Assembly (NCBI GenBank): GCA_964291405.2
Contig: OZ219926.1
Coordinates: 3,616,001-3,680,000, forward strand
Length of the DNA: 64,000 bases
Reading direction: 5' to 3'
Source: Thermodesulfobacteriota bacterium
Lineage (GTDB): Bacteria > Desulfobacterota > Binatia > Bin18
Numbering within the stretch: the stretch's first letter is position 1; every line of letters begins with the position of its first letter. Of this stretch, positions 1 through 64,000 are shown in pieces. The notes beneath the pieces are model-generated. The model saw only the letters and a program-made list of their open reading frames with translations. It did no database searches and had not been told where the DNA came from. The translations under genes were made by a program, and so were the position numbers.

Positions 1-118
1 AGAGATTGAACCAGTCGCTTACCAAGTCGGCTACGCGCTCTGGTTCCAAACTCTCGTCGACTGAGGAGGCAATTTCCAGAATTGGTCTATGCAGTTCAGC
101 TTGCGTAGGTATAGCCAT
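1..118 (-). CDS. Mrr N-terminal winged-helix domain protein (5' part; runs off window)
   Basis: Not in the ORF track. Manual translation from ATG at 118 gives MAIPTQAELHRPILEIASSVDESLEPERVADLVSDWFNL, resembling Mrr_N (MAIP....L..P.L...F.L). AGGA upstream. Confidence 0.6.
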   Translation of the reverse strand, partial: MAIPTQAELHRPILEIASSVDESLEPERVADLVSDWFNL

Positions 119-167
119 TATTTTGTGTTCCTTATCTACTTGTCTTGTCACAACGGAGGGAACGATC

Positions 168-1064
168 TTATCCCAGCGCGTCTTCCATCTTGGCCTTGAA
201 ATCGCGCATGACCTGACAGACGGCCTCGGGCTTGGGCGCGGCGCAGGTGACGTGCAGTCCATGCAGACCCGCGTCGCGGTAGGCACGAATTTCGGCCACG
301 GTGATGCCGGGGTCAACCATTGAGGTGATTTCCAACTCGGCATAATCCCGTCCGCCCGCTTCCATAAGCTGGCGCAGTTCATCAAAACGGTGCTGAATAT
401 CACTCAGGGGCAGCGGGCCGATATGCCAACCCTGACCGAATTTAACCACCCGCTTCAGCGCCGGAGTGGACTCGCCCCCGACCCAGATGGGCGGGTGCGG
501 TTTTTGGGTTGGCTTGGGAGCAAAATGCAGGTCGCGGTTGATCTGGACAAACCTGCCATCGAAACGGGGCGTTTCGTTCGTCCAGACCTCTTTCATGACG
601 GCAATATATTCCCGTGTACGGGGTGCCCGCTCTTTATACGGCACACCGAGCAACTCGAACTCATCCGCCATCCAGCCCACGCCGGCCCCAAAGATCACCC
701 GTCCGCCCGACGCCACATCAAGCGAGGCCACGACCCGTGCCATCTCCAAGGGATGACGATAGGGAACAATCGTTACGCTGGTTCCCAACCTGACCGTTTT
801 GGTGACGGGAATGAGCAGGGCCAGGACGGTGAAGGCGTCCATCCATTCCATTGAGGTAAACACCGAATAGGGGTCCTGGCCGCGCGCCTGGGCCGCGTCA
901 ACATAGGGATAGATCGAGTCGATCTTTTTCGGAATAGTAATATGGTCGCCGGTCACAATGCTGTCATAACCGAGTTCTTCCGCAGTCTCGCCGATTTTGC
1001 GTGCGCCATCGACCTCGCGCAACGCGGCCCCACCACCCACGTGCAGTCCGCAATACATTGCCAT
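168..1064 (-). CDS. LLM-class (probably F420-dependent) oxidoreductase
   Basis: AEELGYDS..GDH, RLGTSVTIVPYRHP, LDVASGGR..FGAGVGW, PKPTQKPHPPIWVGG. Confidence 0.9.
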   Translation of the reverse strand: MAMYCGLHVGGGAALREVDGARKIGETAEELGYDSIVTGDHITIPKKIDSIYPYVDAAQARGQDPYSVFTSMEWMDAFTVLALLIPVTKTVRLGTSVTIVPYRHPLEMARVVASLDVASGGRVIFGAGVGWMADEFELLGVPYKERAPRTREYIAVMKEVWTNETPRFDGRFVQINRDLHFAPKPTQKPHPPIWVGGESTPALKRVVKFGQGWHIGPLPLSDIQHRFDELRQLMEAGGRDYAELEITSMVDPGITVAEIRAYRDAGLHGLHVTCAAPKPEAVCQVMRDFKAKMEDALG

Positions 1065-1094
1065 AGAAAATTCCTCCTGTTGTGTCGGACGCGG

Positions 1095-1856
1095 CTACTG
1101 CGCCACAATCCCACCATCAACGGCCATGGCGTGGCCGGTGACGAACGAGGCCGCGTCGGAGCACAGCCAGACTGCGGTTTCGGCAATTTCTTCCGGCTGA
1201 CCCATACGGCCGATGGGCTCGCCGGCTTCAATCTTCTCGAACATTCTGGGCCGGCGTTCTTTGAGTCGGCCGACCATGGACGTATCAATAATACCCGGAC
1301 AGACGGCATTCACCCGGATACCGGATTTGGCATATTCCAGGGCTGCGGTTTTGGTCAGACCGACCACTCCGTGCTTGCTGGCCACATAGGCCGGCATCCG
1401 CGGCGCCCCAAGCAGCCCGGCGGCTGAGGACGTGTTGACGATAGCCCCGCCGCCGTTTTTGAGCATCTGCGGAATCTCGTACTTCATGCACAGCCATACT
1501 CCGGTCAGATTAATCGCAATCACCGGGGCCCAGTCCGCCTCGGTATAATCCGCGGTTGAGGCCAGTGCACCCTCAATGCCGGCGTTGTTATAGGCGCAGT
1601 CCAGGCGGCCGTAGGTCTCGACCACCGCGCTCACCATGGCCTCGACTTCCGCGGCCTTGGACATATCGGCCTTAATACAAAACGCTTCGCCACCGGCGTC
1701 CTGAATCATCTTCACGGTTTCCTCGGCTCCGGCCACATTGACATCGGCCACTGCGACCTTGGCGCCTTCGCGGGCAAATATCTGGGCCGCGGCCCGCCCG
1801 ATACCCGAGCTGGCCCCGGTGACCAGGGCGACTTTGTCTTGCATCAAATCTGTCAT
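1095..1856 (-). CDS. Short-chain dehydrogenase/reductase (paralog 1)
   Basis: [17 protein letters not shown] (YxxxK). Confidence 0.95.
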   Translation of the reverse strand: MTDLMQDKVALVTGASSGIGRAAAQIFAREGAKVAVADVNVAGAEETVKMIQDAGGEAFCIKADMSKAAEVEAMVSAVVETYGRLDCAYNNAGIEGALASTADYTEADWAPVIAINLTGVWLCMKYEIPQMLKNGGGAIVNTSSAAGLLGAPRMPAYVASKHGVVGLTKTAALEYAKSGIRVNAVCPGIIDTSMVGRLKERRPRMFEKIEAGEPIGRMGQPEEIAETAVWLCSDAASFVTGHAMAVDGGIVAQ

Positions 1857-1972
1857 TCTTTTTCCTCCTTATTTTCAGAACGAAATGTATCATGTCCCGA
1901 TGTTATCGAGCCGTTTATGCCTCTGGCTCACCCGACCTACTGACTATCCGAGCGCTAGTGGGAAGGACTGTT

Positions 1973-2182
1973 TCAATCTGAAGAGAAGAGAGGTTCCATC
2001 GAGACCTCAACGTCCTTTTTTTGTACGACCTTGGACGCATCGAGGATTTCAATCTCCAGTGGTCTTCCTTTTGCGGACAGGTGAACAATGATCCCTTCAC
2101 CAACATCCTTGGAGTCTGTAGGTATTCCTTTGCGGAATTGGATAATCATGACATCTGCATCAGGAGAATATGCGATCTTCAT
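1973..2182 (-). CDS. DUF2283-family small protein (putative antitoxin)
   Basis: MKIAYSPDADVMII...EIEILDAS pattern; start moved to ATG 2182; overlaps the upstream DUF4258-like gene. Confidence 0.8.
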   Translation of the reverse strand: MKIAYSPDADVMIIQFRKGIPTDSKDVGEGIIVHLSAKGRPLEIEILDASKVVQKKDVEVSMEPLFSSD

Positions 2183-2483
2183 AGGTCCCTCGTCCTTGAA
2201 AGTAGCGTTCCGATACAGGATTGTACACAGTGACAACAACCGGCATGTCTGCTTCGTATTCGTAAATGACTCGCAAAACGTGCCCTCTCGTTCGACGATG
2301 AGCAATAAAACGTCCCCGATGTCCACGGAGAACTTCTTCTGGATAAAGAAGTGTTCGTAAGGTCGCCTGGACCGTGAGTCGCCATTTGTTTATCCGCCCT
2401 AGAACATGAAAGGTCAGCAAGAGTGAGGCAGATTTCTTCTTTGCTTGTACTTCATAAAGCTTCCCTCGCGGATGATCATGCAC
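2160..2483 (-). CDS. DUF4258-family protein (putative RelE/BrnT-like toxin); start uncertain
   Basis: TFH...R....LRVIYE...VVVTVY pattern; adjacent to DUF2283 gene. Confidence 0.7.
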   Translation of the reverse strand: MHDHPRGKLYEVQAKKKSASLLLTFHVLGRINKWRLTVQATLRTLLYPEEVLRGHRGRFIAHRRTRGHVLRVIYEYEADMPVVVTVYNPVSERYFQGRGTYEDRIFS

Positions 2484-2532
2484 TGCAATGATTATAATTT
2501 CGTGCACAGTGTTTCCATCGCGAAAGCCGTCT

Positions 2533-3294
2533 TTATTGCGCAACCATGCCGCCATCGACGGACATGGCGTGACCGGTGATGAACGAGGCCGCGTCCGAGC
2601 ACAGCCATACCACCGATTCGGCGATTTCCTGGGGGATGCCCATGCGACCGACCGGTTCAAAAGAGGCCATCTTTGCGGCCCGGTGGGGACGGTGACCGGT
2701 CAGCCGGCCCATCATGGGCGTATCAATTGCGCCGGGGCAGACGGCATTCACCCGGATGCCGGATTTGGCGTATTCCAGGGCCGCGGTTTTAGTCAGGCCG
2801 AGCACGCCATGCTTGCTGGCCACATAGGCCGAGCCCCGGCGGAAACCGAGCAGTCCGGCGGCTGAAGACGTATTGACGATCGCGCCCCCGCCCTGGGTGA
2901 GCATCGGCGGAACCTCATACTTCATGCACAACCACACGCCAGTCAGATTGATCGCAATCACTTGGTCCCAATCCGCTTCCGTATAGTCGGTTGTCATCAT
3001 CGAGCTGCCCTCAACCCCCGCGTTGTTATGGGCCGCGTCCAGCCGTCCGTAGGTCTCGACCGTCTTGGCAACGAGGGCTTCGACCTGCGCGGCCTGCGAC
3101 ACATCCGCGCTGACAAAGAGCGCCTCACCGCCAGCCTCCCGTATGAGGCGGACCGTCTCTTCCCCACCTTCAATCACAACGTCGGACACCACGACCTTGG
3201 CCCCTTCCCGGGCGAAGGTCAGCGCGGTCGCGCGGCCAATACCCGAACTGGCTCCAGTAACAAGGGCGACTTTGCCCTGCATCAAGTCTGCCAT
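2533..3294 (-). CDS. Short-chain dehydrogenase/reductase (paralog 2)
   Basis: [17 protein letters not shown]. Confidence 0.95.
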
Positions 3295-3468
3295 GTCTAT
3301 GCTCCCTTCATTCCTCTTCTTAACGTACGCTGAGCCGTTCTGTAGAGCCCTCTACGAGTCGATTGAGAGCGTCCTCGTGCTCTCTATGAAACGGAAGATC
3401 ATACCTGAGCGCGAGCGAGCCAGGTTTCAGAACCGCGGGCCGTCGAATCGTTAGGACTGCCTCCGGTG

Positions 3469-4158
3469 TCAGCGCCGTTGCCCCCAGGTATCCCAATGCG
3501 TGCACTCCCGGCCGGGGACACGTTTTGCGGGTTTGAACTCCACCCCCTTGGTGTAGGCGACTGGCAGGAACGCCACTTGGGTCAGATGATCGGGAATGCC
3601 CAGGATTTCGGTTATCTCCCGCTCGAAGGGCACATGAATGGTGGTCAGCACCGAGCCAAGGCCACGAGCCCGCAACGCCAGGAGAAAGGACCATGTTGCG
3701 GGTAGAATCGAAGCGAACAGCGAGGTCTGAGACGCTAGTCCCGCATTTTCCATTCGGCCTTCGATACACGGGAGGACAAAGACCGGAACCTCGTGGATGT
3801 GCTCGCGCAAGTACACCGAAGATTCGAACAGACGATCGAGCTGGGCGGAGCGGATGTCGTTGCGGGGACGCTGCAGAACGCTGGCCAGATATTGATCCGG
3901 AACAGCCTTCCCCAGGTTATAATCATCAACCGCTCGTCTATAGATATCGGCCAGTGCTGCACGTTTGGTCGGATCGGTCACTACAACGAAATGCCACGTC
4001 TGGCCCAGAAGACCAGTCGGAGCCTGGACGGCGATCGCTATGCATTCCTCAATCACTTCAGGTTCTACCGGCCGGGTGAAGTCAAGGCGCTTACGCACCG
4101 CCCGCGTGGTTGTAAGAATGTAATCTATGCTGGCCATGTCCATGCTTGCGAAGTCCAT
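3469..4158 (-). CDS. Nitroreductase family protein
   Basis: TTRAVRKRLD, APTG..Q.WHFVVV, LALRARGLGSVLTT; start at 4158 after GGGAGG. Confidence 0.9.
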   Translation of the reverse strand: MDFASMDMASIDYILTTTRAVRKRLDFTRPVEPEVIEECIAIAVQAPTGLLGQTWHFVVVTDPTKRAALADIYRRAVDDYNLGKAVPDQYLASVLQRPRNDIRSAQLDRLFESSVYLREHIHEVPVFVLPCIEGRMENAGLASQTSLFASILPATWSFLLALRARGLGSVLTTIHVPFEREITEILGIPDHLTQVAFLPVAYTKGVEFKPAKRVPGRECTHWDTWGQRR

Positions 4159-4228
4159 TGCTCCCTCCCATTCATGGTGCCTGTCCTGCCGCGCTCCGTA
4201 GTCGCCCACTATCGCTTCTTGGGACGCT

Positions 4229-4678
4229 TTAGCCCTGCGCCAGCCGTCTCCGTGCCACGAGCCCGTAGACGAGTACGGAGCTGGCTATCAGGCATAGGAT
4301 CGTCACTGCCAGGAAGAGGAGATTGACAAAATTGTTCTTCCATCCCAGCTCGAGAGCAAACTGAATACCCCGGACGTTCCAAAAGGGCTGCAGAAATTCC
4401 CCAAGTACATTGAGATAGCCCTGGAGAATAATGAAGTTCACCGTGCGGACCTTCCATCGCTCTGACAGCGTTGCGAACTCGGTGAGATAGGCAAAGAGGA
4501 TGACGATGAATCCGTTCAGTAAACCCTGAATGTGGGCACCCACGAGTTCTCTGGCGTCGTAACCCGACACAAAGCCTGCCGCAACAAAGAATGCAAACAG
4601 GCCGATCAGAAAGCCGATAAGGAGCAATATCCCGGCATGTAAAGCCGCACCGCTCACGGGGGTTTCCGCCGTATTCAT
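4229..4678 (-). CDS. Four-TM membrane protein, styrene-oxide isomerase (StyC)-like
   Basis: Four hydrophobic segments; GAHIQGLLNG resembles the StyC AH....LNG heme-His motif. Confidence 0.55.
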   Translation of the reverse strand: MNTAETPVSGAALHAGILLLIGFLIGLFAFFVAAGFVSGYDARELVGAHIQGLLNGFIVILFAYLTEFATLSERWKVRTVNFIILQGYLNVLGEFLQPFWNVRGIQFALELGWKNNFVNLLFLAVTILCLIASSVLVYGLVARRRLAQG

Positions 4679-4877
4679 ATGGCTCTCTCCTTTAGTCGAG
4701 AACTCATACGGGAGTATACGCAGCTTTAATTCCAGAAGTCAAAGAACAATGGCGGAGAGGGCCGTGTCCCCGTATGTATCTTCCTCCGCTCCTTCCAGAG
4801 GCAAGGAAGTAGACATTACCGACTCTACTCGTCTCAGCCGACACCTGCTAAGACCACATGCAAGGAGGGAGACACTC

Positions 4878-5834
4878 ATGCCGAAATGGAATTATACCAA
4901 AGGGCTCCACGATCTGGGGAATGGCCTGTTTGCCTATCTCCTGCCCGACGGTTCGTGGGGCTGGAGTAACGCCGGGCTGGTGGTGGATGGAGATCAGTCT
5001 CTGCTGGTTGATACGCTCTTTGACCTTGCTCTCACGCGGGAGATGCTGGTTGCCATGCAAGACGCGACCGGTGCGGCACAGTCGATCAACACGCTGGTGA
5101 ATACCCATGCCAACGGTGACCACTGGTTCGGCAATCAACTCGTGCACGGCGCGCAAATCATTGCCTCCAAGGCGTGCGCGCAAGAGATGGAAGAACTCCC
5201 GCCCAGCCGTCTCGCCGATATGATGACAGCCGCTCCCAATATGGGTGAGCTGGGCGAATATCTCACCAGGATTCTCGGCTCATTCCGCTTCGACGATATT
5301 ATCCCCACCCATCCCTCGCGTACGTTTGAGAAACGTCTCGATCTCAAGGTGGGAGACAAAGACGTCCAACTCATTGAGGTCGGCCCTGCCCATACCCTGG
5401 GTGATGTCCTGGTCTATGTGCCCGACGAGCGGACGATTTTCACCGGAGACATTCTTTTTATTGACGGGACGCCACTGATGTGGAACGGCCCGATCGCCAA
5501 CTGGATCAAGGCGTGTGAGCTGATGCTTGCCCTTGACGTTGAAACCGTGGTGCCGGGGCATGGGCCGATCACCGACAAGCGCGGCGTCGAGTCGGTCAGG
5601 GGATATCTGCAATATATTGAAAAGGAAACCCGCGAGCGCTTCGACGCCGGCCTGTCTGCAATCGAGGCGGCCAATGATATCGCGCTGCACGATTACGCCG
5701 CGTGGGGGGATGCCGAGCGCATTGTCGTGAACGTCAACACGCTCTATCGCGAGTTCAGCGGCGAAACCGCGGCCCCGAGTTTTGCCGACCTGTTCGGAGG
5801 CATGGCCACTTGGGCGAAGGGGCGGCAGCATTAG
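4878..5834 (+). CDS. Metallo-beta-lactamase-fold hydrolase (cyclase-like)
   Basis: NTHANGDHWFGN, GPAHT.GD, FTGD, VPGHG; start ATG 4878 after AGGAGG. Confidence 0.9.
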   Translation: MPKWNYTKGLHDLGNGLFAYLLPDGSWGWSNAGLVVDGDQSLLVDTLFDLALTREMLVAMQDATGAAQSINTLVNTHANGDHWFGNQLVHGAQIIASKACAQEMEELPPSRLADMMTAAPNMGELGEYLTRILGSFRFDDIIPTHPSRTFEKRLDLKVGDKDVQLIEVGPAHTLGDVLVYVPDERTIFTGDILFIDGTPLMWNGPIANWIKACELMLALDVETVVPGHGPITDKRGVESVRGYLQYIEKETRERFDAGLSAIEAANDIALHDYAAWGDAERIVVNVNTLYREFSGETAAPSFADLFGGMATWAKGRQH

Positions 5835-5954
5835 GAGCCCTTTATCAGCGAGGCCAAGACCCTGCGGGCGGCGGCGTCAAGGTCCCCCGTACGAGGGTAG
5901 TGTCTCCCTTTGAAATTGGTACTCCTCTGCGTTCGTCACACTATTCCTTCCTGT

Positions 5955-6075
5955 CCGAGCGCCTGTGGTAATAGTCGAGTCTCGCTCCCGTCTTGAGAGC
6001 CCCAGGCGGGAGTCAGGGGACGATTTTCCTCCCAAACTGGTAGGGGCAGACGCCAGCAGTTGTGTCTAGATGTCC
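5955..6075 (+). promoter_or_regulatory. Conserved upstream element with hairpin (copy A; copy B at 8196-8325)
   Basis: Diverged homologous copies precede Cache genes 1 and 2; stem at 5985-6012 is retained through G-U pairs. Confidence 0.5.
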
Positions 6076-6160
6076 GGGAGCCCTCCTCTCGGCGTCCGTA
6101 CCCTACATGGACCACGCCGGGAGCCCCACTGGCCCTTTCTGCAGGACTGACCGCCGTCAG

Positions 6161-6202
6161 TTCCTTGTAAGATTATGAGGTTTCCTTATAAGATTATGAG
6201 GT
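6161..6202. repeat. 2 x 21-bp tandem direct repeat TTCCTTRTAAGATTATGAGGT
   Basis: 6161-6181 and 6182-6202 differ at one base. Confidence 0.85.
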
Positions 6203-6412
6203 CAATGCCTCTGCCCCTGCCTTACTTTAGCTGTAAACGAAGGCTCTCGGATGAGAGGGAAGGGCATACCGAACGCGGAGGAGAAAGAAATTCAAACTGA
6301 GACACTACCGTCGCCAGGGGATTCTTTACATACGAGCCAAACTCATTATATATACGTTCAGACTGTATGCATGTCCAGGATGCATTTCACGTCTGGAAGG
6401 AAGGAGCTTCAC

Positions 6413-8110
6413 ATGGCCGCAGGAATAGACATTCAGTGGGAACGGAAAAACGGGGCTTTGGTTGCCGCGACATCGCTGATTCTTGTGAGCGGCCTGCTCG
6501 TGCTGGCCGGCATCTTTTCCAATGTACGCCCGGCCTTCGCGCAGACGCAAATCGAATGTCCACTGCCCGCCGGCGTGACTCCGCCCGCGGACCCACGTGT
6601 GACGGCGAAACAGGTGGAAGACGGCCGCGCTACCCTGATGGACTTCGCACTGGCCGTGAGAGAGCGGTCCAGAGAGCATTCCCAGCAGGCCACGACCGTG
6701 GAACAAGGTCAATCCACGACCGTGGAACAAGGTCAATATATCGGATGTATCATCAGGCAGGAGGGCAGTCCCTGGCGTTCCGGTTCCACGTACATCGTAA
6801 CCCTGACGACCGACGGCAGGGTGTACATTCACGCCAAGGACATGGCATTGTCGGGCAGGCTGCTCAACCCCTTGATTTACGCAGAGATCCTTTCCGCGCT
6901 GGGCGTCTCCCCAACCGATCTCGCTAACCTGGCTTCTCCCGATCCTGGCACCGCCGGCCCCGCTCTCCAGGCCGTCCTTGCCGCATTGTCGCAAGAACCG
7001 GATGGCGCTTTCGATGCGACTGCCTCTATACCCGGCGCCTCCGGCCATGCCGCCGTCTATGTCTCGTCCGAATTAGGGGCCGCTCCGATCGTGCTGCTCG
7101 CCGGATTCGATCTCAATGAGTCTCATTTGGTCTCCATTGACGATGAAACAATCGATTACGGTGATCCGGCCGTCACCGCCAGGGACGTGGTGGACCGTGA
7201 GACCTTGAAGGCCTTTGTCACGCAAGCGGGGGAGTTCTTTCTTGAAATCATGAGTACCGGCAATGTAGCGGCGGCCTCGAAAGCCCGGATCGCCTTTCGG
7301 GATCCGAACGGGCCGTGGAGACATGGGTCCGTGTACATTGCCGTGTTGCAACCTGCCACCAATCTCATCCTGTTTCACGGAGCGTTTCCGGATCGGTTCG
7401 AGCTTCGACAAGCAGGGATTTCCCGCGACGCCGTGACCGGAGAGCTCATCGTGGATCAGCTCACCGCCGCGGCGAATAGCGGCCCGGAAGGCGGTTTCTG
7501 GGAGTATCACTTCGACGATCCCGCCGACGATAGCGATAGCGCCGACATCCCCAAGGTGGGTTACGCCCGCGTGTTCTCCGGTCAACTCCCGGGGCCGGGC
7601 GGAACCACGATCCCCACCGACTTCATCATCAATTCGGGATTTTATGTGAGCCCAGCGGGCACAGGGGATCTGGTGGGGGTGCTGGAGAATCCGGGGCCGG
7701 ACTCGTTTCAGAGTGGGGTGAGCGCGCTGTGGGGCTGGGTATGCGACGCCGCGATGGTGGAGATCGAGATCGAGACCGCGCAGGGGGAGGTCGAGCCGTA
7801 CAGGGCGATGTATGGCATGGAGCGGTTGGATACGCAGGCTATCTGTGGAGACACGAATAATGGGTTTGTGTTGTTATTCAACTGGAACCGGTTGGGCGCG
7901 GGTGACCACATGGTCACCGCCTTGGTCGACGGGCTCGAACTGGGCCGGGCGATGGTGCGGGTGACGACCGTAGGCGAGGGGGATCAGGAGGAGTTTCTGC
8001 GCGGGGCGATGGGCGAATGTGTGGCGGAGGACTTCCCGCAGCTGGGGCAGAGTGCCTTATTGGAGTGGCAGCAGAATAGCCAAAACTTCGTCATTACGGA
8101 TGTTCAGTAG
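6413..8110 (+). CDS. Secreted tandem Cache_2-like domain protein with constant C-terminal module (copy 1)
   Basis: Signal-peptide-like ...RPAFAQ; LKAFV..A, PWRHGSVY, GGFWEYHFDDP, KVGYA, INSGFY; C-terminal LENPGPDSFQSG...FNWNRLG; AAGGAG before ATG 6413. Confidence 0.8.
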   Translation: MAAGIDIQWERKNGALVAATSLILVSGLLVLAGIFSNVRPAFAQTQIECPLPAGVTPPADPRVTAKQVEDGRATLMDFALAVRERSREHSQQATTVEQGQSTTVEQGQYIGCIIRQEGSPWRSGSTYIVTLTTDGRVYIHAKDMALSGRLLNPLIYAEILSALGVSPTDLANLASPDPGTAGPALQAVLAALSQEPDGAFDATASIPGASGHAAVYVSSELGAAPIVLLAGFDLNESHLVSIDDETIDYGDPAVTARDVVDRETLKAFVTQAGEFFLEIMSTGNVAAASKARIAFRDPNGPWRHGSVYIAVLQPATNLILFHGAFPDRFELRQAGISRDAVTGELIVDQLTAAANSGPEGGFWEYHFDDPADDSDSADIPKVGYARVFSGQLPGPGGTTIPTDFIINSGFYVSPAGTGDLVGVLENPGPDSFQSGVSALWGWVCDAAMVEIEIETAQGEVEPYRAMYGMERLDTQAICGDTNNGFVLLFNWNRLGAGDHMVTALVDGLELGRAMVRVTTVGEGDQEEFLRGAMGECVAEDFPQLGQSALLEWQQNSQNFVITDVQ

Positions 8111-8215
8111 GGGCGCCACATGCATTGCCCCTCCTTATTATTCTGAAACAGCGGCCTCGCCTGGTCGGCGCGACTGTGTCCGTTCAAGACCACGGCCGAG
8201 AGCCTGCGGTCACAG
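7620..8215 (+). repeat. ~600-bp direct repeat (C-terminal module plus downstream spacer), copy 1
   Basis: Reads identical to 9486-10081; 7629-8098 also matches 11268-11737 except position 11478. Confidence 0.9.
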
Positions 8216-8325
8216 TCGAGACTCGTTCCTGTCTTGAGAACCCAGGGCGGGAGCAAGATAGGAGCAGTGACGATTTTCCTCACCAATTAGTAGTGACAAC
8301 CAGCCGACAATTATGTATAGATGCC
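8196..8325 (+). promoter_or_regulatory. Conserved upstream element with hairpin (copy B)
   Basis: Homologous to 5955-6075; 8216-8320 is missing from the equivalent spacer before gene 3. Confidence 0.5.
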
Positions 8326-8383
8326 GAACGGCCCTTCGTGCCCGTGGGAGTGTCACGTACGGGAGCCGAGAGAGGACCTGAAG

Positions 8384-9976
8384 ATGCAAACTGGAACCTT
8401 GCCTACCCCGATATCGCTGATTCTTGCGAGCGGCCTGCTCGTGCTGGCCGGTGTCTTTTCCGATGCACGCCCGGCCTTTGCGCAGGCGCAACTCGAATGT
8501 CCACTGCCCGCCGGCTTGACTCCGCCTGCGCCTCCACCTGTGACGGCGCAACAGGTGGAAGACGGCAGCGCTACCCTGATGGACTTCGCGCTGGCCGTAA
8601 GAGATCAGTTTGGCCATGGAACAACAACGACGCCGCAACGGACGTTATATGTTGGATGTCTTATCAGACAGGAGGGGAGTGTTTACCGTTCCGGCTCCAC
8701 CTACCTTATCCAACTGAGGCGCGACGGCAGGGTGTTCGTTCACGCGAAGGACATGTCATTGTCGGGCCGGCAACTCAGACCCGTAATTTATGGAGCGATC
8801 CTTCAGGCATTGGGAATCGACCCGGCCGTCCGGACCGACCCTGCTGCGGCCCTGGCCGCCTTCACTGATGCCACCACCGGGGATGGCGGCTCGTTCGACG
8901 TACCCGGTATCCCCGGCGCTTCCGGCCATGCCGCCGTCTATGTCTCGGCCAAATTCGGGAGTCCGGTCGTGCTCCTCGCGGGATTCGATCTCAATGAATC
9001 TCACCTGATTGAAGAAGAAATCGTTCACCTCGACCCGGCCGTTACGGCCAGGGATGTCGTGGACCGAGAAACCTTGAAGGCCTTCGTCACGCAAGCAGGG
9101 GAGTACATTCTCGCACTCGCACAGGAGCAGAATGGCGATATTTTGAAAGCAAAGAACGCCCTGCGGGATCCGAACGGGCCCTGGAGACACGGGCCCGTGT
9201 ACCTCAGCATCTTGAATCCTGCCACCAATCTCATCCTGTTTCACGGCGGGTTTCCGGACCGGCTCGAGCTGCGACGCGGAGGGATTTCCCGCGACATCGC
9301 GACCGGAGAACTCGTCGTGGATCAGCTCATCCGCGCGGCGGAAAGTGGCCCGGAAGGCGGCTTCTGGGAATATTACTTCGACAACCCCGCCGACGATGCC
9401 GACAGCGCCGACGTCCCCAAGGTGGGTTACGCCCGCGTGTTCTCCGGTTCATTCCGGAGAAGAGACGGAACCGAATTCCCAATTAACTTCATCATCAATT
9501 CGGGATTTTATGTGAGCCCAGCGGGCACAGGGGATCTGGTGGGGGTGCTGGAGAATCCGGGGCCGGACTCGTTTCAGAGTGGGGTGAGCGCGCTGTGGGG
9601 CTGGGTATGCGACGCCGCGATGGTGGAGATCGAGATCGAGACCGCGCAGGGGGAGGTCGAGCCGTACAGGGCGATGTATGGCATGGAGCGGTTGGATACG
9701 CAGGCTATCTGTGGAGACACGAATAATGGGTTTGTGTTGTTATTCAACTGGAACCGGTTGGGCGCGGGTGACCACATGGTCACCGCCTTGGTCGACGGGC
9801 TCGAACTGGGCCGGGCGATGGTGCGGGTGACGACCGTAGGCGAGGGGGATCAGGAGGAGTTTCTGCGCGGGGCGATGGGCGAATGTGTGGCGGAGGACTT
9901 CCCGCAGCTGGGGCAGAGTGCCTTATTGGAGTGGCAGCAGAATAGCCAAAACTTCGTCATTACGGATGTTCAGTAG
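8384..9976 (+). CDS. Secreted tandem Cache_2-like domain protein with constant C-terminal module (copy 2)
   Basis: Paralog of copy 1; start MQTGTLPTP after GAGGA. Confidence 0.8.
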   Translation: MQTGTLPTPISLILASGLLVLAGVFSDARPAFAQAQLECPLPAGLTPPAPPPVTAQQVEDGSATLMDFALAVRDQFGHGTTTTPQRTLYVGCLIRQEGSVYRSGSTYLIQLRRDGRVFVHAKDMSLSGRQLRPVIYGAILQALGIDPAVRTDPAAALAAFTDATTGDGGSFDVPGIPGASGHAAVYVSAKFGSPVVLLAGFDLNESHLIEEEIVHLDPAVTARDVVDRETLKAFVTQAGEYILALAQEQNGDILKAKNALRDPNGPWRHGPVYLSILNPATNLILFHGGFPDRLELRRGGISRDIATGELVVDQLIRAAESGPEGGFWEYYFDNPADDADSADVPKVGYARVFSGSFRRRDGTEFPINFIINSGFYVSPAGTGDLVGVLENPGPDSFQSGVSALWGWVCDAAMVEIEIETAQGEVEPYRAMYGMERLDTQAICGDTNNGFVLLFNWNRLGAGDHMVTALVDGLELGRAMVRVTTVGEGDQEEFLRGAMGECVAEDFPQLGQSALLEWQQNSQNFVITDVQ

Positions 9977-10081
9977 GGGCGCCACATGCATTGCCCCTCC
10001 TTATTATTCTGAAACAGCGGCCTCGCCTGGTCGGCGCGACTGTGTCCGTTCAAGACCACGGCCGAGAGCCTGCGGTCACAG
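9486..10081 (+). repeat. ~600-bp direct repeat, copy 2
   Basis: Matches 7620-8215. Confidence 0.9.
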
Positions 10082-10144
10082 ATGCCGAACGGCCATTCGC
10101 GCCCGTGTGAGTGTCACGTACGGGAGCCGAGAGAGGACCCGAAG

Positions 10145-11749
10145 ATGCAAACTGGAACCTTGCCTACCCCGATATCGCTGATTCTTGCGAGCGGCCTGCT
10201 CGTGCTGGCCGGCGTCTTTTCCGATGCACGCCCGGCCTTTGCGCAGGCGCAACTCGAATGTCCACTGCCTGCCGGGGTGACTCCGCCTGCGCCTCCACCT
10301 GTGACGGCGCAACAGGTGGAAGACGGCAGCGGCAGCCTGATGGACTTCGCACTGGCCGTGAGAGACATCTTTGTGAACGAGTCGCAGCAGGGCATTCCGA
10401 CCCTCAAGCAGTTAGCCTACGTTGGATGTCTTTTCAGGCAGGAGGGGGGTCCGTGGCGTTCCGGTTCCACCTACGTCGTGAGACTGGCGCCCAGCGACAG
10501 GGTGTTCATTCACGCGAAGGACATGGCATTGTCCGGCAGGCAAATCAACCCCGTGATTTATGAAGCGATCCTGCACGCATTGGGAATTGATCCGGCCGAC
10601 CTGACCAGCCCGGCGGCGGCCAGGACCGCCTTCGCTGCTGCCGCCACCAGGAATGGCGGTGAATTCAACGTCCCTGATATCCCGGGTGCCTCCGGCTATG
10701 CCATCGGCTTTCTCTCGGGCATCTCGGGGACACCTGTCGTGATGCTTGTCGGATTTGATCTTGACTCGTCTCACTTGTCCGCAGAGGAAATTGAGCATAT
10801 CGAACCGGCCGTTACGGCCAGGGATGTGGTGGATCGGGCAACCTTGAAGGCCTTCGTCACGGCAGCGGGGGAATACTTCGTCGGACTCCTTTCGTCCGGC
10901 GATCTGACCGCGGTCTCGCAAGCCAGGTTCATCCTGCGTGATCCGAACGGACCGTGGAGACATGGGTCCGTCTACGTCGCCATCATGGAACGTGTCAGCA
11001 GGATCATCACGCTTCACGGAGGGTTCCCGGATCGGTTCGAGTTTCGACGCGGAGGGATTGCCACCGACATCGCGACCGGAGAACTCGTCGTGGAGCAGCT
11101 CATCCGCGCGGCGGAAAGTGGCCCGGACGGCGGCTTCTGGGAGTATTACTTCGACAATCCCGCCGACGATGCCGACAGCGCCGACGTCCCCAAGGTGGGT
11201 TACGCCCGCGTGTTCACCGCTCACATCCCGAGGCCGGACGGCAGCATCATCTCGATCGACTACATCGTCAATTCGGGATTTTATGTGAGCCCAGCGGGCA
11301 CAGGGGATCTGGTGGGGGTGCTGGAGAATCCGGGGCCGGACTCGTTTCAGAGTGGGGTGAGCGCGCTGTGGGGCTGGGTATGCGACGCCGCGATGGTGGA
11401 GATCGAGATCGAGACCGCGCAGGGGGAGGTCGAGCCGTACAGGGCGATGTATGGCATGGAGCGGTTGGATACGCAGGATATCTGTGGAGACACGAATAAT
11501 GGGTTTGTGTTGTTATTCAACTGGAACCGGTTGGGCGCGGGTGACCACATGGTCACCGCCTTGGTCGACGGGCTCGAACTGGGCCGGGCGATGGTGCGGG
11601 TGACGACCGTAGGCGAGGGGGATCAGGAGGAGTTTCTGCGCGGGGCGATGGGCGAATGTGTGGCGGAGGACTTCCCGCAGCTGGGGCAGAGTGCCTTATT
11701 GGAGTGGCAGCAGAATAGCCAAAACTTCGTCATTACGAACGTGGAGTGA
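10145..11749 (+). CDS. Secreted tandem Cache_2-like domain protein with constant C-terminal module (copy 3)
   Basis: Paralog of copies 1 and 2. Confidence 0.8.
   Translation: MQTGTLPTPISLILASGLLVLAGVFSDARPAFAQAQLECPLPAGVTPPAPPPVTAQQVEDGSGSLMDFALAVRDIFVNESQQGIPTLKQLAYVGCLFRQEGGPWRSGSTYVVRLAPSDRVFIHAKDMALSGRQINPVIYEAILHALGIDPADLTSPAAARTAFAAAATRNGGEFNVPDIPGASGYAIGFLSGISGTPVVMLVGFDLDSSHLSAEEIEHIEPAVTARDVVDRATLKAFVTAAGEYFVGLLSSGDLTAVSQARFILRDPNGPWRHGSVYVAIMERVSRIITLHGGFPDRFEFRRGGIATDIATGELVVEQLIRAAESGPDGGFWEYYFDNPADDADSADVPKVGYARVFTAHIPRPDGSIISIDYIVNSGFYVSPAGTGDLVGVLENPGPDSFQSGVSALWGWVCDAAMVEIEIETAQGEVEPYRAMYGMERLDTQDICGDTNNGFVLLFNWNRLGAGDHMVTALVDGLELGRAMVRVTTVGEGDQEEFLRGAMGECVAEDFPQLGQSALLEWQQNSQNFVITNVE
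11268..11737 (+). repeat. 470-bp direct repeat, copy 3 (coding part only)
   Basis: Matches 7629-8098 with one substitution (GCT>GAT). Confidence 0.9.
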
Positions 11750-11854
11750 GTGAACAGCGGGGCTTTTTGCGGGCACGAAGCCCACCCACTCCCAGACAGG
11801 AGGCTGATAGTTCCACCGATCCGCCGAGAGCCAAAACCTGTCAGTTTCCCAGGG

Positions 11855-12613
11855 TTACGCCGCGACCGCTCCGCCATCCACGGCCATGGCGTGGCCGGTG
11901 ACAAACGAGGCTGCGTCCGAGCACAACCACACCACGGCCTCGGCGATTTCTTCCGGCTGCCCGGTACGACCAATGGGTTCCGCGGCAATCATTTTATCGA
12001 GGACATCCGGTCGGTTGCCTGAGACTCGATCAACCATGGCTGTCTTGATAACCCCTGGACAGACCGCGTTGATCCGAATACCGGATTTGGCGTATTCAAG
12101 CGCCGCGGTTTTCGTCAGCCCAACCACACCGTGCTTGCTGGCCACATAGGCAGCCATGCGCTTCACGCCGATGAGGCCCGCACCGGAGGCCGTGTTGACA
12201 ATGGCTCCAACCCCTTGCTGGAGCATGTGCGGGATCTCATACTTCATGCACAGCCAGACACCGGTCAGATTAATCTGAATGACCGGGGCCCAGTCCTCTT
12301 CGGCCTGCTCGGCCGTCCTTTTGAGTACACCCTCGATGCCGGCGTTATTATGGGCGTAGTCGAGCCTGCCGTAGGTCTCGACGGTTTTTTCGACCATGGC
12401 CGCTACGGAGGCGGCCTCGCCCATATCGGCCTCAATGAAACACGCTCCCCCACCGGCCCCTGCGATGAGGGATACCGTTTCTTGTCCGCCGACGATATTG
12501 AGATCGGCAACCGCGACTTTGGCGCCGTCACGGGCGAAGGCCAGGGCGGTTGCCCGGCCAATGCCCGAACTACCTCCGGTAACGAGGGCGACTTTACCTG
12601 TCATATCTGTCAT
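11855..12613 (-). CDS. Short-chain dehydrogenase/reductase (paralog 3)
   Basis: TGGSSGIG, NNAG, YVASK. Confidence 0.95.
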   Translation of the reverse strand: MTDMTGKVALVTGGSSGIGRATALAFARDGAKVAVADLNIVGGQETVSLIAGAGGGACFIEADMGEAASVAAMVEKTVETYGRLDYAHNNAGIEGVLKRTAEQAEEDWAPVIQINLTGVWLCMKYEIPHMLQQGVGAIVNTASGAGLIGVKRMAAYVASKHGVVGLTKTAALEYAKSGIRINAVCPGVIKTAMVDRVSGNRPDVLDKMIAAEPIGRTGQPEEIAEAVVWLCSDAASFVTGHAMAVDGGAVAA

Positions 12614-12643
12614 GCCGTGCGCTCCTTAATTTTTGCTGGCGAG

Positions 12644-12727
12644 ATTATCCTGCGAAACGACAGGCGTGTCAAAGCGTCCCGTGGAAGGACGGGCGCAGCT
12701 TGACACGGCTTTCGGTTACGCTAGGGT
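12644..12727. promoter_or_regulatory. Back-to-back sigma70-type promoters
   Basis: Minus strand: TTGACA (12672-12667), 17 nt, GATAAT (12649-12644). Plus strand: TTGACA (12700-12705), 16 nt, TAGGGT. Lies between divergent genes. Confidence 0.55.
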
Positions 12728-12773
12728 GCGGCTGAAGTTGACGCAGCGTCGTGTGTGAAAAAGGAGGGGAACA

Positions 12774-13958
12774 ATGGGCAAGAGTCATCGCCTCATTGAT
12801 AGTGACTCCCATATCCTGGAGCCGCCGGATCTGTTTGAAAAATATCTCGAACCCAAGTTTCGCTCACACATGCCGCAGGCGTGGGTTGACTATCAGGGCG
12901 ACCCGCTCGGCTTTGGCATTTCCGTGACTGTTCCATCGGCCCACGACAAAGAATACGTCATGCCCTTTGGGAGTGATCCCGTCCGAGAGGGCCGGCCCGC
13001 TTTTGGTGATGCCGGTACCCGTATCGTTCTGCCGGAGCATGACGAAGCCTATGCGAGCTTTGCGCGTGAGGGTTTCCCGCCCGAGCACTACGACCTGGCC
13101 CTGGAGCGGGCGGGCATTGATTATATGGTCCTGTATCCGACGGCTGGCCTGTACATGACGGCGGTGCCGGAACTCGAAACGGACACTGCGGCGGCCTATC
13201 GCCGAGCGTATAATAACTGGCTGCATGACTTTTGTTCCGCGGCCGGCAAGCGAGTGGTCGGGGTCGCTTCGGTGGACTTGCGAGACCCCTTTGAGGCGGC
13301 AAAAGAGGCCCGCCGTTGTGTCAAAGAGTTCGACTTCAAGGCGGTGCACATCAACCCGACCCCGGTCGGAAAACATCGTTTATACGACGAATTTTACGAT
13401 CCGCTGTGGACCGCCCTGGAAGACCTCGATGTCCCGCTGGGCATCCATGTCGCCGCCGGCAACGCCGCGGACGAGATGCTGTATTACTACTTGCCCGAAC
13501 TCCGTGTTGCGCAAGGCACGGTGGCGTTCACCATTGGCAATATGCTGGCCAGCACGGCGCTGATTATGGGAGGCGTATTGGAGCGTCATCCCAGGCTGCG
13601 GGTGGTCCATCTTGAGTCAGGCGCGGGCTGGGTGGCCTTTTGGCTGGACCGTCTCGGGGCCGGCGTCCAGGGCGGCTTTCGAGGGCTGGCCATTGACGGG
13701 CTGAGCATGGCACCGCTCGATTACTTCCAGCGCCAGTGCTATATCGCCGCCGACCAGGATGACCCCGGTATCGTCCAGGTGATCGCCACTCTGGGCGACG
13801 ACAATATCGTTACCGCCACTGATTTCGGCCATCCCGAAGGCCGCCTGTATGCGCGGGCGACCGAGGAGTTGCTCGGTCTGCCCGATGTCTCAGACGAGAG
13901 CAAGCACAAGATCATGTGGGATAACGCGCTCAAACTGTATCCGATTCAGCCGGAGTAG
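12774..13958 (+). CDS. Amidohydrolase_2 family protein
   Basis: IDSDSHILEP, YNNWL, ERHPRLRVVHLESGAGW, ATDFGH. Confidence 0.9.
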   Translation: MGKSHRLIDSDSHILEPPDLFEKYLEPKFRSHMPQAWVDYQGDPLGFGISVTVPSAHDKEYVMPFGSDPVREGRPAFGDAGTRIVLPEHDEAYASFAREGFPPEHYDLALERAGIDYMVLYPTAGLYMTAVPELETDTAAAYRRAYNNWLHDFCSAAGKRVVGVASVDLRDPFEAAKEARRCVKEFDFKAVHINPTPVGKHRLYDEFYDPLWTALEDLDVPLGIHVAAGNAADEMLYYYLPELRVAQGTVAFTIGNMLASTALIMGGVLERHPRLRVVHLESGAGWVAFWLDRLGAGVQGGFRGLAIDGLSMAPLDYFQRQCYIAADQDDPGIVQVIATLGDDNIVTATDFGHPEGRLYARATEELLGLPDVSDESKHKIMWDNALKLYPIQPE

Positions 13959-13973
13959 GGAGGGAGGAGCACA

Positions 13974-14321
13974 GTGGGACTCTATCGCCTGTACACCGGG
14001 GACGACGGCCAGTCGCATTTCGAAGACCAGAGCCTGGCCTCGCATCCAGGCCTGACCGAGCCGCAGGCCACGTCACATATCTCTTTTGTCGAAGTACCGG
14101 TCGGGACCTTTATGGACTGGCATCCTGCGCCGCGCCGGCAGTACGTGATTATTCTCTCCGGTCAACTGGAAATCGGCTTAGGCGACGGCACCACCCGGCG
14201 CTTCGGTCCCGGCGATGCCCGCCTGGTTGAAGACACGACCGGTCAGGGTCATACCACTCGAGTGGTGAGTGACGAGCCGGTGGTGATGGGTATCATTCCG
14301 TTGGCCTCCTTGGCCGAGTAA
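13974..14321 (+). CDS. Cupin-domain protein
   Basis: LYTGDDGQSHF, DWHPAPRRQY, EDTTGQGH. Confidence 0.85.
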   Translation: MGLYRLYTGDDGQSHFEDQSLASHPGLTEPQATSHISFVEVPVGTFMDWHPAPRRQYVIILSGQLEIGLGDGTTRRFGPGDARLVEDTTGQGHTTRVVSDEPVVMGIIPLASLAE

Positions 14322-14337
14322 ATGGTTTGATTTGACC

Positions 14338-14365
14338 GCAGGGGTCATTCATGAATGACCCCTAC
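14338..14365. repeat. REP-type palindrome between convergent genes (possible bidirectional terminator)
   Basis: AGGGGTCATTCATGAATGACCCCT is a perfect palindrome with GTAG/CTAC-type ends. Confidence 0.75.
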
Positions 14366-14386
14366 CGATAGTTGAGACGGGTGAAA

Positions 14387-14920
14387 TCAGGAGCCCGCTC
14401 GCCCCGTCACTTTTTCAACCATCTGACCGAACACGGCCTCGGCCCGTCCGTGGACCTCTTCCGGTGTGAGCGGTTGGATGGGATGCTCCACCAGGATGAC
14501 CTTGAAGTCCGGCATGCCGAGCGCCCTGGCCTGCGCAAGGGCGGCATTGGAAAACTCGGTCGTGGCAAACACCGCAGAGGGGATACCGGCTTTTTCAAAA
14601 AAGATGCCGTCGTGCACACTGCACGTTGTACACGACCCTCAATCGGCCAGGGCTTCTATCAGAAAATCGCACTTTTGGGCCAGTTCCTGACGAATGTCCT
14701 CCGGTGCCGGACGGGCGAACGTGGGCTTCATGCGCCGGATGACTGCGCGCGGCTGAAAGTGCGCGGTCAACATTGCTTCCACGCGGTCCAGGAAAAAATT
14801 GCCCTTGGCCTTGCTGATGTCGAGCAGGCCAACAGTCTTGTCGCGCAAGTCCGGTAAACGGGCCGCGAGCGCCGCGGCGGCCTGCTTCGGGGCTGCGGTC
14901 GGGTCATAGAGTTTTGACAT
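14387..14920 (-). CDS. UGSC-family selenoprotein (in-frame TGA = Sec; thioredoxin-like)
   Basis: ORFs 14639-14920 and 14387-14617 are in frame across TGA 14641-14639: EALAD-U-GSCTTCSVHDG. Confidence 0.88.
14607..14638 (-). promoter_or_regulatory. Putative bacterial SECIS hairpin
   Basis: Directly 3' of the UGA: GUCGUGUACA-ACGUGCAG-UGUGCACGAC forms a 10-bp stem. Confidence 0.65.
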
Positions 14921-14942
14921 GTGGTTCTCCTCTTGAGGGCGT

Positions 14943-16001
14943 TTATGTCTCTATAGGTACGGTCACCAGATCACTCCGCCCGGCGCCGCCCCCCCAGCCG
15001 CACATATGCACGGAAAAGCGTCCGGCCGTCCCGCCGGCCACGACAATAATAATGCCGTCCGGCGAGGACACTTTCGGGATCAGGCTGAAGTCGTCTGCGG
15101 CGTTTAGCCAGCCGGGCAGGTTGGCTCGGTTCACGCCTTCACTGCCGTCCGGTCCGGGGAGGAGTTCGTGCAACGGCCGCCGGACGTTCTCGTACAAATA
15201 TCGCTTGACGTCCTGTTTGTTCATGCCGTCCGCGGCAATGCTGTTGGCGTGTTCGGGACCCAGCACGACAATATAGTTGCCGGCCAGATAGGTCTTATCG
15301 CTCCAGCCGACGGCCATGCTGGCCCCGAGGGTGTCCAGAATGCCACGTGCCGTACGGCTGCCGTGGTTGCTCACACACTGCGGAGCGTCGCAGCAATAGA
15401 CGCTGATAGTGCTCTGCTCCGGCTCGTAGCCGTGCTCAACGTGGAGGGGGTCCCACGGGTTCTGTTCTTCGTACTCGCCTATGCAATAGGTGTACTTGCC
15501 GGGATGGCCCATGGTTGATTTATCGATCTCGCCCGGATGCGCCCCGCCGATATTAATCATGATCAGGCGCAGCGCCCGACCGATGGTCGCATTGGCCCGC
15601 CAGCCCGAACCAAACACGCCGGCCGCACAGTTCATATCAAGCTGCTGGCGGATTGGGCCGTTGACGATAAACAGCGGCGTGGCCGTGTGGGTGGTGCCCT
15701 GCACACCGTGCAGATTGGCCCGTTCGTCGCACATGGCCCGCACGCCAGCAATCACGACCGGCAGGAATGCCGGCTTGCAGCCGGCCATGACCGCATTCAC
15801 GGCGATCTTCTCGACCGAGGCTTCACCAAAATTGGGCGGCACGAGTGCAACCATTTCGTCCGCGGCCTGTGAGGTGGCGGCCAGCATGAGTTGCATGCGT
15901 TCTTCCGTTGGAGGGACAACGGGCAGCCCGTCGGTAACGCCCTGCTCGAAGTAGTATTCGATGGCGTCGAGTTCCGCGTCCAGGGGCGTGTCGTGTGACA
16001 T
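14943..16001 (-). CDS. UGSC-associated conserved protein (TDGLPVVPPT family)
   Basis: GVTDGLPVVPPT, EKIAVNAVMAGC, RANATIGRALRL; immediately upstream of the UGSC gene. Confidence 0.8.
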   Translation of the reverse strand: MSHDTPLDAELDAIEYYFEQGVTDGLPVVPPTEERMQLMLAATSQAADEMVALVPPNFGEASVEKIAVNAVMAGCKPAFLPVVIAGVRAMCDERANLHGVQGTTHTATPLFIVNGPIRQQLDMNCAAGVFGSGWRANATIGRALRLIMINIGGAHPGEIDKSTMGHPGKYTYCIGEYEEQNPWDPLHVEHGYEPEQSTISVYCCDAPQCVSNHGSRTARGILDTLGASMAVGWSDKTYLAGNYIVVLGPEHANSIAADGMNKQDVKRYLYENVRRPLHELLPGPDGSEGVNRANLPGWLNAADDFSLIPKVSSPDGIIIVVAGGTAGRFSVHMCGWGGGAGRSDLVTVPIET

Positions 16002-16102
16002 GGTGCTCTGTTATTTCTCTTGGGCTTTCCGTCCGAATCAGCTATACCCCAACCAGGTGGCTGATTCAAACAGCACACGCTCAGCAAACAAGGAGACGGA
16101 GC

Positions 16103-17161
16103 ATGGCCAGCGTATTCAACGACTACTACTCGCACGAGAACCACGGCCCGTTTGAGCTGTTCGATCTCGGCAATTTTTCCCTGGAAGAAGGCGGAACCCT
16201 GCACGACGGCAAGCTCGCCTATACCACCCAGGGAACGCTGAGCGCCCAAAAGGACAATGCCATCCTCATGCCGACCTGGTACTCGGGAACCAGCAAGATC
16301 ATGGCTGACGTCCATGTGGGCAAAGGCCGGGCCATCGACCCGGACAAATACTTCGTCATTATCGCCAACCAACTCGGCAACGGTCTGTCAAGTTCGCCGT
16401 CCAATACGCCCGCTCCGTTCAATATGGCGCGTTTCCCGCACATTCGGATCGGCGACGATGTCCGCGCCCAGCATAAGCTGCTGACCGAACAGTTTGGTAT
16501 TGAACGCCTGGAACTGGTGTGTGGCGGCTCCATGGGTGCCCAACAGACCTATGAGTGGGCGGTGCGCTATCCTGACATGGTAAAGCGCGCGGCCCCGCTG
16601 GCCGGCACGGCCAAGAATACACCGCACGACTTTCTGTACGTTGAGACCCTAAACGAGGCCATCACCTCGGACCCGGCCTGGAATAACGGCTGGTATACCG
16701 ACCCGCACGCGGTCCAGGTCGGACTGCGTCGCCAGGCCCGCCTGTGGTCAGTGATGGGCTTCTGTACCGAGCTGTTCAAGCAGGAACCCTGGCGGGAGTT
16801 GGGCTTCTCTTCCACCGAAGACTTTGTGGTCGGTTTTGTTGAAAACTATTTTCTGCCCATGGACCCGAATAACCTGCTGTGCATGGCCTGGAAATGGCAG
16901 CGGGGAGATGTCAGCCGGCATACCGGTGGCGATCTCAAACAGGCGCTTGAGCGGATTCGGGCAAAAGTGTTTGTCATGCCGATTGACGAAGACATGTTTT
17001 TCCCGCCGCGTGACTGTGAGGCCGAACAGCAACTCATTCCGAACAGCGAATTCCGGGTGCTTCATAGCATCTACGGCCACCTCGGGCTGTTTGGCATCGA
17101 GCCGGACTATCTGAAACAGATCGACCGGCACCTGAGCGAGCTGCTGACGATACCGGTCTAA
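16103..17161 (+). CDS. Homoserine-acetyltransferase-like acetyl esterase (MekB/CgHle type alpha/beta hydrolase)
   Basis: YY..ENHGPFEL, PTWYSGTSK, GGSMG nucleophile elbow, MDPNNLL.MAWKWQRGDVSRHTGGDL, GHLGLFG. Confidence 0.85.
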   Translation: MASVFNDYYSHENHGPFELFDLGNFSLEEGGTLHDGKLAYTTQGTLSAQKDNAILMPTWYSGTSKIMADVHVGKGRAIDPDKYFVIIANQLGNGLSSSPSNTPAPFNMARFPHIRIGDDVRAQHKLLTEQFGIERLELVCGGSMGAQQTYEWAVRYPDMVKRAAPLAGTAKNTPHDFLYVETLNEAITSDPAWNNGWYTDPHAVQVGLRRQARLWSVMGFCTELFKQEPWRELGFSSTEDFVVGFVENYFLPMDPNNLLCMAWKWQRGDVSRHTGGDLKQALERIRAKVFVMPIDEDMFFPPRDCEAEQQLIPNSEFRVLHSIYGHLGLFGIEPDYLKQIDRHLSELLTIPV

Positions 17162-17201
17162 CAAATTGCGATACGTACCCCTGGAGATTGACGAGGAAAC
17201 C

Positions 17202-17420
17202 ATGACTGAGTTTGAAACAGCAACGATTGCTTTGCAACACGCTTCACTCCAGGCCATGTATGTCCAGGCTGGGATAGCTGGACTGGTGGGCTTGATCCAA
17301 TGCGGCTTGATTGCCTGGGGCTTGCGGTTAATACGCCAGAGCGCACGCAATCGTGACCAGCAGCATGAGGCAAACATGCTGGCCTTGCGGACGCTAATCG
17401 AGCGGACGGCCCAGCGGTGA
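17202..17420 (+). CDS. Small single-TM hypothetical protein
   Basis: GAGGA RBS; one hydrophobic segment; C-terminal ALRTLIERT. Confidence 0.6.
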   Translation: MTEFETATIALQHASLQAMYVQAGIAGLVGLIQCGLIAWGLRLIRQSARNRDQQHEANMLALRTLIERTAQR

Positions 17421-17451
17421 CGAAAACCAGGGTGGCGGTTCTAGTGACCGT

Positions 17452-18903
17452 TTATTTCTCCATACCTAGAAATGTCTTGACTCGCTCTGTACACCGCGTG
17501 GTGTCGAAATCCCGATGCAGACTGGCCGTAATCATGCTGGGGTCGCCGGCGTAGAACATTTCGTACAGCTCGTGCCGGGAGCCAAAATCAGAGCCAACCA
17601 GGTCCCAGGCCAGCTTAAAGAGCCGAACCTTGTCCCGGGCCGGGATGCGGGCGCCGCGATAGTATTTTTCCAGGTCCGGGCCGGTCGGCCCGTCAAAGGC
17701 CGAGAATGTCGCCGGAAGCTGCATCAGCCCGCCCGCGCCAATCCGACGTATCATGGCCATCAAGCGCGGGTAGATACGCGGCCCCCAGACCCGTCCGACC
17801 TGGAGGGGTTCCAGAGCCGGATAGATAGCCCCGTTGGACGGGTCAATTTCGGCCTCGTGTTCCGCCGCCAGCAGGATGGATTTGATGATTTCCACGTAGC
17901 TGGCCGCTTCACCCAGGGTTTCCTGGACAACAGGTTTGTCCTGAACCCCGATGGCTTCAGCCATGAGGCTGAGCGTGCCGTAGACAAACTCGAGCTTGGA
18001 CAGCAGCCGCGTATTGGTCTGGTGGGCTGTCCATTCTCGAATGCGGGTACCGGCATACATCCGGCCGACCAAGTTGACATCTTTGTGCAAAAAAACGCGC
18101 TGCCAGGGGACAACCACATCATCAAAAACCGCGACCGCATCCATCTCGTCAAACCGGGCGCTCAGCGGATGATCTTCGACCGCACCCGGTCGGGTAAAGG
18201 ACTCCCGACACAGAATCTTCAGCCCCGGCGAGGCAACCGGGATAATAAAGACCATGGCATAGGCTGACTCCGCCGCGGTCAGGGTTGGCGGAAAGGGCCA
18301 GGCCAGAATCTCATCGGCGAACGGCGCGGCCGTAGCTATCATTTTCGCGCCTCGAATCACCAGCCCCTTGGCCGTCTCGTCTACAATCCCGAGACACTGA
18401 TAGGGATCGTCCTGCTCGGCCCGGTTCTTGGAGCGGTCCACCTGCGGATCAATCAGGGTATGGGTGAGAAACAGGTCGTTCTCGCGGCAGTGTTCATAAT
18501 AGTCCAGGACGCGTTCCCTGCACTCCGGACTCTGCCGAGCAAAATAGTCGGCCTTGGCCGCCCAGGCAGTGACCATGGCATTGAGAAAGTCCGCACTGCG
18601 GCCCATCATGCCGCAGGTTGCGTCCGCCCAGACCTTGCTCATGGTCCGCCGCCGCACGAGATCGTCCCGCGTGCGCGGGATCAGAAACGACAGACCGACC
18701 GGATCGCCGCTTGTCGGCGAGGGGTAGCACAGCGTGTCCCGATAGGCCGGGTCGTACTGCATGTCGTATAAACGCGCAACGCTCTCGACCGCGGCTCGAA
18801 AGGCCGGATGGGTGGTGACATCTTCGACGCGTTCGTTGCCCAGCCAGACCTCACGCTGATCCCGCAGTCCCGCGATAAACTCTGCTCCTGTGCGTGCACC
18901 CAT
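17452..18903 (-). CDS. hpaB: 4-hydroxyphenylacetate 3-monooxygenase family, oxygenase component
   Basis: RTGAEFIAGLRD, DVTTHPAF, GMMGRS.DF, GAKMIATAAP, SARFDEMDA, FGSRHELYEMFYAG. Confidence 0.88.
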   Translation of the reverse strand: MGARTGAEFIAGLRDQREVWLGNERVEDVTTHPAFRAAVESVARLYDMQYDPAYRDTLCYPSPTSGDPVGLSFLIPRTRDDLVRRRTMSKVWADATCGMMGRSADFLNAMVTAWAAKADYFARQSPECRERVLDYYEHCRENDLFLTHTLIDPQVDRSKNRAEQDDPYQCLGIVDETAKGLVIRGAKMIATAAPFADEILAWPFPPTLTAAESAYAMVFIIPVASPGLKILCRESFTRPGAVEDHPLSARFDEMDAVAVFDDVVVPWQRVFLHKDVNLVGRMYAGTRIREWTAHQTNTRLLSKLEFVYGTLSLMAEAIGVQDKPVVQETLGEAASYVEIIKSILLAAEHEAEIDPSNGAIYPALEPLQVGRVWGPRIYPRLMAMIRRIGAGGLMQLPATFSAFDGPTGPDLEKYYRGARIPARDKVRLFKLAWDLVGSDFGSRHELYEMFYAGDPSMITASLHRDFDTTRCTERVKTFLGMEK

Positions 18904-18929
18904 AATCGCTATCCTTTGTTCCCGATCCT

Positions 18930-19433
18930 CTATAGATCAGTCCGGGCTCGTCGGACAAGACGCGCTATTTCTTTCGCGCTCACCCGGTCAACTCGACTCT
19001 GATTCGGAACAGCAGCCTGAAGCCTGCGCCGAAAGGTGTCCAGCCTGGGTTGACGCGAAAAGAAATACAGGTGAGCCGGACACGTACAGTCGGACGCGCC
19101 AAAGCCGGGAAGGGGAATCGATGCACCCGGCATGCGCGCAAAAATATCAGCCCAGGCATGTTCCCGGCGAACGGAATCGTAGGAATACCAGGCGTGTCGA
19201 AGCGTGGCTGCCCGGCGAAGATAATCAATATGCCAATGCGGACGGGTCGCCAGCCGAGAATGATGACCGACCCGCGCCCGCACGCCTCCCGGTCCCAGGG
19301 CACTGCCAACGTAGACGTAGCAGCCCGGCTCAACGGCGAGTTGGCCCAGCCGCCCAACCTGGACGGTCTGTCGCCGGTCCGCTTGCAACATGAGGGCATA
19401 GGTGCCGGGGTGCGCATCCATTTTCAGGGCCAT
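18930..19433 (-). CDS. GIY-YIG (DUF123/Uri) nuclease family protein
   Basis: GTYAL...YVYVGSA, HWHIDYL, GFGASDC.C..HL. Confidence 0.88.
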   Translation of the reverse strand: MALKMDAHPGTYALMLQADRRQTVQVGRLGQLAVEPGCYVYVGSALGPGGVRARVGHHSRLATRPHWHIDYLRRAATLRHAWYSYDSVRREHAWADIFARMPGASIPLPGFGASDCTCPAHLYFFSRQPRLDTFRRRLQAAVPNQSRVDRVSAKEIARLVRRARTDL

Positions 19434-19469
19434 CTTTATTAGTCCTCACAGGTCTCTATACTACAAGGG

Positions 19470-21011
19470 ATGCGCAGGGACATGTCTCATAACAGAGCAG
19501 AGCCGGGCATGAGTGCGCGGACCCGCCATACCCTGCCAGGGAGCACGACCCAGGACCAGCTCCTCGGTCAGTTGCAAAGGCGGTTTCCCGTTGAGCTCAC
19601 CTCTCTGGGAACCCAGGCGCGGCATTATTTCGATACCTTTGATTGGCGTCTGTTTCGGCGTGGGCTGGCATTGTGTCAGGCGCGCGATACGGTTGCGCTC
19701 TGGTCGCTGGACAGCCGTCCGGTGAGTGAACGCACGTCCTGCTCGGCGCTCCCGCCCTATGTCAGTAAGTGGGTGGAGAGTCCCCTCAAAGCACAACTCC
19801 TGCCGCTGGTCTCAATCCGTGCGCTTATGGAGCGAGGGGTCGTGCACGCCGCATATTTTACGGTGGCTGAGCAGGCGGCTCCTTATCGACCGGTGGCGCA
19901 CGTTGTCTTTGAAGAAGGCGCCGCCAAAGACTACGGACGAATCGTCCCGCTTCCGGCCCAGATCGAGGTTGCAACCTATGCCGGGTCGGCCGTGGCCGGT
20001 GAACTGCGAACGTGGCTGGACTCCTTGGGTCTGACAGCGGTTTCCCCGAGCGGTCCTGCGGCAACCCTGTACACCGTCCAGCAGGTCAGGGCGTATTCCG
20101 CAAAACTCGCCTTCACATTCGAGCCCGACATGCGGGCTGAGCACGCGGTGCGTACAATTCTGGCCTTTCTGCTCGACATCGTCAGACAGAACCGGCCGGG
20201 TATCCTCCACGATATCGATACCGAGTTTTTACACGACTTCCGGGTCGCCGTCCGGCGCGCCCGATCCCTACTCGGCCAACTGCCCAAGGTGCTTCCGGTT
20301 CGCTTGACCAACCGCCTGCGCAAGGACCTGTCCTTTTTGGGTAGCCTGACCAACCACCTGCGCGACCTGGACGTGTTACTGCTCCACCAAGCCGACTATC
20401 TGGCCGCCGTACCGCCAGACCTGCGACCGGATATGGAGCCGCTTTTTCGCGCCGTTCAGCATGAACGCTACGCCACCCATCACCGGCTGGTGGAGGCGCT
20501 GAACACCCCGCAGTCTGAGGCCATTCTCCAGCGCTGGGAAAGTGCGACAACAGAGACGAAAGCCAGGGGGCCGCAGGCAGAACATAAGGTGGCCAAGCTG
20601 GTCCGAAAGGCTATCCGCAGGCAGTGTCAGCGGATGCTCACCGCCACACCGCCCGACACTCTCAGGGACAGCGCCCCCGAGCAACTGCATAGACTGCGCA
20701 TCGCCTGTAAGAAGCTGCGTTATATGTTCGAGTTTTTTGCCAGCGCGTTTTCCCAGGAGTTGACGGCTGAACCGGTCCGGCGTCTGCGCGTTCTCCAGGA
20801 TGTACTCGGTCAGCTCAACGACCTCGATGTCCAGCGGCAGATGCTGCAAAACCTCGCCCGCGCAGTGCCGGGCCCGTCCGGCCAGAGGCACCGCACCGAT
20901 ACCGCAGTTCACCTCCTGACGCAGACCTTTGAAACACAGCAGGAGCAACTGCGCACGCAAGTCCATACGACCTTTACGGACTTTATCGCCGAGGTCGCCC
21001 CGTGGTCATAA
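19470..21011 (+). CDS. CHAD-domain protein with degenerate CYTH-like N-terminus
   Basis: YFDTFDWRL; LHDFRVAVRRARS, RDLDV, LHRLRIACKKLRY, LQDVLGQLND. Confidence 0.9.
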   Translation: MRRDMSHNRAEPGMSARTRHTLPGSTTQDQLLGQLQRRFPVELTSLGTQARHYFDTFDWRLFRRGLALCQARDTVALWSLDSRPVSERTSCSALPPYVSKWVESPLKAQLLPLVSIRALMERGVVHAAYFTVAEQAAPYRPVAHVVFEEGAAKDYGRIVPLPAQIEVATYAGSAVAGELRTWLDSLGLTAVSPSGPAATLYTVQQVRAYSAKLAFTFEPDMRAEHAVRTILAFLLDIVRQNRPGILHDIDTEFLHDFRVAVRRARSLLGQLPKVLPVRLTNRLRKDLSFLGSLTNHLRDLDVLLLHQADYLAAVPPDLRPDMEPLFRAVQHERYATHHRLVEALNTPQSEAILQRWESATTETKARGPQAEHKVAKLVRKAIRRQCQRMLTATPPDTLRDSAPEQLHRLRIACKKLRYMFEFFASAFSQELTAEPVRRLRVLQDVLGQLNDLDVQRQMLQNLARAVPGPSGQRHRTDTAVHLLTQTFETQQEQLRTQVHTTFTDFIAEVAPWS

Positions 21012-21043
21012 AACGGGGTGGTCAGGAAGACGGTTCACGAACC

Positions 21044-21751
21044 TTACACGCCCGATTGTGGCGGGCTGGCGTAGGGGACTTTCCACACCCCTGGACCGTA
21101 TAAGAGGGCGAGCCCGCGATGCAGCTTGTTGTCGCGTGACGGGTGCAAGGGAAAACGTTCCTGGAGAAAACGGCTGATCCGTCCCAGCTCATCCTGCGTG
21201 CCGGTCTCCAACTCGACTTCGACTTCATAAAACGTGGCAAAGGTGTGCTCCGGTGCTTTCGGGTCACGATACCGTGCCGTATCAAGCGCTATCTCTGCCA
21301 GTGCCTCTGCTTGTGGTTCAGCGCTCCGCTTGATGGCCAGGCGTTGGCGCTCTACCTCGGAAATCAGAATCGGGGCCAGCGTCTGGCCGATAGCAGCGGC
21401 GGGTAAACCGTCGGCCAATTCTTCTGGCGGGACGAAGGGAAAGGTCGGAGCACTGGGCAATACCACCGTCCGTTCCGGGCGAGCATGAATAGCTCCTTTG
21501 ACTTGCCCCTGTCCCTTGGTCGAAGCTTCCCAGCCATCGTCCCCTATGCGTCGAAGACGCAGGGCCAGCGCATGCCGGGCGATGAGGAAGTCGGCCGTAT
21601 CCAGATACGTCGTCTGCAACTGGAGAGTCGGGCGGCGCTCAAAACGAAAGGAGCCGAACTGGGAGCAGGCCGCGATCTGATCGAAGACCGTCACGTCCTC
21701 GGTGAGGAGTTTGACTTCAACTTCCTGAAGGACGGCGCTCGGGGTTGTCAT
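21044..21751 (-). CDS. CYTH-domain protein (triphosphate tunnel metalloenzyme)
   Basis: EVEVK, YLDT.D, LRLR, EIALD, EVEVEL, terminal K..RG. Confidence 0.9.
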   Translation of the reverse strand: MTTPSAVLQEVEVKLLTEDVTVFDQIAACSQFGSFRFERRPTLQLQTTYLDTADFLIARHALALRLRRIGDDGWEASTKGQGQVKGAIHARPERTVVLPSAPTFPFVPPEELADGLPAAAIGQTLAPILISEVERQRLAIKRSAEPQAEALAEIALDTARYRDPKAPEHTFATFYEVEVELETGTQDELGRISRFLQERFPLHPSRDNKLHRGLALLYGPGVWKVPYASPPQSGV

Positions 21752-21935
21752 CGCTCTGTAAGTCCTTTCTCCGGCGTGGGGCTACGTGCCGTCTGACGGA
21801 GGGGAAGAATTGTCAGCTTTCTCCGGCCCATGTGTCAAGTCCTCCGTAGGAGTAAGAACCTTGACCCTGCCCGCATGAACAGGATAGGGATACGGCACGT
21901 CAAAAAACTCGGAACCATACAGGGAGGGGAAAGAG

Positions 21936-23618
21936 ATGTCCTACGATCTGCTGATTAAGAATGGCACGGTGGTTGACGGGAGCGGCGCGCCGCCGGTCCA
22001 GGCCGATATTGCGGTTGCAGAGGGAAAGATCGCTGAAATTGGAAAAATCAGCGACGGCGCAAAAAAGATCATTGACGCGTCCGACCTGACGGTCTCCCCC
22101 GGCTTTATCGACCACCACACCCACTATGATGCCCAGATCTGTTGGGACCCGGTCATCTCTCCGTCGTCCTGGCACGGCGTGACCAGCGTCATCATGGGCA
22201 ACTGCGGCGTGGGCCTGGCTCCATGCAAACCCGATGTGCGCGAAATCGCGGCCTGGGATCTCGTCAATGTCGAGGCCATTCCTTTTGATGTGTTGTCACA
22301 GGGCGTGACCTGGGATTGGGAAACCTTCCCCGAATACATGGACGCTGCGGCTAAACGAGGCTCGGGGATCAACCTCGGGTTCATGGCTCCGCTGACCCCG
22401 TTTCGTCATTACGTGATGGGTGAAGAATCCATGGAGCGGGCCGCCACGCCAGAGGAAACAACCCGGATCGCCGCCCTCCTGCGAGAGGCCATGCAGGCCG
22501 GGGCGTTTGGCTTCTCAACCACCAACGGCCCGCAGCATATCGGCTATCAGGGCCGGCCGCTCGCCTGCCGCCTGGCCAGCTTTGACGAACTGGCCGCCTA
22601 CGCCGGCGTCCTCAAAGACCTTGGCCGGGGCTCGATTGAGCTCGCCCTGAACGACCAACCGGGTGTGGTCACGGAAAGCGACTATGCCTTGCTCGACCAT
22701 TTGGGCACCGAAAGCAATCGTCCGGTGACCTGGCTGGCCATGCTGTCCCGAGACGACCAGCCCGATGTCTGCATGGAGACGCTCCGCCAGACCGAGTCCC
22801 TGATTCAGCGCGGGATCGTCCCGCAGGTTACCTGCCGGCCACTCAGTGTGCAGGTCAACCTGCGCAACCCGTTTATTTTTGCCAATCTGGAGTGCTGGAA
22901 CCCGGCCTTTAACAAATCGGAAGAGGAGCAGAGCGCGCTCTACCGTGACCCCGACTTCCGTCAGGCCTGGCGCAAAACCTTTGAGCAGCCCAGGGTCTTT
23001 CCTGGGAAGTGGGACCGGGTTGATATTCAGGAAGTCAGCAATCCGGCGCTCAAACAGTACGAAGGCAAAACGGTTGACGAGGTGGCCCGCGAGCGGGGGA
23101 AAGACGGGCTGGACACTTTCCTCGACCTGGCCATTGAGGACAATCTGAATATCCAGTACGTCATGGCTCTGTTTAACGCAGACGAAAATCGTGTGGCCGA
23201 ACTCATTACCCATCCCAACACGATGATCGGCCTGTCGGACGGCGGCGCCCATGTGGATATGCTATGCGACGCCGGCTACTGTACCTATCTGCTCGGCACC
23301 TGGGTGCGTGAAAAGCAGCTCATGCCGATTGAGCGGGCGGTCCAACGCATCACCTCCGAACCGGCCCGATTCTTTGGCGTGCCCAATCGGGGTGTGCTGG
23401 CTGAAGGCATGGCCGCTGATATCGCCATTTTCGATGCCGCTACGATCGGCTCGCCCAGGCGGCCCGAGATGCGCCACGACCTGCCCGGCGGCGGCCGGCG
23501 TCTGGTCGTCCCCGCTCAAGGGGTGATGCACACGGTTGTGAATGGTGAGGTCTTATACCAAGACCAGCAGCACACCGGCGACCTGCCCGGCCAAGTGCTG
23601 CGGGCCGGAGCCGCCTAG
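21936..23618 (+). CDS. N-acyl-D-amino-acid deacylase family amidohydrolase
   Basis: PGFIDHHTHYDAQ, HGVTSVIMGNCG, SDGGAH. Confidence 0.9.
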   Translation: MSYDLLIKNGTVVDGSGAPPVQADIAVAEGKIAEIGKISDGAKKIIDASDLTVSPGFIDHHTHYDAQICWDPVISPSSWHGVTSVIMGNCGVGLAPCKPDVREIAAWDLVNVEAIPFDVLSQGVTWDWETFPEYMDAAAKRGSGINLGFMAPLTPFRHYVMGEESMERAATPEETTRIAALLREAMQAGAFGFSTTNGPQHIGYQGRPLACRLASFDELAAYAGVLKDLGRGSIELALNDQPGVVTESDYALLDHLGTESNRPVTWLAMLSRDDQPDVCMETLRQTESLIQRGIVPQVTCRPLSVQVNLRNPFIFANLECWNPAFNKSEEEQSALYRDPDFRQAWRKTFEQPRVFPGKWDRVDIQEVSNPALKQYEGKTVDEVARERGKDGLDTFLDLAIEDNLNIQYVMALFNADENRVAELITHPNTMIGLSDGGAHVDMLCDAGYCTYLLGTWVREKQLMPIERAVQRITSEPARFFGVPNRGVLAEGMAADIAIFDAATIGSPRRPEMRHDLPGGGRRLVVPAQGVMHTVVNGEVLYQDQQHTGDLPGQVLRAGAA

Positions 23619-23638
23619 TCCGCTTTTTCTCCAGCCAC

Positions 23639-23710
23639 GCGCCCCTCCCCGGAGGGGCGCTAAAATATCCCCTCTCGGGAGGGGTGCCGCGAAGCGACGG
23701 GGTGGGTTTC
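23639..23710. repeat. REP-like element (CCCCTC-N-GAGGGG...GGGGTGGGTT family)
   Basis: Two CCCCTC/GAGGGG hairpins plus GGGGTGGGTT tail; family recurs through the window. Confidence 0.8.
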
Positions 23711-23776
23711 CCCTTCTGCTCGATATAGACACTCCCGCTCATCCAAAACCGAACCCACAATAACAACCCCACGGAC

Positions 23777-26542
23777 ATGGCCAGAGCCAACCAGACCCCG
23801 GAACAAGCTGCTCGCGAAAATATTGACAGCTTGCTCACCCAGGCCGGCTGGGCGGTCCAGGACAAAAATCGTATCGATCCCAAGGCGAGTCTCGGCCTTG
23901 CCATACGTGAATATCAGACCGATGCCGGGCCGGCCGACTACGTTCTCTGCATCGACAGGAAACCCGTCGGCGTGGTCGAGGCCAAGCCGGAACACTGGGG
24001 CCAGAAGATCACGACGGTCGAGGAGCAATCGGGACGTTACGCGTCCGCAAAACTCAAGTGGGCGAGCGACAGCACATCCTTACCCTTTGTGTACGAAAGC
24101 ACCGGCGTACTCACCCGTTTCACCGACGGACGCGACCCGAGACCGCGCTCCCGCGAGGTGTTCAGTTTTCCCCGGCCGGAGACCATGCAGGACTGGTACA
24201 CCCGGTCGGCCACGCTCCGCGCACGGCTCCGGGCGCTGCCGAGTTTAGACCCTACCGGCTTGAGAGCGTGCCAGGTCAACGCCATCGAGCAGCTCGAAGC
24301 CTCCTTCCAAGCTGACCGCCCGCGCGCCCTGATTCAAATGGCGACCGGCTCGGGCAAGACCTATACCGCCATCACCTCGATCTACCGGCTGCTCAAACAC
24401 GCGGACGCCAAACGTGTCCTCTTTCTGGTGGACACCAGGAACCTGGGCGAACAGGCCGAGCAGGAATTCATGGCCTACGTGCCCGGCGACGACAACCGCA
24501 AGTTCACCGAGCTGTACAACGTCCAGCGTCTCAAATCATCCTTTGTCGCCAAGGACAGTCAGGTCTGCATCAGCACCATCCAGCGTATGTACTCGCTGCT
24601 GAAGGACCAGGACATGGACGAAGCCGCCGAAGAGATCAACCCGGCGGAGATGGTCCAGCCCAAACGACCCATGCCGGTCGTTTATAACCCCAAGATTCCG
24701 CCCGAGTTCTTTGACTTCATCATCATCGACGAGTGTCACCGCTCGATTTACAACCTGTGGCGTCAGGTCCTGGAATACTTCGACGCCTATCTCATCGGTC
24801 TGACCGCCACACCCGACAACCGCACCTATGGTTTCTTCAAAACGAACGTCGTCAGCGAATACGACCACGAGCAGGCCGTCGCCGACGGCGTCAATGTCGG
24901 TAACGAAGTCTATGTCATCGACACGGAAAGAACCAAGCACGGCGGGCAACTCAAGGCCGAACAGCAGGTCGAAAAACGCGAGCGCCTGACACGCCGCAAG
25001 CGCTGGGAGATTCAGGACGAGGACCTCGCCTATACCGCCCGGGAACTCGACCACGCCATCGTCATCCCCGACCAGATTCGCACCATCGTCCGCACCTTTC
25101 GCGACAAGCTGCCGGAGATATTTCCCGGCCGCACCGAAGTGCCCAAGACGCTGGTTTTTGCCAAGACCGACAGCCACGCCGACGACATTATCCAGACTGT
25201 GCGTGAGGAATTCGCCCAAGGCAACGAGTTCTGTAAGAAGGTCACCTACAAAACCGAGGAAGACCCGAAATCCGTCCTGGCCCAGTTCCGCAACGACTAC
25301 CACCCGCGTATCGCCGTGACCGTGGACATGATCGCCACCGGCACAGACGTCAAGCCGCTCGAATGCCTGCTCTTCATGCGTGATGTCAAAAGCCGCAACT
25401 ATTTCGAGCAGATGAAGGGCCGTGGCACCCGCACCCTCGACCATGACGATCTTAAGAAAGTCTCGCCCTCCGCGGCCAGCGGCAAGACCCACTATGTGAT
25501 CGTGGACGCCGTCGGCGTCACACAATCACTCAAGACCGCCAGCCAGCCGCTCATCACCAAACCCTCCGTGCCGCTCAAGGACCTCGCCATGGGCGTGATG
25601 ATGGGCGCACATGACGAGGACACGGTCAGTTCCCTTGCAGGCCGTCTCGCCCGGCTCAACCAACAACTTGACCTCCCTGAGCAGGAACGTATCCGCGAAA
25701 AGGCCGGCGGCATCGCCCTCACCGACATCGTCGGTAATCTGCTGCACGCCATCGACCCGGACCAGGTCGAAGCCAAGGCCCGCGAGACCGAGTCCGTACC
25801 CGACGGTGCCGAACCCTCACCGGCCGCCCGCGAACAGGCCCAGGAGCAGTTGGTCCGTGACGCTACCGGTGTGTTCAACGGCGAGCTGATTGAACTGCTC
25901 GACTCGATTCGCCGCAACAAGGAGCAGACCATCGACCATGACAGCCTGGACCGAGTGTTGCGCGCCGAGTGGGAGGGTGACGCGCACGAGAACGCCGAAG
26001 CCCTGGCGCAGGATTTCCGGCACTATCTGGAAGCCAACCGCGATGAAATCGAAGCCCTGACCATTTTTTACGCCCAGCCACACCGCCGCCGTGAGTTGAC
26101 CTACGCCATGATCCGCGAGGTGTCCGACAGACTCAAGAACGACCGGCCCCGCCTTTCCCCTTTGCGCGTCTGGCAGGCGTATACCCTGCTCGACGAATAC
26201 AAGGGACAGCAGCCTGCCACTGAACTGACCGCGCTCGTGGCCTTGATCCGCCGCGTCTGCGGCATTGACGCGACAATCTCACCCTATTCGGAAACCGTGC
26301 GCCGCAATTTTCAGCAGTGGATCATGACGCACCACAGCGGCAGCGGAGAGAAGTTCAACGAGGAGCAGATGGACTGGCTGCGCATGATTCGTGACCACAT
26401 CATCACCTCGTTTCATCTGGACCGCGACGATCTGGACATGGCTCCATTCGATGGCAAGGGCGGCATGGGGCAGATGTACAAGCTCTTCGGTGACCGGATG
26501 GATGATGTGATTGATGAGTTGAATGAGGCGCTAGCCGCATGA
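23777..26542 (+). CDS. hsdR: Type I restriction enzyme R subunit
   Basis: PADY...EAK nuclease motif, MATGSGKT, DECH, GLTATP, QMKGRGTR, EcoEI-type C-terminus. Confidence 0.95.
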   Translation: MARANQTPEQAARENIDSLLTQAGWAVQDKNRIDPKASLGLAIREYQTDAGPADYVLCIDRKPVGVVEAKPEHWGQKITTVEEQSGRYASAKLKWASDSTSLPFVYESTGVLTRFTDGRDPRPRSREVFSFPRPETMQDWYTRSATLRARLRALPSLDPTGLRACQVNAIEQLEASFQADRPRALIQMATGSGKTYTAITSIYRLLKHADAKRVLFLVDTRNLGEQAEQEFMAYVPGDDNRKFTELYNVQRLKSSFVAKDSQVCISTIQRMYSLLKDQDMDEAAEEINPAEMVQPKRPMPVVYNPKIPPEFFDFIIIDECHRSIYNLWRQVLEYFDAYLIGLTATPDNRTYGFFKTNVVSEYDHEQAVADGVNVGNEVYVIDTERTKHGGQLKAEQQVEKRERLTRRKRWEIQDEDLAYTARELDHAIVIPDQIRTIVRTFRDKLPEIFPGRTEVPKTLVFAKTDSHADDIIQTVREEFAQGNEFCKKVTYKTEEDPKSVLAQFRNDYHPRIAVTVDMIATGTDVKPLECLLFMRDVKSRNYFEQMKGRGTRTLDHDDLKKVSPSAASGKTHYVIVDAVGVTQSLKTASQPLITKPSVPLKDLAMGVMMGAHDEDTVSSLAGRLARLNQQLDLPEQERIREKAGGIALTDIVGNLLHAIDPDQVEAKARETESVPDGAEPSPAAREQAQEQLVRDATGVFNGELIELLDSIRRNKEQTIDHDSLDRVLRAEWEGDAHENAEALAQDFRHYLEANRDEIEALTIFYAQPHRRRELTYAMIREVSDRLKNDRPRLSPLRVWQAYTLLDEYKGQQPATELTALVALIRRVCGIDATISPYSETVRRNFQQWIMTHHSGSGEKFNEEQMDWLRMIRDHIITSFHLDRDDLDMAPFDGKGGMGQMYKLFGDRMDDVIDELNEALAA

Positions 26543-26573
26543 AGGAAGAAGGGAGAAGGAAAAAGGATGAAGT
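26539..26573 (+). repeat. 5 x heptamer NNRAAGG (block A)
   Basis: ATGAAGG AAGAAGG GAGAAGG AAAAAGG ATGAAGT. Confidence 0.85.
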
Positions 26574-26946
26574 TGTGGACCTTCGGATTCGGACGAAGGA
26601 GTTTGCACTGCGGATCATTCGCCTTTACTCAGGTCTTCCCAAGCGGACCGAGGCTCAAGTAATAGGCGGGCAAATTATTCGTTCTGGAACGTCTGTAGGA
26701 GCAAATTACCGGGAGGCATATCGCGCGCGGAGCAAAGCGGAGTTCATCGCAAAGGCTGGCGACTGTTTGAAGGAGATTGAGGAAACCGGTTATTGGCTTG
26801 AGCTGCTTGTCGATTCAGGAATTGTTTCCGAGGATCGACTTGAGAACTTGAGAAACGAATGTGGTGAATTAACTGCGATATTCGTCACTTCCATTCGGAA
26901 TGCGAAGAGCAATGAAGAAAGGCAAAAGGGAGAAGGAAAAAAGTAG
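26539..26946 (+). CDS. Four-helix-bundle protein (23S rRNA IVP / Avd-like family)
   Basis: RTKEFALRII, QIIRSGTSVGANYREA..ARSKAEFIAK, EIEET.YWLELL; ATGA overlap with the hsdR stop. Confidence 0.92.
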   Translation: MKEEGRRKKDEVVDLRIRTKEFALRIIRLYSGLPKRTEAQVIGGQIIRSGTSVGANYREAYRARSKAEFIAKAGDCLKEIEETGYWLELLVDSGIVSEDRLENLRNECGELTAIFVTSIRNAKSNEERQKGEGKK

Positions 26947-26957
26947 AAGGAGAAAGG
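26916..26957 (+). repeat. 6 x heptamer NNRAAGG (block A2) across the four-helix-bundle stop codon
   Basis: AGAAAGG CAAAAGG GAGAAGG AAAAAAG TAGAAGG AGAAAGG. Confidence 0.8.
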
Positions 26958-26963
26958 ATCATA

Positions 26964-27036
26964 CGGGCGCCAGACTGCGCGTTGATTTTGACCGGCATTT
27001 CTTCCTTCTGCCTTCCTCCTTCTTCCTTAGATCGCA
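26964..27036 (+). pseudogene. Orphan copy of the hsdS TRD1 3' end containing inverted heptamer block B (26997-27028)
   Basis: Aligns with 28299-28368 (CGCGTTGATTTTGACC...TTTCTTCCTTCTGCCTTCCTCCTT). Confidence 0.8.
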
Positions 27037-27062
27037 TAGAGACAGGTGGCCGGTCTCAGTGC

Positions 27063-27404
27063 TCACGGAGTTGCAGCTTGGGCGTCCCCCGTCTCTCTTC
27101 CCTCCGTGCCGAGCGCCTGCACGACCGAATCCGGATCGTGGTCTATCACGGTCAGCAGTACACGGGCGGCCCGGTCTGGAACCCGGCGGCCCTGTTCCCA
27201 GTCCTGCACGGCACGTACATCAAGGCCAAAACGGTCGGCGAATTTCTGCCGGCTCAGCTTCAGACGTTTGCGAAGCGCGACGATCCGCCCAGCGCTGGGG
27301 TCGTCCACGATCCGGCAGGAAAGTGCTGTCTCACCGCGCACATGGGCAAGCACCTCGCCCAGGGCTGTTTCAATCTCTTGGCCGATGTTGGTGCGTTCCT
27401 TCAT
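27063..27404 (-). CDS. XRE-HTH antitoxin (HigA-like)
   Basis: LRKRLKLSRQKFA...VQDWEQGRRVPD.AARVLL. Confidence 0.9.
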   Translation of the reverse strand: MKERTNIGQEIETALGEVLAHVRGETALSCRIVDDPSAGRIVALRKRLKLSRQKFADRFGLDVRAVQDWEQGRRVPDRAARVLLTVIDHDPDSVVQALGTEGRETGDAQAATP

Positions 27405-27730
27405 TTTTCTCGCCTCTCTTTTCTGATCGCCGCCACCAGCTTGGACAACGCCTTGACGTCCGCCGCCGTCAGATCGTCGCGGTCCGCCTTCGCATAGGCC
27501 GTCAGCATATAGATGGCTTCGGGGCCAGGGTAGAAGTAGATTACGCGAAGGCCACCCCGCTTGCCACGACCGGAACCGGCCCAGCGCAACTTGCGGATGC
27601 CGCCCGTCCCCCGGATAACGGGTGCCGTATCGGGAGTGGACATGATCGTCGCTTCCATTTCCCTCCGGGCTTCTGGCGAAAGCAGCTTACGAATGGCGCG
27701 TTCATAGGTGCGGGTAAAGTACAGGTGCAT
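27401..27730 (-). CDS. RelE/HigB-family toxin
   Basis: VIRGTGGIRKLRW...GKRGGLRVIYF...LTAYAK. Confidence 0.92.
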   Translation of the reverse strand: MHLYFTRTYERAIRKLLSPEARREMEATIMSTPDTAPVIRGTGGIRKLRWAGSGRGKRGGLRVIYFYPGPEAIYMLTAYAKADRDDLTAADVKALSKLVAAIRKERREK

Positions 27731-27737
27731 TGGCTCT

Positions 27738-27764
27738 CAATTATGCGGCAATGCCGCATAATTG
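27738..27764. promoter_or_regulatory. Perfect 13-bp inverted repeat, probable TA autorepression operator
   Basis: CAATTATGCGGCA-A-TGCCGCATAATTG directly upstream of the toxin ATG. Confidence 0.7.
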
Positions 27765-27772
27765 GCAAGATG

Positions 27773-27871
27773 CCGTTCGATGGCAAGGGCGGCAAGGGGC
27801 AGATGGATAAGCTCTTCGGCGACCGGATGGATGATGTGATTGATGAGTTGAATGGGGTGTTGGCGGTGTGA
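27773..27871 (+). pseudogene. Duplicated 3' end (99 nt) of hsdR
   Basis: Aligns ungapped with 26444-26542, about a dozen mismatches (PFDGKGG.GQM.KLFGDRMDDVIDELN). Confidence 0.9.
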
Positions 27872-27880
27872 AGGAAAAAC

Positions 27881-29488
27881 ATGAAGGAAGAAGGGAGAAG
27901 GAAAAAGGCGGAAGTGGCGGAGCTTCGGACTCGGACGAACGTGGCGCATGAAGCGATACCGATCAGAGAAGTACTCATCCCGAGAAATGAGAAGGTCACG
28001 CCTGCCGACTATCCTGAGTTGCCTTATATTGGTCTTGACGACATTGAAGCTCATTCCATGCGTTTGCTCGGTTCAAAACCCGCTGCAAGCATGAAAAGTT
28101 CTGCCAAACGTTTCTATCCTGGCGATGTGCTTTACTCGCGGCTCCGTCCATATCTGAACAAAGTCTGGCTGTCGGACCGCAACGGTATTTGCTCATCCGA
28201 GTTCATCGTGATGCCCGGCAATCAGCTCGTGGACCCCGGCTTTCTCGCACTCAGGCTCAACGCGATAGATTTCGTTTCATTCGCAAACAGCTTGAATGCG
28301 GGCGATAGACCACGCGTTGATTTTGACCAAATTTCTTCCTTCTGCCTTCCTCCTTTTTCCTTGTCGCAACAGCACCGCATCGTCACCAAGATTGAGGAAC
28401 TATTTTCCGAACTGGACAAAGGCATCGAAAGCCTGAAAACCGCTCAGGCGCAACTCAAGGTCTATCGCCAGGCCGTGCTCAAGCATGCCCTCGAAGGCAA
28501 GCTCACGGCGCAGTGGCGCGAAGAGAGCAGAGACAAGCTTGAGAAACCCGAGCGACTGCTCGCCCGTATCAAGAAGGAGCGGGCGGTGCGCTACGAGCGG
28601 CAACTCAAGGAGTGGGAGGTTGCTGTCAAGGAGTGGGAGGGAAGCGGAAAATCTGGAAGAAAGCCTCCCAAGCCGCAAAAACCGAAAAATCCATTGCCTA
28701 TCGCGGTTAGTCAGGTAGATAACCCTTTCTGGACTCGCCTTTTCTTGGATGAACTCGCGGCCGAGGCCGTGCTCGGTAAAATGCTGGACAAGGAAAAGAA
28801 TACAGGTACGCCTAGGTACTATCTCGGCAATATCAACCTTCGCTGGGGGAAGTTCGACCTCGAAAACTTAAAGACGATGAAAGTGGAGGAAAGCGAAATC
28901 GAGCGCTACCGCTTAGAAAAGGGAGACCTCGTTGTCTGTGAAGGCGGCGAGCCCGGACGATGTGCAGTATGGGAAGGACAGGAGTCTACCATGCTGATTC
29001 AAAAAGCTCTTCATCGCGTACGTTTCACGGAGAGCTATAGTCCATACTTCGCATATTACTTCATGACTTACGCTGCTAGTTCAGGACTGCTCTCACCAAA
29101 TTTCACAGGGAGTACTATCAAGCATCTTACAGGCAAAGGACTGGGGAGTGTGTTGTTCCCACTTTGCACCTTGGCAGAGCAAAATCAGATCGTGCACTTC
29201 TTGGATAGAGCCTTTAATATATGTGATGAATTAGGTTGCCAAATCGAACGCGAAATCCGACGGTCTAATTCTCTCCGTCAGTCAGTTCTCAGTAAAGCCT
29301 TCTCCGGTCAACTCGTCCCGCAGGACCCGCACGACGAACCGGCCTCGGTTCTTCTGGACCGAATCAGGGCCGAAAGAGAGAAGGCGGTGAAGAACAACCA
29401 CACCAAGAAAACAAAGAAGAGAAAGACGACTGCACGAATACCGCTCCCATCGTCTCCAAAGTCTGGAGATAACCCACCCCGCCACTAA
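27881..29488 (+). CDS. hsdS: Type I R-M specificity subunit; N-terminus derived from the four-helix-bundle gene start (alternative GTG start 27941)
   Basis: GDVLYSRLRPYLNKV, QHRIVTKIEELFSELD, YRQAVLK.ALEGKLT, EQNQIV, LRQSVLSKAFSGQLVPQDP. Confidence 0.93.
   Translation: MKEEGRRKKAEVAELRTRTNVAHEAIPIREVLIPRNEKVTPADYPELPYIGLDDIEAHSMRLLGSKPAASMKSSAKRFYPGDVLYSRLRPYLNKVWLSDRNGICSSEFIVMPGNQLVDPGFLALRLNAIDFVSFANSLNAGDRPRVDFDQISSFCLPPFSLSQQHRIVTKIEELFSELDKGIESLKTAQAQLKVYRQAVLKHALEGKLTAQWREESRDKLEKPERLLARIKKERAVRYERQLKEWEVAVKEWEGSGKSGRKPPKPQKPKNPLPIAVSQVDNPFWTRLFLDELAAEAVLGKMLDKEKNTGTPRYYLGNINLRWGKFDLENLKTMKVEESEIERYRLEKGDLVVCEGGEPGRCAVWEGQESTMLIQKALHRVRFTESYSPYFAYYFMTYAASSGLLSPNFTGSTIKHLTGKGLGSVLFPLCTLAEQNQIVHFLDRAFNICDELGCQIEREIRRSNSLRQSVLSKAFSGQLVPQDPHDEPASVLLDRIRAEREKAVKNNHTKKTKKRKTTARIPLPSSPKSGDNPPRH
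28331..28362 (+). repeat. Inverted heptamer block B' embedded in hsdS coding sequence
   Basis: ATTTCTT CCTTCTG CCTTCCT CCTTTTT CCTT; reverse-complement similar to 27881-27915. Confidence 0.8.
29434..29468 (+). pseudogene. Relic of an hsdM 5' end (ATG>ACG)
   Basis: ACG AAT ACC GCT CCC ATC GTC TCC AAA GTC TGG AG = (M)NTAPIVSKVW versus the real HsdM start MTTQPIVSKVW. Confidence 0.8.
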
Positions 29489-29511
29489 CGCGGCACCCCT
29501 CCAGGGAGGGA
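29471..29511. repeat. REP-like element
   Basis: AACCCACCCC...GCGGCACCCCTCCAGGGAGGG. Confidence 0.8.
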
Positions 29512-29540
29512 ACTACTCCCCTAACTTGATAAAGGACATA

Positions 29541-30155
29541 CTATATTATTCTGAGGTGGGAGGAAGGGATTGGATTCTCAAATTCATATAGCTTAGGGAC
29601 AGCTCTTAAATCCCCAAGAAGAAACCATGTTTGTCCAGTTGGAGGGCGAGCACCGAAAAGCCATATCTCTGCTACTGGAGTCTCTTCCGCTATCTGGGAA
29701 TACAAGGAAGGAATAATAGGTCCGTCTCGGTGGCCGTAAATAGCAACGGTCAATCCGGGAGAGTCGGGATATTGGTTAAGTTTGTTTATGATGTGATACA
29801 GGGTCTCTTTAGAATTCTTCTCGATAGAAGGAAGTTCCTTTAGCTGAACGGGTCTAAACTGGCGTGTTTTTGTCCCGTTCCAGGAAAGCACACAATCATA
29901 ATCGTCCTTCTCGTGTAGCCTTACCCCTACAGGTCTGTTGAGTATGCATTCTTGTACAGCTAAAGCGAATGCAGCAGCCATCCACCACTCTTTTACTTTC
30001 TTATGGTCTTTTTGAATAAGACCGTCCCAACTTAAGTTTTTTTCCTTTGCTTGGCGATAAAAATCCGCGAGTATTGATTCCGGTTGGTAATACTTTAAGG
30101 AACCCCATTGTCGTAACTGCATTTTTGTGGGACCTTCCCAATTCTTTCTGTTCAT
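29541..30155 (-). CDS. Hypothetical protein, possible PD-(D/E)XK-like nuclease (D...QxK)
   Basis: AT-rich ORF; DDYDCVL-x12-VQLKEL; EIWLFG. Confidence 0.55.
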   Translation of the reverse strand: MNRKNWEGPTKMQLRQWGSLKYYQPESILADFYRQAKEKNLSWDGLIQKDHKKVKEWWMAAAFALAVQECILNRPVGVRLHEKDDYDCVLSWNGTKTRQFRPVQLKELPSIEKNSKETLYHIINKLNQYPDSPGLTVAIYGHRDGPIIPSLYSQIAEETPVAEIWLFGARPPTGQTWFLLGDLRAVPKLYEFENPIPSSHLRII

Positions 30156-30427
30156 GGAGTCCTCTTGCCTCTACGCTAGCAGAGTATCAAGCTGCGCCAG
30201 CTCGTCTGTGTATCGCTGAATATCCTGTAGGGTAGTGACAATATCCTTATGTTTGGGCGTCTCCGGCAACACTGCGTTCCGTCTTTTCACACTTCAAGAG
30301 CATATCAGCCCGTATGCGGTCCTGTTCCTCTGTTCCCATACTAACCTCTCCTTCTCATCGCTCTCTTCCATTTTTCTTCGTAGAGACAACCCCCTCCCTA
30401 CATTTGGGCGTGCCATACTTTTTCATT

Positions 30428-30974
30428 TGCTGTATAACTAAAAAATATAACAATTTGTTCTCCTTCCGCCCTGGACTATCCCTCTTTTTCCGGTACACTG
30501 TAAAAGGTGGAAGAAGGAGGCCAGCCATGATGTCGCTCCTTGAACTTGCCGAACGGTTCCCAGACGAACAAGCAGCCCGGGACTGGTTTGAACGACTACG
30601 CTGGGAGGGGCAGCGCCGGTGCGGGTATTGCCAGTCAGCCCGTACCACAGCCGTGCCCATCGGTCCATGAGAATCTATGCTGTGGCATACAGGAACTGAG
30701 AGGCGGTGCCCATGATAAACATCACCGTATCCGTTGACGCCGACCCCCATCGGTCCGTTCGTATTCGGACGACGGTGCTGCCCCGCTCTGGAAAACGTGC
30801 ATGGATGGCTCAATAAGTTATTGATTTTGCTTAGGGTTATTTTTGAAGAACGTCTATTTTCTCGAAAATGGTTCGATAAGTTATTGATTTTCCTGACTTT
30901 TGGCCTGAGACCCCCCCCTATGCATCACAAAATGGTCTGATAAGTCCTTGATTTTCCTTTGTATCATACAGTAG
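30428..30974 (+). mobile_element. IS1595-family remnant (transposase zinc-ribbon fragment 30527-30670; ends uncertain)
   Basis: MSLLELAERFPDEQAARDWFERLRW...CGYCQS, truncated; weak inverted ends CTGTATAAC / TATCATACAG. Confidence 0.6.
30814..30953. promoter_or_regulatory. Three IHF-consensus sites spaced 63-64 bp
   Basis: TAAGTTATTGATT at 30814 and 30877, TAAGTCCTTGATT at 30941; all match YAANNNNTTGATW. Confidence 0.55.
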
Positions 30975-31032
30975 AACTATGTTTTAATATAAAACTCGAA
31001 TAGTCCTGTACACCGGCCCAGAGGCTGCTGGC

Positions 31033-31242
31033 ATGGTGTCAACCGGCGGAGGAACGGCGCGGGCAGCGTTGCGCCGTGTGTCCACGGCCTCGCTGATTCG
31101 CCAGGCGGTCAGCGAATTTCAGATACGGGAACAGCGCGGCTCGATTGCGTCGTTTCAAGAGGTGCTCAAGCAGACGGCGGGCATCTGGCAGGCCGGGGAC
31201 GGGCTTGAGTACCAGGAGCGTATGCGCCAGGAATGGCTTTAG
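31033..31242 (+). pseudogene. N-terminally eroded RHH/CopG-type antitoxin, no toxin downstream
   Basis: VSTASLIRQAV...AGIW...DGLEYQERMRQEW. Confidence 0.55.
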
Positions 31243-31278
31243 AGGGCAACCCTCCAAGGAGGGGGTCAAGAGGGGAGT

Positions 31279-32763
31279 ATGACTACGCAGCCTATTGTCT
31301 CTAAAGTCTGGAGCTTCTGCACCACCCTGCGCGATGACGGGGTGAGCTATGGCGACTACCTGGAACAGCTCACCTATCTGATCTTTCTCAAGATGGCCGA
31401 CGAGTACGCCACACCGCCCTACAACCGCAATGTCGGCATCCCTGCCGAATACGACTGGCAGAGCCTGAAGTCGAAAAAAGGCGCGGAGCTTGAAAGCCAC
31501 TACGTCACCCTGCTTCGCGAGCTTGGCACCAGGAAAGGTATGCTGGGCCAGATTTTTACCAAGGCCCAGAACAAGATTCAGGACCCGGCCAAGCTGTTCC
31601 GCCTCATCGACATGGTGAACGACACCGAATGGGTGAGCATGGGTGCCGACGTGAAAGGGGATATTTACGAAGGGCTGCTTGAAAAGAACGCCGAAGACAC
31701 CAAGTCAGGCGCGGGCCAATATTTCACGCCGCGCGCCCTTATCCGCACCATAGTCGAATGCGTCCGGCCCGAACCGGGTAATCTCATCGCCGACCCGGCC
31801 TGCGGGACGGGCGGCTTCTTTCTGGCCGCCTATGACTTCATTATCAACTCGGGCAATTTCAACCCCGATAAGGAGCAGAAGGCGTTCCTCAAGCACAAGG
31901 CGTTTCACGGCAACGAGATCGTCGCCAACACGCGCCGGTTGTGCCTGATGAATATGTTCTTGCACAACATTGGTGAGATCGACGGCGACGCGCCTATTTC
32001 GTCAAACGATTCGCTGGTGGCCGATGCCGGCGAGCGCTTTGACTACGTGCTGGCCAACCCGCCGTTCGGCAAGAAGAGCTCCATGAGCTTCACCAACGAG
32101 GAGGGCGAACAGGAAAAGGACGACCTGACCTATAACCGGCAGGACTTCTGGGCCACGACTTCAAACAAACAGCTCAATTTCGTGCAGCATATTCGCACCA
32201 TGCTGAAAACCACTGGGAGGGCCGCTGTGGTTGTTCCCGATAATGTTTTGTTTGAAGGCGGGGCCGGCGAGACCATTCGCAAGAAGCTGCTGGACAACAC
32301 CGACCTGCACACCATCCTGCGCCTGCCGACCGGTGTATTCTACGCCCAAGGGGTCAAGGCCAACGTGATTTTCTTCGACAACCACGAAGCCAGCCCGAAT
32401 CCCTGGACAAAAAAAGTCTGGTACTACGACTATCGCACCAATATTCACCACACGCTCAAGAAAAAGCCCCTCCGCTTTGAAGACCTGCAAGATTTTATCC
32501 AGTGCTATCACCCCCAAAACCGCTGGGAACGGAGGGAAACCTGGGACGCGGAAACGAACCCCGAGGGGCGGTGGCGGGCGTTCTCGTATGACGAGGTTCT
32601 CGCTCGGGATAAGACCAGCCTGGATATTTTCTGGCTCAAGGACAAAAGCCTGGCCGATCTCGATAATCTGCCTGAGCCGGACGAGCTGGCAGCCGAAATT
32701 ATTGAAAACCTGGAGTCCGGGCTTGCCCGTTTTAGGGAGATTGTGACGGCGTTGGAGCGGTGA
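31279..32763 (+). CDS. hsdM: Type I R-M N6-adenine DNA methyltransferase
   Basis: GAGQYFTPR, DPACGTGGF, ANPPFG, VPDNVLFEGGAG. Confidence 0.96.
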   Translation: MTTQPIVSKVWSFCTTLRDDGVSYGDYLEQLTYLIFLKMADEYATPPYNRNVGIPAEYDWQSLKSKKGAELESHYVTLLRELGTRKGMLGQIFTKAQNKIQDPAKLFRLIDMVNDTEWVSMGADVKGDIYEGLLEKNAEDTKSGAGQYFTPRALIRTIVECVRPEPGNLIADPACGTGGFFLAAYDFIINSGNFNPDKEQKAFLKHKAFHGNEIVANTRRLCLMNMFLHNIGEIDGDAPISSNDSLVADAGERFDYVLANPPFGKKSSMSFTNEEGEQEKDDLTYNRQDFWATTSNKQLNFVQHIRTMLKTTGRAAVVVPDNVLFEGGAGETIRKKLLDNTDLHTILRLPTGVFYAQGVKANVIFFDNHEASPNPWTKKVWYYDYRTNIHHTLKKKPLRFEDLQDFIQCYHPQNRWERRETWDAETNPEGRWRAFSYDEVLARDKTSLDIFWLKDKSLADLDNLPEPDELAAEIIENLESGLARFREIVTALER

Positions 32764-32780
32764 GATGAGAAGGGGGCAGG

Positions 32781-33051
32781 GAACCCACCCCGCCCCTTCG
32801 ACTAGGCTCAGGACAGGCGCTAACGCGGCACCTCTCCAGGGCCGTGTTATGTAAATTACATTACCCGGCGGCCCCCCGCCCCTGCGCAGTTCCTGTCCGC
32901 AGCAGGGGCTAGGAGTGCGGGCTTCCAGCCCGCAAGCGGCCAAGATGGCCGCTCTCCCAGGAAGCGTGAGGGCAAGCGGCCCGAGGCGGGGGCCGCCGGA
33001 CCGGCCCCGAGAGGCTCACGACACAATGCACATCACACGTCCAGGGAGGGG
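32781..33051. repeat. REP-like element interrupted by nested repeats
   Basis: AACCCACCCC...[CCCTTCGACTAGGCTCAGGACAGG]...CGCGGCACCTCTCCAGGG|MITE|CCAGGGAGGGG. Confidence 0.75.
32842..33040. mobile_element. ~200-bp MITE, copy 1
   Basis: Homologous to 53383-53582; right end CATCACACGT; flanked by CCAGGG direct repeat. Confidence 0.8.
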
Positions 33052-33061
33052 AGCTCTGAAA

Positions 33062-33448
33062 CTAATGGGTTGGCAGGGGAGAAAAGTGGGCGCTGACGAT
33101 CTTCCACTGACCGTCTTCTTTGCCGAAGACGAGGGTGGTCCGTCCGTTTAGGGTGCTGACCTGCCCGTCCTTCCCCACCGAGGTGAAGGTATCATAGCCG
33201 TTTGCCACACCGGCACTCCTGCCAATGGTCCGGCAGGACAGTTGGCGCAGACCGGAGTTGGCCGAGGTAACGCCTGCCATCGCCCCCCGCAAAAACTCGG
33301 CGAACTCCGCCTTGCTGTCAAACCGGTAGGGAACGTGGTCAATCACCTCAAGGTCTTCGGACAACATGCCAATCGCCTTTTCCACGTCCAATTGCGCAAA
33401 GGCGTCAAAGAACCCTCTGGCCGCGGCTTCGATTTCTCGTGCACTCAT
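33062..33448 (-). CDS. NTF2/SnoaL-like protein
   Basis: GFFDAFAQLD...GRTTLVF...GQWKIVSAHFS. Confidence 0.85.
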   Translation of the reverse strand: MSAREIEAAARGFFDAFAQLDVEKAIGMLSEDLEVIDHVPYRFDSKAEFAEFLRGAMAGVTSANSGLRQLSCRTIGRSAGVANGYDTFTSVGKDGQVSTLNGRTTLVFGKEDGQWKIVSAHFSPLPTH

Positions 33449-33698
33449 AGCTTCCTCCCGTATGGATTATAGTGTCCCGTCTGCTTAGCGGGACCAGGAA
33501 CGGGATGCAAGCCGGTCTGGCCGTTCAGAGGCAGCGGTTGCGGAATTGCGCTTTCTCAGGCAGAAAGAGGCTCGATAACGAAGGCCAGCAGTACCCCGGC
33601 TCCGGAGGGGATGTAAAGAGTAAACGTATCCTCCAATAGATATGAGATGCCGGACACGTTTACTCTTTTTGGGCTGAGGCTTTCTCAGGAGAAACCGC

Positions 33699-34970
33699 GT
33701 GACAAGTATTTTTCGTGGAGGGTGTGTCCTCCTGTGCTGCCTGGTGTCCTGGGTCGTGTTCGGATCTTTTTCCTCGGTTGCCCAGGCTCAAGAGAACGAA
33801 CGTGAGCGCATTCTTGAAAATTTCTTTCTCTACCGAGACGGGCCGCTACAGGTGGAGGGCATCCAGCCCGGCCTGAAACTTGATGCCACCAACGCCTCAG
33901 TCGCTTCGGCGGTCTTGCCGCCGGAGATTCTGACCTATCTGGCGGCGGGTGACTTTTCGATTACCGTGCAGGAGACCACGGACCTGCCACTTCGACAGTC
34001 CTTTATTGATGCAACGCTTCAACACTACCGTGGAGTCGTGGTCGGGGAGGGCGACCTCCAGAATTATGTGGCCGGCCAGCCTTTTCCCGTGCTTCAGGCG
34101 GACGACCCGCAGGCCGGTCTGAAAGCGGCCTGGAACCTGCGCTACCGCGACCAGGGCGACGACGCGCAAATGTGGGCGACGAACAGCCTGGTCAATGGCA
34201 GTGGCAATACCGAACGCTCGCAGACCTTTGCCTTTTTCTCGCTCTACGGTATGCATCGCCCCGACAGCGCCAGGAATATCGCGCAGTGGGAGAAACACGG
34301 CATCTACACCAAACAATACACCCGTATGCTGGCGCCGTCCGACAGCGAGGGCAATCAGATCCTGGCCGTGCAGCCCGACAACGATTTCCTGCCGCACGAC
34401 CAGTGGGCCTACGATCCAGAGACGCGCCGCACCCGTAAAATTGTCTATATGCCATACATCTCGCCTGGGCGGGGCGTGGTGCTGATTGAGGACCGCTCCG
34501 GCTTCCTTGGCTATATTCACGCCTATGACTGGAAATATCTGCGCGAGCAAACCGTCCTGACACCGGGGCCGATCCGGGCCAGTGCCCCTACCTGGGGCGG
34601 GCGTGGCAATTGGTATCCGGTTGACCCCTGGGAGCTGCGCCGGGCCGTGGTGGTTGAGGCCACGCCGAAAAATTCGCATCCCCTGTACAGCAAGCGCATC
34701 CTGTATATCGATGTTCAGACCTCTCTGCCCTTATTTGCCTTTACGTATGACCACGAGGGGCAGCATAAACGGAGCTTTCTGGTGGTCGCCCGGCACCCCG
34801 AATTCAACCCGTGGGGCAATAAGGACTGGGTGGCGCAGATTGCCGCCCAGGGTTCGATTGACTATCAGCTTGAGCGGGCCAATAATTTTCAGATCACCAA
34901 GATTCTCCTGAATCGGGACCTCCCCCCGAGTCAGTTCACTGTCATGACCCTCATGCTGCGCGGGAAGTAA
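33699..34970 (+). CDS. DUF1329-family exported protein
   Basis: GQPFP...DPQAGLKAAWN, QWAY.P..RRTRK, VVEATPK..HPLYSKR. Confidence 0.85.
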   Translation: MTSIFRGGCVLLCCLVSWVVFGSFSSVAQAQENERERILENFFLYRDGPLQVEGIQPGLKLDATNASVASAVLPPEILTYLAAGDFSITVQETTDLPLRQSFIDATLQHYRGVVVGEGDLQNYVAGQPFPVLQADDPQAGLKAAWNLRYRDQGDDAQMWATNSLVNGSGNTERSQTFAFFSLYGMHRPDSARNIAQWEKHGIYTKQYTRMLAPSDSEGNQILAVQPDNDFLPHDQWAYDPETRRTRKIVYMPYISPGRGVVLIEDRSGFLGYIHAYDWKYLREQTVLTPGPIRASAPTWGGRGNWYPVDPWELRRAVVVEATPKNSHPLYSKRILYIDVQTSLPLFAFTYDHEGQHKRSFLVVARHPEFNPWGNKDWVAQIAAQGSIDYQLERANNFQITKILLNRDLPPSQFTVMTLMLRGK

Positions 34971-34974
34971 GGCA

Positions 34975-36783
34975 GTGGCAATCTCTATTCCAGCGGACGT
35001 TGAGATGTCGGCCGGTCTGCCGAGGAAACAGTTATGGGTCGGCCTGCTGGTGGGCGTATTGCTGGGCCTTCAGTCCGGCCTGGCCTGGGCGGTTTTTCTC
35101 GATCAGGACGAAAGCCTGCGCTTCAGCGGCCGCGTCTACAACCGCACCGCCTTTTCCGTTGAGCGGGCCGCGGAAAATACGCGCCTCCAGACTCCCTATA
35201 ACGACTGGAATATGCTCCAGAACCGGACGTTTATTCAGGGCGAGTTGAGCCATGACCTGACCGGTCTGGTAGCGGGGAACGCGACCGGGCTGCTGGCACC
35301 GTTGCAAGCGCTCCTCGCCCCCCTGCGGCTGCTGAGAGCGGATACTCTCGACTATTTTATGACCTACCGAGGGGAATACGACGGGGTGTGGGACTATGGC
35401 CCGGCGGTTTTTCGGGAACGCTATCCGCTGTTTGCGGACTGCGGCACGCCGACCAAGGCAAAGCGGGCCCACCCCCGGCGCTTTGACTGTCAGCATGCCG
35501 ACCCGCGCCAACGCTTGCGGCATCGGCATCGTTTGTTTGAAGCCTATGTGAACTATGCCTATGGGCCGTTCTTCCTGCGGATCGGACGCCAGAACCTGTC
35601 GTGGGGTGAGACCGATGTGTTTCGCCTCCTGGATCAGATCAACCCACTCGACGCCGGCTTTGGCGGCTTTCTGGTGTCACTCGATGAGCGCCGGGTTCCG
35701 CTCGATATGGCCCGGGTCGTGTATGGCTTCGGCGGCGTGGGTCCGCTGTCCGAGCTCAACCTCGAAGGCTTTCTGGTCTTTGACGATAAAATTGCCGCGC
35801 CCGTGCCGACCGGCTCTCCCTGGTCCACACCCAACCCGCCGGGGGTCACCGGTCTGATCAAAAAACCCTCAAAGAATTTCGCGGACGCGCGTGGGGGCGG
35901 GCGCATTGTTGGCGTGTGGGGCGAGGTCATGTTCAGCCTGGCCCACTACGCCACCTATCTGGATACGCCCGTGCTGCGTATCGTCACGCCGACCAACCGA
36001 CCCGTCAGTCTGGACGCTTTTGAGGCTGCGGTACAGGCCGGCGACACGGGTCGCTTTTTGACCGACCACTTCCGGGCCGAGGCGCTGTATCCGAAAATAC
36101 AGATCAGTGGCGGCTCGCTCACTTTCGGCGTGCCCCGCATCTCGTCCATCCTCCGTAGCGAGTTCGCCTATTTTCACTCTGAGCCGTTTTTTCACAATTC
36201 CGCCTCGGACCAGCTTTTGGGACCGGCCTTAACGGGTGGGATCACACCCGGCTTCCAACAGGTCGGCACCGACCCGGATACGGGTCGCCCTTTGATTCGC
36301 TACCGGAATAAGATCACCCGATCCGATGTGGTGCGCTGGTCTCTCGGGCTAGATATGACCCGCTATATCAGCCTGCTGAACCCGAACGAATCCTTTCTCA
36401 TCAGCAGCCAGATTTTTGGGCGACACATCCTGGATTTTAATGACACGCCGGTCTCGGCGGTGTCGGGCTCGTACGGCTTCGGACACTTTGCCGCGCCGAT
36501 TTACGAGCCCAACCGGGACAATCAGAGCTTTGTCAACATCGACCAGCACCAACTGATTCAAACCCTGTTGATCTCAACCGCCTATTTCTCGGGCAGGGTC
36601 GAGCCCAAGCTGATCTTTTTGTACGACTGGCAAGGGTCCTGGCTGGTCCAGCCCGAAATCACGTTTATCCGCGATCCGTTCCGCTTTACCGTGCAGTATA
36701 ATTATCTGGATGGTCAGTATAACGGCATTGGTTTTCTGCGCGATCGTGACAACGTCATCATCCAGTTAGAGGCGGTTATTTAA
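34975..36783 (+). CDS. DUF1302-family outer-membrane protein
   Basis: LFEAYV, RIGRQNLSWGETD.F...DQINPLD, C-terminal LRDRDN; adjacent to DUF1329 gene. Confidence 0.82.
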   Translation: MAISIPADVEMSAGLPRKQLWVGLLVGVLLGLQSGLAWAVFLDQDESLRFSGRVYNRTAFSVERAAENTRLQTPYNDWNMLQNRTFIQGELSHDLTGLVAGNATGLLAPLQALLAPLRLLRADTLDYFMTYRGEYDGVWDYGPAVFRERYPLFADCGTPTKAKRAHPRRFDCQHADPRQRLRHRHRLFEAYVNYAYGPFFLRIGRQNLSWGETDVFRLLDQINPLDAGFGGFLVSLDERRVPLDMARVVYGFGGVGPLSELNLEGFLVFDDKIAAPVPTGSPWSTPNPPGVTGLIKKPSKNFADARGGGRIVGVWGEVMFSLAHYATYLDTPVLRIVTPTNRPVSLDAFEAAVQAGDTGRFLTDHFRAEALYPKIQISGGSLTFGVPRISSILRSEFAYFHSEPFFHNSASDQLLGPALTGGITPGFQQVGTDPDTGRPLIRYRNKITRSDVVRWSLGLDMTRYISLLNPNESFLISSQIFGRHILDFNDTPVSAVSGSYGFGHFAAPIYEPNRDNQSFVNIDQHQLIQTLLISTAYFSGRVEPKLIFLYDWQGSWLVQPEITFIRDPFRFTVQYNYLDGQYNGIGFLRDRDNVIIQLEAVI

Positions 36784-36787
36784 CCCC

Positions 36788-37186
36788 TTACGTATCGAAA
36801 TGATACATGTTTTGGTCGAACCGGTCACAGGCGAGGCAGAACACAAAAACCAGCGGCTCGGTACCGGTGCAGCGGATGGTATGCTTCGCGTTAGACGGGA
36901 TATAGACGGCTGAGCCCGGGCCGAGAGATGCTTCGGAATCGTCAATCGCCACGTGACCGGAGCCGCTGACGATATAATAGTTCTCCTCAGGTTCGTGGTG
37001 ATGGAGGGGAAGCGACACGCCGGGCGGCAGTTCCGCTATACCGGTGACGAGTCCGCTACTTGCATCGCGTTCGCCTGTGACGAGAAGCTTCCAGCGGCAT
37101 GGACTCTTCGCGGCAAGGTCCGGGTCCGTCCAGCCTTCCCAGTCCAGCTCGCCTTGATGGCGGATAACAGGTTTCTGTACAGGCAT
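36788..37186 (-). CDS. Cupin, DddK/DddW-like putative DMSP lyase
   Basis: RWKLL...SSGL..G.AEL.PG..L.LHHHEPEENYY, YIPSNAKH, DRF....Y.F. Confidence 0.65.
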   Translation of the reverse strand: MPVQKPVIRHQGELDWEGWTDPDLAAKSPCRWKLLVTGERDASSGLVTGIAELPPGVSLPLHHHEPEENYYIVSGSGHVAIDDSEASLGPGSAVYIPSNAKHTIRCTGTEPLVFVFCLACDRFDQNMYHFDT

Positions 37187-37256
37187 ATTTGGTTAATTGA
37201 CCGTTGTCATGACTTGAATGAGGCATGCCGGGAAAGGTCTACTCTTGTTTCTGCCT

Positions 37257-37709
37257 TTACGCTTCGAGATCCAGTGGATCGAGGGCGTTGGCTTCTCCGC
37301 GCCGCATGCGCTCCAGCCCATCTTCGCCAACATTATAGTACAGCTCGAATTGATTTCCCTCGGGATCAAGAAAATAGATGCTCTTGGTAATACCGTGATC
37401 AATCGTGGCGGTGATCTTCACGTCGTGGGCCTTGAGCGTCTGATAGCTCTCTTTTAACTCGTCGAAGTTCTCGACCTGGAGGGCGACGTGGTGCAGGCCG
37501 ACTTGTTTGTTTTTCACCGGCTCGGCCTCTGGCGGCACTTCCAGGACAGCCAGATCGTGGTGTTGCTCACCCAGGGTGAAGAATACACCCCGTGGCCGTT
37601 TGAGCCGGGTGACAACCTCAAAGCCCAGCACCTCGGTATAAAACTGCTCAGCGCGGACGAGGTCACACGCTTTGAGTACGACATGGCCGACTTTTTTCGG
37701 GCGAATCAT
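37257..37709 (-). CDS. VOC/glyoxalase family protein
   Basis: VGHVVL, HHDLA, GLHHVA, DHG..KSIYFLDPEGNQFE; start moved to 37709. Confidence 0.9.
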   Translation of the reverse strand: MIRPKKVGHVVLKACDLVRAEQFYTEVLGFEVVTRLKRPRGVFFTLGEQHHDLAVLEVPPEAEPVKNKQVGLHHVALQVENFDELKESYQTLKAHDVKITATIDHGITKSIYFLDPEGNQFELYYNVGEDGLERMRRGEANALDPLDLEA

Positions 37710-37841
37710 GGCAGGCCCTCCTTTTTCTCTACACGTCCCCATACCACGGGCATCCCAATACCGTAAAGCTTGCAGCAAAGGCTGAGGTTGACACAGGACA
37801 AAACCCCACGGTATGCCCAGTGCATTATGGAGGAGGGCGGT

Positions 37842-38987
37842 ATGACGACGACGGGGCGCTATGTGTCCGCCGATGGCCATGTGGTGGAACCCGCAGATCT
37901 GTGGACCACCAGAATGGATAGGCAGTTTCGTGACCGGGCGCCACGGGTGGAGTCGCGCCCGGAGGCCGATTACTACATCATTGATGGCTTGTCTCCCTTC
38001 CCGGTCGGTCTTGAAGGCGCGACCATGGAGGACAAGATTGCCGGAGAGATTACCACTGTGGTCGGCCATCGGCATGGCGAAACCCGTCCTGGCGCGTGGG
38101 ACCCCCAAGCCCGCCTTGCGGACCAGGACATGGATCACCTCAAGGCGGAGGTGATTTATCCCGGTCTTTTTGGCTTGCAGTTCTGGACCGCTCCCGACGT
38201 TGTCTACCAACGGGCGTGTTGGCGGGTGTATAACGACTGGCTGAGTGAATTCTGCGCCGCGGCCCCGGAGCGGCTTATCGGGGCCGGATTTTTACCCATG
38301 AAAGGCCCTATGGGGTGGGCGATTGAAGAGGCGCAACGCATTGCTCGAAAGCCGGGTTTGCGTTCGATCTCGATTCCGGCCGAGGTCGCGGACCGCTCAT
38401 ACCGGCATGCGGAATTCGATCTCCTGTGGGAAGTGCTCCAGGATATCGGCCTGCCCGTGTCCATCCATTCCGGGACAAGCACGGGGGAGCCGTTTGCAAC
38501 AAAATTCGAGCGCTTGGGCATGGGTATGGGGGTGGTGAACACCAAGATTTCCTTGCCCATGCACGCCTTGGCCGATCTCATCTGGGGAGCCGTGCCGTGC
38601 CGCTACCCTAAACTCAGGTTTGTTATTGTCGAGGGTGGCATCGGCTGGATTGCCGCCCTCTTGCGGCTGATGGACCACTGGTGGGCCGACCATCATCGCT
38701 GGATGGAGCCGCGGCTGGACGAAGCGCCGAGTACGTATTTCAAGCGGCAGTTCTGGGCCACGTTTGAGGATGACCGGGCCGGTATTCTGACCCGAGAACT
38801 GCTGGGGACGGACCGGCTGATGTGGGGCTCGGACTATCCGCATACCGAGGGAACCTTCCCCCGTTCTCAGCAACAAATCACGCAGGACTTCGCGGGTGTG
38901 CCCGAGTCTGAGGTGCATCAAATGGTGGTCAGTAATGCGGCTGGCCTGTACGGGATTGAGGGAGAGCAACTCATACGCAGGAGTTGA
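37842..38987 (+). CDS. Amidohydrolase_2 family protein (tandem paralog 1)
   Basis: SADGHVVEP, YNDWL, EGGIGW, WGSDYPH. Confidence 0.92.
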   Translation: MTTTGRYVSADGHVVEPADLWTTRMDRQFRDRAPRVESRPEADYYIIDGLSPFPVGLEGATMEDKIAGEITTVVGHRHGETRPGAWDPQARLADQDMDHLKAEVIYPGLFGLQFWTAPDVVYQRACWRVYNDWLSEFCAAAPERLIGAGFLPMKGPMGWAIEEAQRIARKPGLRSISIPAEVADRSYRHAEFDLLWEVLQDIGLPVSIHSGTSTGEPFATKFERLGMGMGVVNTKISLPMHALADLIWGAVPCRYPKLRFVIVEGGIGWIAALLRLMDHWWADHHRWMEPRLDEAPSTYFKRQFWATFEDDRAGILTRELLGTDRLMWGSDYPHTEGTFPRSQQQITQDFAGVPESEVHQMVVSNAAGLYGIEGEQLIRRS

Positions 38988-39017
38988 GCGGTTATCTGAA
39001 CGAAGGAGGGAATACTC

Positions 39018-40136
39018 ATGGAAATAAATATCACTGGTGGATATGTGTCGGCTGACGGCCATGTGGTCGAGCCCGCAGACTTATGGACAACCCGGATGGA
39101 TAAACGCTTTCGTGACCGGGCGCCGCGCGTAGAGTCCAAACCGGAAGCCGACTTTTACATTATAGACGGGCTGGAACCCTTACCCGTGGGACTCGAAGGC
39201 GTCTCGATGGAAGACAAGATTGCAGGGGAGATCATCTCGCCGCAGGGCCGTCGGCATGCGGACACGCGGCCTGGGGCGTGGGACCCGCAGGCCCGATTGA
39301 CCGACCAGGAGATGGATCATCTGCGGGCTGAGGTCATGTACCCTGGAGTGGGGCTCTTTCTGAGCGCTGCGCCTGATGCCGAATACCAACGCGAGTGTTT
39401 TCGGGTGTATAACGACTGGCTGAGCGAGTTCTGTGCGGCTGCCCCGGACCGCTTCCTGGGTGTTGGCTTGCTGCCCCTGCGAGGGCCTGTTGAATGGGCG
39501 ATTGAGGAGGCTGGACGCATTGCCCAAAAGGGTCTCCGGTCGATTTCGATTCCGTCTGAGATTGCCGCTCGACCCTATCGGTCAGCCGAATACGATCCCT
39601 TATGGGAGGTGCTCCAGGATATTGGTCTCCCGATTTCGATACACGTAGGCACGGATGAGCCCTTCTATATGAAGGCGGACCGGATGGGAGTGGGCAAAGC
39701 CTTTGTTGACACCAAGATTTGCGCCATGGAGCGGGCCATGGCCGATCTCATCTGGGCCGCTATCCCGCAGCGCTATCCAGGGCTACGCTTTGTCCTGGCC
39801 GAGGGCGGCATTGGCTGGGTCGCCTCGGTGCTGCGCAGCATGGACCACTGGTGGGCCGACCACCGGCACTGGATGGAACCACAGGTCGATGAAGCACCCA
39901 GCTTTTATTTTCAGCGCCAGTTCTGGGCCACGTTTGAGGATGACCGGGCGGGTATTCTGACGCGGGAACTCATTGGCGTTGATCGTTTGATGTGGGGCTC
40001 TGATTATCCGCACACCGAGGGCACGTTTCCGTATTCTCAGGAGCAGATCATGAAAGACTTGCTCGGCGTACCTGAAGACGAAGCCTATAAGATGGTAGCC
40101 GGCAATGCGGCGAGTCTGTACGGTTTGAGTGCCTAG
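39018..40136 (+). CDS. Amidohydrolase_2 family protein (tandem paralog 2)
   Basis: Same motifs; closely similar to the preceding gene. Confidence 0.92.
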   Translation: MEINITGGYVSADGHVVEPADLWTTRMDKRFRDRAPRVESKPEADFYIIDGLEPLPVGLEGVSMEDKIAGEIISPQGRRHADTRPGAWDPQARLTDQEMDHLRAEVMYPGVGLFLSAAPDAEYQRECFRVYNDWLSEFCAAAPDRFLGVGLLPLRGPVEWAIEEAGRIAQKGLRSISIPSEIAARPYRSAEYDPLWEVLQDIGLPISIHVGTDEPFYMKADRMGVGKAFVDTKICAMERAMADLIWAAIPQRYPGLRFVLAEGGIGWVASVLRSMDHWWADHRHWMEPQVDEAPSFYFQRQFWATFEDDRAGILTRELIGVDRLMWGSDYPHTEGTFPYSQEQIMKDLLGVPEDEAYKMVAGNAASLYGLSA

Positions 40137-40196
40137 AGATGGGGTGCTCCCCATCTGAGCGGGGTGTCCCTCACGGAACATAGAGAGGAGAGAGTA

Positions 40197-40853
40197 ATGG
40201 CAGAAGAAACAGAAGCCGGCATTTTTGAGATCATGTATTCGACCCGCGCAATGCGGCGACTCAAACCTGACCCTATTCCGGAAGAAACCCTCAAGAAGAT
40301 TGTTGACGCCGGTATCCGGGCGCCCAGCGGCGGCAATATGCAGGACTGGGCGTTTATCCTGGTGAGAGACACCGAGCGGAAACGGTTTATCCGCGACTAT
40401 TACTGGAATACCTGGCAGACGCTCATGGGCGAGCGGGGTATCCCTGACGATATGCCTCCGGCGCAGCAACGCATGCTGAACGCGGCCGCGCATTTGGCCG
40501 TGCATCTGGACGAAGCGCCGGTGCTCCTGCTGGCCTGTGCGAAAACGGAATATCCGCCGCTGGCCGCTATGCAGCATGAGCGCGCCAATGCCGCGGTCAT
40601 CCACGGCACGATCTATCCGGCGGTCCAGAACATTCTGCTGGCCTGCCGCGCCCTGGGGGTTGGAGCCACGCTGACGACCATCCATTGTTTCTTTGAGGAA
40701 GAGCTGAAACAGCGCTTCGATATCCCGGAGGACATGGAAGTCTCGGCGCTGATTCCGATGGGTTATCCGCAAGGCAAGTTCGGGCCGGTCTCACGCGCGC
40801 CGGTCGAGGATGTCATCCATTGGGATGCCTGGGAGAGCAAGCAGACAGGGTGA
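40197..40853 (+). CDS. Nitroreductase family protein
   Basis: STRAMRRLKPD, RAPSGGNMQ.W, YPAVQNILLACRALG. Confidence 0.92.
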   Translation: MAEETEAGIFEIMYSTRAMRRLKPDPIPEETLKKIVDAGIRAPSGGNMQDWAFILVRDTERKRFIRDYYWNTWQTLMGERGIPDDMPPAQQRMLNAAAHLAVHLDEAPVLLLACAKTEYPPLAAMQHERANAAVIHGTIYPAVQNILLACRALGVGATLTTIHCFFEEELKQRFDIPEDMEVSALIPMGYPQGKFGPVSRAPVEDVIHWDAWESKQTG

Positions 40854-40868
40854 GAAAAGGAGGAGCGT

Positions 40869-41267
40869 ATGGGAGCTGCCGAAAACAAAAAGCTGATCCA
40901 GGCTGCCTTTGACGCCTGGGCTGATGGAGACGGTGCGGCGTTCTTCAATATTCTGGCCGAGGATGTTCAATGGACGGTGATTGGCTCCGGCCCCGTCTCG
41001 CGGGCCTACACCAGCCGTCAGGCATTTTTGGACGGTGCGGCCAAGCCGTTGAACGCCAAGCTGGCCGGGCCCATTCAGCCCACGGTGGTGAATATCATTG
41101 CCGAAGGAGACAACGTCGTCCTGCAATGGGAAGGTAAGGCCACGGCCAAATCCGGGAAACCCTATAACAACAGCTATTGTTGGGTAATGCGGGTCGCGGA
41201 CGGTAAGGTGCGAGAAGGCACGGCCTATATTGACACGGCGCTGGTGGCCGACTTGTGGCAGTCATAG
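40869..41267 (+). CDS. NTF2/SnoaL-like (ketosteroid-isomerase-like) protein
   Basis: AEDVQWTVIG, IAEGDNVV, GKPYNNSYCWV, YIDT. Confidence 0.88.
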   Translation: MGAAENKKLIQAAFDAWADGDGAAFFNILAEDVQWTVIGSGPVSRAYTSRQAFLDGAAKPLNAKLAGPIQPTVVNIIAEGDNVVLQWEGKATAKSGKPYNNSYCWVMRVADGKVREGTAYIDTALVADLWQS

Positions 41268-41296
41268 CCAGTGCCTGAAGCTGTCTCTATAGGCGT

Positions 41297-42487
41297 TCAG
41301 GCCCAAATCGCGTCGTCATCCATCAGCGGGATGCCAAAGGCCGTCTTGCCCAGCAGCTCTAAGGTCTGGTCTGTACTAACGGGATGAAACAGGGCGGCCC
41401 GTACGTCGCGGTAATACCGCTCCAAAGGGAAACGCTTAAAATACGAGGCTCCCCCAACAGCTCGTAAGGCCAGATCGACGACCCGGACCGCGTTCTCCAT
41501 CGCAACGGTGCGCGCCGCTACGCTTTTGCGTACCCACATCTGCGGGTCTTCGATGTCCGCCTCGGCTGCGGCCTTCCACACTATGGCACGGGCGCTCTCG
41601 ATCAGCAGGTCCATCTCTCCGACCTTGTTATACACGCTGGGCAGATGACTCATGGGGGTTTTGAGAGGAAAGCGAGGACGGTCACGCATAAATTCGACCA
41701 CGAAATCCCGCGCGGCAACGGCAATGCCGAGGTAGGGCGCAGCAATTGTAAACGGCGCTCTGAGAAAAAGATTCGTAATTCCGCCACGGGTAAAAGCTGG
41801 CCGTTGTAGGGTCACGGCCGACTCTGGAACAAATGCCTGTGTGAGGGTGGTACTCCGTGACGCCGTTGCGCGCATCCCCAGGGTATACCAGTCGTCCTTG
41901 AAGATAAGACCCGGCGTGTCGGGCAGGATGAGGAAGGAGATAATGGTTTCCCCTTCAGGGCCATCTTGCCACAACGCTTCGCTGAAATAGCGGTCCAGCG
42001 CAATACTCTGGGTACTAAAGATTTTCCGGCCACTGACCTGCCAGCCACCGTTTACCCGTTCCGCAACAGCCCGAGGTCGTAAAACAGGAATGGCATTATC
42101 CGGCTCAGATGCCGAACCACCGCAGATCAACCGCTCACGGGCAATGCCCCGCAGGATATCGGCCCGTTTGGAATCGTGGAACCTGCGCCATAAATCGACC
42201 AGCAGGCCAATAACATTAAAGTGCATGTTAATAGCCAGGGCAGTCGGCGCACAGCCTTGGCCGAGACGTTCCTGGGCCTTGATCCGTTCCAACAGACTCG
42301 CGCCACCACCTCCCAGCTCTTCGGGGATAGTCATGATGGTGTAGCCGCTCTCCTTGAGACGAGCGTAGTTTTCGTACGGAAAAGACCCCTCCTCATCATG
42401 CTGGGCCGCACGTTGGGCAAAGTCATCGGCCAGTGATGCCGCCAGGTCAATAAATCGTTGCTCGCGTGGTGTATGGAACTGATTCAT
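41297..42487 (-). CDS. Acyl-CoA dehydrogenase family protein
   Basis: IPEELGGGG, SGRKIF, LGMRATAS, LERYYRDVRA. Confidence 0.9.
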   Translation of the reverse strand: MNQFHTPREQRFIDLAASLADDFAQRAAQHDEEGSFPYENYARLKESGYTIMTIPEELGGGGASLLERIKAQERLGQGCAPTALAINMHFNVIGLLVDLWRRFHDSKRADILRGIARERLICGGSASEPDNAIPVLRPRAVAERVNGGWQVSGRKIFSTQSIALDRYFSEALWQDGPEGETIISFLILPDTPGLIFKDDWYTLGMRATASRSTTLTQAFVPESAVTLQRPAFTRGGITNLFLRAPFTIAAPYLGIAVAARDFVVEFMRDRPRFPLKTPMSHLPSVYNKVGEMDLLIESARAIVWKAAAEADIEDPQMWVRKSVAARTVAMENAVRVVDLALRAVGGASYFKRFPLERYYRDVRAALFHPVSTDQTLELLGKTAFGIPLMDDDAIWA

Positions 42488-42658
42488 GGCTGTCCCCTTC
42501 CGTACGGCGGCCTGAGCGAATCTGTTTGTTCGGTGCCACACTCTACCAGCCTCAGTCCCGGCTTTGCCATATGTGACCGCCTCTTGTATTCTTGGCGATT
42601 CTCACGGAAAAGGTCTCAAAAGAGAAATATTGCACCGGCGAGAAAAGGAGGCGGGATC

Positions 42659-43576
42659 ATGAAACTCTACCGTTCGACCATGTTTGTTCCGGGGAATCGG
42701 CCCGACTGGATAGACAAGGCGCCCAAATACGGTCCCGATGCGCTGTTGCTGGACCTTGAGGACGCGGTACCGATTGCCAACAAGGTTGAGGCGCGGGATA
42801 TCGTCCGTACCGGCATTGAAGGCTTGCGCGGGAGAGGCGTGGGTGTCTTTGTGCGTCTGAACGGCGTAGATACCGGTCTGACCGGCGAAGATATCGAAGC
42901 CATTGTGGTCGAAGGCCTCGACGCGGTGGCCGTACCCAAGCTGGAGACGGTCGAGGAGGTTCTCAAGGTTGACGCCTGGCTGGAGTTGTTTGAACGCAAA
43001 GCCGGCCTGCCCATCGGCACGGTCGAGATCATGGCCCTGCCCGAAACCGCCCGTGGCATCATGGACGCCTACAAACTGGCCACGGCCTGTCCGCGGGTCG
43101 GGAATATCATCGGCGGCGTTGGTGCCCGGTCCGGAGACGTGACCAAGGCCATTGGCTATAAGTGGACGCGCCAGGGCCTGGAAACGCTGTATATGGCCTC
43201 GCATATTCTCCTGGCCGCGCGGGCCGCGGGCATTGAGTATCCGATCGGCGGCGGCTCGCTCGAAGTCGGCGATATCGAGCTGGTGCGGGCTCAAATTCAG
43301 CGTGGGCGGGAAGTGGGCTTCCGCGGCTGCCTGCTCATTCATCCGTCTGCCGTGCCCATTGCCAACGAGATTTTTGCGCCCTCTCAGGAAGAGATTGAAT
43401 GGAATAAGGGCGTGATGCAGGCCATGGCCGACGCCGAAAAAGCGGGTAAAGCGGCAGTCACGTACGACGGCATGATGATCGACTACGCCCACGTCCGCAA
43501 CGCCCTGGAACTGCTCCAGCAGGCGGAATCGTTCGGGATTGAAGTCGGCGAGTATGCCGATGTAAAGGCGCTGTAG
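42659..43576 (+). CDS. CitE/malyl-CoA lyase family (citrate lyase beta-like)
   Basis: RSTMFVPGN, DLEDAV, VRLN, VPK, ETA.G, IHP, DGMMID. Confidence 0.9.
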   Translation: MKLYRSTMFVPGNRPDWIDKAPKYGPDALLLDLEDAVPIANKVEARDIVRTGIEGLRGRGVGVFVRLNGVDTGLTGEDIEAIVVEGLDAVAVPKLETVEEVLKVDAWLELFERKAGLPIGTVEIMALPETARGIMDAYKLATACPRVGNIIGGVGARSGDVTKAIGYKWTRQGLETLYMASHILLAARAAGIEYPIGGGSLEVGDIELVRAQIQRGREVGFRGCLLIHPSAVPIANEIFAPSQEEIEWNKGVMQAMADAEKAGKAAVTYDGMMIDYAHVRNALELLQQAESFGIEVGEYADVKAL

Positions 43577-43651
43577 GGAGATTGCTATGCGAACGACAAT
43601 TAGGGTATAGCGGGGAATACTTTCTTGGAAAACACATCAGGAATCATAGCG

Positions 43652-43864
43652 ATGAAATCTGACTATACAGCAGTGGTAAAGCGTGATGGCGAATGGTGGA
43701 TAGGGTGGATTGAGGAGGTGCCGGGTGTCAATTCTCAAGGGGCGACCCGAGAAGAACTTTTGGTTAATTTACGGTCAGCGCTACAAGAGGCCCTGGAGAT
43801 GAATCGATCTGATGCTCTTGCCGCTGCTGAAGGGGACTACGAAGAAGAGCGTATTGATCTGTGA
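43652..43864 (+). CDS. hicB: HicB-family antitoxin (short, no DNA-binding domain)
   Basis: YTAVV....WWIGW.EEVPGVNSQG.TREE...NL. Confidence 0.88.
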   Translation: MKSDYTAVVKRDGEWWIGWIEEVPGVNSQGATREELLVNLRSALQEALEMNRSDALAAAEGDYEEERIDL

Positions 43865-44046
43865 AGCGGCGGGAATTCCTCACACACCTCCGCGCCCACG
43901 GATGTGTGTTGATACGTGAAGGGGCTCGACATTCCTGGTGGGGAAACCCGAGCAACAATCGTCGCTCTTCAATTCCGCGCCACACCGAAATACCAAACGA
44001 ACTGGCAAAAAAGATTTGTCGAGATCTGGGTGTCCCGAAACCTTAG
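43861..44046 (+). CDS. hicA: HicA-family toxin
   Basis: KRR....L...GC...REGARH.W...IPRH.EI...L.KKIC. Confidence 0.9.
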   Translation: MKRREFLTHLRAHGCVLIREGARHSWWGNPSNNRRSSIPRHTEIPNELAKKICRDLGVPKP

Positions 44047-44086
44047 GGGAACTCTCCTCCGTTTTCTTCGGTCAGACGAAGCGGCT

Positions 44087-46090
44087 CTACCCTCCAGCCA
44101 AATACGACCGTGCTCTTCCCAGCGCCATCAGCGGGAAGTAGTGCCGGTACAGATTGTAGTTGATCATAAATCCGCGCTGGAGTTCGGTACCCTGCATGAA
44201 GCGCCTTTTCATCTCCTGGACGTGCAGGTTCGTGCGTGCGCCCGTGCCGTAGCCGGGAAAGCCGGTTCCGGTGTAATAGGGTTCATCCCAGGTGCCGCCC
44301 TGTTGCGTGTGGAGCAGGTAGTCGAGCCCGGTATGAATCGCGTCGTCAAAATGATGATCCTCAATGGACAGCAGGGCCAGTAAGGCCCAGGCCGTCTGCG
44401 AGGCCGTGCTTGGCCCCGTGCCGCGCAAGCGGTCGTCCATATAGGACGCGCAGGTCTCACCCCATCCCCCGTCCGCGTTTTGATGCTCGGCCAGCCACTG
44501 ACCCGCCTTGTTCACATAGGCCGCGCTCATGTCTTGGCCGATGGCTCTCAAGGCCGGCAGGACTGCGGCGGTCCCATAGATATGATTGACCCCCCAGCGG
44601 CCGAACCAACTGCCTTCCGGCTCCTGCTCGGCCAGGACGTAATCGAGCGCACGGCGCAGGGCCGGGTGAGAGCTGTCATATCCGAGGACGCCAAAGGCTT
44701 CGAGCACATGCGCGGTGACATCAACGCTGGGCGGATCGAGCGCCTCGCCAAAATCGCAGAACGGAATCTTGGTTAGCAGGTCTTTATCGTTGTTCTTGTC
44801 AAACGCGCCCCAGCCGCCGTTGTCCGACTGCATGGCCAGGACCCAGGCCTTTGCACGTTCAATCGGCGCGTCAAAACGAGTGTCGCCAGGATTTTGCGCA
44901 CGGAGGTGGGCCAAGACAATCAGGGCCACCGCAGTGTCGTCCACGTCCGGATAGGCGGCGTTCTCATGCTCAAATGCCCAGCCGCCGGGACGGGCGGCGG
45001 GGACTTTGACCTGCCAGTCGCCGACCGTATCCACTTCCTTATTCAACACCCACCGGAGCGCCTGTTGCATGGGTTCCGACTGCTGTAACTGGAAACCGCA
45101 GTCGGTCAGAGCCAGCAGGGCCAGCAGGGTATCCCAGATGGGAGATTCGCTGGCCTGAATGTGCAAGCTGTCATCACGTTCATAGGACCAGTGATCATCA
45201 AGAGCGGATAGACCCTTGGCCATGACCGGATGCGACAGATGATAGCCCTCGACATTGAGGGCCATCAGGCTGTAAATCCACGGCGGCTGAATCCCACCCC
45301 AGGCCCCGTCCGCATCCTGGTGGCGAATAATCCATTCCACACTCTGTCGGATGGCGACCTCGCGACCGGGTATGACTCCGAGATTCTGATAGGCGTGCAG
45401 GAATTTGTCAGCCGCAAAAAAGAACGACTGCCACATACCGCTCCGGGCCGGCAGGTCGTAGTTCATGCGCTCGCGACCCTCGGGAAAAAGCTCGTCCAAG
45501 CGACAGTCCGGCGGCAGGGGACGGACCACGTGCCGGGCGGACAGAATGGTCAGCGGGAGAATCGTCGCCCGCGCCCAGGAGGCAAAATTATAGATGTTAA
45601 ACGGAAACCAGGTGGGGAAGAATATGACCTCGGGCGGCAGGTTGGGGGTCTTCTGCCAGGGCCATTCGCCGATCAGCGCAAACCAGTAGCGGGTAAACAC
45701 CCGCACCGCACTCAAGCCACCGTGGGCAAAGATCCACTCCCGGGCTCTGCGCAGGCGCTCGTCATCCGGGGCAAAGCCGTTCGCGCGCAGGGCTGCATAG
45801 CATTCAACCGTGGTGTTAATGTCTCCATCCGGGGCGTCGTAGTAAGTCTCCCACGAGCCGTCCTCGCGCTGGGCGTTGAGGACGGTCTGAACAATCTGCT
45901 GTTTGCGCGGGTGCTCATAGCTCAGGAAGTGCATGGCCAAAAGCCACTGCGCTTCCATACAGCAGTTGGATTCCAGCATTCCCACCCAGTAGCCGTCCTC
46001 GGCCTGGTCTCGATACAGCCAGGCCGTTGCGGCGTGAATGGCCTCATCGAGACGCGGCACGATATCGGACTCAGCAGCGACGGCAGGCAT
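44087..46090 (-). CDS. shc: Squalene-hopene cyclase
   Basis: QW repeats (QDADGAWGG, QNADGGWGE), DVDD catalytic motif, GTGFPG, YRHYFPLMALGR. Confidence 0.96.
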   Translation of the reverse strand: MPAVAAESDIVPRLDEAIHAATAWLYRDQAEDGYWVGMLESNCCMEAQWLLAMHFLSYEHPRKQQIVQTVLNAQREDGSWETYYDAPDGDINTTVECYAALRANGFAPDDERLRRAREWIFAHGGLSAVRVFTRYWFALIGEWPWQKTPNLPPEVIFFPTWFPFNIYNFASWARATILPLTILSARHVVRPLPPDCRLDELFPEGRERMNYDLPARSGMWQSFFFAADKFLHAYQNLGVIPGREVAIRQSVEWIIRHQDADGAWGGIQPPWIYSLMALNVEGYHLSHPVMAKGLSALDDHWSYERDDSLHIQASESPIWDTLLALLALTDCGFQLQQSEPMQQALRWVLNKEVDTVGDWQVKVPAARPGGWAFEHENAAYPDVDDTAVALIVLAHLRAQNPGDTRFDAPIERAKAWVLAMQSDNGGWGAFDKNNDKDLLTKIPFCDFGEALDPPSVDVTAHVLEAFGVLGYDSSHPALRRALDYVLAEQEPEGSWFGRWGVNHIYGTAAVLPALRAIGQDMSAAYVNKAGQWLAEHQNADGGWGETCASYMDDRLRGTGPSTASQTAWALLALLSIEDHHFDDAIHTGLDYLLHTQQGGTWDEPYYTGTGFPGYGTGARTNLHVQEMKRRFMQGTELQRGFMINYNLYRHYFPLMALGRARSYLAGG

Positions 46091-46282
46091 CGTGATTCCA
46101 CCCCCAGTTTGATCGGTCAGCAAAATGCGAATTATGACATAGCCGTCTGGAGGCTACCAGCACTCAAGACGGCTGTTCGAAGACGCCAACTCCTCTGCGG
46201 AATGGGGCGACCGCGGAGTGTGATGATCTTGCTTCTGCAGAGTAATCCGACGTAACATGCCAGGCGCAGAAAAGGGGGGATT

Positions 46283-47110
46283 ATGACCCGAGCCGCACGA
46301 GAAGCATTCGAGCCGTATCGGTTTCAGACGCGCAATATCAACGAAGGCGAGAATAAGGCGCACACCAGAGAAGGCGCTCAGGCGCTTGGTTTTCGTGGCT
46401 CCATCGTTGGTGGGGCGATTGTGTATGGCCAGATGATTCGCCCGCTCATTGAGCGCTATGGCGAAGCCTGGCTGGGCTGTCACTGGTTTGATTTACGCTT
46501 TACGGCACCGGCTTTTGATGAAGATTGGATCACGTCTCACATTACGCCAGATGCGGAGAGCGACCAGCCGCACGCCTTCTCTGTCCGAGCCAGCAATGAA
46601 GAAGGTCAGGAGCTGATTGTCATGCGGACGCATATGCCTGACAGCCCTCCACCGGTTGATGCGCTGGCGTCGCTGGAGCCTCTTGATTGGGAGGGGGAGC
46701 GGGAGTTGGGTACCTGGGAGCGCATGGAACTCAACACACCGTTTCGTCGCTTTCGCTGGAGGCTCACCATGTCTCAGCATCTCTCGTACTGCGACAAAAC
46801 AAACGAAGCGTTGGAGATATTCCGGCAGGGTGATACTCCACCCGTCCACCCCGGCCTGGTGATGGCTCACGGCAGCTTTGCTGTCCAGAACCAGTTCAAG
46901 ATGCCGTTTTGGATACACGCCGGCAGCACGCTGCTGACCCGTGGCCTGATCCGCGTGGGTGATAAGGTGGAACTGCGCTGTGTACCTATTGAAAAATGGA
47001 AGCGCGGAGAAAACGAGTGGGTCAAATTTTATCAAGTGTATATCGTGAACGATCAACCCGTGGTTGAGGTCTGGAAGTCCTCAATCATAAAATTCGTCCC
47101 GCGTGGCTGA
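46283..47110 (+). CDS. Double hot-dog (MaoC-like) dehydratase/thioesterase family protein
   Basis: ENKAH....A..LGFRG..VGG..VYG; WIHAGS. Confidence 0.65.
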   Translation: MTRAAREAFEPYRFQTRNINEGENKAHTREGAQALGFRGSIVGGAIVYGQMIRPLIERYGEAWLGCHWFDLRFTAPAFDEDWITSHITPDAESDQPHAFSVRASNEEGQELIVMRTHMPDSPPPVDALASLEPLDWEGERELGTWERMELNTPFRRFRWRLTMSQHLSYCDKTNEALEIFRQGDTPPVHPGLVMAHGSFAVQNQFKMPFWIHAGSTLLTRGLIRVGDKVELRCVPIEKWKRGENEWVKFYQVYIVNDQPVVEVWKSSIIKFVPRG

Positions 47111-47139
47111 GTGACGCAATACGCCTGGTAAAGCAAAGC

Positions 47140-47874
47140 CTACGATCCTCGCTCTTCATCATCGTCCCGCACGGCATGGACAATGTGCAGGCCGACCAGG
47201 CGGGCGACCAGGATAGCGATATACAGCTGGCCCATGACCGCCTCGAAGGCGGCCAGGTTCCGCGCCAGCGGAGTCACCGGCGTAATATCCCCGTACCCGA
47301 GCGTCGTAAGCGTGACCAGGCTGTAGTACATGAAAACGGACAGGCGACGGACCTCCATGGCCGCGAGGTCAATAGGATCGGCCGAAAGCTCCGGAAGATT
47401 GAAAGACCCTGGTTGGAGCACCTCAAGCAGGTCAAACAGGAATGCCCAGGCCAGACCGACCAGCATATAGACACACACCGCGCCATTGACGATGTCTCCG
47501 GTCACGCGGGCCGGGCGCAGCACGTTGAGGAGAATCGCCACTGCCGTAAAGGCTAGAAAGAGGAAGCCGAAACAGTGGCTGAAGACGGACAGCCAGTCGG
47601 TATATACCGCGTATGAGGCCCACCGTCCGGCTATGGCCGGAACGGCCAGGATCACTGCGACGAGCAGTACCTTTTTGCTGCGATGCACATCATAGGTGAC
47701 GACCAACAGGGTGGTGGAGACCAGCAGGTCAAGCAGAATCAGACCCGGACGACTTGAAAAGAATTCCTGAACGAACGGATTGATAATATACAGCGAGAGT
47801 AGCGTGACCAGCAGCACCGCATGCCGAGGCTCTCGGGCCGCCGGTTTCCTTGATGATATAAGCGACTCTGGCAT
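47140..47874 (-). CDS. Potassium-channel family (Ion_trans_2) membrane protein
   Basis: YYSLVTLTTLGYGDITP selectivity filter; GQLY.AILVARLVG. Confidence 0.92.
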   Translation of the reverse strand: MPESLISSRKPAAREPRHAVLLVTLLSLYIINPFVQEFFSSRPGLILLDLLVSTTLLVVTYDVHRSKKVLLVAVILAVPAIAGRWASYAVYTDWLSVFSHCFGFLFLAFTAVAILLNVLRPARVTGDIVNGAVCVYMLVGLAWAFLFDLLEVLQPGSFNLPELSADPIDLAAMEVRRLSVFMYYSLVTLTTLGYGDITPVTPLARNLAAFEAVMGQLYIAILVARLVGLHIVHAVRDDDEERGS

Positions 47875-47950
47875 CGAATCCGTCCGTGCTTTAGGCTATG
47901 ACATTGCCAGCAAAAAAGACAGCAAAAAACAGAAGACGAGGAGCTGAACC

Positions 47951-48289
47951 GTGCAGTGTCCAAAATGTCCCAACAGCCCCTTGGTTGCAACGCAGGTGCA
48001 GGCCACTCAAGTGGACCGCTGTAAGGCGTGTGGGGGGATTTGGTTTGACAATCACGAACTTATCTTGCTGCTGCATGAAAGCATATCCGACCTTGCGACC
48101 CTGCGAGGGAAAAGCACTCCACGGGGAGTCAACCAGAAGCATGGCCGGTGTCCGCGCGACAACGCCGAACTGCTGCGCGTGTCAAGCGCACTTGGCCGCT
48201 CGGTCATTCTCGATACCTGTCCCGAGTGCCGGGGAATTTGGCTGGACGGCGGAGAATTTGACACCCTGCTAAAAAGTGTGGCGCGATAA
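47951..48289 (+). CDS. Double zf-TFIIB zinc-ribbon protein
   Basis: CPKC...DRC..CGGIWFD..EL and CP...D.CPECRGIWLDGGE. Confidence 0.88.
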   Translation: MQCPKCPNSPLVATQVQATQVDRCKACGGIWFDNHELILLLHESISDLATLRGKSTPRGVNQKHGRCPRDNAELLRVSSALGRSVILDTCPECRGIWLDGGEFDTLLKSVAR

Positions 48290-48294
48290 CGAAG

Positions 48295-48672
48295 ATGGAT
48301 ATGGTTTTCCTTGCCATAGCACTCTCTGTTCTGCTCATCGGTTTCGGCTTATGGGGTATTATGAAACCGGCCACGCTTCTGGCCTTTCTTGCCCGCTGGC
48401 AAACTCGTGAGGGACTCTGGGTAGGGGCGGCCATCCGGCTCATGTTCGGGCTTGCTCTATGGTTTGCTGCCCCCCTCTCACGTTTCCCAACCACCTTACA
48501 TGTAGTCGGCGTGATATTCATTGTGGCGGGCATCGCCATGCCGTTCATCGGACTGGTTCGTTTCACGAGCATGGTTGCCTGGTGGCTCAACAAACCGCCC
48601 TCCTTCACCCGCGTTTGGGCGGTGGCTACGCTTGCCCTGGGAGTATTCTTTGTCTGGGCTGTTGTGGGCTGA
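48295..48672 (+). CDS. Small multi-TM membrane protein
   Basis: Four hydrophobic segments; begins 5 nt after the preceding stop. Confidence 0.75.
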   Translation: MDMVFLAIALSVLLIGFGLWGIMKPATLLAFLARWQTREGLWVGAAIRLMFGLALWFAAPLSRFPTTLHVVGVIFIVAGIAMPFIGLVRFTSMVAWWLNKPPSFTRVWAVATLALGVFFVWAVVG

Positions 48673-48756
48673 GCTAAGTGGTGGAACGTTCTATTGAGGA
48701 GCGAACGCTGGGTTCAGCGCTGCTGTCCAAAAGGTCTGAGGATCAAGGCCCGGGCC

Positions 48757-49206
48757 TCATCCTCCTTCGTCTTGGACATACGCCTCCTGTAACAGCTCGC
48801 CCTCCGTGGCTTCATGTTGGCGGAGCTGGTCGAACAGGCGCTCGACTTTCTCACGAATGGGAAGGAATTGCTGACGACTTGACCCCGCCATCCCTTTCAG
48901 CTCACCGATAGCCTGACCCAGTTGAGCCGATATGGTCTCGTGTTCCGCCTCCAGCCTGTTCACCGCTTGGTGATGTTGCGGTGCGACTTCCAGGACACTG
49001 CCCAGAAATCCCCCTTCCTCTTCCAGGTCAAAATGCTTGTGCAGGTCGTTGGAAAAATCCCGCAGTGCCCAGAGCAGTTCAAGTCGCCAGCTCGAAAAGT
49101 CCGCCTGAGGTACCTCCTTGGAGAGTAAGGCGGTAATTGTGCCAATGTCCGCCTTGAGGGCGGCGTGTTGTTGCCGAAGCTTTGTCCCGACGTCTTGGGA
49201 TTCCAT
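48757..49206 (-). CDS. Hemerythrin/HHE-domain protein
   Basis: QH, HFDLEE, EH, HEATE. Confidence 0.85.
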   Translation of the reverse strand: MESQDVGTKLRQQHAALKADIGTITALLSKEVPQADFSSWRLELLWALRDFSNDLHKHFDLEEEGGFLGSVLEVAPQHHQAVNRLEAEHETISAQLGQAIGELKGMAGSSRQQFLPIREKVERLFDQLRQHEATEGELLQEAYVQDEGG

Positions 49207-49381
49207 CAGAATCTCCTCTTCTTCTCTGTGGCTTTTTCCTTATCTCATAACCACCCCTCACACCAGACCATGCTGAGCGGCTTTTTCCACTGCTTCAACG
49301 GTTAGAAGCCCGTCCTCCGACTGATAGAGACTCCCTTGCCAGGAGGTTTGCCTGTCCGATAGTATCCGGTGCCACGACCTT

Positions 49382-49465
49382 GCCGGGATGGCGGAATTGG
49401 CAGACGCAGTGGACTCAAAATCCACCGCTGGCGACAGCGTGCGAGTTCGAGTCTCGCTCCCGGCA
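49382..49465 (+). tRNA. tRNA-Leu (anticodon CAA); CCA end not encoded
   Basis: Acceptor stem GCCGGGA/TCCCGGC, D-loop GGAATTGGCAGAC, anticodon arm GTGGA-CTCAAAA-TCCAC, long variable arm, GTTCGAGT. Confidence 0.97.
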
Positions 49466-49523
49466 TATTCCTCTGAATTCTCCAACCCTTGTATGTTAAC
49501 GTAGAGAGGCAAGGGAGCAAAAA

Positions 49524-49617
49524 ATCCCCTCCTCGGAGGGGTGGCCCGAAGGGCCGGGGTGGGTTTTCCCAGGTATGTCCCATTCGTAGAACCCACCCCG
49601 CCGCTGCGCGGCACCCC
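49524..49617. repeat. Inverted REP doublet
   Basis: CCCCTCCTCGGAGGGGTGGCC...GGGGTGGGTT / AACCCACCCC...GCGGCACCCC. Confidence 0.8.
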
Positions 49618-49693
49618 AAAAGCAGGAGGTTGTCTCTGCGCCGGTTTTACTGTAGGCAAAGAGCCTGTTTTTCTACCGATCTGAGGGTGCGTT

Positions 49694-51361
49694 ATGAGCA
49701 ATGCAAAGACGGTGACAACAGCCCGGAACGCCTGGGAGGACTCCGTTCTCAAGAAGGCTCTGTCGCGGTCTGCGGAGCGTAAGGAACGCTTTGAGACCAC
49801 GTCGGGCATAGAGATCAAGCGGGTGTATACCAGCGAGGATACCCAGGACGGCGACTACCAGGAAAAGCTCGACTTTCCCGGCCAGTATCCCTTTACCCGC
49901 GGCGTTCAGCCCACCATGTATCGCGGTCGTTTCTGGACCATGCGCCAGTACGCCGGTTTTGGCACGGCCGAGGAGTCCAATCAGCGCTACCGCTACCTGC
50001 TTGGGCAGGGCCAGACCGGCCTGTCCGTGGCCTTTGATTTACCGACGCAGATGGGCCGGGATTCCGACCACGCCATGGCCGCCGGAGAAGTCGGGCGGGC
50101 CGGTGTGGCCATCGACTCGTTGGCGGACATGGAAACCCTGCTGGACGGTATTCCGCTGGACAAGGTCAGCACCTCCATGACCATCAACGCCACCGCGTCC
50201 ATTTTGCTGGCGCTCTACCTGGTGGTAGCGGAAAAACAGGGCGTTGGCTGGGATAAGGTCAACGGCACCATTCAGAACGATCTGCTCAAAGAATACATCG
50301 CTCGCGGCACGTATATTTATCCGCCCGGTCCGTCCCTGCGGATCATCACGGATATTTTCGGCTTTTGTGCCGACCAAGTGCCGAACTGGAACACGATTTC
50401 GATCTCCGGCTACCACATTCGCGAGGCCGGCTCGACCGCAGCCCAGGAAATTGCATTCACCCTGGCCGACGGGATCGCCTATGTTGAAGCCGCGCAGTCC
50501 GTTGGCCTCGATGTCGATAAGTTTGCTTCCCGACTGTCGTTCTTTTTCAATGTGCATAATAATTTCTTTGAGGAGGTGGCCAAGTTCCGGGCGGCCCGGC
50601 GGTTGTGGGCCAAGATCATGAAGGAGCGCTTTGAGGCCAAAAACCCGCGCTCGTGGATGCTGCGTACCCATGCCCAAACCGCAGGTTCGACGCTGACCGC
50701 CCAGCAGCCGGACAATAATGTCATCCGTGTGACCCTTCAGGCTCTGGCCGCAGCTCTGGGCGGGACCAACTCGCTGCATACCAACTCAAAGGACGAGGCC
50801 CTGGCGCTGCCTACCGAAGACGCCGTGCGGGTTGCGCTCCGTACCCAGCAGGTTATCGCCCACGAGTCCGGGGCTGGGGATACCATTGATCCCCTGGCGG
50901 GCTCGTATTTTATCGAGTCCCTGACGGACGAGCTGGAGACCAAGGCGGTCGAGTATATCGAGCGGATCGACAAGCTGGGCGGAGCCGTCCAGGCCATTGA
51001 GAACGGCTATCAGCAGCGCGAGATTCACGACGCCGCGTTCCGCTATCAACAGGCGATTGAAACCAAGCAACAGATCATTGTGGGGGTGAACGAGTTCACG
51101 GTCGAGGAAGACCACCACGACGAACTGCTGAAAGTCGACTTGGCCCTGGAGGAACGCCAGAAGGAACGGGTGGCCGGGGTACGCGCCGAGCGCAACCAAG
51201 CCGCGGCCCAGGCTGCGCTCGACCAAGTCGGACAGGTGGCGCGGGATGGGGGCAATCTGATGCCGGCGATTATCGATGCCGTGCGGGCCTACGTCACCCT
51301 GGGTGAGATCTCGGACGCGATGCGCAACGAGTTTGGCGAATATCGACCGCCGACATTCTAA
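49694..51361 (+). CDS. Methylmalonyl-CoA mutase, stand-alone substrate-binding subunit
   Basis: [45 protein letters not shown]; no DxHxxG B12 domain. Confidence 0.93.
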
Positions 51362-51399
51362 GACATGCGCGCTCTGCGCATACGAACAGGAGGGGAGCC

Positions 51400-52482
51400 A
51401 TGAAGGGAACTGTCAGTTTTATTCCCAAGGCACGAACCATAGAGTTTTTTGAGTACGACCTGCCGGAGGTCGAAGAGGGCGCTATTCTGGCCGAGGTGAG
51501 TCGGACCAATGTGTGTGGCTCTGAGGTCCATATGTGGCGCGGCGAGTTCGGCAGGCGAGGAGTCATGCCTGGCCATGAAATGGTGGGCCAGGTGTATAAG
51601 CTGGGCAAGGGCGTCACCCACGATACGGCCGGTCAACCCTTAAAAGAGGGCGACCGGATTGCGCCGGTCTATTACGAGACCTGCGGCAACTGTGTGAACT
51701 GTCGGGCCGGAAACGCGGCCGCCTGCGTGGTGCTGGGCATTCGCGCCCGGCGGGTCGGGCCGCACGACCCGCCGCATTTTCACACGCCGTTTGCCACGCA
51801 TTACTACATCCATCCCGGTCAGCACGTCTACAAAGTGCCCGACAACGTGCCCGACCACGCCGCTTCGGCAGCCAACTGTGCCTTGTCCGAGGTTTTCTTT
51901 GGGCTGGATCAAGCCCGGCTCAGCTATGAAGAGACCCTGGTGGTACAGGGTGCCGGCGGCCTCGGCCTGCATGCCATGGCCGTGGCAAAAGCCCGGGGCG
52001 CGCGGGTCATTGCCATTGACGGTGTGGACCTGCGTCTCCAGCGGGCCAAAGCCTTTGGTGCGGACGAGATCGTTGACATGCGCGAGCATACCGACACCAA
52101 AGCGCGGGTCGGGCAGGTGCGAGAGCTGACCGCCGGCCTTGGCGCTGATGTGGTCCTGGAAGTAGCCGGCGTGCCCCAGGCATTTCTGGAAGCCATCAAT
52201 CTGGTGCGCAGCGGTGGGCGGGTCATTGAGATCGGCAATATCTCCCCTGGGCTGACCGTCGAGGTCCCGCCGGCCCTCATTACCTTCAAGTCGCCCCAGA
52301 TCATTGGCGTGGCCACCTATAACCCGCACTACCTGCACAAGGCGCTGAACTTTCTGTCCGCGCATATTGATACCTATCCCTATCACGAGATGGTGGACGC
52401 CGAGTTCCCACTTGCGCAAGCGGGCGAAGCCATGGAAAAATCAGACCGCAAGGAAATTACCCGCGCCTCGCTGCTGCCGTAG
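51400..52482 (+). CDS. Zinc-binding alcohol dehydrogenase (MDR family)
   Basis: CGSE.H, GHE..G, CGNCVNC..C, GAGGLG. Confidence 0.92.
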   Translation: MKGTVSFIPKARTIEFFEYDLPEVEEGAILAEVSRTNVCGSEVHMWRGEFGRRGVMPGHEMVGQVYKLGKGVTHDTAGQPLKEGDRIAPVYYETCGNCVNCRAGNAAACVVLGIRARRVGPHDPPHFHTPFATHYYIHPGQHVYKVPDNVPDHAASAANCALSEVFFGLDQARLSYEETLVVQGAGGLGLHAMAVAKARGARVIAIDGVDLRLQRAKAFGADEIVDMREHTDTKARVGQVRELTAGLGADVVLEVAGVPQAFLEAINLVRSGGRVIEIGNISPGLTVEVPPALITFKSPQIIGVATYNPHYLHKALNFLSAHIDTYPYHEMVDAEFPLAQAGEAMEKSDRKEITRASLLP

Positions 52483-52507
52483 CCGCGATTCGCGCGTGGA
52501 GGAAGGC

Positions 52508-52888
52508 ATGAAAGACGCACTCAGAACTGGCATGATCTTTGAGCAGACCATTACCACCACGCCTGAGATGGGCATCGTGCATCTCGGGCCGGACGCGCCG
52601 CGCATGTATTCCACGCCGGCCATGATTCAGCTGATGGAAGGCACCTGCGTGCGGTTTCTCACCCCCTACATGAACGAGGGCGAACAGACGGTCGGCTTCC
52701 ACGTGGATGTCCACCATCTGGCGCCTACCCAGATCGGCCAGCGGGTGACCGGCCGGGTCCGCCTGGATGAAATCAAGGGCCGGCGGCTCAAGTTCACGGT
52801 TGAGGTATACAACGAGGATGCCACCAAGATTGGTGAAGGCCTGCACGAGCGCGCGGTGATCGATATCAACCGTTTCTCCAAGTCCTAA
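52508..52888 (+). CDS. FlK-like (fluoroacetyl-CoA) hot-dog thioesterase
   Basis: STPAMIQLME, TVG...DVHHLAPT, GLHERAVI. Confidence 0.88.
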   Translation: MKDALRTGMIFEQTITTTPEMGIVHLGPDAPRMYSTPAMIQLMEGTCVRFLTPYMNEGEQTVGFHVDVHHLAPTQIGQRVTGRVRLDEIKGRRLKFTVEVYNEDATKIGEGLHERAVIDINRFSKS

Positions 52889-52966
52889 TCTTCATCCCCT
52901 CCCGAGAAGGGATTGGGGTGGTGATGTATCGTTTTGCCTATTCTCCCTCACCACGGCCCTCTCTCC

Positions 52967-53290
52967 CTATCGGACCTGCGAGCCGACCCGGACTCGTTTC
53001 TCCGGGCGTAGGACAATGACCTGCCCGCCATCCGAGGCGGCCAGGAGCATGCCCTGGCTCTCGACCCCGCGCAGTTTTGCCGGCTGAAGATTGGCCACTA
53101 CAACAAGCTGTCGCCCGACGAGTTCCTCCGGGCTGTAATGCGCCCGGATGCCCGCCACGAGTTGGCGTTCTGTTTCTTCGCCAATATCGACCGTGAGGAC
53201 TAGCAGGCGGTCGGCATTCGGGTGGGGCTTTGCCGATGTGACGGTTCCCACCCGCAAATCCATTTTGCTGAACTCTTCAATCGTGACCAT
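52967..53290 (-). CDS. tRNA-binding OB-fold protein (MetG beta subunit / Trbp111-like)
   Basis: IEEFSKMDLRVG, HPNADRLL, ANL.PAKLRGVESQGMLLAA. Confidence 0.92.
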   Translation of the reverse strand: MVTIEEFSKMDLRVGTVTSAKPHPNADRLLVLTVDIGEETERQLVAGIRAHYSPEELVGRQLVVVANLQPAKLRGVESQGMLLAASDGGQVIVLRPEKRVRVGSQVR

Positions 53291-53361
53291 ACGACTCCGC
53301 TCCTTTTTGAAATGCGTGTCACTATAGCTGGGTCAGAAGAAAGAGCAACGAGGGGAAGTTG

Positions 53362-53762
53362 CCCTCAGCCCTCTCCCTCCAGACGTGTGCTGCAAATTAC
53401 ATTACTCGGCGGCCCCCGCTCCCCTGCGCCGTTCCGGTCTGCGACAGGGGGCCAGGAGTGCGGGCTTCCAGCCCGCAAGCGGCCAAGATGGCCGCTCTCC
53501 CAGGAAGCGTGAGGGCGAGCGGCCCGAGGCGGGGCCGCCGGACCGGTCCCGGGAGGCTCACGCCACAATATGCATCACACGTTCCAGGGGAGAGGGAGTA
53601 GAGAATCTCCTCCTTGGAGGGAAAGAGAAAACGTGTCCTCCAAACAGCCCTCAAGGCGGGACACATTTCCTCTTTGTGCTGCGCAGCGGCGGGGTGGGTT
53701 GTGTGTGCAGGTACGATCAAGGAACCCCCCCGGCCTTCGGCCACCCCTCCCGAGAGGGGATA
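53362..53762. repeat. Cluster of REP-like hairpins
   Basis: CCCTCTCCC/GGGAGAGGG hairpin (interrupted), CTCCTTGGAG, GGGGTGGGTT, GGCCTTCGGCCACCCCTCCCGAGAGGGG. Confidence 0.75.
53383..53582. mobile_element. 200-bp MITE, copy 2
   Basis: Ends ACGTGTGCTGCA / TGCATCACACGT; flanked by TCCAG direct repeat. Confidence 0.85.
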
Positions 53763-53768
53763 AGCATT

Positions 53769-53797
53769 TTGACTTTTCCACGGGAGACAGCCATAAT
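53769..53797 (+). promoter_or_regulatory. Sigma70-type promoter
   Basis: TTGACT, 17 nt, CATAAT upstream of the JAB gene. Confidence 0.55.
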
Positions 53798-53830
53798 CCG
53801 GGGGTTACGCGACGAGAAGGAAACGCTGGA

Positions 53831-54298
53831 GTGGTACAGCTCACGCCCGAGACACACGCGGCCCTGAGTCAGCACGCGCAGGAGACTTTTCCGGAGGAGT
53901 GCTGTGGAGCTGTTATGCGGGTGGACGGACGTGAGGAAGTCCGCCGTATTGCCAATATTCAAAATGCCATGCATGCCAAGGACCCGCACACCTATCCGCG
54001 GGATGCCACGATTGCGTATCTCATGGAACCCAAAGAACTGCTGGCCGTGCTCAAAGCGATTGATGCCGGGGCCGAGCTGACGGCATTCTACCATTCCCAT
54101 CCCAACCATGACGCCTATTTTTCCGCTGAAGATAAAGCCCAAGCCATGTTCGGGGACGAACCGTCCTACCCGGATGCCTCGTATCTGGTGATCTCCATCT
54201 ATGAGCGTGAGGTCAGAACCATCAAGGCGTTTGGTTGGGACGACACCAGCCAGGATTTTGTTGAAACCGAGTGTCATGTCTTGGAGGAAAACGGGTAG
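53831..54298 (+). CDS. JAB/Mov34 (JAMM, M67) metallopeptidase, Mec-like
   Basis: PEECCG; YHSHP.....FS..D JAMM motif; GTG start. Confidence 0.9.
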   Translation: MVQLTPETHAALSQHAQETFPEECCGAVMRVDGREEVRRIANIQNAMHAKDPHTYPRDATIAYLMEPKELLAVLKAIDAGAELTAFYHSHPNHDAYFSAEDKAQAMFGDEPSYPDASYLVISIYEREVRTIKAFGWDDTSQDFVETECHVLEENG

Positions 54299-54350
54299 AG
54301 CTTCCGCCTGCTCCAGCCCAAGGAAGGGAATGTAAAAAGGAGAGAACAGC

Positions 54351-54983
54351 ATGACGACAAAACAGGTGAAACGCGGGCTGTGTGCCCTCGTCGCGGTGGC
54401 CGGGATGCTGGGTCTGGTGAGCCCCGCTGTCTGGGCGAACGATTTACCCAAGGCGGGCACATGGTCGCTCGGGATGCAGTCCGGCTATACCATCAGCGCG
54501 GACTCCGGGTCCCGGAAAATTGAAAAAGTTCCAGTGCATTTACGTATTGGCTATACGGCCTTTCAGGGTTCAAAATGGTTTCTGCCCAAAGGCTCGCTCG
54601 AAATCGCCACCGAGCCGTTTGGCTCCATAATAACCCAAAAATCACGGGGCCGGGGGCTTGAGCGCCACAGAGGCTCTTTTGAAGTCGGCCTGATGCTGCC
54701 GGTGCTGACCTATCATTTTGATCTCGGCATCCCGTTCTACCCCTATATCGAGGGCGGCCTGGGCGTCATGTATCACAACCTTCAGGGCTATGATCTCGGA
54801 GGTGGCCTCAATTTTGCCGAAATGGTGGGCGGTGGCGGCACGTATTTTATTGACGACAATCTGGCCATCAATTTCGGCTATCGTTTCCGACACGCCTCGA
54901 ATGCCAGCCTGTATGACGAAAACCGCGGCCTGAATACGCATACCTTTACGGCCGGTTTTTCGTATCTGCTGCCGGCCCAATAA
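54351..54983 (+). CDS. PagL-like acyloxyacyl hydrolase, outer-membrane beta-barrel
   Basis: Signal peptide; PYIEGGLG, NF..., YRFRHASNA.L...NRGLN. Confidence 0.8.
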   Translation: MTTKQVKRGLCALVAVAGMLGLVSPAVWANDLPKAGTWSLGMQSGYTISADSGSRKIEKVPVHLRIGYTAFQGSKWFLPKGSLEIATEPFGSIITQKSRGRGLERHRGSFEVGLMLPVLTYHFDLGIPFYPYIEGGLGVMYHNLQGYDLGGGLNFAEMVGGGGTYFIDDNLAINFGYRFRHASNASLYDENRGLNTHTFTAGFSYLLPAQ

Positions 54984-55008
54984 TGGCCAGCGCTGCGGAA
55001 AGAAACGC

Positions 55009-55596
55009 GTGATGGCGGAGCGAAAGAAAAAAAAGCCCAAGGACAGTGAGTGGTGGGTAGAGGAGCACAAAAGCCGTGAGCGGGCAAACCAGTCCGAACG
55101 GCAGGCTCCGGCTGGGGCCTCGTTTTTCAAAACCGTCGAGGATTACGACCAGGTCCAGGCCGAAAAGAATCTGACCGACCTGAATGCGCAACTGTTGGCC
55201 CAGGCCGACCCTGCGCCCGGCGCGTGGGGCTATGTATCCCTGCTTGAAAAAAAATCTTCTCAGCGTGAGATCGAGAAGATCAAACGCGCCATGCCCCTCC
55301 CGTCCAATCTGCGTGGAGCCATTGTGGACTCCGGTCTGTCTTTGCGTGCCATTGTGGCCGATACCCAGGAGCTGGGGCTCCTGATGGAGTTTAATTTTAT
55401 TCAGGAGGCCTCGTTCGACTGTTGGATCCGTAACGAATGGGTGAGCGAACAAGTCTTTCGGGGTAAAAACGAACTGCTCAAGCGTTCCGAGCGACTCCTC
55501 AAGCGCTATCTGCGCCGTGCGTCGCAGGCGGGCGAGGAATTCTTTGACGCCCCTAGTCCGAGTGGGGCTTTACCGCCGGCGCGGACCGAGTGGTAA
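55009..55596 (+). CDS. Hypothetical protein
   Basis: ORF fills the gap between co-oriented genes; no motif recognised. Confidence 0.65.
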   Translation: MMAERKKKKPKDSEWWVEEHKSRERANQSERQAPAGASFFKTVEDYDQVQAEKNLTDLNAQLLAQADPAPGAWGYVSLLEKKSSQREIEKIKRAMPLPSNLRGAIVDSGLSLRAIVADTQELGLLMEFNFIQEASFDCWIRNEWVSEQVFRGKNELLKRSERLLKRYLRRASQAGEEFFDAPSPSGALPPARTEW

Positions 55597-55649
55597 CCGC
55601 TGGGTGCTGACACGACACACAGAAAAACCGCACTCCCAAGGAGGAAGCC

Positions 55650-56492
55650 ATGCCGAGTACTGCATCCCGCCTGCGTGCCATGCTCAACGGCCCGGAGATG
55701 GTTGTTGCGCCGTTCATCTTTGACGCGTTTCAGGCCAAGATTGCCCAAGCCGCCGGGTTTGAGACCGTGTATATGACCGGATTCGGGACGGCAGCCTCGC
55801 GCGGATTTCCCGATGTGGGGCTGCTGACCATGGCCGAGATGGTCGAGAACGTGCGCGCCATTGCAGGCGCTATTGATATTCCGCTGGTGTGCGATGCGGA
55901 CACCGGCTATGGCAACCCGGTGAATGTGTACCGGACCGTCCGCGAATATGAAGTGGCCGGTGCGGCGGCGCTGCACATGGAAGACCAGGTGTGGCCCAAG
56001 CGGTGTGGATTTTTATCCGGGAAGCAGGTCATCCCCATGGCCGATATGATCCCGAAAGTCAAAGCTGCGTGCGATGCCCGACGCAGTCAGGACTTCGTGA
56101 TTATTGCCCGCACCGATGCCTTGGCGGTCAATGGCTGGGACGATGTTGTCCAGCGTGCCAGGGCGTATAGAGAGGCGGGCGCCGATCTCATCTTTGTGGA
56201 CGGGATTAAAACGCACGACGATATCAAGCGCTACGTCCAGGAACTTGGCGATCTGCCGCTGCTGTACAACGGGCAACTGCTGCCCGTACAGGAACTCGCC
56301 AAATACGGCTTCAAGCTGACGATTTATTCCGCAACCCTGATGGCCGCCTACATCCGCATGCGCGACGCCATGCAGGAACTCAAAACTACGGGCCGTATTG
56401 TGCAGGACGCCGGCTGGGAGTCGTTTGAGGAGCTGACGGCACTGCTCGGTGTGCCGGAAGCCATGGAGCTGGGGAGAAAGTACGAGCAGTAG
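55650..56492 (+). CDS. Isocitrate lyase/PEP mutase family (methylisocitrate/dimethylmalate lyase-like)
   Basis: DADTGYG, EDQ..PKRCG, IARTDA. Confidence 0.92.
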   Translation: MPSTASRLRAMLNGPEMVVAPFIFDAFQAKIAQAAGFETVYMTGFGTAASRGFPDVGLLTMAEMVENVRAIAGAIDIPLVCDADTGYGNPVNVYRTVREYEVAGAAALHMEDQVWPKRCGFLSGKQVIPMADMIPKVKAACDARRSQDFVIIARTDALAVNGWDDVVQRARAYREAGADLIFVDGIKTHDDIKRYVQELGDLPLLYNGQLLPVQELAKYGFKLTIYSATLMAAYIRMRDAMQELKTTGRIVQDAGWESFEELTALLGVPEAMELGRKYEQ

Positions 56493-56513
56493 CGCTCATC
56501 TTCGGAGAGGGAT

Positions 56514-56621
56514 AATCCCTTCCTTGGAGGGGTGGCCGAAGGCCGGGGTGGGTTTCCCCCATGCACGGTCCGGCCGCAGAACCCACCCCACCGCTACGCG
56601 GCATCCCTCCCAAGAGGGGAT
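56514..56621. repeat. Inverted REP doublet between convergent genes
   Basis: CCCTTCCTTGGAGGGGTGGCCGAAGGCCGGGGTGGGTT / AACCCACCCC...CCCTCCCAAGAGGGG. Confidence 0.82.
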
Positions 56622-56645
56622 AGGACTGCAATTTTTTCTGTGAGC

Positions 56646-57491
56646 TTAGCCCACCCGCTGAAAACCGAACAGCGACAGCCGCCGGTGGGTCCTGCCGGCT
56701 GGCTTTGCCTTGGAAACCACCTGCTTGAGAGTTACTGAAAAGTTCTCAAGGTCCACGTGCTTCCGCTCCTCAAACTCTTCAAGCTCACGCTGCCGTTTTG
56801 CTTGAAACGCCTCGAAGTCGCTGACCCACTGCGCGTGGAAGCTGTCCAGGGCGGTGGCGACATCCTTGAACATGGAGGAATTGACCACGAGCGAACCGCC
56901 ACAGTGGGTACAGTAGAAGACGATGCCAATCCGAAAATGCCGAAACGGTGCGCTGAATTCTCCGTCGCAACGATGACAGTTAATCGGCACTTCCCATTCG
57001 TCTACGCTCGGAATGGAGAGCGAGACAGAGTCTGCAACCGGGGCCGGTGCGGGGGCAGCGGCTGGGGCGGGTTGTGGAGCCGGTGCTGGAGCGGGTTGCA
57101 CCGCCGGGGCGGCTTCAGCCCCTGGAGCCTCAGCCGGAGCCGGAGCAGCCTCTCCCCCTTCGCCCTTAAAACGAGAGGGGAAATCATCTCCAAACGTCTC
57201 CTCGGGATGGAGCTCCTTGGCCCGGGCCAGTAACACCTCTTCCGTCTCGACGATGTCTGGGTTCGGGATACAGCAGTCAACCGGACACACCGCCGCACAC
57301 GCTTCTTCGTCGAAAAAGCCCACACACTCCGTACATTTATCCGGGACGATATAAAAGATGTCCTCATCAATGGCGGGATTGGTGGCGCCGTTCAATTCCC
57401 ATTCCACCCCGCCTTGATAGATGGCGGTATTGGGACACTCGGGCTCACACGCCCCACAGTTAATACAGTCCTCGGTGATCATCGTCGCCAT
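56646..57491 (-). CDS. YfhL-type 2[4Fe-4S] ferredoxin fused to Pro/Ala linker, zinc ribbon and coiled coil
   Basis: CINCGACEPECP, CTECVG...CAAVCPVDC; CHRC...CTHC. Confidence 0.88.
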   Translation of the reverse strand: MATMITEDCINCGACEPECPNTAIYQGGVEWELNGATNPAIDEDIFYIVPDKCTECVGFFDEEACAAVCPVDCCIPNPDIVETEEVLLARAKELHPEETFGDDFPSRFKGEGGEAAPAPAEAPGAEAAPAVQPAPAPAPQPAPAAAPAPAPVADSVSLSIPSVDEWEVPINCHRCDGEFSAPFRHFRIGIVFYCTHCGGSLVVNSSMFKDVATALDSFHAQWVSDFEAFQAKRQRELEEFEERKHVDLENFSVTLKQVVSKAKPAGRTHRRLSLFGFQRVG

Positions 57492-57773
57492 TGCCGGTCA
57501 CTCCCTTTGCCCGTCCGCTCTTGCTGGCGTCGGTTTCAGTAGGGGTAGCGACCAGTCAGGCAGCTGTCAATAACCCTGATCCTGACCCGGATAGCGGCAA
57601 GCCCCTCTCTTTAGGTGACCGTCCTTCTTATCCCCTTCAAGGAGGGGAAGTCGTACTTTCCAAATTTCTATGCCTCTCCCGGCCGTCCCGCCTTGCAAAC
57701 CGGAGGGACACAACGGATAATATCACTCACGGTTTGAACCTCGGATTATCAAGAAATAGACTGCACCGCTGCC

Positions 57774-58835
57774 ATGAATCCTGCCTTTGTTCCTCGTTTG
57801 ATAAACGGGCCGTTTGGCGACCCTGGGCTGTATATTCAACTGCGCTGGGAAGGCCGGGCCGTCTTGTTCGACCTCGGTCAGAACGACAGCTTCCCCGCCG
57901 GAGACCTGTGCCGGGTCAGCCACGTATGTGTCTCGCACTGCCATATGGATCACTTCATTGGGTTCGACCGGCTGCTGCGCGTGTTTCTGGGTCGGGACCA
58001 GACCCTGTGGCTGTGTGGGCCACCCGGTATCCTGGACTGTGTTGAGGGCAAACTGCGCGGCTACACCTGGAATCTGGTGGACGGTTATGGGTTCTCGCTT
58101 GAGGTGGCAGAGGTCTGGCCGGATTCAATAAAGCGGGCCGTCTTTCAGGCGGCGGGCGGTTTTCAGCGTGAGGCGCTGCCTGAAAAGCCCTTCCACGGGC
58201 TGGTCGTGGATGAACCGGCATTCTGCATCCGTGCGACCCATCTCGACCACCGCATCTACTCTCTGGCGTTTGCGCTGGAAGAGAAGAGCCATCTGAATGT
58301 GGATACCACCTACTTGGCGCGGCTGGGCGTCCCTCCTGGGCCGTGGCTGTCTGCGCTCAAGAACGCCCTACGCGGGGGAGAGCAGGATAGCGCCGTGGTC
58401 ACGGCCACGTGGCAGGAAAACGGGCAGGACCGTTCCCGGGACTTCAGCCTGGGCGAGGTGCGGGGCTCGCTGGTCAAGGAAACACAAGGACAGAAATTTG
58501 CCTATGTGGTGGATACGCTCTTCAGCCCGGAGAACGTGAAACGCATCGCGGCCCTGGCCCAGGACGCGGATGTCTTCTTTTGTGAATCTCCATTTCTGGA
58601 TTCCGACGAAGATCAAGCCACCAAGCGTTATCATCTCACCGCCAAACAGGCCGGCCTCCTTGGCCGCTCCGCTCGCGTGCGGGAACTGCGAGTCTTTCAC
58701 TTTTCGCCGCGCTACGCTGGCCGAGCCGAGGAATTATACCGTGAGGCCCAGGCGTCTTTTTATAGCGAGTCTCTCCAGGCTGCTCCGCAAGCTGAGCAGA
58801 ACGAGACCGCTGCGCTGACCCCGGCAGGAAGGTGA
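57774..58835 (+). CDS. Ribonuclease Z-like MBL-fold protein
   Basis: NGPFGDPGLY, SHCHMDHFIG, LDH, HLTA.QAG, FHFSPRY. Confidence 0.88.
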   Translation: MNPAFVPRLINGPFGDPGLYIQLRWEGRAVLFDLGQNDSFPAGDLCRVSHVCVSHCHMDHFIGFDRLLRVFLGRDQTLWLCGPPGILDCVEGKLRGYTWNLVDGYGFSLEVAEVWPDSIKRAVFQAAGGFQREALPEKPFHGLVVDEPAFCIRATHLDHRIYSLAFALEEKSHLNVDTTYLARLGVPPGPWLSALKNALRGGEQDSAVVTATWQENGQDRSRDFSLGEVRGSLVKETQGQKFAYVVDTLFSPENVKRIAALAQDADVFFCESPFLDSDEDQATKRYHLTAKQAGLLGRSARVRELRVFHFSPRYAGRAEELYREAQASFYSESLQAAPQAEQNETAALTPAGR

Positions 58836-58844
58836 GTCCGCCGT

Positions 58845-59288
58845 ATGCCCGTCGTGATTTCAGAGCCCGTTCAGCGTTTCATCAATGACCACGTGGTTGC
58901 CCGCCTGGCGACCGCCGATGCCGCGGGCCAGCCGCACGTGATTCCGTTCTGTTATGCGTTTGATGGCCAGCATGTTTATTTTGTGGTGGACCAAAAGCCC
59001 AAGCGCCAAACGGGCAAACCCCTCAAGCGCATCCGCAATATGCTGGAAAACCCGCAGGCGGCCATCGTGATTGACGACTATGACGACGACTGGACCCAGC
59101 TCGCCTATGTCCTCATAACCGGCACGACCGCGCTGGTGGATGATGAAACCGAATATACCCGCATACTGATCCGGCTGCGCGAACGCTATCCTCAGTATCG
59201 CGCCATGGACCTGACCTTCGCTGATAACGCCATGGTCCGCATCTCGCCCACCAAGGTGCATGCCTGGGGAAAAATCGAGCAAGACTGA
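58845..59288 (+). CDS. PPOX-class probable F420-dependent enzyme (Rv0121-like)
   Basis: VARLATAD..GQPH, D.KPK....LKR.RN...NP, D.YDDDW. Confidence 0.88.
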   Translation: MPVVISEPVQRFINDHVVARLATADAAGQPHVIPFCYAFDGQHVYFVVDQKPKRQTGKPLKRIRNMLENPQAAIVIDDYDDDWTQLAYVLITGTTALVDDETEYTRILIRLRERYPQYRAMDLTFADNAMVRISPTKVHAWGKIEQD

Positions 59289-59312
59289 GCGCGTCTCGGA
59301 CCGATGTCCCGC

Positions 59313-60509
59313 TTAGAGACGCCCCGGCACCTGTTGCATGACCGACACGGCGCGCTCAATCTCTTCCGAAGAAATCACGAGCGGTGGGGCCAGGCGGACA
59401 ACCGTGTCTTCGTGCAGGGTCCAGCCCAGGACGAGACCCTGGGCAAAGCAGTCCTGAACAAACTGCTGGGTCAGTTGCGGGGTAGGGAAGTCCAGGCCGA
59501 TCAGCAAGCCCCGTCCCCGCACGGCAGTACACCGGCCGGTCTCGACCAGGGTTTCCAGCCTTCGACGGAACTCCATTCCTCTATCCTGGGCCTGCTGTAC
59601 GAGGCCGTCCTGAAGCAGCACGTCGAGTGCGGCCAGCCCTGCGGCGCAGCACACCGGATGCCCGCCAAAGGTCGTGACATGGGCGAGGGCCGGGTCGTGC
59701 GACAGGGTCTCCATAATCTGTGGGGTGCTGATAAACGCCCCGAGGGGCATACCGCCGCCCAGGGCTTTGGCCACCACCAGGATGTCGGGTGTCACCTGCC
59801 AGTGCTCGCTGGCGAACAGCCTGCCGGTCCGCCCGAAGCCGGTAATCACCTCATCAAAAATAAGCAGGGCGCCGACCTCGGAACAGCGCTGCCGGAGCGC
59901 CGGCAGATAGTCGTCGTCCGGGATACGGACGCCACCTTCGCCCTGGATAGGTTCGATAATGACCGCGGCGACGGTCTCGTCGATGGCGTGCAAGGCCGCG
60001 CGGTCGTTAAAGGGCAGAAAGGTCGTGTGTGGCAGCAGGGGTTCAAACGGGTCGCGATAGACCGGATTACCCCCGACCGACACGGAACCGAATGTGTCGC
60101 CGTGAAAGCTGCCGACAAAACTGACAAAACCGGAGCGACCGGTATACTTCCGGGCGGTCTTGAGCGCGCCCTCGACCGCCTCCGTGCCACTATTGGTGAA
60201 ATAGGTCACCGACAACGCGCCGGGAGCCAGTTTGGCCAGTCGGCGCGCCAAATCGACCTGGGGCTGCTGGATATATTCACCGTAGACCATGGCGTGCAGA
60301 TATTGCTCAGCCTGGGCCTGAACGGCCCGGACCACAGCCGGATGGGTATGGCCGATGCCGGTTACGCCAATGCCGGACAGCAGGTCGAGATATTCCCTGC
60401 CACTGGTGTCTGTCACAACGCAGCCGCGCGACCGTGCGACTTCCACGCCCATGGGCGCAGGCGAGGTTTGACTTACATAGCGCAGAAAATCGTCGCGAAG
60501 AGAAGCCAT
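59313..60509 (-). CDS. Class III PLP-dependent aminotransferase (ArgD-like)
   Basis: NSGTEAVE, SFHG, EPIQGEGG, DEVITGFGRTG, AKALGGG; start moved to 60509. Confidence 0.92.
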   Translation of the reverse strand: MASLRDDFLRYVSQTSPAPMGVEVARSRGCVVTDTSGREYLDLLSGIGVTGIGHTHPAVVRAVQAQAEQYLHAMVYGEYIQQPQVDLARRLAKLAPGALSVTYFTNSGTEAVEGALKTARKYTGRSGFVSFVGSFHGDTFGSVSVGGNPVYRDPFEPLLPHTTFLPFNDRAALHAIDETVAAVIIEPIQGEGGVRIPDDDYLPALRQRCSEVGALLIFDEVITGFGRTGRLFASEHWQVTPDILVVAKALGGGMPLGAFISTPQIMETLSHDPALAHVTTFGGHPVCCAAGLAALDVLLQDGLVQQAQDRGMEFRRRLETLVETGRCTAVRGRGLLIGLDFPTPQLTQQFVQDCFAQGLVLGWTLHEDTVVRLAPPLVISSEEIERAVSVMQQVPGRL

Positions 60510-60618
60510 AACCGGCAGCATACGTGAGGGAGGTTCGCCCGGCAAGAAATGGACCCTTGACCCTGACCGATAAATTGGTAGCGTGCGCCCTGGGCATATC
60601 AAGGAGGGCAAGGAGGGA

Positions 60619-61713
60619 ATGATGGCCAGGAAGAAAGTTTTAGTTGCGGGTGCCTCCGGTCTGGTTGGGTTTGCGGCCGTGCGCCACTTTGCCAGCCTGG
60701 ACGAATGGGATGTTGTGGGCGTGTCACGCCGCATTCCCGACGGCCTTGAGGGGGCTGCGCTCATATCCGTTGACCTGCAAGACCAGGCCCGTTGCGCCGA
60801 GGTCTTCGGCCAGATGCACGATGTGACCCATGTGGTCTATACCGCGCTGTACGAAAAGCCCGGTGTGGTCCAGGGCTGGCGTGAGCGGGACCAGATGGAA
60901 ACAAATCTGAGGATGCTGAAAAATCTGTTTGAGCCGCTCAAGGCCGCGGCAACCCAGCTCCAGCACGTGTCGCTGTTGCAGGGCACCAAAGCCTACGGCG
61001 CGCATATCGAACCGTTTCCCGCTCCGGCGCGCGAACGCTGGCCACGCCATCAGCACGAGAACTTTTATTTTCTGCAAGAAGACTATCTGCGCGAGCAGCA
61101 GCAGGGCAAGGACTGGCACTGGTCAATCTTCCGGCCTCAGCTCATTTTTGGTGAAGCGCTCAAGGGCAACCTCAACGTGCTGCCCGCCATTTGCGTATAC
61201 GCCGCACTCCGCAAAGAAGCCGGTCTGCCACTCTCATTTCCCGGCGGCCCGTCCTACGTCTTTGAGGCGGTGGACGCCGACCTGCTGGCGCGCTCCTTGG
61301 CCTGGGCTGCCACCAGCCCGAACGCGCGCAACGAGACGTTTAACAGCACCAATGGCGATGTGTTTGTGTGGCAAAACGTCTGGCCGACGATTGCCGATGC
61401 CCTGGGCATGGAAGTCGGTCCGCCCGAGCCGCTATGTCTCACGGAAGAGATGCCCAAGCGCGACGCCGAATGGGCCGCGATTGTCGATAGGTATCAGCTC
61501 AAGGCTCCACGAAAAATGCTGGACTTTGTGGGCGGCTCGTTCGAGCTGACCGACCTGTCTTTTGCCTACGGTGCCTCAGAGCCGCCACCGCCCATCGTCG
61601 TCAGTACGATCAAGATTCGGCAGGCCGGTTTCCACGAGTGTATGGATACGGAGGATATGTTCCGGGACCTGATTAAGCGCTACCAGGATTTGGGCTGGAT
61701 ACCGCCGGTGTAG
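60619..61713 (+). CDS. PRISE-family SDR (progesterone 5beta-reductase/iridoid synthase-like)
   Basis: GASGLVG, GVSRR, DVTHVVY, N..ML, GTKAY, NFY..QED, WS..RP..IFG, DADLLA. Confidence 0.85.
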   Translation: MMARKKVLVAGASGLVGFAAVRHFASLDEWDVVGVSRRIPDGLEGAALISVDLQDQARCAEVFGQMHDVTHVVYTALYEKPGVVQGWRERDQMETNLRMLKNLFEPLKAAATQLQHVSLLQGTKAYGAHIEPFPAPARERWPRHQHENFYFLQEDYLREQQQGKDWHWSIFRPQLIFGEALKGNLNVLPAICVYAALRKEAGLPLSFPGGPSYVFEAVDADLLARSLAWAATSPNARNETFNSTNGDVFVWQNVWPTIADALGMEVGPPEPLCLTEEMPKRDAEWAAIVDRYQLKAPRKMLDFVGGSFELTDLSFAYGASEPPPPIVVSTIKIRQAGFHECMDTEDMFRDLIKRYQDLGWIPPV

Positions 61714-61747
61714 ACGAGCGAGTGTCACTGAGTGTTTTGTCTCTGAT

Positions 61748-61838
61748 CCCCTCTCCTTTTGGGAGAGGGGCAGGGTGGGGGAAAAAGGGCCCCCAACCGT
61801 CAAAAAAGTTAATTTGCATCACACGTCCAAGGAGGGGA
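61748..61838. repeat. REP hairpin plus solo MITE terminal repeat (61810-61826) abutting a REP half
   Basis: CCCCTCTCC-TTTT-GGGAGAGGGG; TAATTTGCATCACACGT|CCAAGGAGGGG. Confidence 0.7.
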
Positions 61839-61874
61839 TTTTCTGCTCCTTCCCTATTATCCGAAACCTCCACC

Positions 61875-62081
61875 TCACTCTGTCATGACTATTTCCGCTG
61901 GATGTAAGGATATATATTCCCGCACTTCTAACTGCATGCGGTCGATTTCGGCTAAAAAGCCAGACGCCGAGGCGTGGTAATTTGTCGGATTCGTTTCTAC
62001 TTGACGTAGACGGGCAAGCTGATCTTCAAAACACGCAATCCGCTCACGAGTGATTTGCAATTCTTGATCGTTTTGTATCAT
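61875..62081 (-). CDS. Small helical protein, probable orphan antitoxin
   Basis: MIQNDQEL..T.ERI..F...L..LR...EI..MQ.EV.EY pattern. Confidence 0.65.
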   Translation of the reverse strand: MIQNDQELQITRERIACFEDQLARLRQVETNPTNYHASASGFLAEIDRMQLEVREYISLHPAEIVMTE

Positions 62082-62187
62082 TGTGACTCTCCAGTAATCT
62101 CAACAATACCTCTTTGTCCACCAGTGTGTTGATTCTCACTTAATCGTTGCTATACCATCGAGACACCGGTTGAGAGGACTAGGAAAA

Positions 62188-62415
62188 ATGTCGGAACTTG
62201 AGGTAGCCAAAGAGCAAATTGCCTACCTCAAGCTTTGGCTCGGCATCATGGTTGTCACCGATATCAGTCTAATTGGTTGGTTTATCGGGAACTATGGGCA
62301 GGCCTCAGTAAGCCTTTTGACTATGGATCTTGTAGCTGTCGCTGTAGTGAGTGCTGGAATTGCTAGACTTCATCTTCGGATTGATAGTCGGATCAAAGAT
62401 TTGAAAGGACTCTAA
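62188..62415 (+). CDS. Small two-TM membrane protein
   Basis: KEQI.YLK.WLGI.V...ISLIGW...I..L..L; AGGA RBS. Confidence 0.75.
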   Translation: MSELEVAKEQIAYLKLWLGIMVVTDISLIGWFIGNYGQASVSLLTMDLVAVAVVSAGIARLHLRIDSRIKDLKGL

Positions 62416-62417
62416 CT

Positions 62418-62504
62418 ATGGAATACGTAGCTGCCTTTCTCTTAATCGCCGTCCCCTCCCTATTTGTCTATCTTGCATTTGATGCGGCGCGACGCTCCAA
62501 GTAG
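62418..62504 (+). CDS. 28-aa single-TM peptide (below ORF-track cutoff)
   Basis: MEYVAAFLLIAVPSLFVYLAFDAARRSK*; AAAGGA 8 nt upstream; starts 2 nt after the preceding stop. Confidence 0.55.
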   Translation: MEYVAAFLLIAVPSLFVYLAFDAARRSK

Positions 62505-62524
62505 ATAAGGTGAAGGCATTTCTT

Positions 62525-63298
62525 CTAGCCAGTGTCAAGAAGGTCCACAGCGTCTTTCTTTTGTCTATTTTGTCTGATCGCTTTCTTACGCTTTAACTCC
62601 TGGGCTTTTTCAGGAATTTCATATAATGCATCTAGTGTGTGTTCTATGATCTCAATTGCTAGGGTCAATTCCTCTGACGAGGGCTGACTCAATTTGTGAA
62701 CTGCCTCATTGCCCAGAAATCTGTGCTCATGAAGAATCTCTGAATTTTCTCTGGTTAGGATACCTTTTTCACAAAGACCGGATATTTTTCCTTGGAGATT
62801 CTCTTTTCGTTCGACTTTAGATGAGCCGTCCTTTTTATTTGCAGTTATTGGTCCATCTGTAATCTCCTGATCTTCACATATACCTTCGACTATTGATCTT
62901 AGCCCCGCAGCACACAGCGTATAAACTTCATTATTAAAAGACTCAATCGTTTCGCGGTATATTCTTCGGAGTGAGGGTGGCGCGTTAAAGTAGTTTTTCG
63001 TAGAGCGGCTATTCTCTGATCTTTTTGGATAGAGCTTTTCCGTGGGGCCGTCCCAGTCCTCAGAAAACCAATCAAGCTGCCTAAATGAAATCGTTTCACA
63101 TCCCTGACATTGAATAATTTGGTAATGATTAGCCCAATCTATAGATATGTCGTGTTGTTGATCGAGCAATTCTGAACCTGAAGTATCTACGGATTGAAGG
63201 ACAAGATGCCTCGTATTGCGGTTGCACGCAGTGCACTGAACCTTGAGAGCTCTCCCTTTGGTTTTATTTTCCTCTGTTTGTTCTTTGATTTCGCCCAT
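62525..63298 (-). CDS. DUF4145-domain (HEPN-like) protein with N-terminal zinc finger
   Basis: AT-rich; CTAC..H, CQGC; LRSIVEGIC; RFLGNEAVH (R..GN...H). Confidence 0.85.
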   Translation of the reverse strand: MGEIKEQTEENKTKGRALKVQCTACNRNTRHLVLQSVDTSGSELLDQQHDISIDWANHYQIIQCQGCETISFRQLDWFSEDWDGPTEKLYPKRSENSRSTKNYFNAPPSLRRIYRETIESFNNEVYTLCAAGLRSIVEGICEDQEITDGPITANKKDGSSKVERKENLQGKISGLCEKGILTRENSEILHEHRFLGNEAVHKLSQPSSEELTLAIEIIEHTLDALYEIPEKAQELKRKKAIRQNRQKKDAVDLLDTG

Positions 63299-63428
63299 TT
63301 TGATTTCCTATAAGATACAGCTTTAATTGTACGGCCTGTGACGTATATACAGCTAAAAGTTTTTCTTACTCACCGCCCTGATTCTAATCCTACAGAGAGA
63401 TATGGGTAGACCTCCTATACTCTATAAT

Positions 63429-64000
63429 TCACCCCTCCATCCCAACCCACCACACCAAATCACCAACCCTCGGCCTTCCGCCGTGACGCCAACTCAACGG
63501 CGGACGTTGCATGGTCCCGAGGGGACATACGCGGCTGATACCCAATGCGCCTAATGTATCGGCAAGGGTCGCCAGCCGTTCGGGAGCCGCTGCCACACCC
63601 ACAGCTTCGAGATAGGGTCGCCACGCCTCAAGAATCTTGCCGAGCTGGGCAATGTCCCGTAACGGCTTCACCCGAATCGTCCGATATAAAGGCGATTGGA
63701 CGAAGGTTGGGTCGACATCACACACAACGGTCCAGTCCGTTCCGTTTGGGCTCACGTGCAGGACAACGTCTTTCCCGGCCAACGCCCGCCATTCGGCTTC
63801 GTCTCTCACTTTTCGGATGGCGGTGCTGACTTCCGGTGGGACCGGACCGCGCGGCAGCTCGGTTTGCCAATGGGCCAGGCCCGTGGCGAGCAGAGCCGCG
63901 AACTCTTTTGGGGTGACGGCTCCGCCTTCCTCAACATAGATAAGCTGGGGAGACAGACAGCCCTGCTGGTCGTATAACGCCACGTCATAGGCCGCCTTGT
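63429..64000 (-). CDS. LuxC-like acyl-CoA reductase (3' part; starts beyond window)
   Basis: YDQQGCLSPQ, G.SRVCPLGTMQ.P...W.HGG. Confidence 0.85.
   Translation of the reverse strand, partial: KAAYDVALYDQQGCLSPQLIYVEEGGAVTPKEFAALLATGLAHWQTELPRGPVPPEVSTAIRKVRDEAEWRALAGKDVVLHVSPNGTDWTVVCDVDPTFVQSPLYRTIRVKPLRDIAQLGKILEAWRPYLEAVGVAAAPERLATLADTLGALGISRVCPLGTMQRPPLSWRHGGRPRVGDLVWWVGMEG

Follow-up and report, generated by a model that had tools for sequence, protein, structure and literature searches.

Organization of the hsd locus

The window analysed here, the whole stretch of 64 kb, contains a type I restriction-modification operon in which a four-helix-bundle (4HB) gene lies between hsdR and hsdS. 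The features of this locus are as follows (TRF, Tandem Repeats Finder).

23777..26542, +, hsdR, type I restriction subunit, EcoEI/EcoAI-like (Pfam EcoEI_R_C 1.1e-40, ResIII 1.8e-40; NCBIfam type I endonuclease models)
26444-26542, +, R3, copy 1 of a duplicated hsdR 3' segment, the last ~100 nt of hsdR (direct repeat D2)
26539..26946, +, 4HB gene, 135 aa, PF05635/TIGR02436 (Pfam 3.9e-21)
26541..26572, +, R array A, GAAGGAA x4.6, putative 5' arm of the cassette (TRF; inverted repeat I2 with 26999-27028)
26911..26959, +, R array A2 at the 3' end of the 4HB gene (TRF; inverted repeats I9, I18; comparison with L004)
26961..26996, +, segment b, frameshifted remnant of hsdS codons (..NAGDRPRVDFDQ) (direct repeat D6, 85%, to 28296-28328; alignment with a 1-nt indel)
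26997..27028, +, Y array B, TTCTTCC x4.3, putative 3' arm, non-coding (TRF, repeat comparison, alignment)
27063..27404, -, HTH antitoxin-like gene, MqsA/NadS-type HTH (Pfam HTH_31, HTH_3, MqsA_antitoxin; NCBIfam)
27401..27730, -, RelE-family toxin-like gene of a type II toxin-antitoxin pair (Pfam PF06296, 1.7e-8)
27773..27879, +, R3', copy 2 of the hsdR 3' end, non-functional (D2, 88%; tblastn hsdR 864-920; alignment)
27870..27939, +, R array A' and 4HB codons 1-19, in frame with hsdS (D3, 90%; TRF; L002 comparison)
27881..29488, +, hsdS, 535 aa (Pfam Methylase_S; PADLOC Specificity_I; L001 comparison)
28331..28362, +, Y array B', inside hsdS at the TRD1/CR1 border (TRF, repeat comparison; near-invariance in relatives)
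31279..32763, +, hsdM, type I methyltransferase (Pfam N6_Mtase 5.5e-74, HsdM_N; PADLOC MTase_I 7.9e-198)

The stop codon of hsdR and the start codon of the 4HB gene overlap as ATGA, and the 4HB protein begins with MKEEGRRKK, which is encoded by array A. This protein matches TIGR02436 with 98.7 bits (cut-off 24) and PDB 2rld_A with 4.4e-24, and it is 93% identical to its homologue in the related locus L002. The order within HsdS is 4HB-derived leader (aa 1-19), TRD1 (~aa 21-138), a border segment that contains the Y array, CR1, TRD2, and CR2. Position 27941 offers an in-frame GTG as an alternative hsdS start, and the match of the PADLOC Specificity_I models begins at residues 26-45. R3' terminates in TGA at 27869-27871. 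All array and gene elements listed by an earlier note on this DNA were present at its coordinates. Absent from that note were the direct repeat 26444-26597 = 27773-27939 (88-90%), which spans the terminal ~100 nt of hsdR together with 4HB codons 1-19, and the minus-strand RelE/HTH pair between the repeat copies. A promoter scan placed a promoter-like site for the RelE-like gene at 27768-27740, and a remnant of the antitoxin-like gene occupies the same position in the relative L073.

Heptamer arrays and their pairing

Period-7 arrays were reported by TRF for GAAGGAA at 26541-26572 (x4.6) and 27883-27908 (x3.7) and for TTCTTCC at 26999-27028 and again at 28333-28362 (x4.3), together with a purine array of period 14 at 26919-26957. 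Period-7 rows accounted for 4/27 TRF rows in the whole window, all of them at the hsd/4HB locus. When tracts were called as 25-nt windows with at least 92% purine or pyrimidine, three of the six purine tracts in the window and both pyrimidine tracts fell at this locus. The inverted complementarity extends over 30 nt for A:B (83%, arms 427 nt apart), 23 nt for A':B' (87%, arms 426 nt apart), and 24 nt for A2:B (79%, arms 55 nt apart). The arrays are real, non-random and mutually complementary (79-87%), as first described. The duplex ΔG was -37.3 kcal/mol for A with B and -35.7 kcal/mol for A2 with B. When 26520-27045 and 27860-28380 were folded, the MFE structures were closed by these array pairings; the whole-segment z-scores were modest (-1.93 and -1.78, respectively, with 3/100 shuffles equal in each case). 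The A':B' pairing was matched by at least 1 of 200 composition-matched shuffles. The translations given for A' (MKEEGRRKKAEV) and B' (ISSFCLPPFS) were checked and are correct.

Comparison of the two copies with related loci

From the alignments, the most likely reading of the locus is that it holds two partial copies, diverged to 85-97% identity, of one ancestral module, hsdR-3' end / R / 4HB / (R2) / TRD1 / Y. In addition to the repeat of the hsdR end, the copies share the direct repeat 26961-27028 = 28296-28362 (85% and 97%), in which a 1-nt indel breaks the frame of copy 1. The match of this region to hsdS had been drawn as 26964-27036 = 28299-28368; the match itself stood, but its extent had to be corrected, and the hsdS homology stops at the outer edge of Y array B, at 27028. 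Between the copies lie the RelE/HTH toxin-antitoxin pair and the duplicated hsdR 3' end. The copies may have arisen by tandem duplication or by recombination of diverged alleles.

The module occurs singly in two relatives. In L002 the order is hsdR-GTGA-R-4HB, the hsdS start MNVAREVIP is overlapped by the 4HB stop, and the Y array lies at the TRD1 border. L004 has hsdR-ATGA-R-4HB-R2-TRD1-Y, where R2 holds the hsdS start (MKEEGRS). The arms of this ancestral form are 430-770 nt apart and enclose TRD1 and the 4HB ORF. Array A2, which with B makes a local hairpin in the window, has the purine array bearing the hsdS start codon as its counterpart in L004. The alignments showed that in copy 1 the 4HB gene was retained and TRD1 was apparently lost, which left a stand-alone R-4HB-Y cassette with 36 nt of dead hsdS; because the hsdS remnant b persists at 26961..26996, this copy would formerly have carried TRD1. 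Copy 2 was shown in the same way to derive, in all probability, from a deletion of the 4HB body, which brought 19 codons of the 4HB gene, with start codon and purine array, in frame with hsdS. On the coordinates of L002, its junction CGGACGAA|CGTGGCG represents a deletion of 322 nt, and by this length the 4HB frame 0 enters the hsdS frame. The only ATG available to the copy-2 hsdS is in the R array, the native ATG (as in L002) having been lost at the deletion junction. The earlier note had taken the locus for two A-[X]-B modules, with the 4HB gene or TRD1 as X. As designed units these were not upheld: they are direct-repeat paralogues, each obtainable by deletion from the R-4HB-TRD1-Y arrangement of L002 and L004.

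In L073, whose hsdR is 91% identical, R and 4HB codons 1-71 are joined directly to Y, followed by toxin-antitoxin remnants. Downstream of these are a duplicated hsdR 3' end (6478-6538) and an array-free hsdS whose TRD1 is a different one. The two HsdS proteins share 121/322 identities overall; CR1 is common and near-identical over residues 163-262, and TRD1 is different. The heptamer copy number also differs among the relatives.

The Y array at the TRD1 border of hsdS

Array B' falls exactly on the border between TRD1 and the conserved region of hsdS, in agreement with the boundary proposed before. In comparison with L004, 9/9 synonymous third positions were kept in B' and 41/84 in the rest of TRD1 (p=0.0026), which points to nucleotide-level constraint on the hsdS-embedded arm. 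These third positions are fixed in spite of the local codon bias, and the Y arm is nearly invariant in five copies from four genomes. Since L073 combines the same conserved region with another TRD1 and no array, TRD1 and the Y array behave as a swapped segment with its boundary at Y. Of the suggestion that TRD1 is exchangeable or invertible, the exchange is therefore supported and the inversion is not, no inverted hsdS copy and no recombinase having been found within ~12 kb. The TRD1 type with the IS.F.LPPFS border occurs widely, in 2553 proteins at E<=1e-10, and among the best 119 of the 2553 matches the motif was present in 62, an MNVxH start in 29, and a KEEG-like leader in 22. The MNVxH start is as in L002, where the hsdS start adjoins the 4HB stop.

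Survey of 4HB loci

Inverted arrays around the 4HB ORF, scored as bracketing at an inverted repeat score of at least 13, were found at 61/78 loci (77 fetched loci and the window) and in 6/480 control pairs of the same geometry (Fisher p=2e-58). The best period of the upstream arm was 7 in 55/61 bracketed loci and in 0/6 of such controls; by an earlier scoring scheme, 58/80 exceeded the 99th percentile of 800 controls. At 17/78 loci no bracketing repeat was present within the search windows. Plasmid-borne 4HB genes were bracketed in 7/7 cases with scores of 17-30 (Chlorohelix, Pseudanabaena, Gloeocapsa, two Nostoc, Treponema), in a non-random sample of six stretches from 6/37 plasmid records, among the top 14 table rows. 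The neighbours of 4HB genes are diverse and mostly co-directional (62/77 upstream, 58/75 downstream), and bracketed genes also occur in housekeeping operons, CRISPR-cas loci, and other R-M types. The heptamer unit varies by locus and tracks the 4HB clades, so both arms change together. Several genomes contain more than one cassette, with different units (L010 and L079 in one MAG; L087 with two). Judged from these loci, the arrays are a feature of the 4HB gene family and not of hsdS. The tie between arrays and 4HB gene seen in the earlier note extends to the family, and its view of an hsd-specific system was not supported.

Interpretation and relation to known systems

We hypothesize, with a probability of roughly 0.55, that the arrays are the arms of a 4HB cassette between hsdR and hsdS that resembles a 23S rRNA intervening sequence (IVS), with a history of duplication and deletion and an RNA-stem mechanism. 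The heptamer arrays would be the terminal inverted-repeat arms of a PF05635/TIGR02436 gene cassette built like an ORF-bearing IVS, and its host site here would be hsdR/hsdS of a type I operon. The 5' arm (GAAGGAA) spans the 4HB start codon, and the 3' arm (TTCTTCC) lies inside hsdS, where it codes for ISSFCLPPFS at the end of TRD1. After transcription of the operon, the arms would pair into a long stem enclosing the ORF, which a double-strand-specific RNase (RNase III) may cut as published for the rRNA version. Cutting would shield the operon from effects of the insertion and would set the expression level of the 4HB gene and, here, also of hsdS. Most likely, the cassette is inherited together with its arrays and is selfish, or at least propagates itself. 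Counting against this reading are the imperfect complementarity of the window's own arms (83-87%), the modest fold z-scores, the shuffles that equal A':B', and the 17/78 loci with no bracket within the search windows.

The 23S IVSs of Coxiella, Leptospira (cited in PMC4990558) and others share with the cassette the PF05635 family and an ORF within terminal inverted repeats. Passages of PMC4990558 describe the Coxiella IVS with an S23p (4HB) ORF, tandem heptamers (GACAGAT) of variable number adjoining the start codon on its upstream side, an AG-rich region before the start, and a 28-bp terminal inverted-repeat stem cleaved by RNase III; the heptamer copy number differs among strains. The hsd cassette differs in that it lies in a protein-coding operon (hsdR|hsdS) and not in 23S helix 25/45, in that one arm lies within a host coding sequence and forms part of what encodes the host protein, and in that the ancestral arms enclose the host domain TRD1 in addition to the ORF. 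RNase III cutting is published for the IVS and would apply to the hsd cassette by analogy.

A less probable, though possible, alternative is an element acting at the DNA level. Here the arrays would be dsDNA or hairpin binding sites for a pentameric 4HB protein, the complex would maintain, copy or move the cassette by a RAYT/REPIN-like logic, and the arrays would be hot spots of deletion and exchange, resulting in 4HB gain or loss and TRD1 swaps in the hsd operon. Sense-strand G-U and A-C mismatches were equally frequent in the 61 bracketing repeats (42 vs 42). A sense-RNA stem should prefer G-U tolerance, so RNA is not favoured over DNA, and such equality is expected of DNA-level symmetry or concerted arm evolution. 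The rearrangement junctions lie at array edges in L073 (4HB codon 71|Y; Y|mid antitoxin gene) and in the window (A2|b; Y|toxin-antitoxin cassette). The variable heptamer number in the relatives and in Coxiella strains (PMC4990558) and the genomes with several cassettes of different units are also consistent with this alternative. The tracking of 4HB clades by the unit would fit too, but is equally explained by simple co-inheritance. Against a DNA-level element, profile searches detected no nuclease, recombinase or transposase domain in the 135-aa protein, and no empty site, target-site duplication or transposase-like gene was seen for the 4HB cassette, a result that also weighs against the self-propagation proposed in the main reading. 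In RAYT/REPIN systems, a small gene lies between inverted copies of a short repeat, and the repeat itself is also amplified across the genome. The cassette may be likened to them in this layout, but the 4HB protein is without their kind of nuclease/transposase domain, and the repeats are tandem heptamers, not single palindromes.

It is unlikely that the arrays are a dedicated hsd device, as the earlier note proposed, in which long-range stems, possibly 4HB-bound, control hsdS translation or mark TRD1 as a cassette whose exchange or inversion changes specificity. The R array that holds the sole ATG of the copy-2 hsdS is complementary to the Y array 426 nt downstream, and pairing could occlude initiation; the wide occurrence of the TRD1 type and the swap boundary in L073 also speak for such a device. 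However, arrays flank 4HB genes in many restriction-unrelated operons, and TRD swapping at conserved-region borders of type I systems also occurs without such arrays. Phase-variable hsdS shufflons are inverting hsdS loci with a tyrosine recombinase. The locus is like them in having repeats at TRD borders and TRD replacement as the outcome, but it has neither an inverted second hsdS/TRD copy nor, within ~12 kb, a recombinase, and the repeats common to both copies are direct, which implies deletions and not inversions. Coincidence, with the purine tracts merely encoding Lys/Glu/Gly/Arg-rich termini and the pyrimidine tract the HsdS Ser-Phe-Leu-Pro-Pro segment, is highly improbable: a Gemmobacter orthologue that lacks a 4HB gene shows at this border a pyrimidine run of 20 nt (TCTATCCCTCTCCCCCCCCT), which codes for SIPLPPL, but period 7 rules out an origin in codon periodicity, the non-coding B (26997-27028) is still 97% identical to B', the third positions are frozen, the L073 hsdS has the same CR1 without the tract, and arrays of unrelated sequence flank 4HB genes at non-coding positions elsewhere.

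The IVS-like cassette can also be compared with two further systems. Avd, the accessory variability determinant of diversity-generating retroelements, belongs to a homologous four-helix-bundle fold family, and its resemblance to PF05635 is described in passages of PMC10053308. Unlike in Avd systems, no template/variable repeat pair is near the 4HB gene, and an RT domain was found in 0/140 neighbour ORFs scanned at 4HB loci and nowhere within ~12 kb in the window. Tandem heptamer arrays are further represented by the GGGAATC arrays of Xanthomonas, which often form convergent inverted pairs (70 pairs in X. campestris) according to passages of PMC4692102; these passages make no four-helix-bundle link, and 'S23' and 'four-helix' have 0 occurrences in the text. 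Together with the cyanobacterial STRR-type heptamers they resemble the arrays described here, and 4HB genes of Nostoc and Gloeocapsa are bracketed by arrays of this kind.

The island and its four-helix-bundle gene

A type I restriction-modification (R-M) island was located at ~23.8-32.8 kb of the window, with metabolic genes around it. Because hsdR, hsdM, and hsdS are all intact (ORFs of 921, 494, and 535 aa, respectively), the type I gene set is complete. The features are as follows (arrays as called by Tandem Repeats Finder):

23777-26542, hsdR, EcoEI_R_C family
26539-26946, four-helix-bundle (4HB) gene, 135 aa, its ATG overlapping the hsdR stop
26541-26572, purine (R) array A, GAAGGAA x4.6
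26919-26957, R array A2, purine, period 14
26999-27028, pyrimidine (Y) array B, TTCTTCC x4.3
27063-27730, minus strand, RelE-type toxin and HTH antitoxin genes
27881-29488, hsdS
27883-27908, R array A', GAAGGAA x3.7
28333-28362, Y array B', TTCTTCC x4.3
between hsdS and hsdM, ~1.8-kb stretch, minus-strand conserved hypothetical ORF
31279-32763, hsdM

The 4HB protein belongs to PF05635 (3.9e-21, 75.7 bits against a cut-off of 33.8), scores 98.7 bits against TIGR02436 (cut-off 24), and matches PDB 2rld_A at 4.4e-24; PADLOC assigned it to none of the listed defence systems. This family is very large, with 7996 matches among 8000 scored candidates and at least 600 matched stretches in genome contigs. 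To our knowledge, a function is known for none of its members but the Avd relatives, and the ORF-bearing intervening sequences (IVS) of rRNA genes have been without explanation since the 1990s. The minus-strand pair is a predicted type II toxin-antitoxin, judged by family (toxin PF06296, 1.7e-8; antitoxin HTH_3/HTH_31) and by the 4-nt overlap of the two genes (27401-27404). The pair is intact in the window and has a promoter-like site at 27768-27740. The interval between hsdS and hsdM (29541-31278) is low in GC (0.44-0.50), and its 204-aa minus-strand ORF matches only clusters of "hypothetical protein" (Atlas score 0.97), with no Pfam, NCBIfam, or PADLOC family. In a Gemmobacter orthologue of the locus, a DUF262 gene occupies the position of this interval.

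Heptamer arrays of the window

Every array listed in the earlier note was found. A, A', B, and B' are the sole period-7 rows among the 27 Tandem Repeats Finder rows for the 64-kb window, and B and B' are its only two long pyrimidine tracts. The purine/pyrimidine complementarity that had been proposed is borne out for A:B (30 nt, 83%), A':B' (23 nt, 87%), and A2:B (24 nt, 79%). The arm-to-arm duplex energies were in the range of -35 to -40 kcal/mol, compared with means of -24 to -27 when the 3' arm was shuffled. When both segments singled out for folding were examined, the minimum free energy structures closed on the array pairings; the whole-segment z-scores were modest (-1.93 and -1.78). A2 and B form a local R-Y hairpin, and some of the loci fetched around relatives' 4HB genes (L010, L025, and L055) have such a hairpin next to the ORF, on one side or on both. 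A terminator scan gave no plus-strand hit between hsdR and the hsdS 3' end, which means that the A2-B hairpin does not qualify as an intrinsic terminator of consensus type. A scan of 25500-29800 against Rfam matched no family and no rRNA; a MIR529 match on this hairpin was rejected as chance (E=0.099; 22 bits, gathering score 75).

Arrays as a feature of 4HB genes

From the at least 600 matched stretches in genome contigs, 80 loci with 4HB relatives were fetched. Each was given a bracket score, defined as the best ungapped inverted repeat between the start region (-200 to +60) and the stop region (-80 to +300) of the 4HB gene, and the controls were pairs of the same geometry (n=480) from these loci, kept 500 nt or more away from every 4HB gene. 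Scores of at least 13 were reached in 61 of 78 loci (77 fetched and the window) and in 6 of 480 controls (Fisher p=2e-58), while 17 loci were without a detected bracket. The upstream arm had a period of 7 in 55 of the 61 bracketed loci and in none of the 6 control hits. An earlier scoring scheme had placed 58 of 80 loci above the 99th percentile of 800 controls. All seven plasmid 4HB genes examined were also bracketed (Chlorohelix, Pseudanabaena, Gloeocapsa, two Nostoc, and Treponema), these coming from six stretches of 6 of 37 plasmid records, picked non-randomly among the top 14 rows. The heptamer arrays thus belong to the 4HB gene and not to hsdS. The unit varies by locus (ATGAATT, AAGGCTG, GCAGAAT, AAGTCAG, GATTGCC, GGATGGC, the 8-mer ATCGGGTG, and others), yet within each cassette both arms match. 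When 72 4HB proteins were placed on a tree, the unit went with the clade, the window falling in a GAAGGAA clade; because tree support is limited and relatives share their labels, this pattern speaks for co-inheritance and not necessarily for recognition.

Two other scoring approaches were abandoned. RNAduplex on 210-nt flanks gave ~-100 kcal/mol in cases and controls alike and was dropped for the ungapped inverted-repeat score. Scanning the 80 loci for purine/pyrimidine tracts revealed brackets in no more than roughly one in four, since the heptamers of most cassettes are not purine-only, and was superseded by the period-7 analysis. ATGA, in which a start and a stop overlap, is part of many units, and a period of 7 brings it into all three frames over three units; it is found in the upstream arms of L015, L017, L020, L021, L024, L027, L032, L040, L041, L054, L063, L068, L076, and L082. 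The idea that the heptamers supply stop and start codons in all frames was dropped as not general, given units such as GAATGCA and GAAGTCA. In L013 (6360-6914), 3' of the 4HB gene, the pyrimidine unit CCTTTTTCCTTTTGCCTTCT occurs six times at an exact spacing of 107 nt, as part of a longer, tandemly arrayed repeat in which the 3' arm is included.

One ancestral module behind the two copies

The earlier note described two modules of like build, one around the 4HB gene (copy 1) and one around TRD1, the first target recognition domain of HsdS (copy 2). It had overlooked both a direct repeat, 26444-26597 and 27773-27939 (88-90% identity), which comprises the last ~100 nt of hsdR and 4HB codons 1-19, and the toxin-antitoxin pair between the modules. 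Three of the fetched loci were decisive for the interpretation. L002 is one tight operon in which hsdR, a GTGA overlap, a purine array, and a 4HB gene 93% identical to that of the window follow each other; the 4HB stop overlaps the start of hsdS (MNVAREVIP...), its TRD1 is 85% identical to that of the window, and a Y array stands at the TRD1 border. In L004 (Verrucomicrobiales), hsdR, ATGA, an R array, and 4HB are followed by a second purine array which holds the hsdS start (MKEEGRS...), with a TRD1 60% identical to that of the window and a Y array almost unchanged. In L073, whose hsdR is 91% identical, the R array and 4HB codons 1-71 are joined straight to the Y array, beyond which lie antitoxin and toxin remnants, a duplicated hsdR 3' end, and an array-less hsdS with another TRD1. 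From these layouts, the ancestral unit is a single module of hsdR 3' end, R, 4HB, (R2), TRD1, and Y, and the supposed two-module system is a product of its rearrangement. Copy 1 is this module minus TRD1, with A2 now adjoining an hsdS remnant and Y, and copy 2 is an L002-type module minus the 4HB body. The hsdS-like flank reported for the first Y array is indeed present at 26961-26996, but it carries a 1-nt indel and is therefore a dead hsdS fragment. At the copy-2 junction, CGGACGAA meets CGTGGCG; in L002 coordinates this amounts to 322 nt, a length that brings the 4HB reading frame into that of hsdS. Since the junction has cost hsdS its native ATG, HsdS must start at the 4HB-derived ATG (27881) or at an in-frame GTG (27941). 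The PADLOC specificity-subunit profiles match HsdS only from residues 26-45 on, consistent with a leader of foreign origin. Identity between the two copies is 85-97% and so not complete, and the 3' end is of the L004 type in copy 1 and of the L002 type in copy 2; recombination between diverged alleles is thus no less likely than a simple tandem duplication.

In L073, the RelE/HTH remnants (6218-6440), decaying there, occupy the same place between partial modules, and the pair was therefore present before the lineages of the window and L073 split. In L002 (3222-8529), the closest relative, frameshifts interrupt hsdR, hsdS, and hsdM alike, and one of the frameshifts lies within the T-run of its Y array. 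They may reflect real decay or errors of long-read assembly. Read through, hsdS of L002 would encode a half-size subunit with TRD1 and one conserved region.

The Y arm within hsdS

The Y array is near-invariant in five copies from four genomes, while the flanks diverge. Compared with L004, the third base is kept in 9 of 9 informative identical-residue array codons and in 41 of 84 in the rest of TRD1 (p=0.0026); compared with L002, the corresponding figures of 8 of 9 and 89 of 108 do not discriminate. The array is not a property of the hsdS backbone, as the L073 hsdS has a near-identical conserved region at residues 163-262, yet its TRD1 is a different one and both the LPP motif and the array are missing. 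The border of the cassette-free Gemmobacter orthologue has just a 20-nt C-rich run encoding SIPLPPL. This comparator came from a search of plasmid DNA with the whole locus, in which hits were confined to the hsdR end and to the gene for the toxin; tblastn of plasmids with TRD1 gave relatives of at most 37% identity and no close DNA comparator. Of 3163 candidate proteins, 2553 matched the TRD1 type (hsdS residues 21-160) at E<=1e-10. These database proteins range over several phyla at 60-90% identity, which is unusually widespread for a TRD. Among the best 119 HsdS homologues (P0122-P0240, the window's own excluded), 62 have IS.F.LPPFS, 29 start with MNVxH as in L002 (in many homologues the start reads MNVxHEAIP), and 22 have a KEEG-like leader, which at the level of protein sequence looks array-encoded. 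For R-M biology, the locus presents an hsdS with a coding sequence under constraint from a foreign repeat and with a start codon borrowed from a cassette (ATG 27881, with the in-frame GTG 27941 as alternative). It is also a warning for annotation, because the first 19 residues of this HsdS derive from the cassette, as probably do the similar KEEG-like leaders in 22 of the best 119 homologues.

Closest known system and possible mechanism

The closest described system is the ORF-bearing IVS of 23S rRNA genes. In the sections consulted on the Coxiella IVS, it encodes S23p, a 4HB protein, has tandem GACAGAT heptamers before the start codon in strain-variable number, and is closed by a 28-bp terminal inverted-repeat stem cut by RNase III; the same sections quote older proposals of the IVS as a mobile element and a pentamer for the 4HB protein Xcc0516 (PMC4990558). 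The cassette of the window likewise has terminal inverted repeats enclosing the ORF (A:B, 30 nt, 83%) and a heptamer array at the ORF 5' end (GAAGGAA x4.6), but it lies between hsdR and hsdS and not in helix 25/45 of a 23S rRNA gene. For Xanthomonas, heptamer arrays in inverted pairs are described, in passages that make no link to the 4HB family (PMC4692102). In the literature full text searched, with subscription journals and supplements outside reach, no paper ties non-rRNA 4HB genes to heptamer arrays or 4HB genes to type I R-M loci, and only the Coxiella IVS paper makes the heptamer link. The finding is an IVS-type 4HB cassette in protein-coding operons, one arm of which co-encodes part of HsdS. 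With brackets in 61 of 78 loci, whatever the operon, a curiosity of rRNA genes becomes a general, testable element, and a possible origin is offered for some unexplained bacterial heptamer arrays.

As the Coxiella IVS is the closest described system, its RNA-stem logic was adopted for the window. The R and Y arms would pair in the operon transcript, RNase III would cut the resulting stem, and the stem would isolate the cassette and set the expression of 4HB. In the lineage of the window it would set hsdS expression too, since either the hsdS start region (copy 2) or the TRD1 end falls within the stem. The sense-strand G-U and A-C mismatches were equal (42 vs 42 in 61 arm pairs) and give no support for RNA over DNA. 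Arms just 83-87% complementary in the window and the 17 of 78 loci without a bracket were counted as against or neutral to an RNA stem. The main rival is a role of the arrays at the DNA level, as protein binding sites, through concerted evolution, and as recombination hot spots; in its favour, the rearrangement junctions of both the window and L073 lie at array edges. The earlier suggestion that TRD1 could be an invertible segment is not upheld, as one complete hsdS and a 36-nt remnant lie in the same orientation with no inverted hsdS or TRD copy; together with the lack of a site-specific recombinase among the ORFs at ~11.8-46 kb (within about 12 kb of the locus), this means that the cassette is no inversion switch of hsdS. 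Neither of the ORFs at 29541-30155 and 30355-30813, between hsdS and hsdM, falls into any family. Unlike a diversity-generating retroelement, where Avd belongs, the cassette has no reverse transcriptase domain among the scanned window ORFs and no template/variable repeat pair, and it is therefore not one.

We hypothesize, with a probability of only about one in five, that PF05635 genes and inverted heptamer arrays together form a widespread, unrecognised class of self-propagating cassettes with array recognition. The pentameric 4HB protein would recognise its own heptamer unit, so that unit and protein clade change together, and the arrays would serve to copy or move the cassette into operons. 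In type I R-M systems the cassette would have fused with a TRD, and 4HB and TRD1 would travel as a module, rewiring specificity. If so, the class would also take in, as members or as relics, the 23S IVS and many "orphan" heptamer arrays, namely those of the STRR type and the GGGAATC pairs of Xanthomonas.

Genomic neighbours of the cassettes

The neighbours of 4HB genes are very diverse and mostly co-directional (62/77 upstream and 58/75 downstream, by crude ORF calls). In a domain scan of 140 of 285 neighbour ORFs (L002-L042), acetyl-CoA carboxylase and malate dehydrogenase genes and lactate permeases were found, as were EcoEI-type hsdR (L002, L003, L004, and L006) and other defence genes, including SNF2/PLD helicases with Eco57I-type methylases, MmeI, BrxC, and cas2/cas4; none of these 140 ORFs has a reverse transcriptase domain. 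In L038 (465-803), a cassette separates the two genes of a split transketolase, one for the N-terminal and one for the C-terminal half, and in L030 (6001-6375) another separates the permease and ATPase genes of an ABC transporter. Partners linked in translation thus seem to tolerate an insertion between them. Cassettes also occur within CRISPR-cas operons, with two in L041 (5289-6369), one of them between cas2 and cas4, one between csx2 and cas1 on the Pseudanabaena plasmid pPg_04 (L083, 3001-3369), and one near cas6 in L023. On the Nostoc punctiforme plasmid pNPUN01 (L087), two cassettes (2998-3453 and 5864-6286) with the unrelated units GGAGGTC and GGGGTGT stand around a XisH/XisI/integrase cluster, and TnsA/Mu-type transposase genes adjoin. 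Elsewhere in the window, a GAGATC x2.7 micro-repeat recurs at 7760-7775, 9626-9641, and 11399-11414 with ~1.8-kb spacing, each copy inside one of three consecutive plus-strand ORFs (6251-8110, 8321-9976, and 10082-11749), which suggests that these are tandem paralogous genes.
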